Counted from the stretch's first letter, positions 1-64,000 are shown. The stretch: 64,000 nt of DNA from Halarcobacter sp. (GCA_048571215.1 CP182352.1:1312001-1376000); one strand, 5' to 3'. Made by a program: numbers and translations. The notes: generated from the letters alone by a model not told the origin.

Positions 1-623
1 TCTTCTATATTCAGTTCAAACTTTTCATTTGTATTTTTAATATTTTCAATAGATTTTAAATGAAATGTTTTAACTTGTTTTTCATCTTCTTGATAAATTA
101 AAGCATACCAGAAACCATCAAACATTACAATTTTAAGAGGATATATAACTCGTAGTTTATTTCTATACTCACATTTAAGTTTATGTTTAAAAGTGATAGC
201 ATTTTTAATTAGTGCAAACTTTATATCATCTTTTCTTGTTATTTTCTCAAAGTTTGTTTTTTTATAAATTTGTAAAGATGCTCTTCTCTTAAACCGATTA
301 AACAATAGTTTAGAGTTTTTTTCAAATTCTTTTCCATATTGAGAGCTACAATTTTCTAAAATACTCATTGTAACAATTTCTTCTGCAGATAACATTGTCT
401 CAGATAAAAAGTCTTTATTTGATACCCAACTATTCGTAGATTTTGAAAAGCTGATATTATCTGAAAAGCTTTTTACTAAGTGTTTATTAATATTATCTCT
501 TAAAGTAGATATAGGAGCATCATATTCTTGTGATAAGTATTCAAGGTTTAATGACTCTTGATTTGATAAGCGTTTTAATATTTTGGGTAATGCATTAATT
601 GCATTTTCATTTATTCTACTCAT
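1..623 (-). CDS. WYL-domain (HTH-WYL) transcriptional regulator, 3' end truncated by the window edge
   Basis: Not in the ORF track. Manual translation from ATG 623 gives MSRINENAINALPKILKRLSNQESLNLEYLSQEYDAPISTLRDNI (HTH-like) ... RVIYPLKIVMFDGFWYAL ... KTFHLKSIENI (WYL motifs), open to position 1. Confidence 0.85.
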   Translation of the reverse strand, partial: MSRINENAINALPKILKRLSNQESLNLEYLSQEYDAPISTLRDNINKHLVKSFSDNISFSKSTNSWVSNKDFLSETMLSAEEIVTMSILENCSSQYGKEFEKNSKLLFNRFKRRASLQIYKKTNFEKITRKDDIKFALIKNAITFKHKLKCEYRNKLRVIYPLKIVMFDGFWYALIYQEDEKQVKTFHLKSIENIKNTNEKFELNIE

Positions 624-767
624 AACTTAACTCCAATTTATTTAATATCTTCACCATAGCCAAAGTATCAAGTTTACAATACTCTAAAAGTGCACTTCTA
701 AGTTTCTCTTTACTTACCTCATCTAGCTTTGGTAAGTTTGCAAAGGCATTCATAGCTTGACTTCCAT
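616..767 (-). pseudogene. Relic 3' tail of a DUF2779-family gene
   Basis: GSQAMNAFANLPKLDEVSKEKLRSALLEYCKLDTLAMVKIL matches the C-terminus of the 5703..7193 protein. Confidence 0.85.
644..767. repeat. Imperfect ~124-bp direct repeat, copy 1 (copy 2 at 5728..5851)
   Basis: 653..707 is identical to 5737..5791 (55 bp); ungapped similarity continues to 767/5851. Confidence 0.95.
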
Positions 768-814
768 CTCTTTTGAAATCTAATATAATCATAGTAGATA
801 ACATTAATTCTATT

Positions 815-3800
815 TTAAACTTTTTTCATATATATTCGACAAAGTACTTGTTTAAAAGTTCTACTTTCTTTAGAATCAAACCAATGAACAACATAATCAA
901 CTTCAACATTCTCTTCTAATTGATATCCATTATTTAATTTTTCAATTATTTTATTTGATAATCTAGCTATTTTATCAGAACTTGCAGGTTTTGATAGTCT
1001 TGCAATTTTCATATTATCTTTGTATATTTCAAAGCCAAAATTATTTTCAACAATTTTACAAATATCTCCAGCAATAGGATTAATTTTTTCAATTCCTATG
1101 GCTGAATATCTATCAGAAAGAACTATATCTCCAAGTCCCATTATAAAAACAATTCTATTTAAATGTTCTTCTTGTTTTGAGTATTCAAAAACATTTGAAC
1201 AATAAGGAAGCATTGAATCAAATAAATGACTTTTTGTATGGATATTTAGATTCTTTTTAGCCCTAGTGATAGCTACATAAAGTAATCTTTTATCATAATC
1301 ATTTTTGATAAAATCATCATCTACTCCAATATATACACTATCAAACTCTTTACCTTTTGCTTTATGCATAGTAGAAACAACAACATTTGCTTTTGTATAT
1401 TCAAACTCCTCAAATGTTATTTCTTTTAAGTACTCCTCAAATAACATAATAAAATGATCTGGATTTTCTTGCATTTGGTTTTCATATTGAAGTAAAAACT
1501 TATCTATAACTTTATTTGCTAATTTATAGTTTTTAGATAGATTATATCTATTGTCAAAATAGTTCTTTGCAGCAGTTAAATTATTTTGTTTCCAAAATTC
1601 TAAAAAATCTTGTAGTTCTATTATATTACCCAAACTAAAACCATCTTTTGAAGTTATATATTTAACATTAATACCAATATTTACTAACTCTGAAAATATT
1701 GTTAATATATCTTCATTATTTCTAAGTAATACTGCAATGTTTTCAGATGTATCATTTTTTACTTGATTTACTATATTTTTGATAAAACTATTACTTTGAT
1801 AATATGTCAAATTTATCTCACCATCATTTGTAGCCTTGGATAATAACTGTTCTTTTTTTAATTTATTTGGAATAATGTCTCTAAATTTATTTGAAAAATT
1901 CACAATATTCATTTTACTTCTGTAATTTGTAAGTAATGAATATTTATTAAATTCAAAATCTTTTTCTTCATCAAATTCTTTAAAATCTTTTTCAAATTGA
2001 TTTATAAAAGCTATATTTGCACAATCTTCTCCAAAGTTATTAATACATTGATCATCATCACCAACTGCAATAATCTTTCTACCTTTAGTCATTTTTGAAT
2101 AAATAGTTTTTATAAAATTGTAAGTTTTAGAGCCAACATCTTGATATTCATCTAGTACAAGCATTTGTATATAAGGAAGTTCAATCTCATCATTATTTAA
2201 TAGTTTTGTTGCTTCTTCTATGACATTGATTAAAGAGATATTTTTATTATCTATTTTTTTACCCAGAAGATTAACCGCAAAAGAATGAAATGTAAATATT
2301 TTCATCTCGTATATTTGATTTCCCATGAGTTTTTGAAGTCTATCTCTAAATTCTGCTACTGCTACCCTAGAATGAGCTAACATCAAAAAATATTCTGGCT
2401 TATTTTGTTCTATTGTTACAAGTGAAGCTATTTTATGTACTAATGTTTTTGTTTTCCCACTACCTGGTCCTGCTAATACCATAATAGAATCACTCTTATC
2501 ATCTTCAAATATTTTCTTTTGTTCTTCATTTAAATCATAAATAATCTCTTTTAATCTCTCTTGTGTTACTGGTAATTTAATATGTTCTTCATTAAATTTG
2601 TATTTTTTCTTGAATTTAGAGTATTCCATACCAAAATAGTCTTTTACAAAAGAGGAAGCTTTGCTCCAGCCGTCTTTAACTAGTCTTTCAATAAAACTAA
2701 TCTGTATATGAATTGACTCTATTTTTCTTTCATAATATGGTTTTAAACTAACATTATAATGATCTCTTTTTCTATATGGTGTATTTTCTTTTATATTATC
2801 TTTTTTACTTATTTTATAAGTTTGATAGTATATAAGTCTACCTTTTCTTAGTTTGAAACTATTTTTAGTTAGTTCATGAAGATAAACTAATGAATGATGA
2901 AATCCTTCCAAAGATATTTTTTTCTTATTTCCATCATAGTCTATTTTTAATTTATTTGTAGAAACTTCTAATTCATCTTCATCTTTATCTTTTAATTGAT
3001 TAATTAAAAAATCAATAATATATTTACATGTTTCTTCTCTAACTTTTATCATATGAATCAATTTTGATAAATTACTTCTATCTAATTCGAAATTACAAGT
3101 ATATCTGTTAAAATGTACATTAAATATATTCGCTTTTAATTTTGATAAATGTGCCCAGCTTTGTATTATTTTTTTAATTACTGACAATCCATCTTTTATA
3201 TCAATTTCACTATTTATCTCTCTTAAATTTATACTTGTTTCAAAGTCATTTAAATCTTCAAATTTTTTAAGAATCAATTTTTCTAAATCAAAATATTTTT
3301 TAAATTCTTTAGATATAGATTTATGTACAAAAATACTTATGTCATTGTTATATTCTATTAATTTATTTTTTTGAAGTTCATATAAAACATCAAATATTTT
3401 TTTTCTTTCAATACCTACGATTTCAGCTAAATCATCAACTTCAATTGCATCTTTTTTACTTTTTTGAATAATATTATTCATAACTAAAATCATATAATTG
3501 TATATTTCGTATTGATATTGTTTCGCTAGTTCATCTTTCTTATCATCTATTACACTATGTACATAGTCCATACTATTTTTTTCTTCTACAGATGTAGCAA
3601 AAATTTTATAGCTATTTCGTCCTCTTTCTATGACTCCGGCTTGTTCTAACTCTAAAAGTGCAGTTTTAATCATAGTTTCATAATCTATACTTGAATCTTC
3701 CGTATCTATCCCCATTTGTTTTGCAAGTTGTCTAGGTGATATATAAAGTTCATCTCTTTTTTCTCTTTTTAAAACCTTTACAATTCTATCAATCTCGTGA

Positions 3801-5692
3801 TAGTCTAACTTAGATTTATTCAATTGACTAAAAGTTCTATTAAAATCTTCTTTAGAATATAATACGATACATCTTGCTGTATATTCTTCTTTTCTTGCAC
3901 CTCTACCAGATTCTTGTAAATATGACTCTAAACTATCAGATTGTTCATAGTGAATAACTGTTTGAATATCTGGTTTATCTATTCCCATACCAAAGGCAGT
4001 TGTAGCGATAACAATATCTATTTTATTGGATATAAAGTCATTTAATATTTCACTTTTATTCCGCCCTATTCTTTTTCCATTTTCAATTTCATAATCAATT
4101 TTTGAATAAAAAGGTTCTATATCTAAATTTAGTTCACTTAATCTCTCTTCTTTTCTTAGCTTTTCACTTAATTCTCTACATTCTCTAGCATTTTGTGGTA
4201 TATATACTATAGTAGGTCTTTTCCCTTGAGAAGCTAATTCTTGAACTAATACATTATATTTATCTTTTTTTGTATCTACTTCTATGGCTTTGTATTCAAG
4301 ATTATATCTTTTACTAGAGGCTATAAATTCTTTTAAATTTATATCTAGCTTTAATGCAAAATAGTTTTTAATATCATTTAAAACTTCTGGTTTTGCCGTT
4401 GCTGTGAAACAAGAAACAGGAATCTTTGGTTGAAATTTGGAATTTTCTTGATTTTCTAATTCTTTAATAGTAGTTGCAATAAAATAGTAATCATGTCTAA
4501 AATCATGTCCCCAAGAGGAAAAACAGTGTGCTTCATCAATAACAAATCTTTCAATAACTCTTTTTTTAAGTGCCTTAAATACAGAATTAGATCTAAGTGC
4601 TTCTGGAGCTAAATATAAGATATCAACGACCCCATTTTCAACTTCAGTTATTAAATTCATTCTCTCAATTGGACTTAAATATCCACTAATAGCTACTACT
4701 CTAAAATTTTGATTATTTTCTTTAAAACTATCAACATGGTTTTTCATCAATGCTTGTAAAGGAGAAATTACAACTGTTAAACCTTTATAAGCTTTTGCTT
4801 TTATTAATGCTGGCAATTGAAAAGTAAATGTTTTTCCTCCACCTGTAGGTAGGATTGCTAGAATTGAAGTATCATCTAAACTACTTTCTACTATGTCTTT
4901 TTGTGAGATTTTTCCAAAGCTAAATAAATCATTACTCTCTTTTTCAAATTCTCTAAAACTTGGTATATTAAACTCATCATTAGAAAATTTTATTAAATCA
5001 ATCTTTTCTTTATCATAAGTTAGTTTCTTCAAAACATCTACTACAAAAGGATATCTTATAAGTATTACTGAAGATATGGAAGCTTGTGAATCCGAATATA
5101 AATATGAAATTACATAAGATAACTCTGTAGGATATTTTTCTTTTACTTCTAAAAAATCTTCTCGTGTACAAACAACTTTATCTTTTACAAAATCATATAT
5201 ATCTACTTTTTCTTTTGAATAATTTTTGTATTTAAAGTAACCTACAAAATATTTATCTTCATATAGTAAATTAATGAATATATCTTTTAATTGATTACTT
5301 AAACTATCAAACTTTTTATCTAAGATTCTAAATAGTTCTTTTGTTTGTTCTGCATCTCCAAGAGGTTGATTTTCAATATTTATTTCAGTTTTATAAGGTT
5401 TATCTAGTTTATGTGTTTTTTTATTTACATATAGAAGCATCGATAAAAAAAGAGTATCTATTATTTCAATATCATTAAAAATAGGATTAAAAGATGTTTC
5501 TTGTAAAAACTTTTTATCATGGTCAATAAAATTATGTCCACAAATATATGTAGGATTAGTTTCATCAAAAACTTTTTTAATATCAGTTACAGAAGTAGTA
5601 GATAATTTATTTTTATCCACTACTAGTCCTAGTTTTTCTATCTTTTTACTATTAACATTAACTTCGATATCAAAAAAAGCTATATTTTCGAT
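815..5692 (-). CDS. Multidomain helicase: DEDD 3'-5' exonuclease-like + RecQ-family SF2 helicase + UvrD-like SF1 helicase
   Basis: RecQ motifs LPTGGGKT, SPLQALMKNHV, DEAHCFSSWGHDFR, TATA, ATTAFGMGIDKPD, QESGRGAR; UvrD motifs AGPGSGKT, LDEYQD, VGDDDQ, NYRS, TMHKAKGKEFD, LYVAITRAK. The N-terminal AFFDIEV motif lies upstream of the track's GTG (5620); start placed at ATC 5692, 6 nt after AAGGA. Confidence 0.88.
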   Translation of the reverse strand: MENIAFFDIEVNVNSKKIEKLGLVVDKNKLSTTSVTDIKKVFDETNPTYICGHNFIDHDKKFLQETSFNPIFNDIEIIDTLFLSMLLYVNKKTHKLDKPYKTEINIENQPLGDAEQTKELFRILDKKFDSLSNQLKDIFINLLYEDKYFVGYFKYKNYSKEKVDIYDFVKDKVVCTREDFLEVKEKYPTELSYVISYLYSDSQASISSVILIRYPFVVDVLKKLTYDKEKIDLIKFSNDEFNIPSFREFEKESNDLFSFGKISQKDIVESSLDDTSILAILPTGGGKTFTFQLPALIKAKAYKGLTVVISPLQALMKNHVDSFKENNQNFRVVAISGYLSPIERMNLITEVENGVVDILYLAPEALRSNSVFKALKKRVIERFVIDEAHCFSSWGHDFRHDYYFIATTIKELENQENSKFQPKIPVSCFTATAKPEVLNDIKNYFALKLDINLKEFIASSKRYNLEYKAIEVDTKKDKYNVLVQELASQGKRPTIVYIPQNARECRELSEKLRKEERLSELNLDIEPFYSKIDYEIENGKRIGRNKSEILNDFISNKIDIVIATTAFGMGIDKPDIQTVIHYEQSDSLESYLQESGRGARKEEYTARCIVLYSKEDFNRTFSQLNKSKLDYHEIDRIVKVLKREKRDELYISPRQLAKQMGIDTEDSSIDYETMIKTALLELEQAGVIERGRNSYKIFATSVEEKNSMDYVHSVIDDKKDELAKQYQYEIYNYMILVMNNIIQKSKKDAIEVDDLAEIVGIERKKIFDVLYELQKNKLIEYNNDISIFVHKSISKEFKKYFDLEKLILKKFEDLNDFETSINLREINSEIDIKDGLSVIKKIIQSWAHLSKLKANIFNVHFNRYTCNFELDRSNLSKLIHMIKVREETCKYIIDFLINQLKDKDEDELEVSTNKLKIDYDGNKKKISLEGFHHSLVYLHELTKNSFKLRKGRLIYYQTYKISKKDNIKENTPYRKRDHYNVSLKPYYERKIESIHIQISFIERLVKDGWSKASSFVKDYFGMEYSKFKKKYKFNEEHIKLPVTQERLKEIIYDLNEEQKKIFEDDKSDSIMVLAGPGSGKTKTLVHKIASLVTIEQNKPEYFLMLAHSRVAVAEFRDRLQKLMGNQIYEMKIFTFHSFAVNLLGKKIDNKNISLINVIEEATKLLNNDEIELPYIQMLVLDEYQDVGSKTYNFIKTIYSKMTKGRKIIAVGDDDQCINNFGEDCANIAFINQFEKDFKEFDEEKDFEFNKYSLLTNYRSKMNIVNFSNKFRDIIPNKLKKEQLLSKATNDGEINLTYYQSNSFIKNIVNQVKNDTSENIAVLLRNNEDILTIFSELVNIGINVKYITSKDGFSLGNIIELQDFLEFWKQNNLTAAKNYFDNRYNLSKNYKLANKVIDKFLLQYENQMQENPDHFIMLFEEYLKEITFEEFEYTKANVVVSTMHKAKGKEFDSVYIGVDDDFIKNDYDKRLLYVAITRAKKNLNIHTKSHLFDSMLPYCSNVFEYSKQEEHLNRIVFIMGLGDIVLSDRYSAIGIEKINPIAGDICKIVENNFGFEIYKDNMKIARLSKPASSDKIARLSNKIIEKLNNGYQLEENVEVDYVVHWFDSKESRTFKQVLCRIYMKKV

Positions 5693-5702
5693 TTTAAATC
5701 CT

Positions 5703-7193
5703 TTATTTATATTTCTTTAAAATTTTCAATATTTTTACCATAGCCAAAGTATCAAGTTTACAATACTCTAAAAGTGCACTTCTAAGTTTCTTTTTATCGC
5801 CCTCTTCTAGCTTACTCATACTTGCAAAGGCATTCATAGCTTGGCTTCCATTTTGTACACCCTCTAACTCTTTATATGCTTTTTCAAACTCAGGAACAAG
5901 TGCTGGCAATACATACTTTATAGAGTAACTTCCTTGCATACTTGGTGTTACGTACCATTTCTTTTGAAAAGGTATCATCAGGTCTTGCATATTTTCATTT
6001 ATGGCTAATAAGTGTGAGCTAAGCTTAGGAAAAAGGTTTGATAGTCTTTTTATCACACCTTTTTCAAAGCTCATATTGTAAGCCAATACTGTGACATCAC
6101 TTGGGATATCTTCACATAGTTTTAATGCTAACTCATATCTACTATCTACGCTATCCTCACTCAAATACTCTTTATGCTCTAAAGTGCCATCTTCATACTC
6201 TATATGAAGTGAATATTGAAAAGGGATTTGCTCGAAGGGTTTTATACCTTTGTATTGTGGTATAGCTTGTTGGTAGGTTTCAAAGTCTAAGTGATAGATT
6301 GGGTATGTGAGGTTTTCTAAAAAAGCTTTGATATTTTCTTTGTCTATATAACTTGCTTTTGATTTGTAGTTTTTTACTGCTTGTTTTTGATTTGCCGTCA
6401 TATCAAAATCTTCTGGAATATCTTCTATATCTATGATACCTTGATTGTATAATTCTATTTGCTTTTTACTTCCTAGATTGAAAATATTAAAGATAGAGTA
6501 CTCAGGTATATCTCGCTGACACTTCCAACAATAGTTTTTAGCATCACACTCATAAGGTTTGTTACAATGTTTTCCTATATCTATATCTGGTTCATTTACT
6601 TTATCTTCTAAGTAAGTTTCAAACTCTTTTAATATGCTTGGGATATTTGACTGTAAGCTTTGCACCTCACTAGTAACATCAACTATCTTAAAAAGCTTGT
6701 CTAATTCTAAAGACTCACCTCTTACATACTCATTGTTTATATGTACTACACTTGCACTTTTTATACTAAAGCCCATCTTGTCAAAAATGTTTTGTAAAAC
6801 ATAATACTGAATAGATACATCATGAAGATATATATCTTTTACCTCTGTAGAACTTTTAACCTCATAGATAGATACACCATCATCTTCTACTTTTAAAATA
6901 TCTACCATGATAAGTATTCCCTCAAAGTTAAAAGTAGCCTCAAAGATATTTGGTACACCCTCTTCCATCCACTCTTTTGTAGTAGATATCATCTCATCAT
7001 AGTTTGTAGTGTATGGTACTTCCCTACCATCAGGGAAAAGTTCGCAAGCTAAATCCCCTACTATATTTCCAGTTTCAAATATAGCCAGAGCTTGTTCATC
7101 TGGTGGTGTTAAGACACTTGGCTTATATTTTTTAAGCCAAAGTGCTTTGGGGCATTGGATGCCTCTTGTGTAGAGGGATTTGGATAGGTTCAT
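5703..7193 (-). CDS. DUF2779-domain protein (N-terminal Cas4-like/PD-(D/E)xK nuclease, C-terminal RNase H-like DUF2779)
   Basis: LSKS..CPKALWL, DIL..YEVKSST, C..PYEC...C cluster; LDFET, QIPFQYSLH, YNMSFEK, SIKYVLPAL, YCKLDTLAM. Confidence 0.85.
   Translation of the reverse strand: MNLSKSLYTRGIQCPKALWLKKYKPSVLTPPDEQALAIFETGNIVGDLACELFPDGREVPYTTNYDEMISTTKEWMEEGVPNIFEATFNFEGILIMVDILKVEDDGVSIYEVKSSTEVKDIYLHDVSIQYYVLQNIFDKMGFSIKSASVVHINNEYVRGESLELDKLFKIVDVTSEVQSLQSNIPSILKEFETYLEDKVNEPDIDIGKHCNKPYECDAKNYCWKCQRDIPEYSIFNIFNLGSKKQIELYNQGIIDIEDIPEDFDMTANQKQAVKNYKSKASYIDKENIKAFLENLTYPIYHLDFETYQQAIPQYKGIKPFEQIPFQYSLHIEYEDGTLEHKEYLSEDSVDSRYELALKLCEDIPSDVTVLAYNMSFEKGVIKRLSNLFPKLSSHLLAINENMQDLMIPFQKKWYVTPSMQGSYSIKYVLPALVPEFEKAYKELEGVQNGSQAMNAFASMSKLEEGDKKKLRSALLEYCKLDTLAMVKILKILKKYK
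5728..5851. repeat. Imperfect ~124-bp direct repeat, copy 2 (3' end of the intact DUF2779 gene)
   Basis: Matches copy 1 at 644..767. Confidence 0.95.
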
Positions 7194-7201
7194 CAAATAT
7201 C

Positions 7202-9781
7202 CTATAATATATTTTTAATTTCTTCATATTCTATAGAATTTCTATCGATTATATTTAACAATCTAGTCTTATCTATACTTTTAAACTTATCATTAGTATC
7301 AGTTATTATGCAATCTCCATATTCTGAATAAATAAGATTAGAAGTATGTCTTGATAAACCTAAGTTTTGTAAAATAATCATAATAGGACTTCTTGTCCCA
7401 TATTCTATAAATTGAGCCCAATTTACACCTGCATTATCTTCACCAAGTAACTCAACTAAAATAGAGTAATAATGTGTAAAATATTTCTCAAATGTAAATC
7501 TTAGTTTTCTTTCTATATTTTCTACTATTTCATTAATTAAAATATTTATGTGGTCTACACTATTATTAAATACTTCATATGTTTGCCAATCAACTTTAAC
7601 TGTAGCATTGTTTTCAAGATTCCATTTAATTGATTGATTTATAATTTGATTTAAGCTTTCACCATTAATCCATTGTGTGGCTAATAATGCATAATATCTC
7701 ATACTCTTTATTCCACCATTAAATTCCTCATGTTCATCCCACTTGTAGATATTATATAACCGTTCTAAAACTTTAAGCGTTGTTTCAAAATCTATAGTAG
7801 TAGGTAGTTTTATATTATTACCTTTTTCTAAATTAAATTTTATTATCTTAAAAACATCATTTTGAGAATTAATATTTATAGTTTGATTTGACTCTAAAAC
7901 AACAGTTGGTACTTCAACTTTATCAATTATTTCCTGAGCATATTTTAATATTTGAACTTTATTATTTTGAATCAATTTTTCTATAATTGGACTTTTATAT
8001 GTTGTTTTTAAATCTAAAGTATCAATACAAATCATATTAGCAATATATTTTAAAATCTTTTTTTCTTCTTTAGTCCCAGATATATCATTATCTTGTAATA
8101 ACTTTTCTATTTTTCTAATATTTCTATCTATTTTTTCATTAACTGTTGGCTTTAATTCTATTTCATTTTTTATCAATACTTCTTCTTTATTATCCCAAGT
8201 GTTTTCTTCATCACGAATACAAAATATATTTCCAGAAAGTTCTATTCCAAACCTACCAGCCCGACCAGCTAAATTCCAGAAATCAATTGGCTCAAACTTA
8301 GATAAACTTTTTTTATTACTTAAAATAATTACATTTTTAGCAGGAAGGTTAACCCCTTCTAAAAGTGTTGAAGTACAAAATACATACTTTAAAGCACCTT
8401 CTCTAAATAAATCTTCAATAATATTTCTCACTACTTGTGGCATATTACCAAAGTGATATCCAATTCCATACTCTAAAAAATCTACTAAGTAATAATCTTT
8501 ATGTATATGTAGTTTAATTTGTGCTATTGATAACTTAACTTTAGCTCTTAATTTATCAGACAAGATAGGTTTTATATCTTTTGTTTTAATAAAATCAAAA
8601 AAACCTTTTGCTTTTAAAATAGTTTTATTCTTAGAATTACAATAAATTAGATTATTATCATTTAACGTTATTTCATACAAAAAATCATTTATATTATTAA
8701 TCTTACTTAAAATATTCAAATATTGTTTTTCACTAGGATTATTATCCACAAAAAACAAAGAGTACTTTTCAATTAAATCTAAAAAAAATAAATTTTGATT
8801 TACAGATACTTCTTTTATCTGCTTATAGTTTTTCATAAATCCTCTACCAAACATATCTAAAAATATATTTGGATTTGAAACATTTGGGGAAGCAAAATAC
8901 AAATTTAGATTTGGATTTTTTTTCAAAAGCTTTTCAATTGCTAAATAGGAAGTTATACTTCTAGAGTCTTTATGAGATGCAATTTTATGAGCCTCGTCAA
9001 CAAATAAAAATCCAATAGGTGGATTTTCTAAAGAAGAAATATAACTTAAAATTCTCTCAGGAGTTAAAACTAAAATATAATTATTTAAAATGTTATCATC
9101 ATGTACAATAGTTGAATTAGTTAAAAGTTTATAATTATGTTGTTCAATTATATTATGTAATTCTGCTTTTATATCTATTACAAATTGATTTATAAGTGCC
9201 CTTGTGGGAACCATTATAATAATATTTTCAGGTGGTTTATTTTGCATAACTTTATGTAAAAAAGATTTCAATATAAAAGATTTCCCCATAGATGTAGGAG
9301 CAGAGAAACTAAACATTTTTGCATTACTAATATTTTTGAATAATTCATATTGAGTATCTGTAAAAATATACTTTTCATTAAAAGGAACAATTTGTATTTC
9401 TTTTTTTATTTGAGACTCAATATTTCTTTCTGTAGGTAAATTAAAATTAAATTTTTGATTTAAAAATTGTTGAATTGAATAAAAAGAACCAAGTTTAGTT
9501 AAAACAGCCAAAGCAAATTTGTTATATTGTTCATCTTCTTTGAATTTTTCATACATTAAGCTAACAATTTTTAATGAAATGTTTCTAAACTCTGATTCTT
9601 CACTACATGACATTATATCTGCAAATCTATATAAATGTGAAATTTCAAGCTGTGTTAAAACTTCAACATCAGATTCTTTAAATATAGTTTTAAAATTTAT
9701 CTCTGTTAATTTAAAAATTAGTTCATTTAAATATCCATCTTCTAATGCATCTTGTGATAATTTACTATAAATACTATCCAT
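7202..9781 (-). CDS. hamB: Hachiman HamB-type Ski2-like DEAD/DEAH helicase
   Basis: APTSMGKS, VPTRALINQ, LTPER, VDEAHK, TSTLLEGVNLPA, NLAGRAGR; overlaps a DUF1837 gene. Confidence 0.85.
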   Translation of the reverse strand: MDSIYSKLSQDALEDGYLNELIFKLTEINFKTIFKESDVEVLTQLEISHLYRFADIMSCSEESEFRNISLKIVSLMYEKFKEDEQYNKFALAVLTKLGSFYSIQQFLNQKFNFNLPTERNIESQIKKEIQIVPFNEKYIFTDTQYELFKNISNAKMFSFSAPTSMGKSFILKSFLHKVMQNKPPENIIIMVPTRALINQFVIDIKAELHNIIEQHNYKLLTNSTIVHDDNILNNYILVLTPERILSYISSLENPPIGFLFVDEAHKIASHKDSRSITSYLAIEKLLKKNPNLNLYFASPNVSNPNIFLDMFGRGFMKNYKQIKEVSVNQNLFFLDLIEKYSLFFVDNNPSEKQYLNILSKINNINDFLYEITLNDNNLIYCNSKNKTILKAKGFFDFIKTKDIKPILSDKLRAKVKLSIAQIKLHIHKDYYLVDFLEYGIGYHFGNMPQVVRNIIEDLFREGALKYVFCTSTLLEGVNLPAKNVIILSNKKSLSKFEPIDFWNLAGRAGRFGIELSGNIFCIRDEENTWDNKEEVLIKNEIELKPTVNEKIDRNIRKIEKLLQDNDISGTKEEKKILKYIANMICIDTLDLKTTYKSPIIEKLIQNNKVQILKYAQEIIDKVEVPTVVLESNQTININSQNDVFKIIKFNLEKGNNIKLPTTIDFETTLKVLERLYNIYKWDEHEEFNGGIKSMRYYALLATQWINGESLNQIINQSIKWNLENNATVKVDWQTYEVFNNSVDHINILINEIVENIERKLRFTFEKYFTHYYSILVELLGEDNAGVNWAQFIEYGTRSPIMIILQNLGLSRHTSNLIYSEYGDCIITDTNDKFKSIDKTRLLNIIDRNSIEYEEIKNIL

Positions 9782-10658
9782 TTACTAATCTTTCAATCAT
9801 ATTTTTTCTTGTTTCTTCAATTTTATTAATAGGCATAGTATATATATAGAAATCATAGCCTTTTAAATTTTCTTTTTTAAGTTGATTATTTATACTATCA
9901 ATACTTGCTAACACTATTTCTTCAATCTCTTCTTTAATTTTTTTTCTTGCTTCATCACCCTTTAAGGTACCGTCAAAGTTATAATCAAACCCTAAAAATA
10001 TGCCAAAAGCATTGTCTAAACTAATATTGCTTGAAACTCTTTTTTTAGGTAAAAGAATAGTTTTTAGCATCTCATAATCTTCATCTTTAAAAGCTTCTTT
10101 AGATAGGTTTGCATTAATTAAACTTTCATCAAAAGTATCCTGCTTTTTTTCTAAAAACTCTATAATTGATCCAAAAGCTTTATATATTGCGCCTTTTAAG
10201 TCTCCATATAATTTAGATTCACCAAATAGTAATTGATGTGTTGTTTCGTTTATTTTTAATAAATGTACACCATCTGAACCTTTTATATAATCATTATTAG
10301 ATGTTTTAAGCTCATATTTTGACAAAATTTTCGGAGCTTTTAAATGAGCTTCTAAAAAACAATACAATAAAACTTCTCCTAGTTCACCCTCATTAGAAGT
10401 ATATTTTCTAAATCGTTTTCTAGCTTCTCTAGATTTTTTACCACCATACTTGTCACCCATATTTTCAATTTGTTGCCTTGATAAAATGAATGGTATTATA
10501 TGATCATCAAGCTCATCTGCTAAAGAATCAACATTAAACATAGTATTTTTTATTTCTAAAGAAAATAAATTTAATTTATTTTGATTTTCTAATTTATAAT
10601 CTTTTATAACATGATAAAATAAGTCTAAGAAATCACATTTTATATCGGTCTTTAACAT
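9774..10658 (-). CDS. hamA: Hachiman HamA (DUF1837) nuclease
   Basis: GELGEVLLYCFLE..L.APKILSK.ELKT, GSDGVH, FGESKLY (PD-(D/E)xK-like); coupled to the helicase. Confidence 0.85.
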   Translation of the reverse strand: MLKTDIKCDFLDLFYHVIKDYKLENQNKLNLFSLEIKNTMFNVDSLADELDDHIIPFILSRQQIENMGDKYGGKKSREARKRFRKYTSNEGELGEVLLYCFLEAHLKAPKILSKYELKTSNNDYIKGSDGVHLLKINETTHQLLFGESKLYGDLKGAIYKAFGSIIEFLEKKQDTFDESLINANLSKEAFKDEDYEMLKTILLPKKRVSSNISLDNAFGIFLGFDYNFDGTLKGDEARKKIKEEIEEIVLASIDSINNQLKKENLKGYDFYIYTMPINKIEETRKNMIERLVNG

Positions 10659-10704
10659 AAATAATACTCCTAATAATATAAATACTTTTCAATCAAAATT
10701 TTAT

Positions 10705-12078
10705 TTAAGAAAAAGGAAGGTACTCTTCTTCAATATTTGATATGTGATTTATAAAATCATTATATGTATAATCTCTAGGATAATAACTAAATGATTTTAA
10801 ATCAAAATAATCATCTTTAGACATAAAATTTTTACCTATTTCTATAGATAATTGTTTAGCTTTTTCATAGTTTATCTCTGAAGATAAATTTAAATTAGTT
10901 ATACAATTATCTTCAATTTTTCCATTTAAAGATGATGCACCATACTTTTCTATTTCCTTCAAAAAATCAACGGTATATTTATCTGAGCCATAAATTAGTG
11001 TTGGATACACAGATAAGCCTTTAAAATACTTTTTATTATTTTCTAAAAAATCAATTGTTTCATTTAATGTTTCTTCTGTCTCACCAGGATAAAGTAAAAC
11101 ATTTACTTTTACCCAAATTCCATATTTAAAACAAAGCCTTATGAATTGCTGTGCTTTTTCTAAATATTTTAATGGATTATTTGTTTTTTGCATTCTTTTT
11201 AATTGTATATGACTTGCAGACTCTAAACCAAGATCAATTACTTTTAATCCACTAAGAGCTAATAATTTAATACTTTCTTCATTTAAATTAATATCTGCTC
11301 TAGTTTCACAACGCCATTGGTTTTTTAAATTATACTTATTATACAACTCATAAAATTCATTAATCCAGTTTTTTTTAGGTTTAAAGATTGATGATTCAAA
11401 ATAAAATTGGATATTTTTATCATTATATACTTTGCTTATTTCTTGGATTTCATTTACTAATTTTTCTGGCGATTTCATATTTGATACAAGAACATTTTTA
11501 TCAGCACAAAATCCACAACCCATGCCACAACCACGTGAAAGTTCAATTGAAGGCAAGATAGTTTTATAACTATCTAATAATGAATAATCCAATTTATTAA
11601 ATAATTGACTTTTTTCAGGTAAAGAAGCATTAATATATTCAGGTATGCCGCTTTGTTCTTTATTTTTTAATACTTCAGTCAATATACTTTCTGCTTGTCC
11701 ATTTACAATTATATCTACATCTTTAAAAGTTTTTAATGCCCAACTTTTATTAGATAATACCCATCTACCACCAAGTATAATTTTACAATTTAATTGAAAA
11801 CGTACTAGCTTTATAAATTCAATTCCCCAAGAAACTGCAAAAAAACTTGGTATAGAAATTAATATAGTATTATTTTGATTTCTATATTTTTTTAGCAACA
11901 ACTCAATTAACTTTTCAGGTGTAAAAAGTTCCCCTTGATAAACGATAACATTGTTTTCTGCACTTTTTAGTATTGTAGCAAGTCCTAATATCGCATAATT
12001 AAGATACACATGATTTTCTTGATGTTTTTTCTTTTTTTTAAGCATACCAGCTGAAATAAAAATATAATTATTATTCAT
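10705..12078 (-). CDS. B12-binding-domain radical SAM protein (class B methyltransferase-like)
   Basis: N-terminal LGLATIL / ILGG / GQAE cobalamin-binding-like fold; SRGCGMGCGFC (CxxxCxxC); ETRAD, GLESAS, PGET. Confidence 0.85.
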   Translation of the reverse strand: MNNNYIFISAGMLKKKKKHQENHVYLNYAILGLATILKSAENNVIVYQGELFTPEKLIELLLKKYRNQNNTILISIPSFFAVSWGIEFIKLVRFQLNCKIILGGRWVLSNKSWALKTFKDVDIIVNGQAESILTEVLKNKEQSGIPEYINASLPEKSQLFNKLDYSLLDSYKTILPSIELSRGCGMGCGFCADKNVLVSNMKSPEKLVNEIQEISKVYNDKNIQFYFESSIFKPKKNWINEFYELYNKYNLKNQWRCETRADINLNEESIKLLALSGLKVIDLGLESASHIQLKRMQKTNNPLKYLEKAQQFIRLCFKYGIWVKVNVLLYPGETEETLNETIDFLENNKKYFKGLSVYPTLIYGSDKYTVDFLKEIEKYGASSLNGKIEDNCITNLNLSSEINYEKAKQLSIEIGKNFMSKDDYFDLKSFSYYPRDYTYNDFINHISNIEEEYLPFS

Positions 12079-12601
12079 CAGGTTTTCCTATAATATTTAA
12101 TATATACTCCAAACTACTTTCAAAATCTGATATATCAACTTTATGGTATTTAATCTCATTTTTTTGAAACAATTCTAAAATATAATTATCAACATTTTTA
12201 TTTGACTCTTTATCTTTAGATCTATAACCATCATAAGTAAAAGGAATTCGCCCAATTGGTAAATAAAATATAAAATCATATATTTCCATATTTTTTAAAT
12301 ATATATTGAATAATTCTTTATCATCTACATTTCTATTAAATATATAAGCTATTGCATCTATGTATGTTCTATCCGTTATAAAGTGTTCGATAGATTTTTC
12401 ATTCTTTAACTTTTCATTTAACCAAATTTTCTGAAACTCAAGAAACTCTTTTTTATTAAGGTCATCAATATTTGTATGATTTAAATCATCAATTATTTTT
12501 CGAGAATCAACATTTATATACTTTAAAAGAAGTTTTTCCTCTAATGCCTTAGCTAATGTAGTTTTGCCAGTTGAACTAGCGCCAGAAAAAGCTATTTTCA
12601 T
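12071..12601 (-). CDS. P-loop nucleotide-kinase-like protein (AAA_28 / NadR-Ttd14-like)
   Basis: GASSTGKTT Walker A, TDRTYID (DR motif of NMP kinases), YDFIFYLP, DGYR lid. Confidence 0.8.
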   Translation of the reverse strand: MKIAFSGASSTGKTTLAKALEEKLLLKYINVDSRKIIDDLNHTNIDDLNKKEFLEFQKIWLNEKLKNEKSIEHFITDRTYIDAIAYIFNRNVDDKELFNIYLKNMEIYDFIFYLPIGRIPFTYDGYRSKDKESNKNVDNYILELFQKNEIKYHKVDISDFESSLEYILNIIGKPDE

Positions 12602-14319
12602 TTATTATCCATTGCTTTTATTTCATCTTTTCTACAAATAATTGGGACATATAACTTAAAATATGCAGAACCAATAACACCAGAAAACATATCAAAGATA
12701 GGCCAATTTTCTTCAATTCCAGCATTTAATGTGTGACTTATAGATATATCAGGATATGCATCAATGTAAACAACTCTTTTCATTTTTAATTGCATCGTTT
12801 TTTTCGCACATAATTGACAAGGAGAATCTGTAGTATAAAGAGTTCCATTGATTACACTTTCTCCACCAGACTTTGAGATTTGAAGAAAAGCATTTTCTTC
12901 TGCATGTAATGCTCTTTCTCTAGTAGGATTTTTAAACTTTGCCTTATCAAGAATTTGATAAACTATATCCTCTTGAATTCCTTCTTGCTTAATTTTTTTA
13001 GCTTTATCAATTAGTTCAATTTCAGCTTGTTTATCTTTAAAACAAAAAGGTAAAAATCTTTTTTCTTTATCAGCATAATAATTTTTTATAAATTTGTTAA
13101 ACTTAGTTGATCGTTCATATTTACTAAAAACCATATTCCCACTTGCATTTATTAATTGTTCAGGTGTTCTATATAAACATGGTATGTGATTTTCAGGTGT
13201 ATCATTCCAACCAAATCCTCTTAAATAACCATCTTCTCCTACCACTACTGCACCTACTTGTCTTGATATACATCCAGAATTATATCTTGCAGTAAAAGCT
13301 ACTTGCATAAACCTTTCATCATCATTTGGAGTAAATAAACCTGGTTTTCTGATTAATGCTATATATTTCACTAATTGTTTTTCCAATATAGTAGAATCAT
13401 CTTTATCATTATTAATAAATATATCGCCTTTTCCAATACAAGTATTTATTGCTTGTGATTCAATTCCGTTATCATTTGTTTCAAACTCTATAATATCTTT
13501 TAGGTTTTCAGGAGTTAACTCAAATGAGTTTTCAATTCTATTTTTTCTTGTCTCTTCACTTGCCATAATAGAAAAAAGATAAAAAGACTGATATCTATTT
13601 CTAAAAAATTCTATTTCAAAAATATTGCGCAATGCATCTACTATAAAAAAGTCTTTTTTCCCCTCATCTTTGTTTTCTTTTCTAACTAATTTTATAACCC
13701 TACGAATAATTTCAGGGATTATAAAAATATTTAAATCTTTTTCATCTTCCAAATTTATTAATGATGATATTTTACTTTTACTACTTTTAAGTATTTTGCC
13801 TTCATTTCTCACATTCTTACCAATTTCTTGAAATAGAGGTGTATATTTTGGGTTTGACTTATCAATATACTTGTTTATATATTCATTTGTTTTAGAAAGA
13901 ATATCTTTGAAATCTTTTGTATCGTAAGTGCTATAATTTTTTAGTATATCTATAAAACTACTAGATAAGTCTTTTATATCCTGTAAAGTATCTTTATCTT
14001 TAAAAATATCTTTATACTCATCTACATTTTTAAGGTCATTTACAAAAAATAAAAATAGTAAATCTGAAACTCTAATATGAAAAAACTCATTCCAATCATT
14101 ATTTTCATAAAAATATTTAACATTTTGAACTTTTCTATATTCTAAATCAAATTCTTCTTTAGCTCCAGAATCTAAAATACTATTTATATCTATCTTAGTA
14201 ATATTTTTTGATAAAAATTTAGCAGTTTCAGTGCACCCGCTACCTAATGCTCCTGTTAAACCAACTATTATAAATTCACTTCTTAAATTTTTCAAAATAG
14301 TTTGAATATCATTTTTCAC
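12598..14319 (-). CDS. Anti-phage dCTP/dCMP deaminase (AvcD/DcdV type: P-loop domain + deaminase)
   Basis: N-terminal VGLTGALGSGCT; C-terminal SGCISRQVGA, GWND.P, HAEENA, SPCQLC zinc-deaminase motifs; GTG start after AAGGAG. Confidence 0.9.
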   Translation of the reverse strand: MKNDIQTILKNLRSEFIIVGLTGALGSGCTETAKFLSKNITKIDINSILDSGAKEEFDLEYRKVQNVKYFYENNDWNEFFHIRVSDLLFLFFVNDLKNVDEYKDIFKDKDTLQDIKDLSSSFIDILKNYSTYDTKDFKDILSKTNEYINKYIDKSNPKYTPLFQEIGKNVRNEGKILKSSKSKISSLINLEDEKDLNIFIIPEIIRRVIKLVRKENKDEGKKDFFIVDALRNIFEIEFFRNRYQSFYLFSIMASEETRKNRIENSFELTPENLKDIIEFETNDNGIESQAINTCIGKGDIFINNDKDDSTILEKQLVKYIALIRKPGLFTPNDDERFMQVAFTARYNSGCISRQVGAVVVGEDGYLRGFGWNDTPENHIPCLYRTPEQLINASGNMVFSKYERSTKFNKFIKNYYADKEKRFLPFCFKDKQAEIELIDKAKKIKQEGIQEDIVYQILDKAKFKNPTRERALHAEENAFLQISKSGGESVINGTLYTTDSPCQLCAKKTMQLKMKRVVYIDAYPDISISHTLNAGIEENWPIFDMFSGVIGSAYFKLYVPIICRKDEIKAMDNK

Positions 14320-14331
14320 TTACAACTCCTT

Positions 14332-14435
14332 CTAATCAAAATTTAACCCACTCGTCCCATCACCCTTAGGTTCAACCTTTATCTGCAATAGAACTCTTTT
14401 CTTTGTGCTTCCACATGGGAAATCACACCTATAAC
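14332..14435 (-). pseudogene. Frameshifted relic of the 3' end of a different, E. coli-type sbcC
   Basis: Reads VIGVISHVEA and then, after a one-base frameshift, KKRVLLQIKVEPKGDGTSGLNFD*; resembles the SbcC H-loop tail (GVISHVEAMKERIPVQIKV in E. coli, from memory). Confidence 0.65.
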
Positions 14436-16798
14436 TCTACAACATGTTCAAACATCTCCTTTATCTCCAACTCATGACTTATCAAAAATATCTGCCTATA
14501 CTGCTCTTTTATCATATGAAAGGCTTCTAGTATCTCCATTCTTCTTGCCTCGTCTTGGCTTCCGAATACTTCATCGAAGGCTAGGAAGCCTATTTGTGAG
14601 CTTCCGCTTAGTTCGCTTAGGGTTTTTGATATGGCGATTCGTAGAACTAGGTTTGCTAGGTCTATTTCTCCACCTGAGAATCTCTCTATTGGGTACTTTT
14701 TACCTTCATCGTAGATATAAAAGTCGAAGTCGTTTGATACTTCTATGTGTTGGTATTTGCCTTTTGTGATTTGGGCGTACATGTTTGAGGCTATGTCGGA
14801 TATTCTTGGGGCTACTTTTGAGTTTAGTTTTGTTTTAAATTCACTTAGGCTTAGCTTGATTTTGTCGTAGCCGATTAGGTCGTCTTTTTTTGTTTGTACT
14901 TTTTTTAGTTGGATTTCGTTGTTATCTAGACTTGATTGGATGGTTTTTATTTCACCTTCACATTGGGCTATTTTGACTTTGATTTCATTTACTTGACCTA
15001 CTTTTAACTCATAAGTTTGATGGTGTTCTTCGTACTCTTTTTGTTTGGCTGTGTGTGCTGTTTCATCGTAGGCTATTTGTTTGTAGTCTATCTCTTTTGT
15101 ATCGTAAGTGCTATTTTGCTCTGTGATTTTTTTGCTGATATTTTCTAGGTCTTGTTTTACACTATCATATCTTTTTAGCATGGTTTCTAATGATTTCATT
15201 TGTTCGTATTTTGGTTGGATTTCATTGAAACTATTTTCTAATTTTTTATGTTTGTTTTCATCGTAACTATATTTATCTAGTTTGGCTATTTCGTCGTTGT
15301 TTTCTTTGCCTTTTTGCTCTACCTTGTTTAGATGGCTTGATAGGTTTTGTAAATCTTTTTGTTTACTGTTTATAAGAGCTAGTTGTGAGTTTAGTTCACT
15401 TTGGGTTTTATCTATTTGCTCTTTTTGGGTTTCTATTGTTTTTTTATTTGTCTCTACTTCTTGTAGTTCTATATTTAGCTTTGTGATTTTGTTTGTTTGT
15501 ATTTCATTTATGGTTGAGTTTAGTGAGCCTATTACATTGTCGTACTCTTCTAAAAGTGGTCTTGTACAGGTTGGGCAGTTGGATTCTTTGCCTAGGGCTT
15601 GGATTTGTTGTATTTTTGCTGTGGTGTCGTTTATCACTCTTTGTTCTGCAAAGATATTTGAGTTTAGCTCTTTTTCTTTTGTTTGTATTTGAGTTAGGGT
15701 TTGTTTGATTTGCTCTTGTTGGGTTTTTGTTTCTTGCTTTTTTTGTTTTAGTGCCTCAAAACCTTCACACTCTTTTTGTAAGATGGCTATGTCATTTTTG
15801 GCTTTTTTGTATTGCTCTCTTAATTGAACTTGTTCTTTTATCAAGCCCTCTTTTTTTAGGCTGTATTCTTTTAGTTGTATTTGCTCTTTTAGACTTGTTT
15901 GTAGGGTTTCATACTCTTTTTTTATAGGCTCTAAGGCTTTATATTGGAGTTGTTTTTCTTCTAGGTCTTTTAGCTCGGTTGAGAGTTTGTTTTGGTTTTC
16001 TATATTTGAGTTGATACTATTTTTTAGAAGATTTAGTTCGCTTAGGGCTTTTTGTTTTGCCTCTTTTGTTTTAGCAAAACTTTCTAGCTCTTTTTTTATC
16101 TCTAGCTCTTTTAGTTTTAGACTATTTATTTGTTTGCTTTGGGTTTGTAGCTCTTTATTTAGAGTTTTTTTGATGGCTTCATTTGATTTTATTTGTTCTT
16201 TTTTTATTTGTATATCTTCTGCGCTTAAAAGCACTTCTGCAAAGGCTGAAATCTCTCTTTTTAGTTCCCTGCTCTTTTCTATGAGTTCTTTTTCTATGTA
16301 GTCGATTTTTTCTAAACCTAAGAGCTTTCTTATCATTCTTTTTCTATCTTCTAGTTTGCTATTACTTAGACTTGTAAGCTCTTTTTGGCTGGCAAATAAT
16401 GTATGTAAAAAGGCTTCTTTATTCATCTTTGTTAGTTTCATGATACTTGTAGTTACTTCTTTGGCACCACTTGTTATTAGTTCACCGTTTTTATAAAGTT
16501 TGGCATTGGCACTAAGTGCCTTTCCTCTAAACTCTCGTACTACTTTATACTCAATTGAGTCAAATTCAAAGTCTAGTTCTACTAATACCACATCTTTTGT
16601 AGTGGCATTGGCATTTCGCACAATCTCTTTATAACCTCTATCTTTAAACTCCCCATAAAGTGCAAAAAGTATCGCTTCGAAGATAGTGGATTTACCACTT
16701 CCATTTTTACCTATGATTCCAACTAATCCCTCATCAAAATCTAGTTCGAAAGTTTTGTATCGTTTGAAGTTTTCAAGTTTTAGCTTACAAAGTATCAT
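14429..16798 (-). CDS. sbcC: SbcC/Rad50 SMC-like ATPase
   Basis: GKNGSGKS, long coiled coil, CPTC zinc hook, FSGGE signature, FDEVFGSQD, LISH. Confidence 0.92.
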   Translation of the reverse strand: MILCKLKLENFKRYKTFELDFDEGLVGIIGKNGSGKSTIFEAILFALYGEFKDRGYKEIVRNANATTKDVVLVELDFEFDSIEYKVVREFRGKALSANAKLYKNGELITSGAKEVTTSIMKLTKMNKEAFLHTLFASQKELTSLSNSKLEDRKRMIRKLLGLEKIDYIEKELIEKSRELKREISAFAEVLLSAEDIQIKKEQIKSNEAIKKTLNKELQTQSKQINSLKLKELEIKKELESFAKTKEAKQKALSELNLLKNSINSNIENQNKLSTELKDLEEKQLQYKALEPIKKEYETLQTSLKEQIQLKEYSLKKEGLIKEQVQLREQYKKAKNDIAILQKECEGFEALKQKKQETKTQQEQIKQTLTQIQTKEKELNSNIFAEQRVINDTTAKIQQIQALGKESNCPTCTRPLLEEYDNVIGSLNSTINEIQTNKITKLNIELQEVETNKKTIETQKEQIDKTQSELNSQLALINSKQKDLQNLSSHLNKVEQKGKENNDEIAKLDKYSYDENKHKKLENSFNEIQPKYEQMKSLETMLKRYDSVKQDLENISKKITEQNSTYDTKEIDYKQIAYDETAHTAKQKEYEEHHQTYELKVGQVNEIKVKIAQCEGEIKTIQSSLDNNEIQLKKVQTKKDDLIGYDKIKLSLSEFKTKLNSKVAPRISDIASNMYAQITKGKYQHIEVSNDFDFYIYDEGKKYPIERFSGGEIDLANLVLRIAISKTLSELSGSSQIGFLAFDEVFGSQDEARRMEILEAFHMIKEQYRQIFLISHELEIKEMFEHVVEL

Positions 16799-17906
16799 CA
16801 TAAGCCTCCTCGTACTTGCTAAATAGTTCTTGAATTTTTGGTTTTAGTCTATCAAACTCTTTGTTTTCACTTTGTTCTTTTATATGGTCTAAAAAGTACT
16901 CCTCTAAAGATAAAGCTTGAATATCATCTAAGGTATTACCCTCATTTGTATCTTTTTTGAACTCTCTTTTTATACTTACACTCATAGCAAGCGGGAAAAG
17001 TGCTTTTATCTCTTGGTTTTGTATATCTATTGATTGCATGGTTGTTAGGTTTTGAAGTTTTACTTCTACAATGGCATCTTTTGTATCGCTTGTATCTAAT
17101 GTGTCAAGGGCATTTTGATAGTTTTCACAATCTATTGTTTTAGATATTATTGGTCGTATTTTTATCTCTTTGTATTCTACGTCTAATTTATCGCTTAAGT
17201 TTACAAGAGCATAGCCTTTTGAGTTTCGTTTGTCATTTAGACTTGTACGCTCACTACTTCCACTATAGTATACATTTTCATGTTTGCCCACAGAGCCAAA
17301 ACCATGCCAATGTCCAAGTGCTACATAATCCATCTTTTCAAAAATATACTCTTTGTCTGTAGGATAAACCCACTCCCCAAACTCTTGCATCAAATACCAA
17401 GCTCCAACAGAACAGTGCATCATCATGATATTTCTTTTATCAGGGTTGATATTTTTTTCACATAAGTTTATCTCATCTTCTGCTTTTGTTTCATCATTCA
17501 TATGTGGTAAAGTATGGAAAACTATATCATCAAACTCTATTTTTTTGTAGTTTTGTTCATATGATACATGTACATTTTCAAACTCTTCAAATATCTTTAA
17601 AATTGGAGAGCTAAGATTTGTACGTGGTGTTGAGTGGTTTCCAGCTATCATGATGATAGGGATATTTAGTTTATCAAGTCTTTTGAACTCTTTTAGAGCA
17701 AAGGTTATAGCTCTATTGCTTGGAGAGCTTCTATGAAAAAGGTCGCCTGTATGTATTATAAAATCTGGTTTGATATTTTCTATATCATCAACTATTTGAG
17801 AAAAAGCATCGTAAAAGTCTGCTTCCCTTTGGTTGATATTTTCTTCATTTAATATCTCTAAGTCGTTGTATCCTAAGTGAGTATCACTAAAATGTATTAT
17901 TTTCAA
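16785..17906 (-). CDS. sbcD: SbcD/Mre11 metallophosphoesterase nuclease
   Basis: SDTHLG, GDLFH, AGNH, ALGHWH; overlaps sbcC. Confidence 0.92.
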   Translation of the reverse strand: MKIIHFSDTHLGYNDLEILNEENINQREADFYDAFSQIVDDIENIKPDFIIHTGDLFHRSSPSNRAITFALKEFKRLDKLNIPIIMIAGNHSTPRTNLSSPILKIFEEFENVHVSYEQNYKKIEFDDIVFHTLPHMNDETKAEDEINLCEKNINPDKRNIMMMHCSVGAWYLMQEFGEWVYPTDKEYIFEKMDYVALGHWHGFGSVGKHENVYYSGSSERTSLNDKRNSKGYALVNLSDKLDVEYKEIKIRPIISKTIDCENYQNALDTLDTSDTKDAIVEVKLQNLTTMQSIDIQNQEIKALFPLAMSVSIKREFKKDTNEGNTLDDIQALSLEEYFLDHIKEQSENKEFDRLKPKIQELFSKYEEAYDDTL

Positions 17907-18022
17907 ATAAAACCTTATATTTGTTGTTAATAAACATTATATAATTTATAAAGTTAATAATTATAATGAACTCAATAAATTATATAATTTTATTAAAATT
18001 AGTTATAATCTTAACACTTTTA

Positions 18023-18044
18023 CGTCACATTTTCGTCACATTTT
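18023..18044. promoter_or_regulatory. Tandem 11-bp direct repeat (CGTCACATTTT x2), candidate response-regulator site
   Basis: Exact tandem repeat with one-helical-turn period in the divergent intergenic region between sbcD and 18135. Confidence 0.4.
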
Positions 18045-18134
18045 TTTTAAATTGTTTGACTCATCTATCTTATAGAAACTTTTCAGTAATATAAAGCCTT
18101 TAAATTTTTATATGAAAAATAAAGGACTTTAAAA

Positions 18135-18779
18135 TTGAATAAAACAAATAAACATATTAAAAAACTTTCAAATTATGCATTAGTTGGTGGTCTTGGAGCT
18201 TTCTTGGTTACAGGATTAACAGGATGTTTTGATTCTGGGTCTAACAAACAACAAGGGCAAGGTAATGCTTTTAGTAATGCTACTCAAAAACAAAATGCTT
18301 TTGTTGTTGTAGAAGAAACTGCAAATGGTCAATATAGAATTGCTGATGAGTTTCCTGCTTCTAAAACTACTATAGTATTAAGAAAACCAGATGGAACTGA
18401 AAGAATTCTAAGCCAAAATGAGATAGATGCACTTGTAAAACAAGAAGCTGCAAAGATTGATAATGGTACTTCTGCATTAACTAACCCTGAGATGTCAAAT
18501 GGTGGTATGGGTCTTGGTGGTGTTTTATTATCTTCTATTGCTGGTGCTATGATTGGTTCTTGGATTGGTAATAAACTTTTCAATAATCAAAATTTTCAAA
18601 ACCAAAGAAAAGCACAATATAAATCTCCACAAACATATAGTAGATCTCAAAGTTCATTTAAAAAAGCCGCTGCTACTAAAAGTAGTTCTAAAAAAAGTGG
18701 TTTTTTTGGAAATAAATCAGGTAGTTCAAAATCAAGCAGTTCTTTCTTTGGAAGTAGAACTGGCGGATTTGGTGGCTAA
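18135..18779 (+). CDS. UPF0323-family lipoprotein
   Basis: LTGC lipobox, YRIADEFPA, GAMIGSWIGNKLF, Ser/Gly-rich tail; sits upstream of a gsp-like gene as in Campylobacter/Helicobacter. Confidence 0.85.
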   Translation: MNKTNKHIKKLSNYALVGGLGAFLVTGLTGCFDSGSNKQQGQGNAFSNATQKQNAFVVVEETANGQYRIADEFPASKTTIVLRKPDGTERILSQNEIDALVKQEAAKIDNGTSALTNPEMSNGGMGLGGVLLSSIAGAMIGSWIGNKLFNNQNFQNQRKAQYKSPQTYSRSQSSFKKAAATKSSSKKSGFFGNKSGSSKSSSSFFGSRTGGFGG

Positions 18780-18783
18780 TTAG

Positions 18784-19962
18784 ATGATACTAAATAAATT
18801 ACAAGCACTGGATGATCAATATCTAGACTCAATAGGTTTTGTATGGCATACGGATACTGATAACTCCTCTTATATAGCAGATGAGCTTGTTCAAATCAAT
18901 GAAGAGGAAGCAAATGCATATTATGAAGCTTGCAATGAGTTATATGATATGTTTTGTGAGGCTGGTGAATATGTGATAGAAAACAATCTATTCCATGAGA
19001 TTAATATCCCATTTAACCTAGTAGAGCTTATAAAAGAATCTTGGGAAAATGATGTTCATTGGCATCTGTATTCTAGATTTGATTTAGCTGGGGGAATTGA
19101 TGGAAAACCTATAAAACTTATAGAGTTTAACTCTGATACACCCACTTCACTTTTTGAAACAGCTATAATCCAATGGGCATTATTAAAAAAGAATAACTTA
19201 ACTAATGTAAGTCAATTTAATAACTTATATGATGCACTTATAGATAATTTTAAAAGAATTATTACCCTAGAAAGTGATTTAGAGAAGTTTGAAGAGTATT
19301 ACTCTAAACTAAACTGGAAAATTTTATTTTCATCAATTTCAAGTTCATCTGAAGATATAAATACAACAAAACTTTTACAACATATTGCAAATGAAGCTGG
19401 GTTTAATACTGATTTTGAGTATATTGAAAATGTACAGTTTAGTGATGAGGGTATTTTCAAAGATAAAGAAAACTTTGAGTTTTGGTTTAAACTTATACCT
19501 TGGGAAGATATAGCAATAGAGGAAAGTGAACTTGCCCTACTTTTAACTCAAATTATAAAAGATAAAAAAGCGATTGTATTTAATCCTGCTTATACACTTA
19601 TGTTTCAATCAAAAGGTTTTATGAAAATACTTTGGGACTTGTACCCTAATCATCCTTTACTTTTAGAAACCTCTTTTGAACCTTTAGTGGGTAAAAAACA
19701 AGTAGAAAAAAGATGTTTTGGAAGAGAAGGAGCAAATACAAAAATCATAAATGTTGATGGTTCTATTGATGCACAAACGCAAGGTGAATATGAAGGTCAC
19801 AAAGCTATCTATCAAGAGTATGTTGAACTTCCAAGGGATGAAAAAGGAAACTCATATCAAGCGGGTGTATTTTATGCCTATGAAGCTTGTGCTTTAGGGT
19901 TTAGAAGAGGTGAAAAAATATTAAATAATATGTCAAAATTTGTAGGACATATGATAAAGTAA
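18784..19962 (+). CDS. Glutathionylspermidine synthase family ATP-grasp protein
   Basis: RFDL..G, KLIEFNSDTPTSLFE, FKLIPWE, GREGAN. Confidence 0.9.
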   Translation: MILNKLQALDDQYLDSIGFVWHTDTDNSSYIADELVQINEEEANAYYEACNELYDMFCEAGEYVIENNLFHEINIPFNLVELIKESWENDVHWHLYSRFDLAGGIDGKPIKLIEFNSDTPTSLFETAIIQWALLKKNNLTNVSQFNNLYDALIDNFKRIITLESDLEKFEEYYSKLNWKILFSSISSSSEDINTTKLLQHIANEAGFNTDFEYIENVQFSDEGIFKDKENFEFWFKLIPWEDIAIEESELALLLTQIIKDKKAIVFNPAYTLMFQSKGFMKILWDLYPNHPLLLETSFEPLVGKKQVEKRCFGREGANTKIINVDGSIDAQTQGEYEGHKAIYQEYVELPRDEKGNSYQAGVFYAYEACALGFRRGEKILNNMSKFVGHMIK

Positions 19963-19967
19963 TACTT

Positions 19968-21995
19968 CTAAGTATTACTTTTATCTTCTAAATCTAGTGT
20001 TATTATAAACTTAGCACCAATATAGTTTTTATCATTGTAATTGTTAGATGAATTCTCAACTTTTATATCCCCTTTCATACTTTCAACTACAATCTGATAA
20101 GCCATATATAAACCAAGACCAGTACCTTGTTCTTTTTCTTTTGTAGTAAAATATGGCTCAAATACTTTATTTATAATATCTTCATCTATTCCGCCTGCTG
20201 TATCTTCTATGGTTATAACAGCTTTATTATCTATAGTATCTGTAGAGATAAATATAATTCTATCTTCATCCTCTTCTTGCTTTTTCTTTAGTGCATCTTT
20301 TGCATTATTTAAAATCACAACTAAAACTTGAATCAATTCATTTTTATAATTATGCAATTCAATATCTTTTTTGTATTTTTTTATAATCTGTAAATTATGA
20401 TTATGGATAGAAGAATCAAATATATTTAAGGCATTTTCTACAGCAACTTTTATCTTAAAATGGACTTTTTCTTTTTCATTTTTTATATAGTTTTTAAAAT
20501 CCTCAATAACTTGTGATAGATATTTGGCATTTTTAACAATCCCATCAGAAAACTCAATAATATCTTCATCAGTTAAAATATCCATTTCTTTTTTTATTTT
20601 TAGTCCACTTGCAGCAGTAGAGATTGTACTTAATGGTTGCCTCCATTGGTGTGCAATATTTCCAATCATTTCTCCTAGGGCGACCATTTTTGATTGTTGA
20701 GAAAGTATTTTATCTTTTTCTTTTAACTCTTTTATTCTATTGGCAATCTTTTCCTCAAGCTGTTCATTTAAATCTTTTAATTGTTTTGTTTTTTCTTCAA
20801 CTTTTTCTTCTAGTTCCTCTTTATTTCTTTCTATTTTTGATTTATATATTTGAAAACTATTATTTATTTGATTTGAAATAAAATAGGAGATAACAATAAC
20901 TATAAGCAAAATTATCAAAACAAAATAGATAGATTTTGATAAAACCTCTTCAACTCCTTTTTCTTTTTCTTTTTTTGTTTTTTCCAATGCAAGTTCAAGA
21001 TCTTCCATATAAATGCCTGAACCAATAACCCAATTCCAGTCTTTAAAATATTTTACAAAACCAATTTTTTTGCTCATTTCATCTTCATTTGGTTTTGCCC
21101 AGTAATATTCTACAAAATTACCATCTTTGTTTTCTAAAGCTTTTTTTATAAATAATTGTATAATTTTTGTATTTTTTTTATCTACAAGTTCTTTATCATT
21201 TTTACCTATATCTTCTTTTCTATATGGATTATAAATAAGAGTATGATTTATATCGTGTATCCAAATATACCTATTTTTATTGTATTTAAACAAATCTAAT
21301 CTTTTTATTGCTTCTTCTTTTAGCTGTATATCAAAATCTTCTATATATTCACCATAACCAATATACCAATTAAAAGGTTCAAAGATTTTTACGAATGAAA
21401 TTTTATCAGATTGTTTTTTATTTGATAATTTATACCACTTATATTTTAAAAAGCCCTCTTTTTTTGTTTTTACAATATTTATAGCTTCCCGTACAAAATA
21501 TTTACCTGTAGCATCTTTTAGATTGTATGAAAGTGTATTTTCATTTTCTGGTGAAGATGGTGTTAGTTTTGAAACAGATTTATTATCACTTATAATATGT
21601 TCAACAAATAAATATCCATTGTTTCCAAATCTTATTTTTTTTAAAACATTTAAAATCTCTAATCGTAATTGTTTATCTGACCTAAACTCTTTTTTTTCTT
21701 TATAGATTTTTGAAATCAACTCATGTGCCATATAAACTCTGCGAATAAGTCTTTTTTCTAATCTTTCATTAGATTCTAGTTTTTTATACGATAGATAATT
21801 GTAATAGTTATTAACTATATTTTTTAAACCTTGTGCTTCTAGTCTTACTTTTTGATTTTTTGAAGTTTCTATGTCATATTTAGTATGGGTATTAAGAAAA
21901 GATATTGCAATATATAGTGTACTAAAAGTACTAATTATGATAAAAAAAATCGGCAATAATAAGATTATTTTTGAGAGATTTTTTTCTTTAATCAT
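19968..21995 (-). CDS. Cache-domain sensor histidine kinase
   Basis: Two TM helices around tandem Cache domains; IAHQWRQPL H-box; NAKDA, DTAGGI, FEPYFTTK, GTGLGL. Confidence 0.92.
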   Translation of the reverse strand: MIKEKNLSKIILLLPIFFIIISTFSTLYIAISFLNTHTKYDIETSKNQKVRLEAQGLKNIVNNYYNYLSYKKLESNERLEKRLIRRVYMAHELISKIYKEKKEFRSDKQLRLEILNVLKKIRFGNNGYLFVEHIISDNKSVSKLTPSSPENENTLSYNLKDATGKYFVREAINIVKTKKEGFLKYKWYKLSNKKQSDKISFVKIFEPFNWYIGYGEYIEDFDIQLKEEAIKRLDLFKYNKNRYIWIHDINHTLIYNPYRKEDIGKNDKELVDKKNTKIIQLFIKKALENKDGNFVEYYWAKPNEDEMSKKIGFVKYFKDWNWVIGSGIYMEDLELALEKTKKEKEKGVEEVLSKSIYFVLIILLIVIVISYFISNQINNSFQIYKSKIERNKEELEEKVEEKTKQLKDLNEQLEEKIANRIKELKEKDKILSQQSKMVALGEMIGNIAHQWRQPLSTISTAASGLKIKKEMDILTDEDIIEFSDGIVKNAKYLSQVIEDFKNYIKNEKEKVHFKIKVAVENALNIFDSSIHNHNLQIIKKYKKDIELHNYKNELIQVLVVILNNAKDALKKKQEEDEDRIIFISTDTIDNKAVITIEDTAGGIDEDIINKVFEPYFTTKEKEQGTGLGLYMAYQIVVESMKGDIKVENSSNNYNDKNYIGAKFIITLDLEDKSNT

Positions 21996-22008
21996 AGCTT
22001 ATAAACCT

Positions 22009-22950
22009 TTAAGTATCGTAAGTGGCTATATATTTGTCGACTAAATCTGTATCTACTATCAAATCTAAATTCATTAAATAAATATTATTTAATTTGAAAT
22101 ATTTTAGTTTTACAAAATCCTTTTCTGTAGTGATTATATCATAATCTTTATATTTTTTTATTATTTTGTTTATATCTTCAGATGTGAAGTTATGATGATC
22201 TTCAAAGGCTTCGAGTTTTGTCTCTTTAGGTAAAAACTCTAATAATCTTTTTGGTTTTGATATGGCAGTTAATAATAAAAGTCTCTTAGGTAAGATATCT
22301 ATAGTTTCACCAGCTTTAGAAAAACTAACAACTCTTTTAAAATCTTTACCCTCTTGTAGTACTAAATTTGCTAAGGCATAGGTCATTTTAGGTTCTCTAT
22401 ACCCACCACTTGGTAAACAAAAGATATTTGTAGGTTCATTTTTGGGTCTTATAAGTATATCAAATTTATTAATATCATATTTAGAAAAACCATCATCTAA
22501 AAATACAATTTTACAAGCTAACTCTTTGGCCTTTAAAATAGCTTTTTTTCTATCTTCACTTACGATTATTGTTGCATTTGGTAAAGAATTAGCTAAAAGC
22601 ATCGCTTCATCTCCACTTTGTTTTACATCATCTATTAGTAGTTTGCCCTTACTTGAAACCACTAATAAACCTTTTGATTCTCTACCATATCCCCTTAAGA
22701 TTACACATACATTTTCATATTTTTTTGCAAGGTGTATTGTTAAAGGTGTTTTGCCACTTCCTCCCACAATTATATTTCCAATGGATATTATAGGTATACC
22801 AAAGTCTATACCCTTAGCATTGACTCTTTTTAACATTATTATTAACATATAGATCAAGGTTAAGGGAAGTAGAAAAAATGAGATTATTTTTTGAAAAATA
22901 TTTGGGAAGAAGAGATAATCTTCAACCCACATATAAAACTTTTGTTTCAA
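22009..22950 (-). CDS. lpxK: Tetraacyldisaccharide 4'-kinase
   Basis: SIGNIIVGGSGKTP, LRGYG, GDEA, LDDGF, TTEKD; start uncertain (TTG 22950 or GTG 22965). Confidence 0.92.
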   Translation of the reverse strand: MKQKFYMWVEDYLFFPNIFQKIISFFLLPLTLIYMLIIMLKRVNAKGIDFGIPIISIGNIIVGGSGKTPLTIHLAKKYENVCVILRGYGRESKGLLVVSSKGKLLIDDVKQSGDEAMLLANSLPNATIIVSEDRKKAILKAKELACKIVFLDDGFSKYDINKFDILIRPKNEPTNIFCLPSGGYREPKMTYALANLVLQEGKDFKRVVSFSKAGETIDILPKRLLLLTAISKPKRLLEFLPKETKLEAFEDHHNFTSEDINKIIKKYKDYDIITTEKDFVKLKYFKLNNIYLMNLDLIVDTDLVDKYIATYDT

Positions 22951-22955
22951 ATATT

Positions 22956-24092
22956 TTATACCCACTCAGAAGCGATATCAATAATTTGGTCACAAATATA
23001 GTTTACTTCGTCATTTGTAAGACCTGGGTACATAGGTATTGATAATATTTGTTGATAAGAGCTTAATGCTGAACTAAACTCAGTGATTTTTATAGAGTAT
23101 TTTGTTTTATAATACGTTAAAAGGTGTAAAGGGATATAGTTAAGTCCTGTTGCAATTCCTCTTTCTTTTAAAGCTCTTGCAAAAGCATCTCTATTTCTAG
23201 AAATTTTTATAATAAAGTGAGTAAATATATGTTCATCTTTATGTGTAGGGATAGATACATGTTTAATACCTGATAATCTATCTTTATATATTTTTGCTAT
23301 CTCTTTTCTTCTTTTTATAAATTTATTTGTTTTCTTTAGTTGTGCAAGAGAAAATGCTGCATCTAAATCTGACATATCATATTTATGACCAATATCAACC
23401 ACATCATATATATAATCTAAGTTTCCAAAATCATCATAGGTAGTAGTGATTGCATGAGTTCTAAGAAGTTTTGCTCTTTCTGCTATTTCTTGATTATTTG
23501 TTACTATTAAACCTGATCTACTAAGAGTATATTTACCATTTGATGGGTTTGTTGAAAAGATTGTCATATCTGCTCGTAGACTTCCTACAGTTTCATCTTT
23601 ATATGTAACTCCTAAAGCACAACTTGCATCTTCTATTAGAATAATTCCATATTTTTCTGCTATATCATAAATTCTATCTAAATCAGGAGTTTGTCCTGCA
23701 ACAAAAGTGATAATAGCACCTCTTAGTTTTTTACTTTTATTTTCAATAAGAGCTTTTTCAAATTTGTTTACATCGATATTCATATCATCACTATTTATAT
23801 CTATAAAAATAGGTTCTGCATCAAAATGTCTAACCACTTCAGGTACATTAACAAATGAGTTAACTGACATAAGAATTTTATCACCTCTTTTTAGTTTTAT
23901 TGCGCTTAATGCTAGATGAATAGCTGCTGTTGCATTGCATGTAGCAACTGCATATTTAGCACCAACAAAATTTGCAATATTCTCTTCTAGTTCTAAAACT
24001 TTATTGTCACCTTTATTTAATTCTAAAACATTTTTAATTTGATTTAACTCTTCTTCTGCTACTGACATTTTGTAAAAAGGTATATCTCTCAT
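22956..24092 (-). CDS. DegT/DnrJ/EryC1/StrS-family aminotransferase-like protein
   Basis: ATAAIHLAL, P.FIDI, IEDA, LSIPMYP family pattern; PLP-lysine region atypical. Confidence 0.85.
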   Translation of the reverse strand: MRDIPFYKMSVAEEELNQIKNVLELNKGDNKVLELEENIANFVGAKYAVATCNATAAIHLALSAIKLKRGDKILMSVNSFVNVPEVVRHFDAEPIFIDINSDDMNIDVNKFEKALIENKSKKLRGAIITFVAGQTPDLDRIYDIAEKYGIILIEDASCALGVTYKDETVGSLRADMTIFSTNPSNGKYTLSRSGLIVTNNQEIAERAKLLRTHAITTTYDDFGNLDYIYDVVDIGHKYDMSDLDAAFSLAQLKKTNKFIKRRKEIAKIYKDRLSGIKHVSIPTHKDEHIFTHFIIKISRNRDAFARALKERGIATGLNYIPLHLLTYYKTKYSIKITEFSSALSSYQQILSIPMYPGLTNDEVNYICDQIIDIASEWV

Positions 24093-24094
24093 TA

Positions 24095-24853
24095 TTAACT
24101 CCATTTTATATTTGCAATTATTGGCAACTTACCTTTAAAGGCATTTGATTTTATTCTATAAATTAATCTATCAATCAATATCTCATCATGACCTAAAGCG
24201 ATAACTTCATCTTTATTTTTATTTTCATCAACTAATAATTTAAGTACTATATCCATCTCTTTATAAGAATAACCAAGCTCCTCTTCATCACTTTGACCTT
24301 CCCATAAATCAGCACTTGGCTTTTTATTTAAAATTGATTCAGGAACTCCAAGAGTTTTTGCAAATTCAAATTCATCACTTTTATAAATCTCTCCAATAGG
24401 ATTAATAGCACAAGCTATATCTCCAAAAATAGTACCATAACCTAAAAGTAGTTCACTTTTGTTTGAAGTTCCTACAACAATTGATTTATCTCTCGAAGAG
24501 GTATCATATAAAACTGACATTCTCATTCTTGCACTAAAGTTACCAATTCTTAGTTTGTCTTCATCCATATTTTCAATATATGCTTCAACCATTGGAGCAA
24601 TAGATTTAACTTCGTACTTAATATCAAATTTTTCACAAAGTTCAATAGCATCTTCAATACTACTTTTTGATGAAAATTGTGAAGGCATTAGCACTGCACT
24701 CATGTTATCACCAAAAGTTTCTTTGCAAAGTATTGCAACTACCGCTGAATCAAGTCCCCCTGATACTCCAACAGTAACTTTTGATAAACCTGTTTTTTCA
24801 AGTTCTGTTTCTAAAAAGTTTTGTAATTGTTGTTTTATATCTTTCCAATTCAT
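24095..24853 (-). CDS. nadE: NH3-dependent NAD+ synthetase
   Basis: SGGLDS, NFSARMRM, GTSNKSE, PSADLW. Confidence 0.95.
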   Translation of the reverse strand: MNWKDIKQQLQNFLETELEKTGLSKVTVGVSGGLDSAVVAILCKETFGDNMSAVLMPSQFSSKSSIEDAIELCEKFDIKYEVKSIAPMVEAYIENMDEDKLRIGNFSARMRMSVLYDTSSRDKSIVVGTSNKSELLLGYGTIFGDIACAINPIGEIYKSDEFEFAKTLGVPESILNKKPSADLWEGQSDEEELGYSYKEMDIVLKLLVDENKNKDEVIALGHDEILIDRLIYRIKSNAFKGKLPIIANIKWS

Positions 24854-24881
24854 AATTATCCTTTAATAAACTTTATTATAT

Positions 24882-25094
24882 TTAATCTTCCTTTGTTTTT
24901 TCATAAATTTCATCTAAAAAATCAAAAGTAGATTCTCTTATTTGGTTTTTTTTAACAATTAGGTCATCTCTAATCGAAATTAGCTCACTTAATTGAAAAT
25001 AATCTAAAAAATTAGAATTTATTTCTATAGTATCATTTTTATTTGTTGCTATTAATTGTTTTATCTCTTCAATTAGTTCGTATTTTTCTTCCAT
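24882..25094 (-). CDS. Hypothetical protein (70 aa)
   Basis: ORF packed within the operon; no family recognised. Confidence 0.7.
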   Translation of the reverse strand: MEEKYELIEEIKQLIATNKNDTIEINSNFLDYFQLSELISIRDDLIVKKNQIRESTFDFLDEIYEKTKED

Positions 25095-25096
25095 TT

Positions 25097-25324
25097 TTAT
25101 CCATTAAATTTATTTAGTATCTCTTCTAAGTAGAGTTCCATTTTTTCTTCACCAATATCTGTTAAACTACTTTGACAACATTTACAACTAGTTCCAGCAT
25201 CTGTTAAAGAACCTAACTTTTCCATATTATTAGCATTTTTTTCTTTTATAGCATATATTATTTCACCTAAAGTTACATGTTTACAAGTGCAAACCTCATA
25301 TGAATGGGGAAATTTTCTAGCCAT
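25097..25324 (-). CDS. BFD-like [2Fe-2S]-binding protein
   Basis: VCTCKHVT...AGTSCKCC. Confidence 0.85.
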   Translation of the reverse strand: MARKFPHSYEVCTCKHVTLGEIIYAIKEKNANNMEKLGSLTDAGTSCKCCQSSLTDIGEEKMELYLEEILNKFNG

Positions 25325-25544
25325 TAATCTCCTTTAGTATATCTTTACAATAAAGTTGTTTTTTTATTTTTCCTTGGTCTGCTTCTTTGAAAATGCAGTT
25401 TCTACACTCAGTCCCAGCTTTTGTAATCTCTTGAAGCATACCTAAACTCTTTATACTATGTTCTTCAACTAAATCTCTTATTTGTCCTAATGTAATTTTT
25501 TTACAGTTACAAACTTCGTAGTTGTCATCAAAATCTTTTATCAA
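25317..25544 (-). CDS. BFD-like [2Fe-2S]-binding protein (tandem paralog)
   Basis: VCNCKKIT...AGTECRNC. Confidence 0.85.
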   Translation of the reverse strand: MIKDFDDNYEVCNCKKITLGQIRDLVEEHSIKSLGMLQEITKAGTECRNCIFKEADQGKIKKQLYCKDILKEING

Positions 25545-25545
25545 C

Positions 25546-26301
25546 TTAGATATTTCTCTCTTTTTTTATTATCTCATAAGCTTCATTTATCTCTTGCAGT
25601 TTTCTTGTAGCTTCTTCTATAATACTTTCATTTGCACCCTGCCCTGATAAAATATCTGGATGATGTTTTTTTACTAGGGTTCTATATCTTTTCTTTAAGG
25701 TGTTATTGTCATCACTAGGACTAGCTTCTAAAACCTCATAAGCTTTCTCAATAGATAAGGCTTGATTATTTTTTTGATCCCTATAAAAGTTTTCAAAAGC
25801 CTTAATCATATTTTCAAAATCTGATTTTTTTATTTTTAGGGCATTAGCAATATCTTCTGTAATCATAAACTCTGTTTTAGAAAACTCTTTATCAATAAAA
25901 GCAAGATTTAATAGATACTCCATAATCTTAACTCTTTTTTGATAATCAAATTTAGTGATTGAATATAGTTTATTACAAATATCTAAAGTATTATCAAAAC
26001 TCTCTTTTTCTTTTGCATAAATCTCTTTAAGTTTTTCTCTGATCTCATCTGCATTTTCAAAATGTCTTGAGATATCTGAAAATGTATGTTTTAACATTTG
26101 TGCTTCTAGTTCACAAACTTGACCATCTGCTTTTGCAACTTTTGCCATAAGTGCGACTAATAAACCTGCTTCATGGTTCATTAAATCCCCATCAAACCTC
26201 TCTTTTATATCCATCTTAATATTTTCAAACTTTTCAGTTTTGTAATTTTTTGCAATAAAATATAAAACAATACCTACTATAAATAAAAATAGCAATTTCA
26301 T
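25546..26301 (-). CDS. djlA: DjlA-like co-chaperone (TM + TerB-like + J domain)
   Basis: AKVAKADG TerB motif; C-terminal J domain with HPD. Confidence 0.85.
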   Translation of the reverse strand: MKLLFLFIVGIVLYFIAKNYKTEKFENIKMDIKERFDGDLMNHEAGLLVALMAKVAKADGQVCELEAQMLKHTFSDISRHFENADEIREKLKEIYAKEKESFDNTLDICNKLYSITKFDYQKRVKIMEYLLNLAFIDKEFSKTEFMITEDIANALKIKKSDFENMIKAFENFYRDQKNNQALSIEKAYEVLEASPSDDNNTLKKRYRTLVKKHHPDILSGQGANESIIEEATRKLQEINEAYEIIKKERNI

Positions 26302-26404
26302 ATGAACCCTTTGGATTATTTAAAATAATGGAAAGATTTTATCAAATAATTATTAAGTATGAGTTTATAAAGATAGATTTAGGTGTTTAAAATAAGTTTT
26401 AAAT

Positions 26405-26488
26405 TTATAAGAGGATTATTGCTTGGATAAAAAGCAATAATGCAGAAATAATAAAATAGTATCCACTGATTGTACTTAAAAATTCCAT
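26405..26488 (-). CDS. Unannotated 27-aa hydrophobic small protein
   Basis: AAGGAG (26495..26500), 6 nt, then ATG; MEFLSTISGYYFIISALLLFIQAIILL*. Confidence 0.6.
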   Translation of the reverse strand: MEFLSTISGYYFIISALLLFIQAIILL

Positions 26489-26625
26489 TGCATTCTCCTT
26501 ATTTTTATTTAGAATAATACTTATATAAGTAAACAATTTAGTTACAAATAAAAAAATGTCACTAAATAGTAATCACTTACCCTGTATCATATAAGTATTA
26601 ATAATATTTAAATTAGGAGTTAGTC

Positions 26626-26838
26626 ATGGAAAATTTTGGAATTTTTAAAGAGTTAAAATTAAGTTTATATAAATTTGATGAAAATAAAAAATTATTTGAG
26701 TACAACAATTGTTTTAATTTAAATATAGATTTATATAAATATTTAGCAGAAACAATATTAATAGTTAGATTTTTAAGAAAACATAACATTGAGTTTTTAG
26801 AAGATAATAGTGGAACCATTAAATTAATCCAAAAATAG
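26626..26838 (+). CDS. Hypothetical protein (70 aa)
   Basis: AGGAG ribosome-binding site before ATG. Confidence 0.65.
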   Translation: MENFGIFKELKLSLYKFDENKKLFEYNNCFNLNIDLYKYLAETILIVRFLRKHNIEFLEDNSGTIKLIQK

Positions 26839-26947
26839 TCTAATTTTAAAAATAAGATTATAAGCTCATATAATATTACGAAAACTAACTCAATTTTTAT
26901 TAAATATTGGGTAGAATCTTTGCTTTATAAAGATGATGGAGTTGTAT

Positions 26948-27352
26948 ATGTTCGGAATGGGTTTTATGGAAATTCTTCTAATTGCAATAGTTGCAATTAT
27001 TGCATTGGGTCCTGAAAAACTACCTAGTGCTATGGTAGAGATAGCAAAGTTTATTAAAAAGTTCAAATCAGGTTTAGAAGATGCAAAATCTACCCTTGAT
27101 AATGAGATTAATATAACTGAAATGAAAAGTGAAGCTTCTAAGTTTAAAGCTCAAATTGAAGATGCAAAATCAACTTTAGATTTAAAACAAAATGTTAATT
27201 TAGGGCTTGATAAGATTATTAATGAAGATGTAACTTTTGATAAGGTGGACAAAGTAGATAAGGAAGAAAAAATATCTATAAAGGAACCTAAAAAGAAAAA
27301 TAAAAAATCACAATCTAAAGATGAAAATATTAGTGTTGAGGAAGAAAAGTAA
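26948..27352 (+). CDS. tatB: Tat translocase subunit TatB
   Basis: MFGMGFMEILLIAIVAIIALGPEKLP. Confidence 0.95.
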   Translation: MFGMGFMEILLIAIVAIIALGPEKLPSAMVEIAKFIKKFKSGLEDAKSTLDNEINITEMKSEASKFKAQIEDAKSTLDLKQNVNLGLDKIINEDVTFDKVDKVDKEEKISIKEPKKKNKKSQSKDENISVEEEK

Positions 27353-28083
27353 TGTTAGAAGATTTAAAACCACACATTGCTGATTTACGAAAAAGATTAA
27401 TCTACTCAGCTTTAACTCTTATAGTTGCATTTTTTGCATGTTTTTCTTTTTATGAACCAATTTTACAATGGATGATGGTTCCTGTTGAAGCTGTTTTACC
27501 AGCTAACTCACATATGGTTGCAGTTGAGATTCAAGAGACTTTTTTTACAGCGCTTAAGGTTGCTTTTTTCTCTGGATTTATAGTTTCCTTACCTGTTATA
27601 TTTTGGCAAATGTGGTTGTTTTTAGCGCCAGGACTTTATGAACATGAAAAAAAGCTAGTAATACCTTTTGTGATATTTGCAACAACAATGTTTTTAATGG
27701 GTTCATCATTTGCTTATTATGTTGTTGTACCATTTGGTTTTGAATTTTTAATAAATTTTGGTTCAGCTGTTGTTACAGTATTACCTAGTATTGGTAAGTA
27801 TGTAGGGTTCTTCACTAAATTGTTATTTGGTTTTGGTGTGGCATTTGAATTACCAGTTATTACATTTTTTCTAGCAAAAATTGGTTTAGTCGATGATAGA
27901 ATGTTAAAAGATTTCTTTAAATATGCTGTTGTACTTATTTTTATTTTTGCAGCACTTTTAACTCCACCTGATGTTTTAACTCAGTTTTTAATGGCAGGAC
28001 CATTGATTTTATTATATGGTTTATCTATTTATATAGCAAAAATATTTAATCCAGCAAGTGTTGAAGAAGATGAGGAAGAGTAA
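27352..28083 (+). CDS. tatC: Tat translocase subunit TatC
   Basis: HIADLRKRL, FLAPGLY..EK, FELP, TPPD. Confidence 0.97.
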   Translation: MLEDLKPHIADLRKRLIYSALTLIVAFFACFSFYEPILQWMMVPVEAVLPANSHMVAVEIQETFFTALKVAFFSGFIVSLPVIFWQMWLFLAPGLYEHEKKLVIPFVIFATTMFLMGSSFAYYVVVPFGFEFLINFGSAVVTVLPSIGKYVGFFTKLLFGFGVAFELPVITFFLAKIGLVDDRMLKDFFKYAVVLIFIFAALLTPPDVLTQFLMAGPLILLYGLSIYIAKIFNPASVEEDEEE

Positions 28084-29107
28084 AATTTTAGACCCCCTTA
28101 AAACCTCAAGTTATGATTATAGTTTACCAAAAGAGTTAATCGCAACAAAACCAGTATATCCCGCTGATAGTGCAAGATTACTGGTTTATGATAGACAAAA
28201 TGACAAAATAACCCATACTACATTTAAACATCTTTTAGATTTTCTTCCAAAAGATTTATCTATATTTTTAAATGATACAAAAGTAATCAAAGCAAGAATT
28301 TTTGGTGAAAAAGAATCTGGTGGAAAAATAGAACTACTATTTAATAAACCTTTATTTATGGATAGATTTCTAGTAATGATTAGAGGGAAAGTAAAGCTTG
28401 GAACAAAACTTTTTTTTGATAATAAACTAAATGCAGAAGTTTTAGAAGTAAATGAAGATGGTAGTCGAGTTGTAAACTTTTTTCAAGGTGATAAAAAACT
28501 TGATTTTTTAGCTCTTGTTGAGATATTAAACTCTATAGGACATTTACCTTTACCACCTTATATGAATAGAGAAGATGAAGAAAAAGATAATGAAGATTAT
28601 CAAACTTTATTTGCCAAAAACTATGGGGCAGTTGCAGCTCCAACTGCATCCTTACACTTTACAAATGAGTTATTGGAACAATTAAATAAAAACTTTCCTG
28701 TAAACTACTTGACTTTACATGTGGGTGCTGGTACTTTTAAACCAGTTGATGTGGATGAGATATTATCCCATCCTATGCATAGTGAGTATTTTGAGATTGA
28801 TATTGAGGCTAAAAAAGCTATTGATGAGGCAAAAAAAGTTTTAGCAGTTGGTACTACTGTTACTAGAACTATTGAATACTATGCTAGAACAAATAAAATA
28901 CAAGGTGAATGTGATTTGTTTTTAAACCCAGCAAATAAACCTATAAAAGTTGATCATTTATTAACAAACTTTCATTTACCAAAATCAACACTTATTATGC
29001 TTATTGCATCATTTTTAGGATTAGAAAAAACTTTAGAGGTATATCAAGAGGCTATAAAAGAGAAATATAGATTTTACTCTTATGGCGATGGTATGTTGAT
29101 TATTTAA
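28070..29107 (+). CDS. queA: SAM:tRNA ribosyltransferase-isomerase
   Basis: NDTKVIKAR, PLPPY, AAPTASLHF, LHVGAGTF, TNFHLPKSTL, YSYGD. Confidence 0.97.
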   Translation: MRKSKILDPLKTSSYDYSLPKELIATKPVYPADSARLLVYDRQNDKITHTTFKHLLDFLPKDLSIFLNDTKVIKARIFGEKESGGKIELLFNKPLFMDRFLVMIRGKVKLGTKLFFDNKLNAEVLEVNEDGSRVVNFFQGDKKLDFLALVEILNSIGHLPLPPYMNREDEEKDNEDYQTLFAKNYGAVAAPTASLHFTNELLEQLNKNFPVNYLTLHVGAGTFKPVDVDEILSHPMHSEYFEIDIEAKKAIDEAKKVLAVGTTVTRTIEYYARTNKIQGECDLFLNPANKPIKVDHLLTNFHLPKSTLIMLIASFLGLEKTLEVYQEAIKEKYRFYSYGDGMLII

Positions 29108-29116
29108 GGAGAGAAA

Positions 29117-29854
29117 ATGGTTAATTATATATTATTTGATACAGAAACTACAGGAAATCAAGAAGAGGATAGAGTTATCCAATTTGGAGCAATGATTGTG
29201 AACCAACAAGGTAAAGTTGAGTGTTATGATGAATTTTGTTCAAGTGATGTTGAGATTAAACTTGAAGCTATGGAAGTACATAATATCACTTCTGATTTAA
29301 TAGAAGGGAAACCTAAAGCTGTTGAAACAAGTTTTTATAAAAAACTTGAGGAGTTGAATTCACCTCAAAACTATCTAATAGCTCATAATATCTCTTTTGA
29401 TTTAGGGATGATACAAAAAGAAGGGTTTGTAAACTCTTATCAACTAATTGATACTTTAAGATGTGCTAAACATCTATTTCCAGAACTTCCTTACCATAGG
29501 TTACAATATATTAGATATGCTTTAGAACTATATAAAACAGAAGCACAAGAAGCTGCTAAACATAATATAACTATAAAAGCTCATGATGCAATTGGAGACG
29601 TCTTAGTTATGAAGCTATTTTTATCTAAACTTGTAACAAAATGTAGAGAGATCTATCCAGATTATAATCCTATGGAAAAATTAGCTGATTTAACCAAAAC
29701 ACCAGTTCTTATTAAAACCTTTAGATTTGGTAAATATAAAGGTAAAGATATTGCTCAAGTTGCCCTTGAAGATGCTGGATATCTAAACTGGATGAGAACA
29801 AATATGGACTTAGATGAAGACTTAAAATATACTCTTGACAAGGTTTTAGGATAA
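29117..29854 (+). CDS. DEDDh 3'-5' exonuclease (ExoX/DnaQ-like)
   Basis: DTETTG, AHNISFD, IDTL, AHDAIGD; C-terminal FGKYKG module. Confidence 0.9.
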   Translation: MVNYILFDTETTGNQEEDRVIQFGAMIVNQQGKVECYDEFCSSDVEIKLEAMEVHNITSDLIEGKPKAVETSFYKKLEELNSPQNYLIAHNISFDLGMIQKEGFVNSYQLIDTLRCAKHLFPELPYHRLQYIRYALELYKTEAQEAAKHNITIKAHDAIGDVLVMKLFLSKLVTKCREIYPDYNPMEKLADLTKTPVLIKTFRFGKYKGKDIAQVALEDAGYLNWMRTNMDLDEDLKYTLDKVLG

Positions 29855-29923
29855 TTTTATTCAATTACATAAAAATCTCATTAAAATTTAAATATAATTA
29901 CAAAATTTTAGAAAAAGGTTTAT

Positions 29924-31261
29924 ATGGTGAATAAATTCTCACGAATTGGATTTATTTTAGCAGCAGCTGGTTCTGCTGTTGGACTTGGTAATATTTGGAA
30001 GTTTCCTTATATTGCAGGAGAGTATGGTGGAGGTGCTTTTGTACTAATTTACCTTGTTGCCATTTTGTTTATTGGGCTTACTGTATTTCTTGCAGAAGCT
30101 GTGATTGGTCAAAGTGGGCAAGCAAATGTATCAACTTCATTTGTAAATATATCAAAATCTAAAAATCCAAATTGGAAATTAGCTGGTTTTATGGTTGCAA
30201 CAGGATTGATTATTTTATCTTTTTATTCTGTTGTTTTAGGTTGGATTTTAAATTATGTTATAACTTCATTTGATACATTACCTACAAAAGCGGAAATTGC
30301 TGGTGCAAAATTTGAAAACTTAATTTCAAATGATATTGGTACTCTTTTGATTTATCATACTTTGATTGCTGGTTCTGTAGTTTTTATTGTATTAAAAGGG
30401 ATTAAAGAGGGGATTGAAAAAATCAATTTGATATTGATGCCTTTATTGGGATTAATATTAATAGGTCTTTTAATTTATGCCTTAACACTTGATTCTTTTT
30501 CTCAAGCAGTATCTTTTATGTTTAGTCCTGATTTTAGTAAAATTGATGGGAATGCTTTATTGGCTGCACTAGGACAAGCCTTTTTTACTTTATCACTTGG
30601 TGTGGGTACGATTTTAACATATTCTGCATCATTACCCCAAGAGACTAATTTTGTTAAATCATCTTTTTATGTAGCAGCAGTTGATACAACAATTGCAATT
30701 ATTGCAGGATTGATCATCTTTTCTTTTCTTTTTGAAGCAGGAGCCCCAAGTGCTGCTGGACCTGGTTTAGTATTTATCTCTCTTCCAGTTATCTTCTCAG
30801 GATGGGGAATATTAGGTCATATAATTGCCGTATCGTTTTTTGTTGCTTTAGTTTTTGCAGGAATTACATCAGCTGTTTCAATGATTGAGCCTTCACTTAG
30901 ATTTTTTATTGAAAGATTTAAAATAACAAGGGGAAAAGCTACAATTATTTGTGGTTCAATTTTTTACATTTTAGGTATTGTTGCCTTACTTTCTATGTCA
31001 AAAACATATGGGGAAGAGTTAACTTTTTTTGGAAAAAATGCCTTTGATATTATGGATTTTATGACTTCATCAGTTATGATGCCCCTTGCAGCAATTTTAA
31101 CTTGCGTATTTTTAGGGTATTTTGTTGATAAAAAATTTTTAGAAGAAAAATTCTTAGCACACTGTTCATCAAGTGTTTTTAATACTTGGTATTTTTTAAT
31201 TAGATTTGTTGTTCCTATTGCTATTGTAATTTTATTATTAAATAAATTAGGAGCTATTTAG
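29924..31261 (+). CDS. Sodium-dependent transporter (NSS/SNF family)
   Basis: GSAVGLGNIWKFPY, QAFFTLSLG, GPGLVF. Confidence 0.95.
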   Translation: MVNKFSRIGFILAAAGSAVGLGNIWKFPYIAGEYGGGAFVLIYLVAILFIGLTVFLAEAVIGQSGQANVSTSFVNISKSKNPNWKLAGFMVATGLIILSFYSVVLGWILNYVITSFDTLPTKAEIAGAKFENLISNDIGTLLIYHTLIAGSVVFIVLKGIKEGIEKINLILMPLLGLILIGLLIYALTLDSFSQAVSFMFSPDFSKIDGNALLAALGQAFFTLSLGVGTILTYSASLPQETNFVKSSFYVAAVDTTIAIIAGLIIFSFLFEAGAPSAAGPGLVFISLPVIFSGWGILGHIIAVSFFVALVFAGITSAVSMIEPSLRFFIERFKITRGKATIICGSIFYILGIVALLSMSKTYGEELTFFGKNAFDIMDFMTSSVMMPLAAILTCVFLGYFVDKKFLEEKFLAHCSSSVFNTWYFLIRFVVPIAIVILLLNKLGAI

Positions 31262-32599
31262 ATGAAAACAGGGTTTTCAAGAGTTGGATTTATTTTAGCA
31301 GCAGCAGGATCTGCTGTTGGTCTTGGTAATATTTGGAAATTTCCCTATGTAACAGGGGAAAATGGTGGAGGAGCTTTTGTAATTCTGTATTTGTTAGCTA
31401 TTGTTTTTATTGGTCTAACAATTTTTATTGCAGAATCGTATATAGGTAGAGAATCAAGAGCAAATGCAGCAGCTGCTTATCAGATTGTTTCAAAATCAAA
31501 AAACAAAAACTGGAGATGGGCAGGATTTCAAATATTTTCTGGAATTGTGATTTTATCTTTTTATGCTTTTATTATTGGTTGGATTTTAAATTATATTATT
31601 ATATCTTTTACAGGACTTCCAACAACTTTAAAAGAGGCTCAAACAGTATTTACAACCTTAATTACTGAAAAAATAGGATTACAAATTTTATTTCATACTA
31701 TTGTTACTGCAACAGTGATTTATATTATTTTAAAAGGTGTAAAAAATGGTATTGAAAAATTAAATTTAATCTTAATGCCTTTACTTGCAATTATTCTTTT
31801 TGGTTTATTAGCATACTCTTTTACCCTTGATTCTTTTTCAAAAGCTTTAGAGTTTATGTTCATGCCTGACTGGTCAAAAATAGATGAAAATGCGATTTTA
31901 GCAGCTGTTGGACAAGCATTTTTTACATTGTCTCTTGGTATGGCTATTATTATCACCTATTCTGCTTCTATGGCAAAAGATGGAAACTTTATAAAATCTT
32001 CTATAATGGTTGCTATAGTTGATACTGCTGTTGCACTAGTTGCAGGAGTAATCATCTTCTCTTTCCTATTTGCAGCAGGTGCAAAAAGTACAGCAGGACC
32101 TGGTCTTGTATTTATATCATTGCCATTAATATTTGGTGGATGGGGAATATTTGGGCAAATTGTTGCTTTGGCTTTTTTTGTAGCTTTATTATTTGCAGGT
32201 ATTACATCAGCAGTATCACTACTAGAACCACCATTAATGTATTTAATGGAAACATATAAAATAACAAGAAAAAAAGCAACTGTAATTGCTGGATCGTTTT
32301 TTTATATTTTAGGTATTTTTGCTTTATTATCAATGAGTAAAGATTATGGTTCTTTATTAACTTTCTTTGATAAAAATTTATTTGATTGGTTAGACTATTT
32401 GACATCTTCTATAGCTATGCCAATATCAGGATTTATAACTTGTATCTTCTTAGGTTTCTTTACAGATACAAACAGATTAAAACAAATCTTTACAAAATAT
32501 GTTCCAGAAACTATATTTAAGATTTGGTTGATTTTAGTAAGATTTATTGTACCTATTGCAATTGTTTTATTGTTTTTAAATAAACTTGGAGTGATTTAA
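31262..32599 (+). CDS. Sodium-dependent transporter (NSS/SNF family), tandem paralog
   Basis: Same motifs and same length (445 aa) as the upstream gene. Confidence 0.95.
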   Translation: MKTGFSRVGFILAAAGSAVGLGNIWKFPYVTGENGGGAFVILYLLAIVFIGLTIFIAESYIGRESRANAAAAYQIVSKSKNKNWRWAGFQIFSGIVILSFYAFIIGWILNYIIISFTGLPTTLKEAQTVFTTLITEKIGLQILFHTIVTATVIYIILKGVKNGIEKLNLILMPLLAIILFGLLAYSFTLDSFSKALEFMFMPDWSKIDENAILAAVGQAFFTLSLGMAIIITYSASMAKDGNFIKSSIMVAIVDTAVALVAGVIIFSFLFAAGAKSTAGPGLVFISLPLIFGGWGIFGQIVALAFFVALLFAGITSAVSLLEPPLMYLMETYKITRKKATVIAGSFFYILGIFALLSMSKDYGSLLTFFDKNLFDWLDYLTSSIAMPISGFITCIFLGFFTDTNRLKQIFTKYVPETIFKIWLILVRFIVPIAIVLLFLNKLGVI

Positions 32600-32602
32600 A
32601 AA

Positions 32603-32633
32603 AAGAAGTTAGGCTTTTTTAGCCTAGCTTCTT
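32603..32633. terminator. Probable bidirectional intrinsic terminator
   Basis: AAGAAGTTAGGCT-TTTTT-AGCCTAGCTTCTT hairpin between convergent genes. Confidence 0.7.
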
Positions 32634-33907
32634 CTAAAACTTCTTTTTGCATCTCTTTTTGTTGTTTTTTTAGATTTAGCACCAGTTTTTACAGGTTCTT
32701 TAGATCCTGTAGTTTTTCCTTTTTTTTCACTAAGTTTTTTCTTTTTTTGAATTTTTTGTCTTGGTTGTCTATCTTTTAGTGGAAAGTCATCATGTATATA
32801 TCTTTTTACACTTAGTTTTAGGTTTCTTTCTATTTTAGTAAAACTATTATAATCTTCAACCGTAAGTATAGTTATAACCTTACCATCATTTCCAGCTCTT
32901 CCTGTTCGCCCTACCCTATGGGTAAAATCATCAGTTGATTCGGGTAAAGTATAGTTTATCACTAAAGGTAGTTGTTTTATATCAATACCTCTTGCAGCTA
33001 TATCAGTTGCAATCAGAAGTTTAACTTTTGCACTTTTGAAGTCTTTGATAGCTTGTACCCTATCTTTATACTCAATACCACCATGGATAGTAGCTGTTTT
33101 TATACCTTGGTCTTCAAAATATTTTGATGCTAAATCTGCACTATCTTTTTTGTTTATGAACATTAGTACTTGATTATAACCTGATTCTTTTACCAATGTT
33201 GCTACTAACTCTTTTTTCTTTTTAACATCTACCTTATAAGCTTGATGTTCAATCATCTCAACCTTATCTCTTCTATCATGTATTTGAACTGTAACAGGAT
33301 CTTTTAAAAACTCTTTTGCCAGTTTTCTGATATTTTGTGAGATAGTTGCAGAACACATAATAATTTGTCTATAGGGAGAACATAAAGAAAATATTGTTTC
33401 AATCTCTTTTAAAAATCCCATTTCAAGCATAGTATCTGCTTCATCTAAAACTACAAAGTTTACGCTACTTAAATCTATAGTTTCTTGTTCATCTAAATCA
33501 AGTAATCTTCCAGGCGTTGCAACAACTATATCAATACCAGTTGCTAATACCTCTTCTTGTTTACTTTTAGATACTCCACCCATTACTTTTGTATGTTTTA
33601 CTTTTAAGAATCTTCCTAGTTCTGAAAGATTTTTTGATACTTGCTCTACAAGTTCCCTTGTGGGTACAATAATTAAACCTCTTAAAACTCTATGTTTATA
33701 GTTTAAATTACCATTTATTTTATGTAACATTGGCAAGATATATGCTGCAGTTTTTCCTGTACCAGACTTTGATGCTGCTATTACATCAATCTTTTTATTA
33801 ACTATTGGTATAACTTTTCTTTGAATAGCAGTTGGTGTAGTGTAGTTTAATTCTTCAATCGCTTTTAGTATTGGTTCACTTAAGCTTAATTCTTCGAACT
33901 TATTGAT
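32624..33907 (-). CDS. DEAD-box RNA helicase (RhlE-like)
   Basis: PTREL, TPGRL, DEAD, SAT, ARGID, HRVGRTGRAG. The Q motif (FEELSL..PTAIQ) and motif I (SGTGKT) lie upstream of the track's start; start placed at ATC 33907. Confidence 0.92.
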   Translation of the reverse strand: MNKFEELSLSEPILKAIEELNYTTPTAIQRKVIPIVNKKIDVIAASKSGTGKTAAYILPMLHKINGNLNYKHRVLRGLIIVPTRELVEQVSKNLSELGRFLKVKHTKVMGGVSKSKQEEVLATGIDIVVATPGRLLDLDEQETIDLSSVNFVVLDEADTMLEMGFLKEIETIFSLCSPYRQIIMCSATISQNIRKLAKEFLKDPVTVQIHDRRDKVEMIEHQAYKVDVKKKKELVATLVKESGYNQVLMFINKKDSADLASKYFEDQGIKTATIHGGIEYKDRVQAIKDFKSAKVKLLIATDIAARGIDIKQLPLVINYTLPESTDDFTHRVGRTGRAGNDGKVITILTVEDYNSFTKIERNLKLSVKRYIHDDFPLKDRQPRQKIQKKKKLSEKKGKTTGSKEPVKTGAKSKKTTKRDAKRSFRRS

Positions 33908-33918
33908 AATATTTCCTT

Positions 33919-34245
33919 TTAAAATATACCTGACATGATCTCATCGTCAAGGTATGCATCTATTTTTTCAATTAATTTTTCATAAGGTATTTTACCATTT
34001 TTATTAAATAGTACAATCTCTTCTCCAAAATCATCTCTTATATAATTTTCTTCTTTTTTAACTTTTTCATAAAGTTTTTTTATATCATCAGCTGAATCTA
34101 TTGCATTATACAAAAACCAGTTTGCTGTAGTTTCATCAACTCTTATTAGTCCATATGTCTTTTCATCGTCAATATAGTCTTGTATTGTTCCATTTTCAAA
34201 CCTAGCACCTACAACTAAATCATTTTCATTTAAAATCATTTCCAT
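33919..34245 (-). CDS. Hypothetical acidic protein (108 aa)
   Basis: ORF with an upstream AAGGG; no family recognised. Confidence 0.7.
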   Translation of the reverse strand: MEMILNENDLVVGARFENGTIQDYIDDEKTYGLIRVDETTANWFLYNAIDSADDIKKLYEKVKKEENYIRDDFGEEIVLFNKNGKIPYEKLIEKIDAYLDDEIMSGIF

Positions 34246-34317
34246 TAAAAACCCTTTTGATTGCGCAATAATAGCAAGATTTTAATTAAAGGTAAAAAAT
34301 TATAGAATACTAACTAT

Positions 34318-35472
34318 ATGAAAAAAGCAATTTTAATCCTAATAATTTTTATATTTACAGGTTGTACTGTTCAAGATGCATACAATATAACAACAGCAGC
34401 TATAAACAAAAACCCCTCTTTGGCTTTTAAATCTCTAGCAAAATCAAAAGCAATAAACTATACACTAAATCCAAAAAGATTAATCAGTGATTTAAAATCC
34501 TTATCTTCTCTTATTGAGAATGTTGACATAATTTGGGGTAAAAATAATAGAAAAGTTCCTAAACAAAAAGAGTATGTTAAATATATGCAAAACTACAAAA
34601 GTAGAGCTTATATTGATTTTGATAGTGGTATAGTTACCGTTGAAACAATAGATGAAAAAAATATTTTAAAAAGTTTGCAAAATGCAATTGTGACAACTTT
34701 ACTTTTGCCTGATGATCCAAGAGCTTTTGACCTTTTTGGCTCAAGCGAAGTAAAACTTGGTAAAACTCCATATTTATACAATGAAGTTAAAGATGATCAA
34801 AATAAAGCAATAAGATATGAATGGCGAGCAAATAGATACGCAAAGATTTTAATCTAAAAAAATCTAAAAAAAAGAGTTATAAAAAATAAAAATAAAACTA
34901 TAAATATATCTTACGTAAAGATACCTATGGTTAAAGATCATGCCTCAATAAGAGTTGCAAAGTTTAAACCTTTTGTTAAAAAGTTTGCAAAAACTTATAA
35001 TATAAGTGAAAATCTAATCTATGCAATAATAAGAACAGAAAGTAATTTTAATCAATTTGCCATAAGTAACGCAGGAGCTATTGGTTTGATGCAAATAGTG
35101 CCAACAAGTGCTGGAAGAGATGCTTATAGATATGCGAAAGGAAAAAGTTGGACCCCAAGTAGTTCCTATCTTTTTGATGCAAATAACAATATAGAATTAG
35201 GGGTAGCCTATTTAAAACTTTTAAACTCAAAATATCTTTATGGTATACATAATGATGTATCAAAAGAGTACTGTGTAATTAGCGCCTATAATACAGGGAG
35301 TTCAAATGTTTTAAAAACATTTTCATCAAATAGGTATAAAGCTATATCTTCAATAAACAAAAAAACTCCAGCCCAAGTTTATCAAAGATTGAGAAACAGT
35401 TTACCATATGTAGAAACTAGAAGATATTTAAAAAAAGTGTTAACTTATAAAAAAGATTTTGTAAAATTATAA
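34318..35472 (+). pseudogene. mltC: MltC-like lytic murein transglycosylase (DUF3393 + SLT) interrupted by an in-frame TAA at 34855..34857
   Basis: FTGC lipobox and YVKY...SRA.IDFD.G N-terminal domain, then in the same frame ESNFN, GLMQ, AYNTG, ETRRY of the SLT domain. Confidence 0.85.
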
Positions 35473-35548
35473 GAAATTTATAACTTATAGACTTATTTTT
35501 AATCTTATTTAAATATAATATAAATATATTAAATTTTAGAGGTTATAA

Positions 35549-36718
35549 ATGATTAAGTTTCAATTTACAGGTTCAGCAATTGAGTATTTTAAAATTTGGA
35601 TTGTAAATACACTTTTGACGATAGTTACATTTGGTATTTATTACCCTTGGGCAAAGGTTAGAAACAATCGATATCTTTATGCAAACAGTATTTTAGATGG
35701 TAAAAATTTTGAGTATCATGCAACGGGGAAACAGCTTTTTATCGGTTATTTGATAGCTGCATCAATGTTTATACTCTATAATATATTAAATAGTTTATTT
35801 CCTATATTAAATATATTTTTTGTACTGCTGTTTTTTATAGTATTACCTTGGCTTATGTTAAAAGCTATGAAATTCAATCTTTTTGTTACAAGTTTCAATA
35901 ACATAAGATTTGATTTTGAAGGGGAATTAAAAGAATCTTATCTCGTATTTTTGCTTTTACCATTTATTGGATTTATTATTTGTACTTTACCTTTTATATT
36001 ACTTGGTTTCTTTCGTGGTTCAGGGATTTGGTTTATAATCGCTTTTTTATTTACTATAGCTTTATATATACTTGTATTTTCATATTTTAATGTAGTAAAA
36101 AATAGATTTTTTATAGATTTTACTAAATATGGAAAAACAAATTTTGATACCACTTTAGATACTCCTGAATTTATAAAAATAGTTTTTAAAACTGTTAGCT
36201 TAGGATTATTTAGCTTTCTACTTAGTTGTATAATTGTTTCAGCACTTTATTATATTTTTGGAGATATGGAAAAGTTTAATTTTATAATTTCTTTATTTAA
36301 ATCAGATCCCAAAAATGCAATGCTTATGATGTTTCAGCTTTTGTCTGCCTTTTTAGTAGTGTTTTATATCTTTTTTATATTTACTAGTATAATTGTATAT
36401 GCCTACTATAATGTAAAAAAAAGAGAATATTTATTTGCAAATACTACTTTTGACAAAAAAATAAGTTTTGAATCAACTATGAAGTTTTTACCATATGCAT
36501 ATATTTTGATTACTAATTTTTTACTAACAATTGTTACTTTAGGTTTTGCTTATCCTTTAGCAAAGGTTAGAGTTACAAGATATACTTTAGAAAATAGTAT
36601 TATAAATATAAAAAAAGATGATTTTAGTAACTATTATTCCTCTAACCTATCGTCACAATCAGCTATAGCAGATCAAGTTAGCGATGTCTTTGATGTGGGA
36701 ATTGGGATACCTTTTTAA
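35549..36718 (+). CDS. YjgN (DUF898) family membrane protein
   Basis: FTGSAIEYFKIWIVN.LLTIVTFGIY.PWAKVR. Confidence 0.9.
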   Translation: MIKFQFTGSAIEYFKIWIVNTLLTIVTFGIYYPWAKVRNNRYLYANSILDGKNFEYHATGKQLFIGYLIAASMFILYNILNSLFPILNIFFVLLFFIVLPWLMLKAMKFNLFVTSFNNIRFDFEGELKESYLVFLLLPFIGFIICTLPFILLGFFRGSGIWFIIAFLFTIALYILVFSYFNVVKNRFFIDFTKYGKTNFDTTLDTPEFIKIVFKTVSLGLFSFLLSCIIVSALYYIFGDMEKFNFIISLFKSDPKNAMLMMFQLLSAFLVVFYIFFIFTSIIVYAYYNVKKREYLFANTTFDKKISFESTMKFLPYAYILITNFLLTIVTLGFAYPLAKVRVTRYTLENSIINIKKDDFSNYYSSNLSSQSAIADQVSDVFDVGIGIPF

Positions 36719-36720
36719 TC

Positions 36721-37773
36721 ATGATAAAAGGTTTTTTATACGAAAAATACAGTTCTTCTTCCATTGAAGTATTATTAGAAGTAGATGATAGTAGCTATTT
36801 AATCAAAAATGGAAAAGAAATCATAACTTCAGGGAGTATATCAAATCTTGTAATTAGCTCTAGATTAGGTAATGTACAAAGGAAAATAACTTTAGAGGAT
36901 GGAAGACTTTTTAGTACAGAAGAGAATGATTTGGTTGATGACTTACTTTTGGACAAAAACAGTTTATTGCATAAGTTAGAATCAAACTTACTTTTGATTT
37001 TTTTCTCACTAATTTTTTCTATAGCTATTGGGTACTCTTTTATAGTTTATGGTATCCCCTATTCAAGTAAAAAAATTGCATTTGCACTCCCTGTAGACTT
37101 AAATAAAAGTATTTCAAACACACTTTTAAAGACCTTAGATGAGAATTTTTTACATCAATCATTTCTAGATGAGGCTAAAAAAAATAAAATAAAAGATTTA
37201 TTTGAAAAAAAAGTTTTAAAAAATATAAATAATGAAGAGAATTTTGATTATAAAATACATTTTAGAAATATAATAATTTCAAATAAAAGTATTGCCAATG
37301 CCTTTGCTTTACCAAATGGAGATATTATATTAAGTGATGCTTTTATAAAACTTGCGAAGAATGAAGAGGAGATTGAAGCAGTTATATACCATGAAATTGG
37401 TCATATAAAAAATAGACATACCCTACAAAGTATAATTCAAAGGAGTTTTGTAGCTTTTATTGGGATGTATTTAACAGGTGATGTAAGTATGTCTTCTGAT
37501 TTGATTCTTGGTTTTGGAACATTGTTTATAAATACAAGTTACTCAAGGGAACATGAACAAGAATCAGATATTTATGCTCTAAATAAGATGTTACAAATAG
37601 GTATAAATCCAAAATACCTAGCTGATATATTAAGCAAGTTATCAAAAAATGATAAAAAGGAAAAAAAACCATTTCTTGATTTATTTTCTACTCATCCAAC
37701 AACAAAACAAAGAGTTAAACTAATAAATAAATATACCTATTGTTATAATAAAAAGATTTATCCTTGTAAATAA
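36721..37773 (+). CDS. M48 family metallopeptidase
   Basis: NAFALPNG, HEIGH, YSREHE..SD, STHP; usual partner of YjgN. Confidence 0.9.
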   Translation: MIKGFLYEKYSSSSIEVLLEVDDSSYLIKNGKEIITSGSISNLVISSRLGNVQRKITLEDGRLFSTEENDLVDDLLLDKNSLLHKLESNLLLIFFSLIFSIAIGYSFIVYGIPYSSKKIAFALPVDLNKSISNTLLKTLDENFLHQSFLDEAKKNKIKDLFEKKVLKNINNEENFDYKIHFRNIIISNKSIANAFALPNGDIILSDAFIKLAKNEEEIEAVIYHEIGHIKNRHTLQSIIQRSFVAFIGMYLTGDVSMSSDLILGFGTLFINTSYSREHEQESDIYALNKMLQIGINPKYLADILSKLSKNDKKEKKPFLDLFSTHPTTKQRVKLINKYTYCYNKKIYPCK

Positions 37774-37777
37774 AATC

Positions 37778-38839
37778 CTATTGCCCGCATAATACTGTTG
37801 CTTGAAACTCTTCAAATCTTTTTTCTTGAATAAGAAGTTTTTCTTCTAAAATAGCATTTCTTTTTTTCATATCATACAATTCAAATAAAAGTTTTTGAGC
37901 ATTATTTACATTTTCATCCACTTGTAATTGTAATCTTTGTGCCAATTTTGTGTAGTGACAATTGTCTTTTCTCAATTCAGAGTTTGTTTTAAAGTTTTGA
38001 CTTTTTAGTAAAAGAATATGTTTTTTTAGTGCTAAAATCTCATTTTCATATTTTGATATCAAAGTAGAAAACTCAATATATTTTTTTATTTTTCCATTAT
38101 TATAAAAAATTGGTAAAATTGTTGAATGAGTATAATAAAAAGTACCATTTTTAGAAATTTTTTTGCTTAAACCTACCCAGGATTTACCATTTTTTAACAA
38201 TTGCTTTATTTTTATAATAGGTATTTCACTATTACTGTGTAATAACTCATCATAAAACTCTTTTCCAATTAGATCATCTAACATAAAGCCTGAATTCGCC
38301 AAAAAAGAATCATTTGCAGTAGTGATATTAAAGTTTAAATCAAGCTCACAAATGATGTTATAAGAGTCTAAAATAGACATAAACTGTCTTAACTCATTGT
38401 TTTTTACTGCTAATTCTTTTTTTTGTAATTTTTTTTGCATTATTTTAGAGATGATTTTTAATGTTGTATTTAATTGAATAGGTTTTACTATATAGTTTGA
38501 GATATTAAATTTAATAGCTTTTAATAGTATATCCATATCACTAAAGGAGGATGAGATTAAAATAGGTATTTCCCAATCTAGTTTCCTAACTACAGAAAGT
38601 ATTTCTATACAACTTTCATCAGCTAAATCTATGCTTGTTAAAATAACATCAATATCAACCCTATTTTCAACAAAACTTTTTATAGCTTCTTCTGAACTAT
38701 TTACAGCAATAACTTTTTTAAAAAAACCTGTAAAAATCTCATAAGCTTCTTGTCGAACTTTATTGTCATCCTCAATAAATAATATAGTTGCTTCATTTAA
38801 ATAATTTTTATTAAAAGTACATACTAATGGATTAGACAC
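37778..38839 (-). CDS. Atypical receiver + PAS + coiled-coil protein
   Basis: LFIEDD, YIVKP receiver; PAS/PAC (ANDSF, KNGTFYY); phosphoacceptor position reads LTSID. Confidence 0.8.
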   Translation of the reverse strand: MSNPLVCTFNKNYLNEATILFIEDDNKVRQEAYEIFTGFFKKVIAVNSSEEAIKSFVENRVDIDVILTSIDLADESCIEILSVVRKLDWEIPILISSSFSDMDILLKAIKFNISNYIVKPIQLNTTLKIISKIMQKKLQKKELAVKNNELRQFMSILDSYNIICELDLNFNITTANDSFLANSGFMLDDLIGKEFYDELLHSNSEIPIIKIKQLLKNGKSWVGLSKKISKNGTFYYTHSTILPIFYNNGKIKKYIEFSTLISKYENEILALKKHILLLKSQNFKTNSELRKDNCHYTKLAQRLQLQVDENVNNAQKLLFELYDMKKRNAILEEKLLIQEKRFEEFQATVLCGQ

Positions 38840-38988
38840 GATATACTCCTACTTTTTTAAATATTAAATTATATATAAGACATAAAATAATTTTAATATT
38901 TAATTATAGTATAAGTTTAATAATTTTTTATTAAGTTTAGCTAAAATATAAAAATTCATTTGTATATTATTTATACTTTTTATAAAAA

Positions 38989-40425
38989 TTATTTTAAAGC
39001 TTCAAGTGTTTTATATTCATCTAGTGCAAAATCATCTGTCATACCACTAATATAATCAATTATTAGTCTACATCTATAATACCACTCTTCTATAACATAT
39101 CTATTTAAATTATTTTTAGATATTTTTCCCACTGCTTGCTTATATGCAACTATATGTTTAGAAGAGAGTCGTTTTATAAGCCTTTGGGAAACATAACAAT
39201 CAATTCTTTGATCATTTACCAATTTTTCAAACTCTTTAAAATCTAATTTTAAAAGTGCTGAATATATATTTAATAAAGATGTTAAGATTTTATGCCCTTT
39301 TAGCTCCAAGGTTTGAATATCTTTATTATTATAAATATATTTTATAGAGATAGCTTGAAGTATATTTACAGCTTTTGTATATTTGCTATTTTTATCATAT
39401 TCTAAAAGTGCATTATTAAAGTTACCATCAAATATATCTTGGTGATTTTCTATATATATTTTACTTACATGTTCAACTAAGGCATGGGTTAATTTAGCAC
39501 GAGTGAGAGTTAAAAAAAGATTAAACTGATATGGTTCATCCTCTTTTTCTTTTGCTTTTTTGTAAAACCCTTCTATTAAATCAAATAGATAGGTATCTTC
39601 TGTTTTTTCACACTCTTGTTTTATTAGTTTATATATATCCTCAAAACTAAGAATTCCTTTATCAACGGCATCTTCCATATCTGCATTTAAATAAGAGATA
39701 TCATCCGCTGCTTCCATAATATATGTTATTGGAAATCTACAATACTCTTTTATATCTAAACTATTTAAAACCTCTTTTACTAAATCTTTTTCACTATAAT
39801 AAAATCCCGGCTTTTTCTTTAGATAATAAAGCTCTTCATCTTTTTTAGGTTTCTGTTCATATGCCCCTCTTGTATATTTGATAACAGAAGCTATTTGAGA
39901 ATAAGAGAGATTTAGCCTTTGAAGTTTTGTTATAACCCTTATAGCTTGTGCATTTCCATCAAAAGAAGACAGATCTTTTAAAAGCATATTTTTAAAATCT
40001 AAGTTGTCACTTTCAACTTCCACACAAGCTTCAAATATCTCAAACCCTTTTGTTTTCATCCAATCATTAATTGCAACCTCTGCAAAATGTCCAAAGGGTG
40101 GGTTTCCAATATCATGTAAAAAGCTTGTCATCTCTGCTATAGAAATAAATGGTTCATTCAATTTATCTAGACCATGCTTTCCATCCACTTTCTTTAGCAC
40201 GGTTTTAGCAATAAACCTTGCTGTTTGAGAAACCTCCAAAGAATGGGTAAGTCTACTTCTAACAGCTGCATTTAACTCTAAAGGAAACACTTGGGTCTTT
40301 TTTTGAAGTCTTCTTAGTGCTGGTGCAGAAAGTATCCTACCCCTATCACTTTCACATGATATATCAATATCATTTATTGGATACAACTCTCTGTGGTTTG
40401 TAATTTTTTTATTGTAATCTATCAT
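38989..40425 (-). CDS. dgt: dGTP triphosphohydrolase
   Basis: RRLQKKTQVFPL, RLTHSLEV, HDIGNPPFGH, EAADDISY, DYISGMTD. Confidence 0.95.
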   Translation of the reverse strand: MIDYNKKITNHRELYPINDIDISCESDRGRILSAPALRRLQKKTQVFPLELNAAVRSRLTHSLEVSQTARFIAKTVLKKVDGKHGLDKLNEPFISIAEMTSFLHDIGNPPFGHFAEVAINDWMKTKGFEIFEACVEVESDNLDFKNMLLKDLSSFDGNAQAIRVITKLQRLNLSYSQIASVIKYTRGAYEQKPKKDEELYYLKKKPGFYYSEKDLVKEVLNSLDIKEYCRFPITYIMEAADDISYLNADMEDAVDKGILSFEDIYKLIKQECEKTEDTYLFDLIEGFYKKAKEKEDEPYQFNLFLTLTRAKLTHALVEHVSKIYIENHQDIFDGNFNNALLEYDKNSKYTKAVNILQAISIKYIYNNKDIQTLELKGHKILTSLLNIYSALLKLDFKEFEKLVNDQRIDCYVSQRLIKRLSSKHIVAYKQAVGKISKNNLNRYVIEEWYYRCRLIIDYISGMTDDFALDEYKTLEALK

Positions 40426-40477
40426 AGTATTAAATCTTTAATTTTTTTGTATTGTATTGTATTGAAAACTCTTTTAA

Positions 40478-41716
40478 TCATAAATATAAATGGATATTAA
40501 AAAGAACAAATAGTATATTTAACAATAAAAATGCTCTTTTATCAACAATACTAAGAAGTGAAACACTTATATAGAGTATAAAAAAGTAAAAAGGTGTAAT
40601 ATACTCAAAACTAGAGATATTATAAGAAAAGAATTCCAATATAATCTTATCCAATAAATCCCCATATGAAATAAGATGTAAAAAAAGTTCCAAAGGGTAA
40701 AATAAAACAAAAACAAGCGTAAGTATAGGTGAAAGAAGTTGTTCATATGCTGTATTGTAGAAAAAATAATGAACGATTGGATTAAATGCTAAAAATATCC
40801 AAAAATTGAAAAATAGTATAGAGATAATTTTTGGTATATTTTTAAAATATTGAACATATAAAAATATATAAAAAACTGCAATAATAGAAAACCAAAAAGA
40901 TAGTGAGAATAGATATGCTGGAAAAAAAGAGATAATTAATACAAAAGTCAATAATAGATTTCCATAAGATATAAGCTTGATATTTGACCTAAGAAAATAT
41001 ATTGCTAAAATAGACATAACAAAAGCTCTAAAAAGTGAGGGAATCAAATCTAAAAATATTAAATAAGAAAAAAGAAAAATACAAGTTAATAATACAATAT
41101 CAAATTTTCTATTTCTATAGGGGAAAAACTTACTATGAAAATAACTATATGGAAGATATAATAAGATATAAACAATAAAAGATATAAGCCCTAAATGAAA
41201 GCCTGAAATGGCTATTAGGTGACTTATTGCATAGTTTGAAAAAATCTCTCTAAGGTTTTTTGAAACAGGTATAGCTAAAAACAGGGCATTGAAAAACTCT
41301 TTTATAGTAGCATCTTTATGGCTTTTGTTAATGTTTTTATAGATTTTAGTTTTTAGTGTATTTTTTGTTGTTATAGTATCTATAAAAATAGATTTCGCAT
41401 AAAAACCTTTTAAATAATCTAAAAATCTGATATTTAAAGTTAAAAAACCTATATTTATATTTTGTAGTTTTGAAATTTTTTTATTTTTTTCAACTGATGT
41501 ATAAAAGGTAAAATCATTGTTTTTTAGTTTTAATACATTAAAACTTCTTTTATCATAAATATTTTCTATCAAAAACTTAGAACTATATATCTCTTCTGAT
41601 TTTAATTTTTTATAATTATTATATTGATAAATAACATTAAAGGTAAATATAATGCTAAGAAGAATAGAAAAAGATATTAACTCTTTTTTTGAAGAAATAA
41701 AAGATATACTTTCCAT
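40478..41716 (-). CDS. comEC: ComEC/Rec2 competence membrane protein
   Basis: SHLIAISGFHLG, PSLFRA, SFWFS. Confidence 0.9.
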   Translation of the reverse strand: MESISFISSKKELISFSILLSIIFTFNVIYQYNNYKKLKSEEIYSSKFLIENIYDKRSFNVLKLKNNDFTFYTSVEKNKKISKLQNINIGFLTLNIRFLDYLKGFYAKSIFIDTITTKNTLKTKIYKNINKSHKDATIKEFFNALFLAIPVSKNLREIFSNYAISHLIAISGFHLGLISFIVYILLYLPYSYFHSKFFPYRNRKFDIVLLTCIFLFSYLIFLDLIPSLFRAFVMSILAIYFLRSNIKLISYGNLLLTFVLIISFFPAYLFSLSFWFSIIAVFYIFLYVQYFKNIPKIISILFFNFWIFLAFNPIVHYFFYNTAYEQLLSPILTLVFVLFYPLELFLHLISYGDLLDKIILEFFSYNISSFEYITPFYFFILYISVSLLSIVDKRAFLLLNILFVLFNIHLYL

Positions 41717-41771
41717 AAAAAAGTATATAATTTTTTATATTATTAAAAGCTTATTAAATGATAAAAAATTT

Positions 41772-43808
41772 CTAAAACTCAATATCCTCTTCTTGAAACT
41801 TAAGTAAGTTATCATAATTTAAAGGTTTAGATAAATAATATCCTTGTACAAAATCTACTTTTAACTCTTTGACTTTTTCATAAGTAGGCTTATCTGCTAC
41901 AAACTCAGCAACTGTTTTTATATTTAACTCTTTTGTAAAGTATATAATAGATTCTAAAATAGATTGTTTTGTAAAATCATTTGAAACATCTTTGATTAGG
42001 GAACCATCGATTTTAAGAATATCAATATCTAGGGATATTAAATATGCAAAGTTTGAATACCCTGTTCCAAAATCATCTATAGCTATTTTTATGCCATTTG
42101 ATTTAAGTTTTTCAATAACTTCAATAGTGTAGTTATAGTTATCAATACCTTCTGATTCTAAAATTTCAACAATAATTCTTCCACCTAGATCATATTGTTT
42201 AACCATAAAGATTAAATACTCTACCGTTTCAATATTATAAAAATCCTCTATAGAGAAGTTAATACTAAATTTTCCCTTTAATTTATTAAATGTTTCACAG
42301 GCAATGGTGATTACTCTTTTGGTTATGTCATGGTAAACTCTTGACCTTTTTGCGACAGTTAAGAACTCAAAAGGTGATACAATAGTTCCATCATCATCTA
42401 TATATCGTACTAAACATTCATATTTTTTGACTTTTTTCTCTTCTACACTAACTATTGGCTGATAAAATACTGTTATTCTATTGTCAGCTAATGCCTCTTT
42501 TAATTTTTTATTCCATCTAAAATTATGCTCATAGATTGCTTGTTGGTCAATATTTTCTGAGTAGATTTCATATAATGATGAATTTTTTCGTGATTGATTC
42601 ATTGCAGTTTCTGCTAATGCTATAATTGTATTTTTTTCAGTATTATTTGAAATAGCTACACCATATGATAAATCTATATCATAATTTATAGAATTAAAAC
42701 TAAAAGGTTTCTCATTTATTGTTTTTTTTAGTTTATTTATTACCTCTTCATATACCTCTTTTTCCACATGTTCATAAAATAGTATTGCATATTCATCCGA
42801 TGAAATTCTATAATATTTTGCATTGTACTTTTCTGCAATATCTTTTATTGTATTTGCTATGTAGATTAAAACTTGGTCACCAAAATAAAATCCAAATAGA
42901 TTATTTATCTCTTGAAAATTATCAATATCAATTAGAATTAAAACTGGTTTATTTATATTTATAATATCTGATTTTAACTTTAATCTATTTGGTATATTTG
43001 TTAAAATATCTGTAACAATTTGATTTTGAAGAAGTTTTTTATTTAAAATAAGTTCAGTTACATCATTTTTTATAGAAATAAACTCAATAATATCACCATT
43101 ATCATCAACAATTGGTGAAATAGTAGTCTCAACATAAAATATTTTTCCTGATTTATCTCTACTTTTTATAGTTCCTTGCCAAATCTTTTTATCTAATATT
43201 GTTTTCCATAATCTTTTGAAAAAAGATTTTGGCATACTTGGATGTCTAACAATATTGTGATTTTTACCAATTAACTCCTCTTTTGTATATCCACAAAGTT
43301 CTGCAAATTTCTCATTAACATAAGTTATTTTCCCACTTTTATCAGTTTTAGTAACATGATTACTTTTATCTACTATCTCTTTATATTCTTGTAATAATCT
43401 ATTTTTTTCTAGAAACATTTTCTCTAATTGAATTTTTTCTGAAATTCTTTCTATTGTTGAGATTAATTCATCTATATCAATTGGTTTTATAACAAATTTT
43501 TCTATTTTTAATTTAATTGCTTCTTGGAAATATTTTGGTTCACTAAAGGCAGATGCAACAATAATAGGTATGTTAGTACACACTGTTCTAATCTTATCAA
43601 CCATTTCTAAACCATTCATTTGAGGCATTTTTATATCTGTTATTACTAAATCTGGTTTTATCTCTTCAATTTTTTTTAAAGCTTCGATAGGACTAGAAAA
43701 AGAGTATAAATATTTAACTTCTCTTTTTAATATCCTTTCTAATCTATTTAATAAAATTTCATCATCTTCAACAAGTAAAAGTTTCAAATCTATCATATAA
43801 ATATCCAT
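41772..43808 (-). CDS. REC-PAS-GGDEF(degenerate)-EAL c-di-GMP phosphodiesterase
   Basis: TDIKMP receiver; HNIVRHP PAS; SSDEY in place of GGDEF; ECLVR and DDFGTGYS EAL motifs. Confidence 0.92.
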   Translation of the reverse strand: MDIYMIDLKLLLVEDDEILLNRLERILKREVKYLYSFSSPIEALKKIEEIKPDLVITDIKMPQMNGLEMVDKIRTVCTNIPIIVASAFSEPKYFQEAIKLKIEKFVIKPIDIDELISTIERISEKIQLEKMFLEKNRLLQEYKEIVDKSNHVTKTDKSGKITYVNEKFAELCGYTKEELIGKNHNIVRHPSMPKSFFKRLWKTILDKKIWQGTIKSRDKSGKIFYVETTISPIVDDNGDIIEFISIKNDVTELILNKKLLQNQIVTDILTNIPNRLKLKSDIININKPVLILIDIDNFQEINNLFGFYFGDQVLIYIANTIKDIAEKYNAKYYRISSDEYAILFYEHVEKEVYEEVINKLKKTINEKPFSFNSINYDIDLSYGVAISNNTEKNTIIALAETAMNQSRKNSSLYEIYSENIDQQAIYEHNFRWNKKLKEALADNRITVFYQPIVSVEEKKVKKYECLVRYIDDDGTIVSPFEFLTVAKRSRVYHDITKRVITIACETFNKLKGKFSINFSIEDFYNIETVEYLIFMVKQYDLGGRIIVEILESEGIDNYNYTIEVIEKLKSNGIKIAIDDFGTGYSNFAYLISLDIDILKIDGSLIKDVSNDFTKQSILESIIYFTKELNIKTVAEFVADKPTYEKVKELKVDFVQGYYLSKPLNYDNLLKFQEEDIEF

Positions 43809-43943
43809 ATTTTATAAGTTTCTTAATGATATTTAAACAAATATAAATATAAGTTGAAACTACTATTTTAGTTATTAATAATAATTAAAAATAAGATATA
43901 ACTTATAATATTATGGTATAATAAAAAAAACATTGGAGTTATC

Positions 43944-44591
43944 ATGATCGTAAATAACTATTCAACTAAAGAGGGTCTTACTAGCGTTTTATCAAATGAA
44001 AATATTCAAACAAAAGAGGAAACTTCTAAGAGTTTTTCTGATGAATTAACACAATCAAATAATACAAAATCAAATCAAGAAGAAGCTCCTAAAATAGAAA
44101 AAAAAGATGATGAGCCAGATTTGTGGGCAATGTTTGAGGATATAAAATCTTTAATGAAGACAGGGGCAACAGTAGAAGAGTTAAAAGCTATGGAAGATAT
44201 GATAAAAGAGATTTTTAAAAATTTACAAAAAGATCCACCAAGTGCGGAAGATATTAAAAATGCTGAAAATTTATTAGATAGATTAGAACAAATGATTATG
44301 GAGCTTAAAAAGAGAATGACTGGAGTAGCTATAAAAGAAGAAAATGGTGATGGTTTGGTTACAAGTCCAACAAAAGAATCTTTATCTATTACCTTATCAT
44401 CTGGTGAGAGTTTTAAACTTGAAAACCTAAATACGAAATTTGGTCCAACACTTATTAATAGAATAAATAATGCGATTGAAGGGTTTAAAGATATAAGAGA
44501 TTCTAAAGAAAAGATTGCTAATACAACGGTGGCATCTTCTTCTAAAGAAGAATTAGAACTTATAACTCAGTTGAAAAAGTTTCAAAAATAG
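43944..44591 (+). CDS. Hypothetical protein, paralog of 44623..45264
   Basis: GGAG RBS; shares LWAMFEDIKSLMKTG and ELKKRxTGxAIK with the next gene. Confidence 0.8.
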   Translation: MIVNNYSTKEGLTSVLSNENIQTKEETSKSFSDELTQSNNTKSNQEEAPKIEKKDDEPDLWAMFEDIKSLMKTGATVEELKAMEDMIKEIFKNLQKDPPSAEDIKNAENLLDRLEQMIMELKKRMTGVAIKEENGDGLVTSPTKESLSITLSSGESFKLENLNTKFGPTLINRINNAIEGFKDIRDSKEKIANTTVASSSKEELELITQLKKFQK

Positions 44592-44622
44592 TTTAATTTA
44601 ATTTGCAATATAAGGATTTAAG

Positions 44623-45264
44623 ATGACAATTTTAAATGATTTATACGATAAAAAGCCACAAACAAGCCATTATTATACTAATAATAATCAAACAATAGAA
44701 GAGAATAAAATAACTTTTTCTGAAGAGTTAGAACAATCAAACCATTCATCACAAAATAAATTAGAAGGTGAAGATAACTATGAGGAACGCTTATGGGCAA
44801 TGTTTGAGGATATAAAATCTTTGATGAAAACGGGCTTTAAAAAAGATGAATTAGAAGAGATTGAAAAAATAATAAAAGCTTTAATAAAATCTATAAGTGA
44901 AAATCATCCAAACTATAGTATGAAAAAAATATATGATATGGTAGAAAGTATGCTTATTGAATTAAAAAAGAGAATAACTGGGATTGCTATAAAAGATGGG
45001 GATAAAGTAAATGATGCAAATAATAATACCTCTGATATTACTGCAACTAAATTATCTAAAAACTCTGAAATAGATGTTGAAAGTGCTAGTCTTGATATAA
45101 TTACATCACTAATAAAAGATAAATTAAAAAATATTACAGCTTCAGAATTTGTAAAAAAAGATAATAAAGATGAAGAGGCTAAAAATATAAAATTAGATAA
45201 AAATAATTTGTATTCTAGCGAAGAATTAGAACTTGTAGAATTACTTAAAAAAGCTCAAAAATAG
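44623..45264 (+). CDS. Hypothetical protein, paralog of 43944..44591
   Basis: AAGGA RBS; same shared blocks. Confidence 0.8.
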   Translation: MTILNDLYDKKPQTSHYYTNNNQTIEENKITFSEELEQSNHSSQNKLEGEDNYEERLWAMFEDIKSLMKTGFKKDELEEIEKIIKALIKSISENHPNYSMKKIYDMVESMLIELKKRITGIAIKDGDKVNDANNNTSDITATKLSKNSEIDVESASLDIITSLIKDKLKNITASEFVKKDNKDEEAKNIKLDKNNLYSSEELELVELLKKAQK

Positions 45265-45282
45265 AAGAGTTTTAGCTCTCCT

Positions 45283-47373
45283 CTATTTTCTTTTCCAGAT
45301 ACTCATCTGTGATACTGAGTGTTGATATTTTCTACTTGTCTCTTTGATTACAAAAGGAACATCTAATAATTCAACAAGTTCAAATTTATCCTCTAAGTTT
45401 GCTTTTAAGGTATCTAAGGTTTTTACCTCTTTATTATCTCTTAAAAAACCTCCAAGCCAATTTTCTTTTGGAGTATAATCTTCAAGCCAAGTATATGGAC
45501 TAAGTAGTACTAACATCCCATTTTCATTTACCCTATTTGGGATATCATCTAAGAATTTTTGTGGATAATATAATCTATCAATTAAATTTGAACAAAAAAT
45601 CAAATCATAACCTGTGTATAACTCTTTTAGATTACAAGCATCACCTTGCATAAAGGTAACTTTATCTTTTATATTTTCAAGACCAAAATCTTTCAAAGAG
45701 ATTATTTTCTCTTCAAATAACTCACCCTCTGTTGCCATTTTATACGTTAAACTATCATATTTTATAAGTTTTACTCCAACATTAATAAAATTAGCACTAA
45801 AATCTATACCTAAAACTTCATCAAACTCTTTTGCCAATTCAAAGGTACTTCTACCAACAGAACAACCTAGATCTAAAGCTTTAGTTTTTTTAACATCTTT
45901 TAAATATGGTTTTAAAACATCTATACTTTTTTTAGGAAAGTTTTCAACACCATAATATTCTGCTCCATAATGAAACTCACAATATTGTGAGATTTGTTCA
46001 TCTGTTTCATATACATTGTCATTAAGTTTTGTTCTATATTCATTATCACTTTTTACATACCTAAAACCTGCATGTTGAAAGAAATGTTTTCTAAAAGCAT
46101 ATCTAGCACTTCTTAATACTTCATTTCCTAAAGAGATAAAAGAACTACCTTTAATAAGAGCATGTCTATCATCAAAGGTTGGAGTCGTAAAATCATCATA
46201 GGCAGGATGGGTTTTAAAGCCATCAAAAGGGTATGTTGGGGTTATACTCCATTGCCAAATATTTCCTATAACATCATAAAAATCTCCCATTTTATATTTA
46301 TCAACTGGAGTTTGATTAAAATATTTTAGACCAATATTTGCCTCACAATCTTGAGCTTTTACAAAATCATTCAATCTATAATATTCATCTTCACTTGGAA
46401 GTCTTACTTCAAAACCTAATTTTTCACTTTTGTATTTACAAAAAGCTTCTGCCTCATACACATTTATATCTACTGGATAATTTAAAGGTAAAGGAACAAT
46501 TCTATTAATCTCCCTTAAAAAATATTTTTCATCTTTTTTTATCCAAAATGTTGGCAATTTTGCTTGGGTAAAATCTAACCATTTTAAACCATCTTTACTA
46601 AAATAGTGAGTTTTATTGTATCCACCATCTTTTACAAACTCTAAAAACTCTCCATTTGATACTAGATATTTACTAGCTTCAAAATCATTTATATATGCTT
46701 TGTGGTAAGCAAACTCATTATCCCAACCATAAAACTCAGGCTTATTGTAATCTTTTTCAAGAATAACCTCTCCACCTTTTACCTCACATAATTGATTTTT
46801 AGGATAAGAATCACTTCCTTCATTGTTGTATTCAAATAGTTCATCATCTATTAAAAACTCTTTATCTAACTCTCTTAAAAGTACAGATGATGTTTCTATA
46901 TGGATATTTTCATGTTCAATACCCATTAACACTATCCACATAGGTGATTCCCAGTTTATAGGCATAGTAAATTCTAGATTTTCAATCAAATCTAAAATAA
47001 TCTTTTTTACATCATCCCTATAAGCTTTTGTTTGTTCATATGTTGGCCAAACATAGTTTTCACTATTTAAATCATCCCAACTCATCTCATCAACACCTAT
47101 TGCAAATATTGATTCATGGGTCTTATTAACTCTTTTTGTTGTTATATTAGAAACATTTAGTTTATTCATAAAAAAAGTTGCGGTATGACCATAATAGAAA
47201 ATCAAAGGGTGTCTTAATTTATTTGGTTGTTCATATAGATTTTTTTTATCTTTTAATAAATCAAATAGTTTTTCATCAAGCTCATAAGTTTGTAAGAAAT
47301 ACCTTTTTATCTCTTCTCTTTTTTCTTCAACAGTTCCTTCACTTAAATTTATAGTATCTTTTATATAGTTCAT
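45283..47373 (-). CDS. ovoA: 5-histidylcysteine sulfoxide synthase (ovothiol biosynthesis): DinB + FGE-sulfatase + methyltransferase
   Basis: LRHPLIFYYGHTATF, GVDEMSWDD, HENIHIE iron motif, YGWDNE, AFRKHFFQHAGFR, LDLGCSVGR, GDACNL. Confidence 0.93.
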   Translation of the reverse strand: MNYIKDTINLSEGTVEEKREEIKRYFLQTYELDEKLFDLLKDKKNLYEQPNKLRHPLIFYYGHTATFFMNKLNVSNITTKRVNKTHESIFAIGVDEMSWDDLNSENYVWPTYEQTKAYRDDVKKIILDLIENLEFTMPINWESPMWIVLMGIEHENIHIETSSVLLRELDKEFLIDDELFEYNNEGSDSYPKNQLCEVKGGEVILEKDYNKPEFYGWDNEFAYHKAYINDFEASKYLVSNGEFLEFVKDGGYNKTHYFSKDGLKWLDFTQAKLPTFWIKKDEKYFLREINRIVPLPLNYPVDINVYEAEAFCKYKSEKLGFEVRLPSEDEYYRLNDFVKAQDCEANIGLKYFNQTPVDKYKMGDFYDVIGNIWQWSITPTYPFDGFKTHPAYDDFTTPTFDDRHALIKGSSFISLGNEVLRSARYAFRKHFFQHAGFRYVKSDNEYRTKLNDNVYETDEQISQYCEFHYGAEYYGVENFPKKSIDVLKPYLKDVKKTKALDLGCSVGRSTFELAKEFDEVLGIDFSANFINVGVKLIKYDSLTYKMATEGELFEEKIISLKDFGLENIKDKVTFMQGDACNLKELYTGYDLIFCSNLIDRLYYPQKFLDDIPNRVNENGMLVLLSPYTWLEDYTPKENWLGGFLRDNKEVKTLDTLKANLEDKFELVELLDVPFVIKETSRKYQHSVSQMSIWKRK

Positions 47374-47453
47374 ATTTCCCTCTTTGAAATGATTTTATTA
47401 TTTTATAGATTTTCTTTCGCTATTTGTACGCATTTAAAATTAATTAATCATAT

Positions 47454-47933
47454 TTATATAATTTTTTCTTTTGTTAAAATTATACCATCAGTATCAGCAT
47501 ACAAATAATCACCTTCATTGAATTGTACTCCACAAAAAGAGAGTTCAATTGCCCTTTCTCCCTTTGTTTCAGGAATATACTTTCTAGGACAAGTCCCCCT
47601 TGCAAATAGTGCAACAGGGATATCTTTTATTTGATAAGTATCTCTTATATACCCATTTACTATAATCCCTTCATAGTTGTTTTTATGTGCAAATTTCATT
47701 AGATTTTCTCCTACAACTGCAAAATACTCATCTTCTACATCTACAACAACAATTTTTCCTGCTCCATCTTCATCTCTTAAAACTTTTATTAATTCACTAT
47801 TATTTCTATCCAATTTTACTGTAGTAACAATTCCTTGTACTTTTGTTTTTGCACCATAATTTTTAAATTCATTATCTAGTACATAAACTTTATCTGGATG
47901 GTTATCACAAATATCAGCTGTAAAAAAATCCAT
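47454..47933 (-). CDS. rraA: RraA / HMG aldolase family protein
   Basis: TADICD, VVDV...AVVGE, G.IRD, YADTDGI. Confidence 0.9.
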   Translation of the reverse strand: MDFFTADICDNHPDKVYVLDNEFKNYGAKTKVQGIVTTVKLDRNNSELIKVLRDEDGAGKIVVVDVEDEYFAVVGENLMKFAHKNNYEGIIVNGYIRDTYQIKDIPVALFARGTCPRKYIPETKGERAIELSFCGVQFNEGDYLYADTDGIILTKEKII

Positions 47934-48050
47934 TATATATCCTTAACTTTAATTCAGAGTATTATTATCTCAAAAGATAATTAATATAGACTTATCGTAT
48001 CACAATTTTTATACGAATTTTAGATAAAATTAAAATAAAAAGGTTATTTT

Positions 48051-49049
48051 GTGAAGTTTTATTTTCAAACTATTTTTTATATTTTTATTGCTTTACTATT
48101 TAATGCTTGTAGTTCAAAATATGTAACAATAAAAACCCTTCATCCCTCTTTAGTACAAAATGTAAAAATGAAAAATATTTTTATAGAAGATTTTACCAAT
48201 GATTACATCAATCAAGCTTATTATATTAAAGAGAGTTTAGTTAATCATAATATAGATAACAAAACTATATTCTCAATTAAAAATATTCATAATAACATCG
48301 ATTCAATTATCACAGGTAACGTAACTACCTCACTTGATATTGATGTTTATATTAAACAAAACCATGAGGATCTTATTTGTGAAAGATATATTTATGATAG
48401 AAAAGAGAAAACAAGAAGATGTATTAGTTTTGCCCCTAGAAATATATATTGTGAGAAATTAAATTATCAATTAACAACAAATATAGAAGTCTTAGACAAA
48501 AATCAAAGTACAAAGTTTGTAAAAACTTACACAAAAAATGCTTACGATGATAACTGTTATGAGAATAGAGTTTTTATATATTTTAATACAAATAGACCAA
48601 TAAATATAAATAGAAATGAAAAAAGAGTTTATAAAAAATTAGCAAAAAATATAGCAAATGAGTTTTTAACAGATGTATCAGCCCACTATGTTCTAAATAG
48701 AATTCCTCTAATAGATACATTAGATGATAGCTTGTTATATACAAGTGAAGATAAAAAAATCTATCAAACCTTGATTGAAAACATAGAAAAAGCAGACTAC
48801 AAATTCTCCTTGGAAACGTTGAAGAATTTAAATAAAAAGTATGGCTACCATAGCCATGAAATGCTATACACAATAGCAATACTTTATGAAAAAGAGAATT
48901 TAAACTTAAAAGCTATAAACTACTACAAAAAAGCCTTAGTTCAGTGTAAAAATAGTGATAATTGTAAACTAATCAATGATGCAATTATTCGTGTAAATAA
49001 AAATATGAAACTAAAAAGTGAAGCTATATTAGAGTTGATTGATAATTAA
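48051..49049 (+). CDS. Putative lipoprotein with a C-terminal TPR-like region
   Basis: LFNAC lipobox; YTIAILYE...AINYYKKAL. Confidence 0.7.
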   Translation: MKFYFQTIFYIFIALLFNACSSKYVTIKTLHPSLVQNVKMKNIFIEDFTNDYINQAYYIKESLVNHNIDNKTIFSIKNIHNNIDSIITGNVTTSLDIDVYIKQNHEDLICERYIYDRKEKTRRCISFAPRNIYCEKLNYQLTTNIEVLDKNQSTKFVKTYTKNAYDDNCYENRVFIYFNTNRPININRNEKRVYKKLAKNIANEFLTDVSAHYVLNRIPLIDTLDDSLLYTSEDKKIYQTLIENIEKADYKFSLETLKNLNKKYGYHSHEMLYTIAILYEKENLNLKAINYYKKALVQCKNSDNCKLINDAIIRVNKNMKLKSEAILELIDN

Positions 49050-49738
49050 AACCAATCTTTTATAGCTTCTGATACTACTAGTTGTTTCTCTAAAGGTAAC
49101 ATATGAGAAGTGGAGTTAATCTTTAAAAACTTTGACTTTTTCAAATTTTGTTCTAGGTAGTTTAAATTATCAATATCAAGTAGTTTATCATTAATCGAAT
49201 AGATAAAAAACATAGGAATATCAGTTTTTAATAACAAATTTGATAGATCTCTTCTATGTAAACTAACTTTTAATTGATCAAAAAGTGTATCTTCTCCCAA
49301 TGAAATATACATATCTTGAATAGTATCAATCAATTTTTTATTATCTATATTTTTTTCATCAAGCATTGAATTTATAGCTTTTTTACTTAATTTATTAAAT
49401 CCAAATTTTTTTATAAACTCTAAACCCAATTCTCTTTTTTTTATCTCATCTTTACTTAAGCAAGAACAAGATGAGGAGATAATCATAAGTTTATTTATAT
49501 TATTTGGATATTTAAAACCATAATAACTAGCAAAATAACCTCCTAAAGAGAAACCTAGTATATTTGCTTTTTTATCAGTTATTTTTTGATGTAGTGCATC
49601 TACTACATAGTCTATATTTTGTTTATTAGGGATATTTAAATGTATAAGCTCATAATTATGTTCCAATAAAGGGATTAGTTTTTTCCAAAGCATTTCATTG
49701 CACATAAAACCTGGTAGCATATAGATTCTTTTTTTCAT
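49046..49738 (-). CDS. Alpha/beta-fold hydrolase
   Basis: LPGFMC, GFSLGG nucleophile elbow, D.L, HMLPLE. Confidence 0.9.
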   Translation of the reverse strand: MKKRIYMLPGFMCNEMLWKKLIPLLEHNYELIHLNIPNKQNIDYVVDALHQKITDKKANILGFSLGGYFASYYGFKYPNNINKLMIISSSCSCLSKDEIKKRELGLEFIKKFGFNKLSKKAINSMLDEKNIDNKKLIDTIQDMYISLGEDTLFDQLKVSLHRRDLSNLLLKTDIPMFFIYSINDKLLDIDNLNYLEQNLKKSKFLKINSTSHMLPLEKQLVVSEAIKDWF

Positions 49739-49777
49739 TTCTTATTGTATCAAATAAATATTATAAGATAAAATAAA

Positions 49778-49810
49778 AGAGAGTTTAATTATATTTTATT
49801 TAAACTCTCT
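49778..49810. promoter_or_regulatory. 11-bp inverted repeat (AGAGAGTTTAA-N11-TTAAACTCTCT) in a divergent promoter region
   Basis: Perfect inverted repeat; function unknown. Confidence 0.4.
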
Positions 49811-49896
49811 ACTCTTTCAAACTTTGTTCTAATCAAAGTTTTACAAATTTTTAGCTATCCTTATGCCCTTTATAACAATTGAAAATAGGTAAATAT

Positions 49897-50307
49897 ATGA
49901 AAGTAGTAACGGGCGTTGTGGGTAATGATATCCATGTAGTAGCAAACAGACTTATAGAACTTTCACTTCAAGCTAGAGGATTTGAGGTATTTAACTTAGG
50001 AGTTAATACATATCTTGAAGAGTTTATTGATGCAGTGATTGAAACAAATGCAGATATTTTATTAATCTCATCATTAAATGGCGAAGCTGAAGGATGGTGT
50101 CGTGAGGTAAAGATACTAAAAAGTAAATATGGTAATTTACTTGATGATGTGGTCTTTATGATTGGTGGAAACTTGGTGGTAGGAACAGGTAATGCTGAAG
50201 AGATTGTTCCAAAATTTAAGAACTATGGATTTGATTTAGTTTTTCATCAAGTTGATTTAAATACAGGTCTTGATGAATTGGAAAAATTTATGGAAGGTAG
50301 ACAATAA
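49897..50307 (+). CDS. Glutamate (methylaspartate) mutase S-like cobalamin-binding subunit
   Basis: GVVGNDIHVVA (DxHxxG variant), NLGV, SSLNGE, IGGNL. Confidence 0.9.
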   Translation: MKVVTGVVGNDIHVVANRLIELSLQARGFEVFNLGVNTYLEEFIDAVIETNADILLISSLNGEAEGWCREVKILKSKYGNLLDDVVFMIGGNLVVGTGNAEEIVPKFKNYGFDLVFHQVDLNTGLDELEKFMEGRQ

Positions 50308-51672
50308 ATGAGCTTACTGCAAGAAGAACGAAATATTATTTTAAGTAATGAGTATATAGAAAATTTTGATTTTGCAGAAGTTGAAGAGTTTGTTAAAAAT
50401 GCTTCAAAAGATCTATTTATCTCTCATAATTTCAAAAATTCTAATAAAATGTTGGTTCAACCAAGGGGTGGATTTCCTACATATAATAAGATGTTCGCAC
50501 TTTATGAATTTTTTGATAAAGCAAATGTAGATGTATTGCCTTGTACTATTGACTCAAATACAAGATTAAATGACTATGCAACTGCTAAAAAAATGTTAAG
50601 ACTTAGTGAAGAGAATGAAGTTGATATGTTAAATGGTTATCCTTTGGTAAACCATGGATATAGAACAACTAGAAAAATGATGACACATTTTAATAAACCT
50701 ATTTCACTAAGACATGGAACACCTGATGCAAGACTTTTAATAGAAACTGCAATAGCTTCTGGTATCTTTGAGATAGAAGGTGGACCAATAACATATTTAC
50801 TACCCTATTCTAAAAATTTTCCATTAGATAAAGCCTTTTTATATTGGAAGTATGTTGAGAGAGTTTGCGCAAATTATTCAAAACTAAATGAACCTATTAA
50901 TAGAGAATCATTTGGTCCTTTAACTGCAACACTAGTTCCACCATGTATCACAATTGTGATTCAACTTTTAGAGATGTTATTATCACTTGAGGAGGGAGTT
51001 AAATCTTTTTCTGTTTCTTTTTCTCAAAGTGGTTCAGTAAATCAAGATATAGTTATGGGTGCTGTTATTAAAAAACTTGCAAAATTTTATGCAAATGAGA
51101 TTAACTGTGGGGATGCAGCTATTCATTTAGTGTATCATCAATGGATGGGAGCTTTCCCAGAAGACCAAAATTTTGCAACTCAATTAATTAGTATGAGTAC
51201 AGTTATAGCTTCGATGGTTGGTGCTGATAAGATTATCACTAAAACTAAAGAAGAAGCTTCAGGAATTCCAACAAAAGAAGCAAATGCAGAAACAGTTGCA
51301 AACACTCAATATCTTCTTAGAATCCTAAATGGTTTACCAAATATTGTAGATAAAGAGGAAGAGGAGATTTTAACTGCTGAGGTTATGGCTATTATGGAAG
51401 CTGTATTTAATGATAGTGCAGACACTTTATGGAGAAAAGTATTTAATTCTATTAAAAATGGAATTATAGATGTTCCATTCTCTCCACATATTATAAATCA
51501 TAACAATATGATTACAATCAGAGATAAAAATAAAAATATTAGAATTATAGATAGAGGAAAAGTTCCAATCCCTGATAGATGTTTTGAATATGAAAAAGCA
51601 CAATGTGATTTAAAAAAAGATACAACCTCTATAGTAAATGATATTATCCATGATATAGGAATTATGCAATGA
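50308..51672 (+). CDS. Glutamate (methylaspartate) mutase E-like subunit
   Basis: QPRGG, TIDSNTRLN, LNGYPLVNHG, RHGTPDARLL, EGGPI.Y.LPY.K, NRESFGPLT.TL, QWMGAFP. Confidence 0.92.
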   Translation: MSLLQEERNIILSNEYIENFDFAEVEEFVKNASKDLFISHNFKNSNKMLVQPRGGFPTYNKMFALYEFFDKANVDVLPCTIDSNTRLNDYATAKKMLRLSEENEVDMLNGYPLVNHGYRTTRKMMTHFNKPISLRHGTPDARLLIETAIASGIFEIEGGPITYLLPYSKNFPLDKAFLYWKYVERVCANYSKLNEPINRESFGPLTATLVPPCITIVIQLLEMLLSLEEGVKSFSVSFSQSGSVNQDIVMGAVIKKLAKFYANEINCGDAAIHLVYHQWMGAFPEDQNFATQLISMSTVIASMVGADKIITKTKEEASGIPTKEANAETVANTQYLLRILNGLPNIVDKEEEEILTAEVMAIMEAVFNDSADTLWRKVFNSIKNGIIDVPFSPHIINHNNMITIRDKNKNIRIIDRGKVPIPDRCFEYEKAQCDLKKDTTSIVNDIIHDIGIMQ

Positions 51673-52859
51673 GTAAAATAGATGATAAACTACTAATTGA
51701 TGTGGGAAGTACTTACTTTAAAGTAAGCACTGCTCAGGGTGTACAACAACACTTTAGGGATTTTAATAAAAATATTTTTGATGATTTAACATATAAATGT
51801 GGAGATATTATCCATAATTATCATAAAGATGATGTTTTTATTTGCTCATCAGCAAATGGTGGCTTAAGTACACTTATAATAGGTATTACTAACTCTTTTT
51901 CCCTAAAATATGCTACAAATATTGCTTTTAATTCAGGTATAAATATTATTGATTCTGTTTTATATAAAGATATAGAAAAAACTTCAATTCCAAGTGATTT
52001 AATAGATGTTGTAATTATAGTTGGGGGAATAGATTCAGTGTCAAATATATTTGATAAAAAACTATTTTCTTATTTAGAAAAAGTAAAATACTCAAATATA
52101 GTTTATGTGGGTAGCTCACAAGATGTAGAGTACTTAAAATCAAACATAGAAAATCTTGTAGTTTTACCAAATATTATAACAAATAGACTTCATGTTGAAG
52201 AGGAAAACCTAAAAGAGTATTTAACAAATCTATATCAAGCTGATATAGAAGGAAAAGAGGATATTAAACATCTATATGACATCACCTCTAATCAAATCTT
52301 TTCAACCCCATATATTGTAAATAAAACTTTACCACTTATAGATAGTAATTTTTCAGTTGCAAATCCATATATCCTTATAGATATTGGTGGGGCTACAACT
52401 GATATACATTATTCAAAAGATTTAGTTGACGAAAATATGGTTACAACAAATGAATATGATAGATTAGTGTTCAAAAAACTTGGAGTTTATAAATCAAAAG
52501 AATCTTTAATATTTGCTGCAAAAAACAATGAGTTTGTTTATGAATTATTAGCACATTTAAATGTAACAGAAAATATTTTTGAAGAGAATAGTGAAAAAGC
52601 TTTAAAAGTATTAATGCAATTAGCTATTTTTCTTGTACTTTGTAAGGTATCAGCTTATAGAAAAGCCTATGTAAACTTAAAGTTAAATATTCTTAACTCT
52701 ATAGTGTTTACAGGTGGTATAACAAAGGTTTTAAAGCAAGAGGATATAGAAGATATTGTATCATTTTTCTATAAAAAGATTTTAAATTCAGCCCATAAGC
52801 CAACAATTGTAATGGATTCAAATTATGATATTTGGACTTTAGGTATAAAACAAAAATAA
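51669..52859 (+). CDS. Glutamate mutase L (GlmL/MutL) reactivase-like protein
   Basis: IDVGSTYFK, CSSANGGL, DIGGATTDIH, FTGG (ASKHA fold). Confidence 0.88.
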   Translation: MSKIDDKLLIDVGSTYFKVSTAQGVQQHFRDFNKNIFDDLTYKCGDIIHNYHKDDVFICSSANGGLSTLIIGITNSFSLKYATNIAFNSGINIIDSVLYKDIEKTSIPSDLIDVVIIVGGIDSVSNIFDKKLFSYLEKVKYSNIVYVGSSQDVEYLKSNIENLVVLPNIITNRLHVEEENLKEYLTNLYQADIEGKEDIKHLYDITSNQIFSTPYIVNKTLPLIDSNFSVANPYILIDIGGATTDIHYSKDLVDENMVTTNEYDRLVFKKLGVYKSKESLIFAAKNNEFVYELLAHLNVTENIFEENSEKALKVLMQLAIFLVLCKVSAYRKAYVNLKLNILNSIVFTGGITKVLKQEDIEDIVSFFYKKILNSAHKPTIVMDSNYDIWTLGIKQK

Positions 52860-52870
52860 AAGGAGTTGGT

Positions 52871-54448
52871 ATGTCTATAAACTGTATTAGAACTTTAATT
52901 GAAGATGCAAATATTTCACATCCTGATAAAATAGCAATTAAAAATAATGAAAAAAACATCACATATAAAGAGTTATTAACAAAAGTTAATCAAGTTGCCT
53001 TTTATTTAAAAGAGTTGGATTTACCAAAAGGGAGTAGAATTGGTATCTATTCAAATAAAGGGATAGATCAAGTGATAGCTATTTTAGCTATTCTTTCAAC
53101 AGACTATGTGTTGGTTCCCCTAACAAAACTTCTAAAAAGTGAACAAGTTGAATATATAATCAAAGATTGTGATATAAGATGTATTATAACTGATAAATTA
53201 AAACTTGAATCAATAGAAGAGATTGAGTTTGATGGTCATATAATCTCATATGAGACGGCACATAAAGATGTTGCTTCATTTGAAGAGATATTTAAATACT
53301 ATAATAAACCATACGATTGCAATATAAATGGACATGATAATGCAGTTATAACCTACTCTTTTGGACTTACAGGAACTCCAAAAGGTATAGTTATCTCTCA
53401 TAGAAATCTAATAGATAGTGCAAGGGTTGTTTCTCAATACTTAAACTTACAAGAAGATGATGTATTATCTGGTATTTTGATTTTCAATCTTGATTATGGT
53501 TTAAACCAAATCTTTTGTTCACTATATAAAAGAGCTACACTAGCTTTACATAGATTTATCTTACCTGGAGATTTTTTTAATCATCTAATCAATGACAAGG
53601 TAACTGTAGTAGCTTTAATGCCTGTAACTATAACTGCTATGTTTGATGAAGATAAACATAAACTTCCTACACCTGAGCTTTTATCTCATGTAAAAACTAT
53701 CACCTCTTCAGGTGGTAATGTAACAGCAAAAATGGTAAAAGATATTCAATCTATCTTCCCACATGTAAATTTTTTCTCAATGCATGGACTAACAGAAGCA
53801 TTTAGATCAACTTATCTTGAGCCTTCACAAATAAATATAAGACCAGAATCTATTGGTAAAGCTATTCCTGATGTTGAACTTTATGTAATCAACGAAGAGG
53901 GAATGGAATGTAAACCAAGAGAAGTTGGAGAATTGATACACAGAGGAAGTTATATCTATAAAGGTTTTTGGAATGCACCTGTTGAAACAGCCCAACGATT
54001 TAAATCTATACAAATACTTAAAAATGTTGTTAATCTTGATGGACAACTTAGAGATGAAGTTGTAGTTGCAACAGGAGATTATGTTTATAAAGATGAAGAG
54101 GGTTATTTTTATTTTGTATCTAGACGTGATGATATGATAAAAACAAGAGGATTTAGAGTAAGTCCTTTTGAAATAGAATCAGTTGTTGAAAAGAATTTTC
54201 CTGCAATTGAACAGTGTGCAATATTTTCAATTCCAAATGAAGATATTGAAGAGGAAATAATTATGATTTATAGTAGTAAAAATGAATTATCTTCAAAAGA
54301 GATAACATTTGAACTAAAAAAACATCTAGCTTCATATATGATTCCAAGTAAAATAATTTATAAAAAATCTCTTCCTTTAGTTCCAAGTGATAAAAATAAA
54401 ATCAATAAAGAAGAACTAAAATCTGAACTTCTTGACACAACTAAATAA
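52871..54448 (+). CDS. AMP-binding (ANL superfamily) ligase
   Basis: TYSFGLTGTPKG, DYGLNQ, HGLTEAFRS, TGD, RRDDMIKTRGFRVSPFEIE, NKINK; AGGAG RBS. Confidence 0.9.
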   Translation: MSINCIRTLIEDANISHPDKIAIKNNEKNITYKELLTKVNQVAFYLKELDLPKGSRIGIYSNKGIDQVIAILAILSTDYVLVPLTKLLKSEQVEYIIKDCDIRCIITDKLKLESIEEIEFDGHIISYETAHKDVASFEEIFKYYNKPYDCNINGHDNAVITYSFGLTGTPKGIVISHRNLIDSARVVSQYLNLQEDDVLSGILIFNLDYGLNQIFCSLYKRATLALHRFILPGDFFNHLINDKVTVVALMPVTITAMFDEDKHKLPTPELLSHVKTITSSGGNVTAKMVKDIQSIFPHVNFFSMHGLTEAFRSTYLEPSQINIRPESIGKAIPDVELYVINEEGMECKPREVGELIHRGSYIYKGFWNAPVETAQRFKSIQILKNVVNLDGQLRDEVVVATGDYVYKDEEGYFYFVSRRDDMIKTRGFRVSPFEIESVVEKNFPAIEQCAIFSIPNEDIEEEIIMIYSSKNELSSKEITFELKKHLASYMIPSKIIYKKSLPLVPSDKNKINKEELKSELLDTTK

Positions 54449-54480
54449 TAAAATGTAGTACATTATGTACTACATTTTAT
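54448..54480. terminator. Perfect 16-bp inverted repeat after the ligase stop; probable terminator
   Basis: ATAAAATGTAGTACAT-T-ATGTACTACATTTTAT. Confidence 0.6.
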
Positions 54481-54675
54481 ACTACTTATTACAAAAAATA
54501 ATATTTTAAAATTATTTTTCTTTTTAAAATTCCTTTTTATTAATTTATAAATGCTAATTTTAGTAAGATTTCTTACTAAATTTCATTTTATTTCACTTTT
54601 TATACACATTTAAATAATAGAATCAGAAAGAATATATTAAAATAACTTGAAATTTTAAAACTAAAAGGTAAAAAT

Positions 54676-54951
54676 ATGAAAAAAGTAATACTACTAACAT
54701 CAATTCTAGCATGTGCTGCTTTCGCTAATCCATATGCAAAATGTGTAGCATGCCATGGTGCAAATGGTGAAAAAGTTGCAATGGGGAAATCTAAAATTAT
54801 AAAAGACATGACCAAAGCTGAAATTATAACTGCAATGAAAGGTTATAAAGATGGGTCTTATGGTGGAGCATTAAAAGGTTTAATGAAAGGTCAAGTATCA
54901 GGTTTAAGTGATGCAGATATCGAGGCTATTGCTAATAAAATTGGAAAATAA
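54676..54951 (+). CDS. Cytochrome c553-like monoheme cytochrome
   Basis: Signal peptide, CVACHG, GLMKGQV axial Met. Confidence 0.95.
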   Translation: MKKVILLTSILACAAFANPYAKCVACHGANGEKVAMGKSKIIKDMTKAEIITAMKGYKDGSYGGALKGLMKGQVSGLSDADIEAIANKIGK

Positions 54952-54953
54952 AC

Positions 54954-54979
54954 TTAAAAGAGGTTTTATCCTCTTTTAA
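54954..54979. terminator. Bidirectional intrinsic terminator
   Basis: TTAAAAGAGG-TTTTAT-CCTCTTTTAA between convergent genes. Confidence 0.75.
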
Positions 54980-54981
54980 AG

Positions 54982-55836
54982 TTACACATAAACTATCTTA
55001 TCTCTTCCACTATTTTTTGCTTTATAAACACCTATATCTGCTCTTTTGATTAAATCATCTTTTGTTTTACAGTCTTTATAAAATGAGACTCCCATACTAA
55101 CAGTAATTGATATATCTTTTTTTGGATGATATATTCTTTGTGATTTTATATCGACTCTTAAACTATCTAGTTTTGATTCTAATTGCTCCCTTGGGATAAA
55201 ACATAAAATAACAAACTCTTCACCACCAAACCTATAAACCTCGCCATTTAAAACTTTTGCATATTTATCTAGTTTTTTTCCAAGATATATCAAAACCCTA
55301 TCACCAGTATCATGTCCAAAATTATCATTTATACCTTTGAACCTATCTGCATCAATAAAAACTGCACATAGATATGAAGAGTTTTTTTGATTTATAAACA
55401 TAGAAAGGTCATTTTCCATTTTTCTTCTATTGTAAACACCTGTTAAATGATCCCTATTCATACTCTCTTCTAATTGAGCTTTTTCCCTTAGTAGTTCTTC
55501 AATAAGATTATCTTTATACTTATCATCTATATCACTATTTTTTTGTTCAATAATTTTTCCTAAATGAAACTCAAAAATATTTCTTTTAAAAGAGTATTCT
55601 ATATTTTTACATTCAATTGTTAATTGAGGTTTTTCCTCCCCTAAGCCATTAGTAATAACAAGTTTATCAAGCTGTTTGATGCCATATTTTAATTTGTCAT
55701 TCTCTAATCTTGGTTCTAGAAGCTCTTTTTGCCAATATTTAGTAGTCTCTTTTTCTAATATATGGGTCTTTTTTAGTAGGATATCTTGAAATAATTCTTT
55801 TGATACAGAAATTTTATACATATGAAATATTATCAC
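54982..55836 (-). CDS. Diguanylate cyclase with an N-terminal ASCH/PUA-like domain
   Basis: DHLTGVYNRR, DADRFK.IND.FGH..GD, RFGGEEF, AK.SGRD; the N-terminal call is inference. Confidence 0.88.
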   Translation of the reverse strand: MIIFHMYKISVSKELFQDILLKKTHILEKETTKYWQKELLEPRLENDKLKYGIKQLDKLVITNGLGEEKPQLTIECKNIEYSFKRNIFEFHLGKIIEQKNSDIDDKYKDNLIEELLREKAQLEESMNRDHLTGVYNRRKMENDLSMFINQKNSSYLCAVFIDADRFKGINDNFGHDTGDRVLIYLGKKLDKYAKVLNGEVYRFGGEEFVILCFIPREQLESKLDSLRVDIKSQRIYHPKKDISITVSMGVSFYKDCKTKDDLIKRADIGVYKAKNSGRDKIVYV

Positions 55837-55956
55837 TTATAAACTTAAGTTAAAAATACCTTTTTATAATATAAGATAAACTTATGATATTACTTATCTA
55901 CTTTTAATATAATTTTATATAATATTCATAAATTTTTTAAACTATAAGGAGTGTTT

Positions 55957-57120
55957 ATGATATTAAGGGAAAAATTTAATCCTATGTGTTTTTTAGCACC
56001 ATTAGGAGCTGGGGGCTTATCTGTATCATTTTTTATGTATTTGATGTTTTTAGTTCCCCATAAGGGTACACCAATGGCAACATATGACTATATATTTCCT
56101 CAGCTTATAAAAGGCAATTGGTTATCTATTGTAATTGTTATATCATTAGTTTTTATTTTGCTTTTTGCTTTTTTTCATTTTAAATTACTATTTTGGCATA
56201 CAAAACAGTTTTTAATGTATAAAAAAACAGAAAATTATAATAATTTGATTAATTCAAACTCTGAGATTACACTAATGACTATACCACTTACATACACTAT
56301 GAGTATAAATGTTTGTTTTGTTTTAGGGGCTGTTTTTGTACCAAATCTATGGAGCATAGTTGAATATATGTTCCCTTTTGCCTTATTAGGTTTTCTTACT
56401 ACTGGATATTTTTCTATTAAAATACTATTTACATATTTTTCAAGACTATTGATAAATGGTAATTTTGATTTCACCAAAAACAATAATCTATCTCAAATGA
56501 TCTCTATTTTTACATTGGCAATGGTTTCTGTTGGTTTTGCAGCACCTGGAGCGATGAGTCACCATTTGACTATAAATGCAATAGGTATATTTGGAGCATT
56601 ATTTTTTGGTTCATTTGCTATTTTACTTCTTGTTATCAAACTTACCATGGGATTTAAAAATATGTTTGAACAAGGTATATCAGTGGAAGCCTCACCTTCT
56701 CTTTGGATTATAATACCTATTTTGACTCTGCTTGGTATAATGATGATTAGAGTTTCATTTGGACTTGAACATAATTTTAACTCAAATATGAATAAATCCT
56801 CTTTATTTACACTAAGTTCTGTAATTTTATCAATTCAGATTTTATTTGGAATTTTGGGATATAAGATTATGAAGATGAATAACTATTTTAAAATATATAT
56901 AGAGGATGAAAAAACTAGGTCATCAGTATCATTTGCTTTAATTTGCCCAGGAGTTGCTATGATGGTGTTTGGTATGTTCTTTATAAACTTTGGATTAACT
57001 TACAATGATGTTGTTACTAAGTACTCTTTAGCATATTTTATCCTTATGGCTCCATTTATCTTTATACAATATAAAACCATTATTTACTTTTTTAAACTAA
57101 AATCTAAATTCAATTTTTAA
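55957..57120 (+). CDS. TsoY-family multi-pass membrane protein (Cys form)
   Basis: FLAPLGAGGLSVSFFMYLMF.VPH, PSLWIIIPILT, ALICPGVA; family assignment from memory. Confidence 0.65.
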   Translation: MILREKFNPMCFLAPLGAGGLSVSFFMYLMFLVPHKGTPMATYDYIFPQLIKGNWLSIVIVISLVFILLFAFFHFKLLFWHTKQFLMYKKTENYNNLINSNSEITLMTIPLTYTMSINVCFVLGAVFVPNLWSIVEYMFPFALLGFLTTGYFSIKILFTYFSRLLINGNFDFTKNNNLSQMISIFTLAMVSVGFAAPGAMSHHLTINAIGIFGALFFGSFAILLLVIKLTMGFKNMFEQGISVEASPSLWIIIPILTLLGIMMIRVSFGLEHNFNSNMNKSSLFTLSSVILSIQILFGILGYKIMKMNNYFKIYIEDEKTRSSVSFALICPGVAMMVFGMFFINFGLTYNDVVTKYSLAYFILMAPFIFIQYKTIIYFFKLKSKFNF

Positions 57121-57121
57121 T

Positions 57122-58441
57122 ATGTTACAATCCCTAAAACTTTTAGGGGTTGTGATTTTGTATAAATTTAAACATTTTATTTATCTAATTTTATTTATAC
57201 TGCTATTTACAGGGTGTAGCTACAAAAATATCAAAATAGCTGATTTAGATAAATATCCACAAAATCCAGAGCTTTATACAAAAAATATTACACAAACCTT
57301 GGATGATCAAAGTCAACTTACTAAAGAGTATTTAGATAAGTATTTTTGGCCTTGGAGTTTAAAAAAAGCTAATATCACTAAAAAAGATGCCCAATGGGGT
57401 AATATCTATAAAAATAAAAAAGTTTACTTAGAAAATAATAACCTTGCTTCTAAAGAATGGTTTGAAAAGGTGATTGATAACTCAAATTTTGAAGTTTTTA
57501 ATACTGCCTCACAAAAAGCCATTATGGTAAAAAATGCAAATGTCAGGGTATTTCCAACTATAAGTAAACTCTTTTATAATCCAAGTGTCGCGGGAGAAGG
57601 ATTCCCTTTTGATTATAATCAAAACTCAAGTATAAAAATAAATACCCCTATTTTTATCTCACACTACTCAAAAGACAAAGCTTGGGCATATATACAATCT
57701 CATTTTGTAAGTGGTTGGGTAAGGGTTGATAATCTAGCTTTAGTTAGTGATGAGTTTATAAATAGCTTTAAAACACAAGAGTATGGGGTCGCTATAAAAG
57801 ATAATTTTCCTATTTTTGATAGTTCATTTATAGAGTATATTAAAATAGGCACCCTCTTTCCTAATAAAAATGGCAAATATTTAGTAGCAAAAAAGAATAT
57901 TGATGCTTATGCAACCTTTAGTCAAATAAATAATGACGCTATTAGCAAATTCCCATTGAAGTTTTCAAAAGAAAATATCTCAAAACTCTCTTCTGAGTTC
58001 CTTGGGGAACTATATGGTTGGGGTGGATTATTATCCCACAGGGATTGTTCTAGTTTTACACAAGATTTTTTTAGCCCCTTTGCTGTTTATCTAAATAGAA
58101 ACTCAAAAGCACAATCAAAAGGTTATAAATATCTTGATATCTCAAAATTATCTAGCAATGAAAAAAAAGAGTTTATTATCAAAAATGGTGTACCTTTTTT
58201 AACACTAATCTACTTGCCTGGTCATATTATGATATATATTGGGGCTAAAGATAATGAACCCTTAGCTATGCACAATATGTGGGGAGTTAGAACTTGGAAA
58301 TACCCTTTTGTTCAGGGAAGAAATGTAGTGGGTAAAACTGTAATTACTACCTTAGAACCAGGAGCAGAACTTGACATGGCAAACCCCTTTGCAAGTATCA
58401 TAAAAAAAGTTAAAGGGATTGTTATATTAAATGAAAAATGA
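57122..58441 (+). CDS. SH3 + NlpC/P60 lipoprotein peptidoglycan hydrolase
   Basis: LFTGC lipobox, PFDYNQNS, YGWGG...RDCS, GHIMIYIG; real start may be TTG 57158. Confidence 0.9.
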   Translation: MLQSLKLLGVVILYKFKHFIYLILFILLFTGCSYKNIKIADLDKYPQNPELYTKNITQTLDDQSQLTKEYLDKYFWPWSLKKANITKKDAQWGNIYKNKKVYLENNNLASKEWFEKVIDNSNFEVFNTASQKAIMVKNANVRVFPTISKLFYNPSVAGEGFPFDYNQNSSIKINTPIFISHYSKDKAWAYIQSHFVSGWVRVDNLALVSDEFINSFKTQEYGVAIKDNFPIFDSSFIEYIKIGTLFPNKNGKYLVAKKNIDAYATFSQINNDAISKFPLKFSKENISKLSSEFLGELYGWGGLLSHRDCSSFTQDFFSPFAVYLNRNSKAQSKGYKYLDISKLSSNEKKEFIIKNGVPFLTLIYLPGHIMIYIGAKDNEPLAMHNMWGVRTWKYPFVQGRNVVGKTVITTLEPGAELDMANPFASIIKKVKGIVILNEK

Positions 58442-58511
58442 TTAACAGTATAAAAACACCCTATTAATAGCTTCCAAATGGTGATAAAATAAAAGAAAAC
58501 AAGGAACTATT

Positions 58512-59936
58512 ATGAAAGTTCTATTAACAGGTTCTTCTGGTTATATTGGAAGAAGGCTAAAACAAAAGCTTATTGAAGATAAAAATATACAACTGCGACT
58601 TTTTGTTAGAAATAAAAAAACATTATCATCAAAAATAAGTGATAGTATTGAAGTTGTTGAGGGTGATACCTTTAATAAAGAGAGTTTAAAAGAGGCATTA
58701 ACAGGTATTGATACAGCATATTATTTAATCCATTCATTAAATAGCAAAGGATATAAAAACCTAGATAAAACTTCCGCTGAAAACTTTATAGAAGTTGCAA
58801 AAGCCTGTAAAGTTAAAAGAGTGATTTATTTAGGTGGTTTAGGGGTAAAAGATGATAATACAAGCGAACATCTTTTAAGTAGGATTGAAACAGGAGAGAT
58901 TCTTAGCTCAAAAGAGCAGATTCAAACTATCTGGATAAGAGCTGGTGTTATTATCGGTTCAGGAAGTACTAGTTTTGAGATAATAAGAAATTTAGTTGAG
59001 AAACTTCCTATTATGACTACTCCAAAATGGGTGTTTACAAAAGCCCAACCAATTGCAGTTAATGATGTGATTAAATACCTATATAAAAGTTTATATCTAG
59101 AAGAGAAAAACAACTTAATAGTAGATATAGGTTCACAACAATTAACATACAAAGATATGATGCTTCAAACTGCTAAAGCATTGGGATTAAAAAGGGTTTT
59201 AATACCCCTGCCATTTTTATCAATCACCCTATCCTCTTATTGGTTGAACTTATTTACTCCAGTGCCATATAATGTGGCAAAAGCATTAATAGAAGGCTTA
59301 AAATCAGAGGTTGTAATACAAAACCAAAATGCTAAAAAGTATTTTCCAGATATAAAACCAATCGATTTTATTAGTAGTGTTAAAAAAGCTGTTAAGGAGA
59401 TAAAATTAAACCAAGTAGTAAGTAGATGGAGTGATCACTCAGGAACAATTTGGGACAAAAGGCATACAGATGAGTTAGCTGATGCAATTTTTATTGATAG
59501 AAAAAGAGTAAAACTTGATGATATTTCCCATGAAAAAGTTTATAAATCCTTTATAAGTATTGGTGGGGAGAATGGGTGGTTTGATTTTGATATTTTATGG
59601 GAGATTAGAGGTTTTATAGATAAGGTATTAGGTGGTGTTGGACTAAAAAGAGGTAGAAGAGATCAATATTTTCTAAGGGTTGGAGAAAGTCTTGATTTTT
59701 GGAGAGTTGTTGATATAAAAGAGAATGAAAGGCTACTTTTATATGCACAAATGAAACTACCAGGAACAGCATGGTTGGAGTTTAAAATAGAAAATAATGA
59801 ATTGATTCAATCAGCATATTTTTATCCAAAAGGTGTTTTAGGAAGATTGTATTGGTATAGTTTAATCCCTTTGCATTATTTTGTTTTTACAAATATGATA
59901 AATAGTATTATAAAAAAAGCATCCAGTGAACACTAA
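58512..59936 (+). CDS. NAD(P)-binding SDR-like protein with DUF2867 (YbjT-like)
   Basis: TGSSGYIG, YYLIHS, HLLSR, GSTSFE, LDFWRV, MKLPGTAWLEF. Confidence 0.88.
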   Translation: MKVLLTGSSGYIGRRLKQKLIEDKNIQLRLFVRNKKTLSSKISDSIEVVEGDTFNKESLKEALTGIDTAYYLIHSLNSKGYKNLDKTSAENFIEVAKACKVKRVIYLGGLGVKDDNTSEHLLSRIETGEILSSKEQIQTIWIRAGVIIGSGSTSFEIIRNLVEKLPIMTTPKWVFTKAQPIAVNDVIKYLYKSLYLEEKNNLIVDIGSQQLTYKDMMLQTAKALGLKRVLIPLPFLSITLSSYWLNLFTPVPYNVAKALIEGLKSEVVIQNQNAKKYFPDIKPIDFISSVKKAVKEIKLNQVVSRWSDHSGTIWDKRHTDELADAIFIDRKRVKLDDISHEKVYKSFISIGGENGWFDFDILWEIRGFIDKVLGGVGLKRGRRDQYFLRVGESLDFWRVVDIKENERLLLYAQMKLPGTAWLEFKIENNELIQSAYFYPKGVLGRLYWYSLIPLHYFVFTNMINSIIKKASSEH

Positions 59937-60651
59937 ACTTTTTTTCAAAAACCAATAAACTTTCTACAATATATTTGTAATTGTTTAAATCCTTACATAA
60001 AATAAAATATACTCTAGGGGAATACGGTTTATGTTTTATAGCTAGTACTTTAGAGTATTTAGTTTTAAACTGCTCTAATAAACACTTTATTTGTAAATCA
60101 TGGGCAAAACATCTATTTAGATGATGATATACTATTAAAGTGTTTGATTGCTTGTATAGAGCTTCTATTTCATCAATAAAGATATATTTACCACTATTTT
60201 TTCTTTTTTTAACTTGAGAGGAATCAAGAAGATTTAAATCTTTATTTTTTTTATCACATAAAAGGGCAATTCCATTATCTGAGTCAGTTAAAATAATATC
60301 ACTGTTTTTACTAAACTCTAAAGCTTTTGCAAACCACTTTTTTCTAAAATCAAGACAAGCATCATTTAGTAAATAATCATTGAAATATTTAATATTATTA
60401 AGAAGTTTTGTATCTTCTAAAGCTTTTACATTTCTATTTGAGTTTAGGATATTTCTAAAACTATTTTCTAAAAACTCATCAAAACCTTTAACTTTTTCAA
60501 AATAGTTTATATACATCCCGTCACTATTATGTGTTTCATCGGGATACATAAACCAAAGTTGAGTTAATCTGTAAGATGTTTTATTAAAAAGATATCTAAG
60601 AAGTTGAAACTTTCCAAAATCTCCAATATCTGCACTATATCTATTCTGCAA
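59908..60651 (-). CDS. Conserved hypothetical protein
   Basis: Long ORF with MQNRYSADIGDFGKF and DSDNG motifs; function not assigned. Confidence 0.7.
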   Translation of the reverse strand: MQNRYSADIGDFGKFQLLRYLFNKTSYRLTQLWFMYPDETHNSDGMYINYFEKVKGFDEFLENSFRNILNSNRNVKALEDTKLLNNIKYFNDYLLNDACLDFRKKWFAKALEFSKNSDIILTDSDNGIALLCDKKNKDLNLLDSSQVKKRKNSGKYIFIDEIEALYKQSNTLIVYHHLNRCFAHDLQIKCLLEQFKTKYSKVLAIKHKPYSPRVYFILCKDLNNYKYIVESLLVFEKKFSVHWMLFL

Positions 60652-63600
60652 TTATTCTTCTGCTTTTCTTAGGTATATTAGCCTATATACCATTGGTACA
60701 TAATATAAATTTAAAATAGTTGCCCAAAGAATACCAAAACCTAAAGCTATAGCCATAGGTTGCAAAATCAAAGCTTGTCCCGATGCAAAAAACATCAAGG
60801 TAAATAAACCTAAAATTGTAGTTGCTGAAGTTAATAGTATAGGTCTTAATCTCATTAGAGCATAGGTTTCCATCTCTTTTAAACTCTTAGCTTTTTTAAT
60901 AAAATCCATCATAATAATTCCATCATTTACAATTACCCCTGCTAATCCAACTATACCAATTAAACTTGGCATTGTAATATTTATTCCAACTATAAAATGT
61001 CCAACTAATACCCCAAGAATTGATAAAGGAACAGTTGAAAGGATAATTAAAGATTTCACTATAGAATCAAACATCCAAATAAGAGCAACAAATATCAAGA
61101 CTATGGCTATCAAGGCAGCTTCTGCCATCTCAGCTTGTACTCTTTTATTTTCCTCTTGCTCCCCTTTTACATCTATAGAAGTTCCATCTTTTTTTAGTTT
61201 TTCTAAAACTGGGTTTAGTTTTTCATAAATCTCAGCTGATGTTATTTTTGTAGCATTTGCCGTTATTGAAACTATTCTTTCCCCATTTTCTTTAAATATT
61301 TGCGATAATGCATTTTGCTTAACTATTGTTACCACATCTTTTAATAAAACTTTTTGCTTTGTTCCGGGAACTGTTAATTCAAAATAATCCAAAGAGCTTA
61401 ACTTATCTTTATCTTTACTTTGAAATACAACTTCTACAATTCCTATTTTGTCAAACATTTTAGAATAAGCACCTTTAAAATATAAGGGTCTAATACTAGA
61501 CACGATATAGTTTTCAGTAAAGCCTAATTCTTGACCATAAGAGTTTATTCTAAATTTAAGTTCAACATTACCAGCTAAAATATCATCAGAAATATCAGAA
61601 ACCCCTTTTATCTTAGCTAACTCTTTTTTTATAACCTTCACTGAACTATTTACTTTTTTAACATCTCCACGAATAGCCATTTCTATATCATTTTTGATTA
61701 GACCTGCCCCTGGAACATAAACTTTAAACTCTTCATAATCACCACTTGTTCTTAAACCTTTAAGCAATTTTTTTAATTCTATTTCAATCTCTTGTGCAGA
61801 TTTATGTCTTATCATATTTGTATCATCATATTTTGGTGATAAATATGGATTTATATATTTATCAAAAACATTTTGAGGTGCTCTTTCATATAGGTTTACA
61901 AAAATTTGGAAATAAAACTCCTCATTTTGAGGTAGATTTTTCCCATCTAACTTAATACCAATAACAGATGAAACTGATTTTATCTCTGTTTTAAAATCAT
62001 AACCTTTTAAAATCTTTTGCTCTATTTTCTCAACAAGTTTTTCAGTTTGTTCAATTTTTTTACCAACACCAACAGAACCATTTATATAAACTTGTGTTGA
62101 ATCAAAATCTGGAAAAAATTGAAATTTTGAGCTTTTTAACATCAAAAAACTTGAAGCTAAAATAAATATAATCATAATAGATAAGGATATAAACCTCCCT
62201 TTTAATAAAAAATCTAAAACCTTCTTATATATTTTTTTATTTATTTCCCAAATTTTATCGCCATGTTTCTCTTTTGTATGTACATCAAATATCTGTTTTG
62301 CATGTAAAGGCAAGAAGAAAAAAGCTTCAAGTAAAGAGGATAAGAGTAAAATTGTAATCATAATTGGCAAAATCTTTATAAATTTGCCAACTTCACCTGT
62401 CATAAGCAAAATTGGTAAAAACGCAAAAATAGTTGTTGCAGTTGCGGTTAAAACAGCAGGATAAACTTCAACAGCCCCATCAATTGCTGCTGTAAATTTA
62501 TCTTTTCCCATCTCCATATGCCTATAAATATTTTCACCAACTACAATAGCCTCATCAACAAGCATTCCAAGTGCAATTAATGCCCCAAGAAGGGAAAGCA
62601 TATTTAAACTATATCCTAACACTTCTGCACAAATAAGTCCTATCATAAAAGAAGTTGGAATTCCTATGGCTATAACTGTTGCAATTCTTATATTTATAAA
62701 GAAAAATAAAGCTATAAAAAGTAAACACAAGCCAAATAAAATATTTGAAACAACCGTATTAAGTCTGTTTTTAATCCAAACTGAGGTATCAGTATGGGTA
62801 TCAAACTCTAAATTTGGATAGATTTTTTTATAATCTTTTAGTTTTTCTTGTATTTGTTTTACAAGCTTTATCGCATCTCCACTTTCCCCTTTGTTTATAC
62901 CAATTGAAACATCCCTATTTCCATTGAAGTGGGAGATGTTATTTACATCAGCCAATTTATATTGAATACTTGCAATATTTTTTAAATAGATTTTTTGATT
63001 TGAGATTTTTAAAATAGTGTTTTCGATTTTTGAAATATCTTTTTCACCATTGTATGTACTTAGATAATAGTGTCTTGTTTTATCTTTTATAATTCCAGCT
63101 GGGAAAATAGATGTTAAACTTTGTACAGTTGAAATAACATCTTGAAGATTTAAACCATAAGCTAGGATCTTTTGTTCATCAAACTTAATAAGTAATTCTA
63201 AGTCACTATCACCCCAAATAGATAAAGAACTTAAATCCTTAAATTGTGAAAGGTCAGATTTAAGCTTTTTTGCAACATCTAAAAGTTTTCTTTTATCATT
63301 ATCTCCATATAAAACTACAGTTATTAAAGGTATCTCACCTATCACTTCTTTTACTATAGGTTCATCCATATCAGAGGGTAGATTTACTTTTGTTTTTGTA
63401 ATAACATCTTTTACATCATCTATAACATCTTTTGCTTCTACACCCTGTTTTAACTTTACATTTATGGAAAAAAATCCATTTTTTATAATAGATGTTATAT
63501 CTCCTGCTTCTTCTATAGATGTTAATTCATCTTCTATATCTTCAACTGCTATTTTATCAAGTAAATCAGAACTTGCACCTGCATAGGTTCCTGTAATTGA

Positions 63601-63741
63601 TATGGCATCAAGTGATGAGGGTGGGAATATCTCTTTTGGTATCTTATAATATGCCAATATGGCTAAAATTAAAAGAAAAAAAAGTAAAAAGTGGTTTAAT
63701 ATTGGTTTGTTAAGACCAAACTCAATTATTTTTTTTATCAT
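60652..63741 (-). CDS. RND efflux permease (AcrB/AcrD/AcrF family)
   Basis: NMLSL, GMLVDEAIVVGENI, RLRPILLTS, 12-TM two-repeat layout. Confidence 0.95.
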   Translation of the reverse strand: MIKKIIEFGLNKPILNHFLLFFLLILAILAYYKIPKEIFPPSSLDAISITGTYAGASSDLLDKIAVEDIEDELTSIEEAGDITSIIKNGFFSINVKLKQGVEAKDVIDDVKDVITKTKVNLPSDMDEPIVKEVIGEIPLITVVLYGDNDKRKLLDVAKKLKSDLSQFKDLSSLSIWGDSDLELLIKFDEQKILAYGLNLQDVISTVQSLTSIFPAGIIKDKTRHYYLSTYNGEKDISKIENTILKISNQKIYLKNIASIQYKLADVNNISHFNGNRDVSIGINKGESGDAIKLVKQIQEKLKDYKKIYPNLEFDTHTDTSVWIKNRLNTVVSNILFGLCLLFIALFFFINIRIATVIAIGIPTSFMIGLICAEVLGYSLNMLSLLGALIALGMLVDEAIVVGENIYRHMEMGKDKFTAAIDGAVEVYPAVLTATATTIFAFLPILLMTGEVGKFIKILPIMITILLLSSLLEAFFFLPLHAKQIFDVHTKEKHGDKIWEINKKIYKKVLDFLLKGRFISLSIMIIFILASSFLMLKSSKFQFFPDFDSTQVYINGSVGVGKKIEQTEKLVEKIEQKILKGYDFKTEIKSVSSVIGIKLDGKNLPQNEEFYFQIFVNLYERAPQNVFDKYINPYLSPKYDDTNMIRHKSAQEIEIELKKLLKGLRTSGDYEEFKVYVPGAGLIKNDIEMAIRGDVKKVNSSVKVIKKELAKIKGVSDISDDILAGNVELKFRINSYGQELGFTENYIVSSIRPLYFKGAYSKMFDKIGIVEVVFQSKDKDKLSSLDYFELTVPGTKQKVLLKDVVTIVKQNALSQIFKENGERIVSITANATKITSAEIYEKLNPVLEKLKKDGTSIDVKGEQEENKRVQAEMAEAALIAIVLIFVALIWMFDSIVKSLIILSTVPLSILGVLVGHFIVGINITMPSLIGIVGLAGVIVNDGIIMMDFIKKAKSLKEMETYALMRLRPILLTSATTILGLFTLMFFASGQALILQPMAIALGFGILWATILNLYYVPMVYRLIYLRKAEE

Positions 63742-63991
63742 TGGCTACTTCTATTGAATATATCATTAATGAATCTTCGATCTGATTTTTAAATTTCATA
63801 TCTTCTAATTGTTGAGATAAAAACTTATTTTCCTCTTTTATAGATATATAATGGGCATAAAGTTTATTTATATCTTTACTCACATAATAAATATTATTTT
63901 GTAAATATATTTTTGGAAAAAATAGTATTAATGCACCAATTAAAATACTTAAAACAATAATTAAAGAGTTTTTAGAATTTAACTTAATCAA
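63722..63991 (-). CDS. Small bitopic coiled-coil protein, possibly FtsL-like
   Basis: One TM, then PKIYLQNNIYY and a coiled coil (IKEENKFL). Confidence 0.55.
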   Translation of the reverse strand: MIKLNSKNSLIIVLSILIGALILFFPKIYLQNNIYYVSKDINKLYAHYISIKEENKFLSQQLEDMKFKNQIEDSLMIYSIEVANDKKNN

Positions 63992-64000
63992 ATTTAAATA

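Follow-up and report, generated by a model that had tools for sequence, protein, structure and literature searches.

A dCTP deaminase, a nucleotide kinase and a class-B-like radical SAM enzyme encoded by overlapping genes in Halarcobacter: a putative variant of a defence-island nucleotide cassette

Three overlapping genes on the minus strand of a 64,000-nucleotide stretch of Halarcobacter sp. DNA, here called the window, encode an AvcD-type dCTP deaminase, a small nucleoside/nucleotide kinase and a radical SAM enzyme. We put at about even the chance that this trio represents an uncommon version of a widespread, putative defence-island cassette, the invariant core of which would be a class-B-type radical SAM enzyme of about 460 aa. 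Equally balanced is our judgement of the proposal that the trio constitutes one operon and one functional module, which would deplete a natural dNTP and make a modified nucleotide. Two nucleotide-based antiviral strategies are known separately, i.e. dNTP starvation of the phage and chain-terminating nucleotide analogues; if the cassette works as one unit, both would be joined in a single operon. If this is true, a new radical SAM reaction on nucleotides would be expected, and with it possibly a new natural antiviral nucleoside.

According to the ORF listing, the three minus-strand reading frames overlap stop-to-start. The deaminase gene comes first (12598..14319, 573 aa, GTG start) and is followed by the kinase gene ('K28', 12071..12601, 176 aa) and by the gene for the core enzyme, the radical SAM protein with its class-B-like architecture (10705..12078, 457 aa). 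The preliminary description of this region had claimed overlaps at both junctions, and the ORF coordinates as well as the junction letters, which were read directly, agreed with it: the deaminase and kinase genes share the four nucleotides ATGA at 12598..12601 (letters aaATGAaa), and the kinase and radical SAM genes share eight nucleotides, ATGAATAA, at 12071..12078. The trio was also correctly placed between sbcC and Hachiman. On the upstream flank, SbcC (14429-16801) was identified by profile matches, and SbcD is encoded there as well; on the other side lie HamA (9774-10658, minus strand, PADLOC 1.3e-99) and HamB (7202-9781, minus strand, PADLOC 3.3e-293). A metagenome contig (L086) carries the trio in identical order, with proteins 76-84% identical to those of the window, and both gene junctions are bridged by contigs from two more studies (X6 record 11 and X7 record 20). 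Because the order recurs and the junctions are bridged, the trio is not a chance arrangement. These results support the view that the three genes, which are probably co-transcribed, form a tightly coupled unit within a defence island.

The first gene product had been assigned to the AvcD/Dcd-type deaminases, and the family models left this assignment intact. The protein matched the PADLOC dCTPase model over residues 4-568 (4.6e-110) and the NCBIfam model for anti-phage dCTP deaminases, NF041025, over residues 16-562 (4.4e-95), i.e. the full-length family match included the N-terminal P-loop-like domain. Near residue 20 of this domain, GLTGALGSGCT forms a Walker-A-like loop that lacks the lysine. 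A pattern search placed the zinc deaminase site, HAE...PCxxC, at residue 471 in the C-terminal part, PF00383 matched residues 332-518 (2.1e-15), and the match to dCMP deaminases in the PDB was limited to residues 466-524. The score against NF041025, 319.1 bits, does not reach the curated equivalog cut-off of 400, and the protein has 573 aa compared with the 437 positions of the profile; judged by these values, it is a divergent or expanded family member. With anti-phage dCTP deaminase/AvcD it shares the two-domain build and the strong family-model match. However, AvcD-type enzymes are reportedly single-gene or small-RNA-controlled systems, whereas translational coupling ties the window gene to those of a kinase and a radical SAM enzyme. 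The window deaminase was found in one of 401 sampled genomes of the phylum.

Structure prediction had been proposed earlier as a check, and the AF2 models of the other two proteins yielded a dNK/TMPK-fold kinase and a class-B-type radical SAM fold. The kinase matched PF13521 (AAA_28; 1.2e-18), and its best PADLOC match was VakA (1.9e-6). It contains the Walker A motif GxSSTGKT and a DR motif, and G7, S10, T11, G12, K13, D77, R78 and R127 were invariant across 10 kinase homologues. The top Foldseek matches of its model (pLDDT 91) were the ribosylnicotinamide-kinase domain of NadR (8x7f, 3.2e-7), deoxyadenosine kinase (2jat, 6.4e-7) and thymidylate kinases. The modelled fold thus appears to be of the dNK/TMPK type, resembling nucleoside kinases, dNK and TMPK.

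For the radical SAM protein, PF04055 matched residues 178-345 (9.9e-15), and the CxxxCxxC cysteines (C184/C188/C191) were invariant among 20 homologues. Many NCBIfam models of B12 radical SAM enzymes gave weak matches, every one far under its cut-off. The model (pLDDT 92) predicts an N-terminal Rossmann-like domain, a radical SAM barrel and a C-terminal domain. Foldseek ranked OxsB first (1.4e-16), with TsrM at 2.2e-16, and VIA Z was highest for AprD4 (25.4), with values of 23.6 for OxsB, 23.4 for MgmA and 21.9 for TsrM. Because AprD4 and MgmA match about equally well, the predicted fold does not single out OxsB chemistry; AprD4 is a dehydratase that is not known to use cobalamin. Class-B-type structures aligned over the whole model (residues 1-457, Z 21-25), and the corrinoid-binding protein 1y80 matched residues 1-141 (Z 12.0). 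The cobalamin-binding-like N-terminus described earlier was thus recovered at the fold level, but not by the Pfam B12-binding model PF02310, which gave no score on the window protein; PF02310 was recorded for many members of its family. The enzyme may use B12, and the host has B12 enzymes, represented by a MetH-size ORF and a glutamate-mutase-like cluster; no cobalamin riboswitch was found in the host genome. Viperin structures aligned with the barrel core alone (residues ~170-431, Z 12.0-12.6), in contrast to the full-length class-B alignments, and PADLOC gave no pVip match at E <= 0.01. The enzyme is, as had been stated, not viperin-like.

Recurrence of the cassette was quantified at 70 loci, comprising 12 of the 80 loci of a first collection, 56 of the 80 loci of a second one, locus G055 and the window. 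Genes within three genes of the radical SAM gene were regarded as partners, and the 31 well-flanked loci, i.e. those with 2 kb or more on each side, were additionally evaluated as a subset. A nucleotide kinase was found beside the radical SAM gene at 22 of the 70 loci (15 of the 31 well-flanked loci), a dGTPase-type HD hydrolase at 15 (9) and a cytidine/dCMP deaminase at 5 (2), counts that include kin (e.g. L003/L102, L012/L114 and L110/L129/L111) and overstate independence because many of the loci are kin. Seven loci (the window, L086, L087, L098, L112, L008 and L124), six of them well-flanked, combined a kinase with an HD hydrolase or a deaminase, and any nucleotide enzyme was present near the radical SAM gene at 35 loci (20 well-flanked). 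No partner is obligatory, because the radical SAM gene lacks all of the recurrent partners at 10 of the 31 well-flanked loci.

The usual third partner is the dGTPase-type HD hydrolase (15/70), and the long dCTP deaminase is a rare, replaceable part (2/70, both loci being of one lineage; L086 carries the long form). Small dCMP-deaminase-type genes were found in L124, L116 and L103. Linkage of the families in other genomes, for which a neighbourhood search had been proposed, was found for the kinase and, through L086, L124, L116 and L103, for a deaminase in general, but hardly for the long deaminase. At 20 of the 70 loci, the radical SAM gene directly adjoined a same-strand gene for a dNTP-destroying enzyme, i.e. 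dGTPase, long deaminase or small deaminase, with gaps of 0-20 nt between the two genes, and this arrangement occurred in several clades. Within the family of the window organism, 3 of 184 genomes contained the radical SAM gene. Taken from these genome comparisons, the distribution of the cassette is sporadic, widespread and island-borne.

The kinase partners belong to two families, AAA_28 (10 loci) and a dTMP-kinase type (10 loci), the latter with 139.9 bits against TIGR00041 (cut-off 83). HD1 proteins were over the TIGR01353 cut-off in 5 of 5 tested cases, HD proteins reached 630 and 598 bits against PRK04926 (cut-off 405), and the HD partner of L004 matched the PADLOC dGTPase with 3.7e-72. 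By these scores, the HD partners, which have 440-495 aa in the relatives, are bona fide dGTPases. The anti-phage dGTPase (NF041026, PADLOC dGTPase), the usual third partner in the relatives, depletes one dNTP, like the dCTP deaminase, but is absent from the window cassette. Two tmk genes over the cut-off were present in each of three genomes and two dGTPases in G055, and the cassette copies of tmk and dGTPase are thus extra copies. Other nucleotide partners were a SurE nucleotidase (3 loci) and a NUDIX protein (1 locus).

A quick tree was built from 53 full-length radical SAM proteins. In it, the clade formed by the window, L085 and L086 was nested among the dGTPase-carrying loci L084, L087, L090 and L089 (SH-aLRT 98, 99 and 96); HD1 was distributed over four or more clades and the small deaminase over three. 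Because the closest relatives of the window hold a dGTPase in the place of the deaminase, two unrelated dNTP-depleting enzymes swap at one position. The partners are non-homologous yet functionally alike, and close relatives in which one radical SAM core is combined either with a dCTP deaminase or with a dGTPase form a concrete comparative test set.

The pairing of a radical SAM protein with a kinase has been catalogued before. PDC-M51 is a phage-defence candidate in PADLOC that consists of such a pair, and it is a predicted system that was found through association with defence systems (Payne et al. 2024, bioRxiv 10.1101/2024.01.29.577857). As far as its main-text account goes, PDC-M51 resembles the window family in that a B12-type radical SAM enzyme is paired with a small dNK/TMPK-type kinase, and no mention of a dNTP-destroying third gene was found in that account. 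The window radical SAM protein matched PDC-M51A weakly and partially (9e-12, 42.5 bits, residues 52-349 of 457); among its relatives, L001 (1.2e-13), L006 (1.6e-6) and L007 (5.8e-4) gave matches, and L008 and L010 gave none. The window kinase did not match PDC-M51B at E <= 0.01, and the dTMP-kinase-type partners of the relatives did (1e-14, 4.3e-13 and 8e-12). The claim that the combination is new must therefore be narrowed: radical SAM plus kinase is PDC-M51, and our literature search found no description that links this pairing to a dCTP deaminase or a dGTPase.

The separate PADLOC entry also fits an explanation with two independent defence systems in one transcription unit, a self-sufficient AvcD-type deaminase and a PDC-M51-like pair that makes its own antiviral nucleotide in the manner of viperin/CMPK2. 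We regard this as unlikely, with a probability that is nevertheless appreciable. The kinase accompanies the radical SAM gene at 22 of the 70 loci, compared with 2 for the long deaminase, the window deaminase has the scores of an ordinary anti-phage dCTP deaminase, and defence genes cluster, with Hachiman directly downstream of the trio. Adjacency may indeed be mere defence-island clustering, because stand-alone dCTP deaminases and dGTPases reportedly protect on their own. However, the deaminase stop codon overlaps the kinase start codon in ATGA, and the three unrelated kinds of dNTP-destroying enzymes that adjoin the radical SAM gene at 20 of the 70 loci are hard to explain from clustering alone.

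Under the single-module reading, the core radical SAM enzyme would usually have two companions, a kinase of the dNK/TMPK fold and an enzyme that eliminates a natural dNTP, mostly a dGTP triphosphohydrolase and, in the window, the AvcD-type dCTP deaminase. Upon infection, the deaminase would convert dCTP/dCMP to dU nucleotides, which is also the action of anti-phage dCTP deaminases that stand alone. From a (deoxy)nucleoside or nucleotide, the kinase and the radical SAM enzyme would produce an analogue with a modified sugar or base; candidate chemistries are C-methylation, a rearrangement like that of OxsB, or a dehydration of the AprD4/viperin kind. The phage would then face two obstacles to DNA synthesis, the removal of the substrate and the supply of a poisoned competitor. 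The route proposed earlier, in which deaminated dNTPs are phosphorylated and then methylated, does not explain the dGTPase variants. The pairing of a dGTPase or SurE with a kinase would seem pointless, except if a specific phosphorylation state is required by the radical SAM enzyme. Tentatively, the loci could be seen as modular immune cassettes, in which radical SAM enzyme and kinase make a new antiviral (deoxy)nucleotide analogue and the competing dNTP is removed by one of several interchangeable enzymes, namely a dGTPase, a dCTP deaminase or a small dCMP deaminase. With the same reserve, this arrangement might be called a bacterial 'SAMHD1 plus viperin in one operon', the chemistry of which would be unlike that of ddh-nucleotides and could lead to a methylated, ring-contracted or dehydrated deoxynucleotide. 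Prokaryotic viperins (pVip) adjoin a nucleotide kinase, and animal viperin works with CMPK2. The window follows the same logic, with radical SAM and nucleotide kinase genes in defence islands and an antiviral nucleotide as the expected product, but it differs in the radical SAM architecture and adds a dNTP-depleting partner.

Recurrent partners outside nucleotide metabolism were a 900-aa TPR protein (8 loci) and a 2-TM protein (7 loci), which has two N-terminal hydrophobic helices and a DUF5919-like domain. Fusions of DUF5919 to TIR-like and to HTH domains are also found. A conserved core combined with exchangeable, very different partners resembles the logic of CBASS, Pycsar and Thoeris, and radical SAM enzyme and kinase could accordingly make a modified-nucleotide alarm or regulator that switches on interchangeable effectors, namely the dCTP deaminase, the dGTPase, the 2-TM protein or the TPR protein. 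The recurrence of the 2-TM partner and the fusions of its domain would suit this explanation, and dGTPase-family enzymes are allosterically regulated by nucleotides. Nevertheless, we consider it improbable: no SAVED, CARF, SLOG or cNMP-binding domain was found on the window deaminase or the HD proteins, the presence of SurE, NUDIX and two kinase families among the partners speaks instead for bulk nucleotide metabolism, and the three-gene version is without an evident infection sensor.

OxsB, a radical SAM enzyme of the B12 type, has deoxynucleotides (deoxyadenosine phosphates) as substrates and works with an HD phosphohydrolase, and OxsB/OxsA make the nucleoside antibiotic oxetanocin-A (OxsB structures PDB 5UL2-4). 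The radical SAM gene beside an HD hydrolase at 15 of the 70 loci is reminiscent of this pair. However, OxsB and the window enzyme share 17-18% sequence identity, and OxsB has an extra N-terminal domain (residues 116-636 were aligned, and those before 116 are without a window counterpart). OxsA is a small HD protein, whereas the HD partners in the relatives are of the larger dGTPase type and the window trio is without an HD gene. Together with the plain metabolic surroundings of L006, L105 and L131, the place of OxsB among the best structural matches speaks for a role outside immunity, i.e. nucleotide salvage or modification, an oxetanocin-like nucleoside antibiotic cluster directed against other bacteria, or modification of the cell's own DNA or RNA. 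We hold such a role to be very improbable. The sporadic, island-borne distribution argues against it, export or resistance genes do not recur at the loci, and the deaminase partner of the window belongs to a family known only from phage defence. In addition, locus L005 sits inside a type I RM operon, and named defence systems (Hachiman, Gabija, Lamassu, IetAS, Kiwa KwaB, type I RM and others) were among the nearest neighbours at 10 of the 37 loci that were scanned, and also in the window. Enrichment near defence genes had been suggested as a check; the count of defence neighbours is a raw one, without a background control.

Hachiman (7202..10658) separates the trio from a gene for a 497-aa DUF2779 protein (5703..7196, minus strand, PF11074 3.7e-46). 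DUF2779 homologues with 66-77% identity adjoin the cassette in all three close relatives with enough flank (L086, L084 and L087), and the protein may be a fourth component or a passenger. The sole dGTPase of the window is encoded at 38989-40425, 25 kb from the cassette, in a housekeeping-like setting. Directly after the stop codon of the resident sbcC lies the relic of another sbcC allele, of the long type, of which the 3' end is left (14330..14428, minus strand). Two of its frames read GVISHVEAQRKE... and ...LLQIKVEPKGDGTSGLNFD, the latter ending in a stop, and match the SbcC C-terminus of L086 and L087; in tblastn, residues 1172-1189 of the L087 SbcC aligned with window positions 14403-14350 at 72% identity. 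The relic may be read as a scar of the island's arrival.

The preliminary description had placed three overlapping genes between sbcC and Hachiman, and this arrangement was borne out as written by the ORF listing, by the junction letters, which were read directly, and by the annotation of the flanks. All three genes are on the minus strand: the deaminase at 12598-14319 (573 aa), the kinase at 12071-12601 (176 aa), and the radical SAM enzyme at 10705-12078 (457 aa). The deaminase stop codon and the kinase start codon share the ATGA at 12598-12601, and the kinase stop codon and the radical SAM start codon lie within the eight nucleotide overlap ATGAATAA at 12071-12078. Upstream of the trio are SbcD (16785-17906) and SbcC (14429-16801), and downstream are the Hachiman proteins HamA (9774-10658) and HamB (7202-9781), followed by a DUF2779 protein, a 1601-aa RecQ-UvrD fusion helicase, and a WYL protein. 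In a scan of this AT-rich DNA, promoter-like sites (80 found, 83 expected) and terminator-like sites (3 found, 3.0 expected) occurred at about the expected numbers, and none lay between the trio genes. Copies of the trio, near-identical or about 90% identical and with both junctions bridged, are present on contigs from two other studies.

The deaminase matched the PADLOC dCTPase model over almost its full length (4.6e-110) and the NCBIfam anti-phage dCTP deaminase with 4.4e-95, at 319 bits and thus below the curated cut-off of 400; the zinc site HAE...PCxxC is present. The kinase belongs to the Pfam family AAA_28 (1.2e-18), and the Walker A motif, the DR motif, and the lid arginine are kept in an alignment of ten homologues. 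A search of the PDB with its sequence gave no significant match (best E 0.042), and the closest structures to its AF2 model (pLDDT 91) were the NadR nucleoside-kinase domain, mycoplasma deoxyadenosine kinase, and thymidylate kinases. In the radical SAM enzyme, the CxxxCxxC motif is invariant among 20 aligned homologues, and six basic residues (K16, K17, R256, R260, K298, and K324) are also invariant. The AF2 model of the window protein (pLDDT 92) aligned over its full length to a class-B-like group, comprising AprD4 (Z 25.4), OxsB (23.6), MgmA (23.4), TsrM (21.9), CysS (21.5), and MiaB/RimO (about 20), whereas viperins aligned with the barrel alone (Z about 12). Therefore, the earlier view of an enzyme unlike viperin and with a B12-type N-terminus is right at the level of the fold, but the B12-binding family PF02310 gave no score on the window protein in the Pfam search. 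AprD4 is not known to require cobalamin. The host encodes B12 enzymes, and no cobalamin riboswitch was detected in its genome. A glutamate-mutase-like B12 cluster at 49879-52859, with a small B12-binding subunit and MutE-like and MutL-like proteins, indicates that the host uses cobalamin. Prediction of a complex of the radical SAM enzyme and the kinase reached a best score of 0.24, the mark being 0.32, and counts neither for nor against contact between them.

Database searching retrieved at least 570 homologues of the radical SAM protein, the best 120 all with E < 1e-94, from Campylobacterota, Clostridia, Paenibacillus, Pseudomonadota, and many metagenomes. Loci were collected with an alignment of 20 homologues. 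The genome scan kept 80 loci, 12 of which were used (E <= 2e-72), while the 68 dropped ones encoded distant radical SAM proteins (E >= 4e-14); the metagenome scan likewise kept 80 loci, with 56 used (E <= 5e-31) and 24 dropped. Together with the window and a locus in a further genome, G055, this gave a set of 70 loci. ORFs up to 5 kb away were clustered, and the cluster representatives were annotated by Pfam, PADLOC, and NCBIfam. A quick maximum-likelihood tree was built from 53 full-length radical SAM proteins, excluding 17 truncated or split copies. At four metagenome loci (L135, L136, L132, and L137) the radical SAM gene was found in two ORFs, and these are likely to be frameshifted or decaying copies.

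Neighbours were counted within three genes of the radical SAM gene, for all 70 loci and for the 31 loci with at least 2 kb on both flanks. A nucleotide enzyme of some kind was found at 35 of the 70 loci and 20 of the 31 well-flanked loci. Nucleotide kinases were the most frequent (22/70; 15/31), divided into ten of the AAA_28 type, ten of the dTMP-kinase type, mostly divergently transcribed, and two other P-loop kinases. HD hydrolases followed (15/70; 9/31), with 12 of the dGTPase-type cluster HD1 and three of the more distant cluster HD2. All five HD1 proteins tested scored above the cut-off of TIGR01353, which marks this cluster by sequence as true dGTP triphosphohydrolases. Deaminases of the cytidine/dCMP type were rarer (5/70; 2/31): the long form is present in the window and in L086, and forms of 155-200 aa are present in L124, L116, and L103. 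A kinase together with a dNTP-destroying enzyme was found at seven loci (WIN, the window's own locus, L086, L087, L098, L112, L008, and L124), six of them well flanked. All three activities also occur together in L086 and in L124; in the latter, the deaminase is of another, small type and the radical SAM enzyme shares just 36% identity with that of the window. A SurE nucleotidase is among the neighbours at three loci and NUDIX at one. The radical SAM gene is typically separated from these partners by 0-20 nt, and the tmk and dGTPase genes of the cassette are second copies in their genomes. BLASTP revealed no resemblance of the 230-aa partner protein U230 to the N-terminal domain of the deaminase (best E 0.64). 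L086 encodes, at 3156-3866 between a split sbcC and the deaminase, a 236-aa protein matching PADLOC PDC-S05 (9.5e-94), which is absent from the window.

The clade of the window, L085, and L086 was nested among dGTPase-bearing loci (G055/L084, L087, L090, and L089) with SH-aLRT values of 98, 99, and 96 in the quick tree of 53 proteins. In G055/L084, the radical SAM protein is 72% identical and the gene order is rSAM-dGTPase-U230-DUF2779; in L087, it is 62% identical and the order is SbcC-dGTPase-U230-kinase-rSAM-DUF2779. Because of this nesting, the dGTPase was most likely replaced by the dCTP deaminase in the window lineage. The two enzymes are unrelated and have in common that each depletes one dNTP, and they occupy the same position beside the same core. 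No other observation argues as strongly for a functional linkage over an accident of clustering within islands. The main rival explanation, which we regard as unlikely, is a simple adjacency of two self-sufficient systems. The genome's only dGTP triphosphohydrolase (38989-40425; TIGR01353, 7e-103) is located 25 kb away from the cassette, beside a ComEC-like gene and response regulators, and is therefore probably a housekeeping copy; G055, with a dGTPase in its cassette, has two dGTPases.

Part of this arrangement has been catalogued before. The PDC candidates of PADLOC stem from Payne et al. 2024 (bioRxiv 10.1101/2024.01.29.577857), and the legend to Fig. 6E of that work names radical SAM, dNK, and TPR among its multi-gene examples. 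The candidate system PDC-M51 pairs a radical SAM protein (A) with a kinase (B). PDC-M51A matched the window radical SAM protein only weakly (9e-12) and the relatives with values from 1.2e-13 down to no match. PDC-M51B matched the dTMP-kinase-type partners of the relatives (1e-14 to 8e-12) and gave no match to the window kinase. In the literature searched, no publication connected a radical SAM enzyme of this kind with dCTP deaminases or with dGTPases. The pairing of radical SAM enzyme and kinase is already on record as a candidate, with the dCTP deaminase as an apparently new partner. The reading of the three genes as one pathway is partly supported.

The explanation that we prefer, at about even chances, is a two-hit module in which depletion of a dNTP is combined with a modified analogue that poisons phage replication. 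The deaminase would drain dCTP/dCMP, the analogue would be made from a nucleoside or nucleotide by the kinase together with the radical SAM enzyme, and loss of the natural competitor would sharpen its effect. By comparison with the structural relatives, we suggest as candidate chemistries a C-methylation, as in TsrM, MgmA, and CysS, a ring rearrangement of a deoxynucleotide with an HD partner, as in OxsB, or a 1,2-diol dehydration, as in AprD4 and, by analogy, viperin. Several points speak against the two-hit module. In 10 of the 31 well-flanked loci the radical SAM gene stands alone, with none of the recurrent partners; the restriction of the long deaminase to one lineage also counts against it; and a kinase would seem to work against an adjacent triphosphohydrolase to no purpose, unless the enzyme requires a particular phosphorylation state. 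In addition, the recurrent partners include two proteins other than nucleotide enzymes. One of these, absent from the window, is a protein of about 294 aa that accompanies the kinase/radical SAM pair in seven loci (L001, L091, L094, L119, L134, L139, and L095). Two hydrophobic helices form its N-terminus, and its C-terminal domain is DUF5919-like, with the invariant pattern RxWAxGxTN ... D..I..W ... P...H; the protein may be an effector. The other is a protein of about 900 aa in eight loci (L007, L009, L012, L096, L114, L115, L117, and L126), with C-terminal TPR repeats and 600 N-terminal residues without assignment. Its gene and a dTMP-kinase-type gene are co-transcribed, diverging from the radical SAM gene; this layout is the Pseudomonadota version of the cassette. 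These two partners keep alive a signalling model, in which a signal produced by the core would act through the partners as effectors, although we consider it quite improbable.

The radical SAM gene is thinly spread in the host's family (3 of 184 genomes), as is the deaminase among the genomes sampled for the phylum (1 of 401). For the defence context, 113 neighbour proteins were scanned with PADLOC; for each locus, up to four of the closest ORFs outside the core with a length of at least 200 aa were taken, and the scan covered 37 of the 52 loci that possess such ORFs. Strong matches to named defence systems were obtained at 10 of these 37 loci, as a raw rate: Hachiman (twice), Gabija (twice), Lamassu, IetAS, KwaB, type I RM, an Argonaute-associated nuclease model, and a PD-T4-6-like kinase. 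The window adds a further Hachiman. A nucleoside pathway outside immunity is the least likely of the explanations. A scan of viral contigs with two peptide patterns yielded no orthologue, with two weak matches of 25% identity among 404 pattern matches.

Two relics bear on the history of the island. Just past the stop codon of the resident sbcC, at 14330-14428, two frames encode the last approximately 30 residues of a different, long-type SbcC (GVISHVEA... and ...IKVEPKGDGTSGLNFD followed by a stop), and the same long-type SbcC precedes the cassette in L086 and L087. The second relic, at 643-771, is flanked by the WYL gene and the gene of the 1601-aa helicase; it is a copy of the DUF2779 3' end, 43 codons long and 79% identical. 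For these reasons, the cassette seems to have come in by recombination at a defence hotspot downstream of sbcC that is common to these Campylobacterota, and it seems to have been interrupted later by Hachiman and the large helicase gene. The full DUF2779 gene (5703-7196), whose product has a weak Cas4-like N-terminal match (1.9e-4), accompanies the cassette in L086, L084, and L087, and thus may encode a fourth component or a separate single-gene system. The 1601-aa protein (815-5620) joins a RecQ-like DEAD helicase (PADLOC DpdF 1.1e-72, PsyrT 7.8e-67) to a UvrD/GajB-like helicase and probably represents a further defence component of the island; the adjoining WYL regulator gene (3-623) runs off the window edge. 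Elsewhere in the window, a 696-aa protein encoded at 45283-47373 joins DinB_2, FGE-sulfatase, and methyltransferase domains, a domain build that we take to be that of OvoA of ovothiol synthesis.
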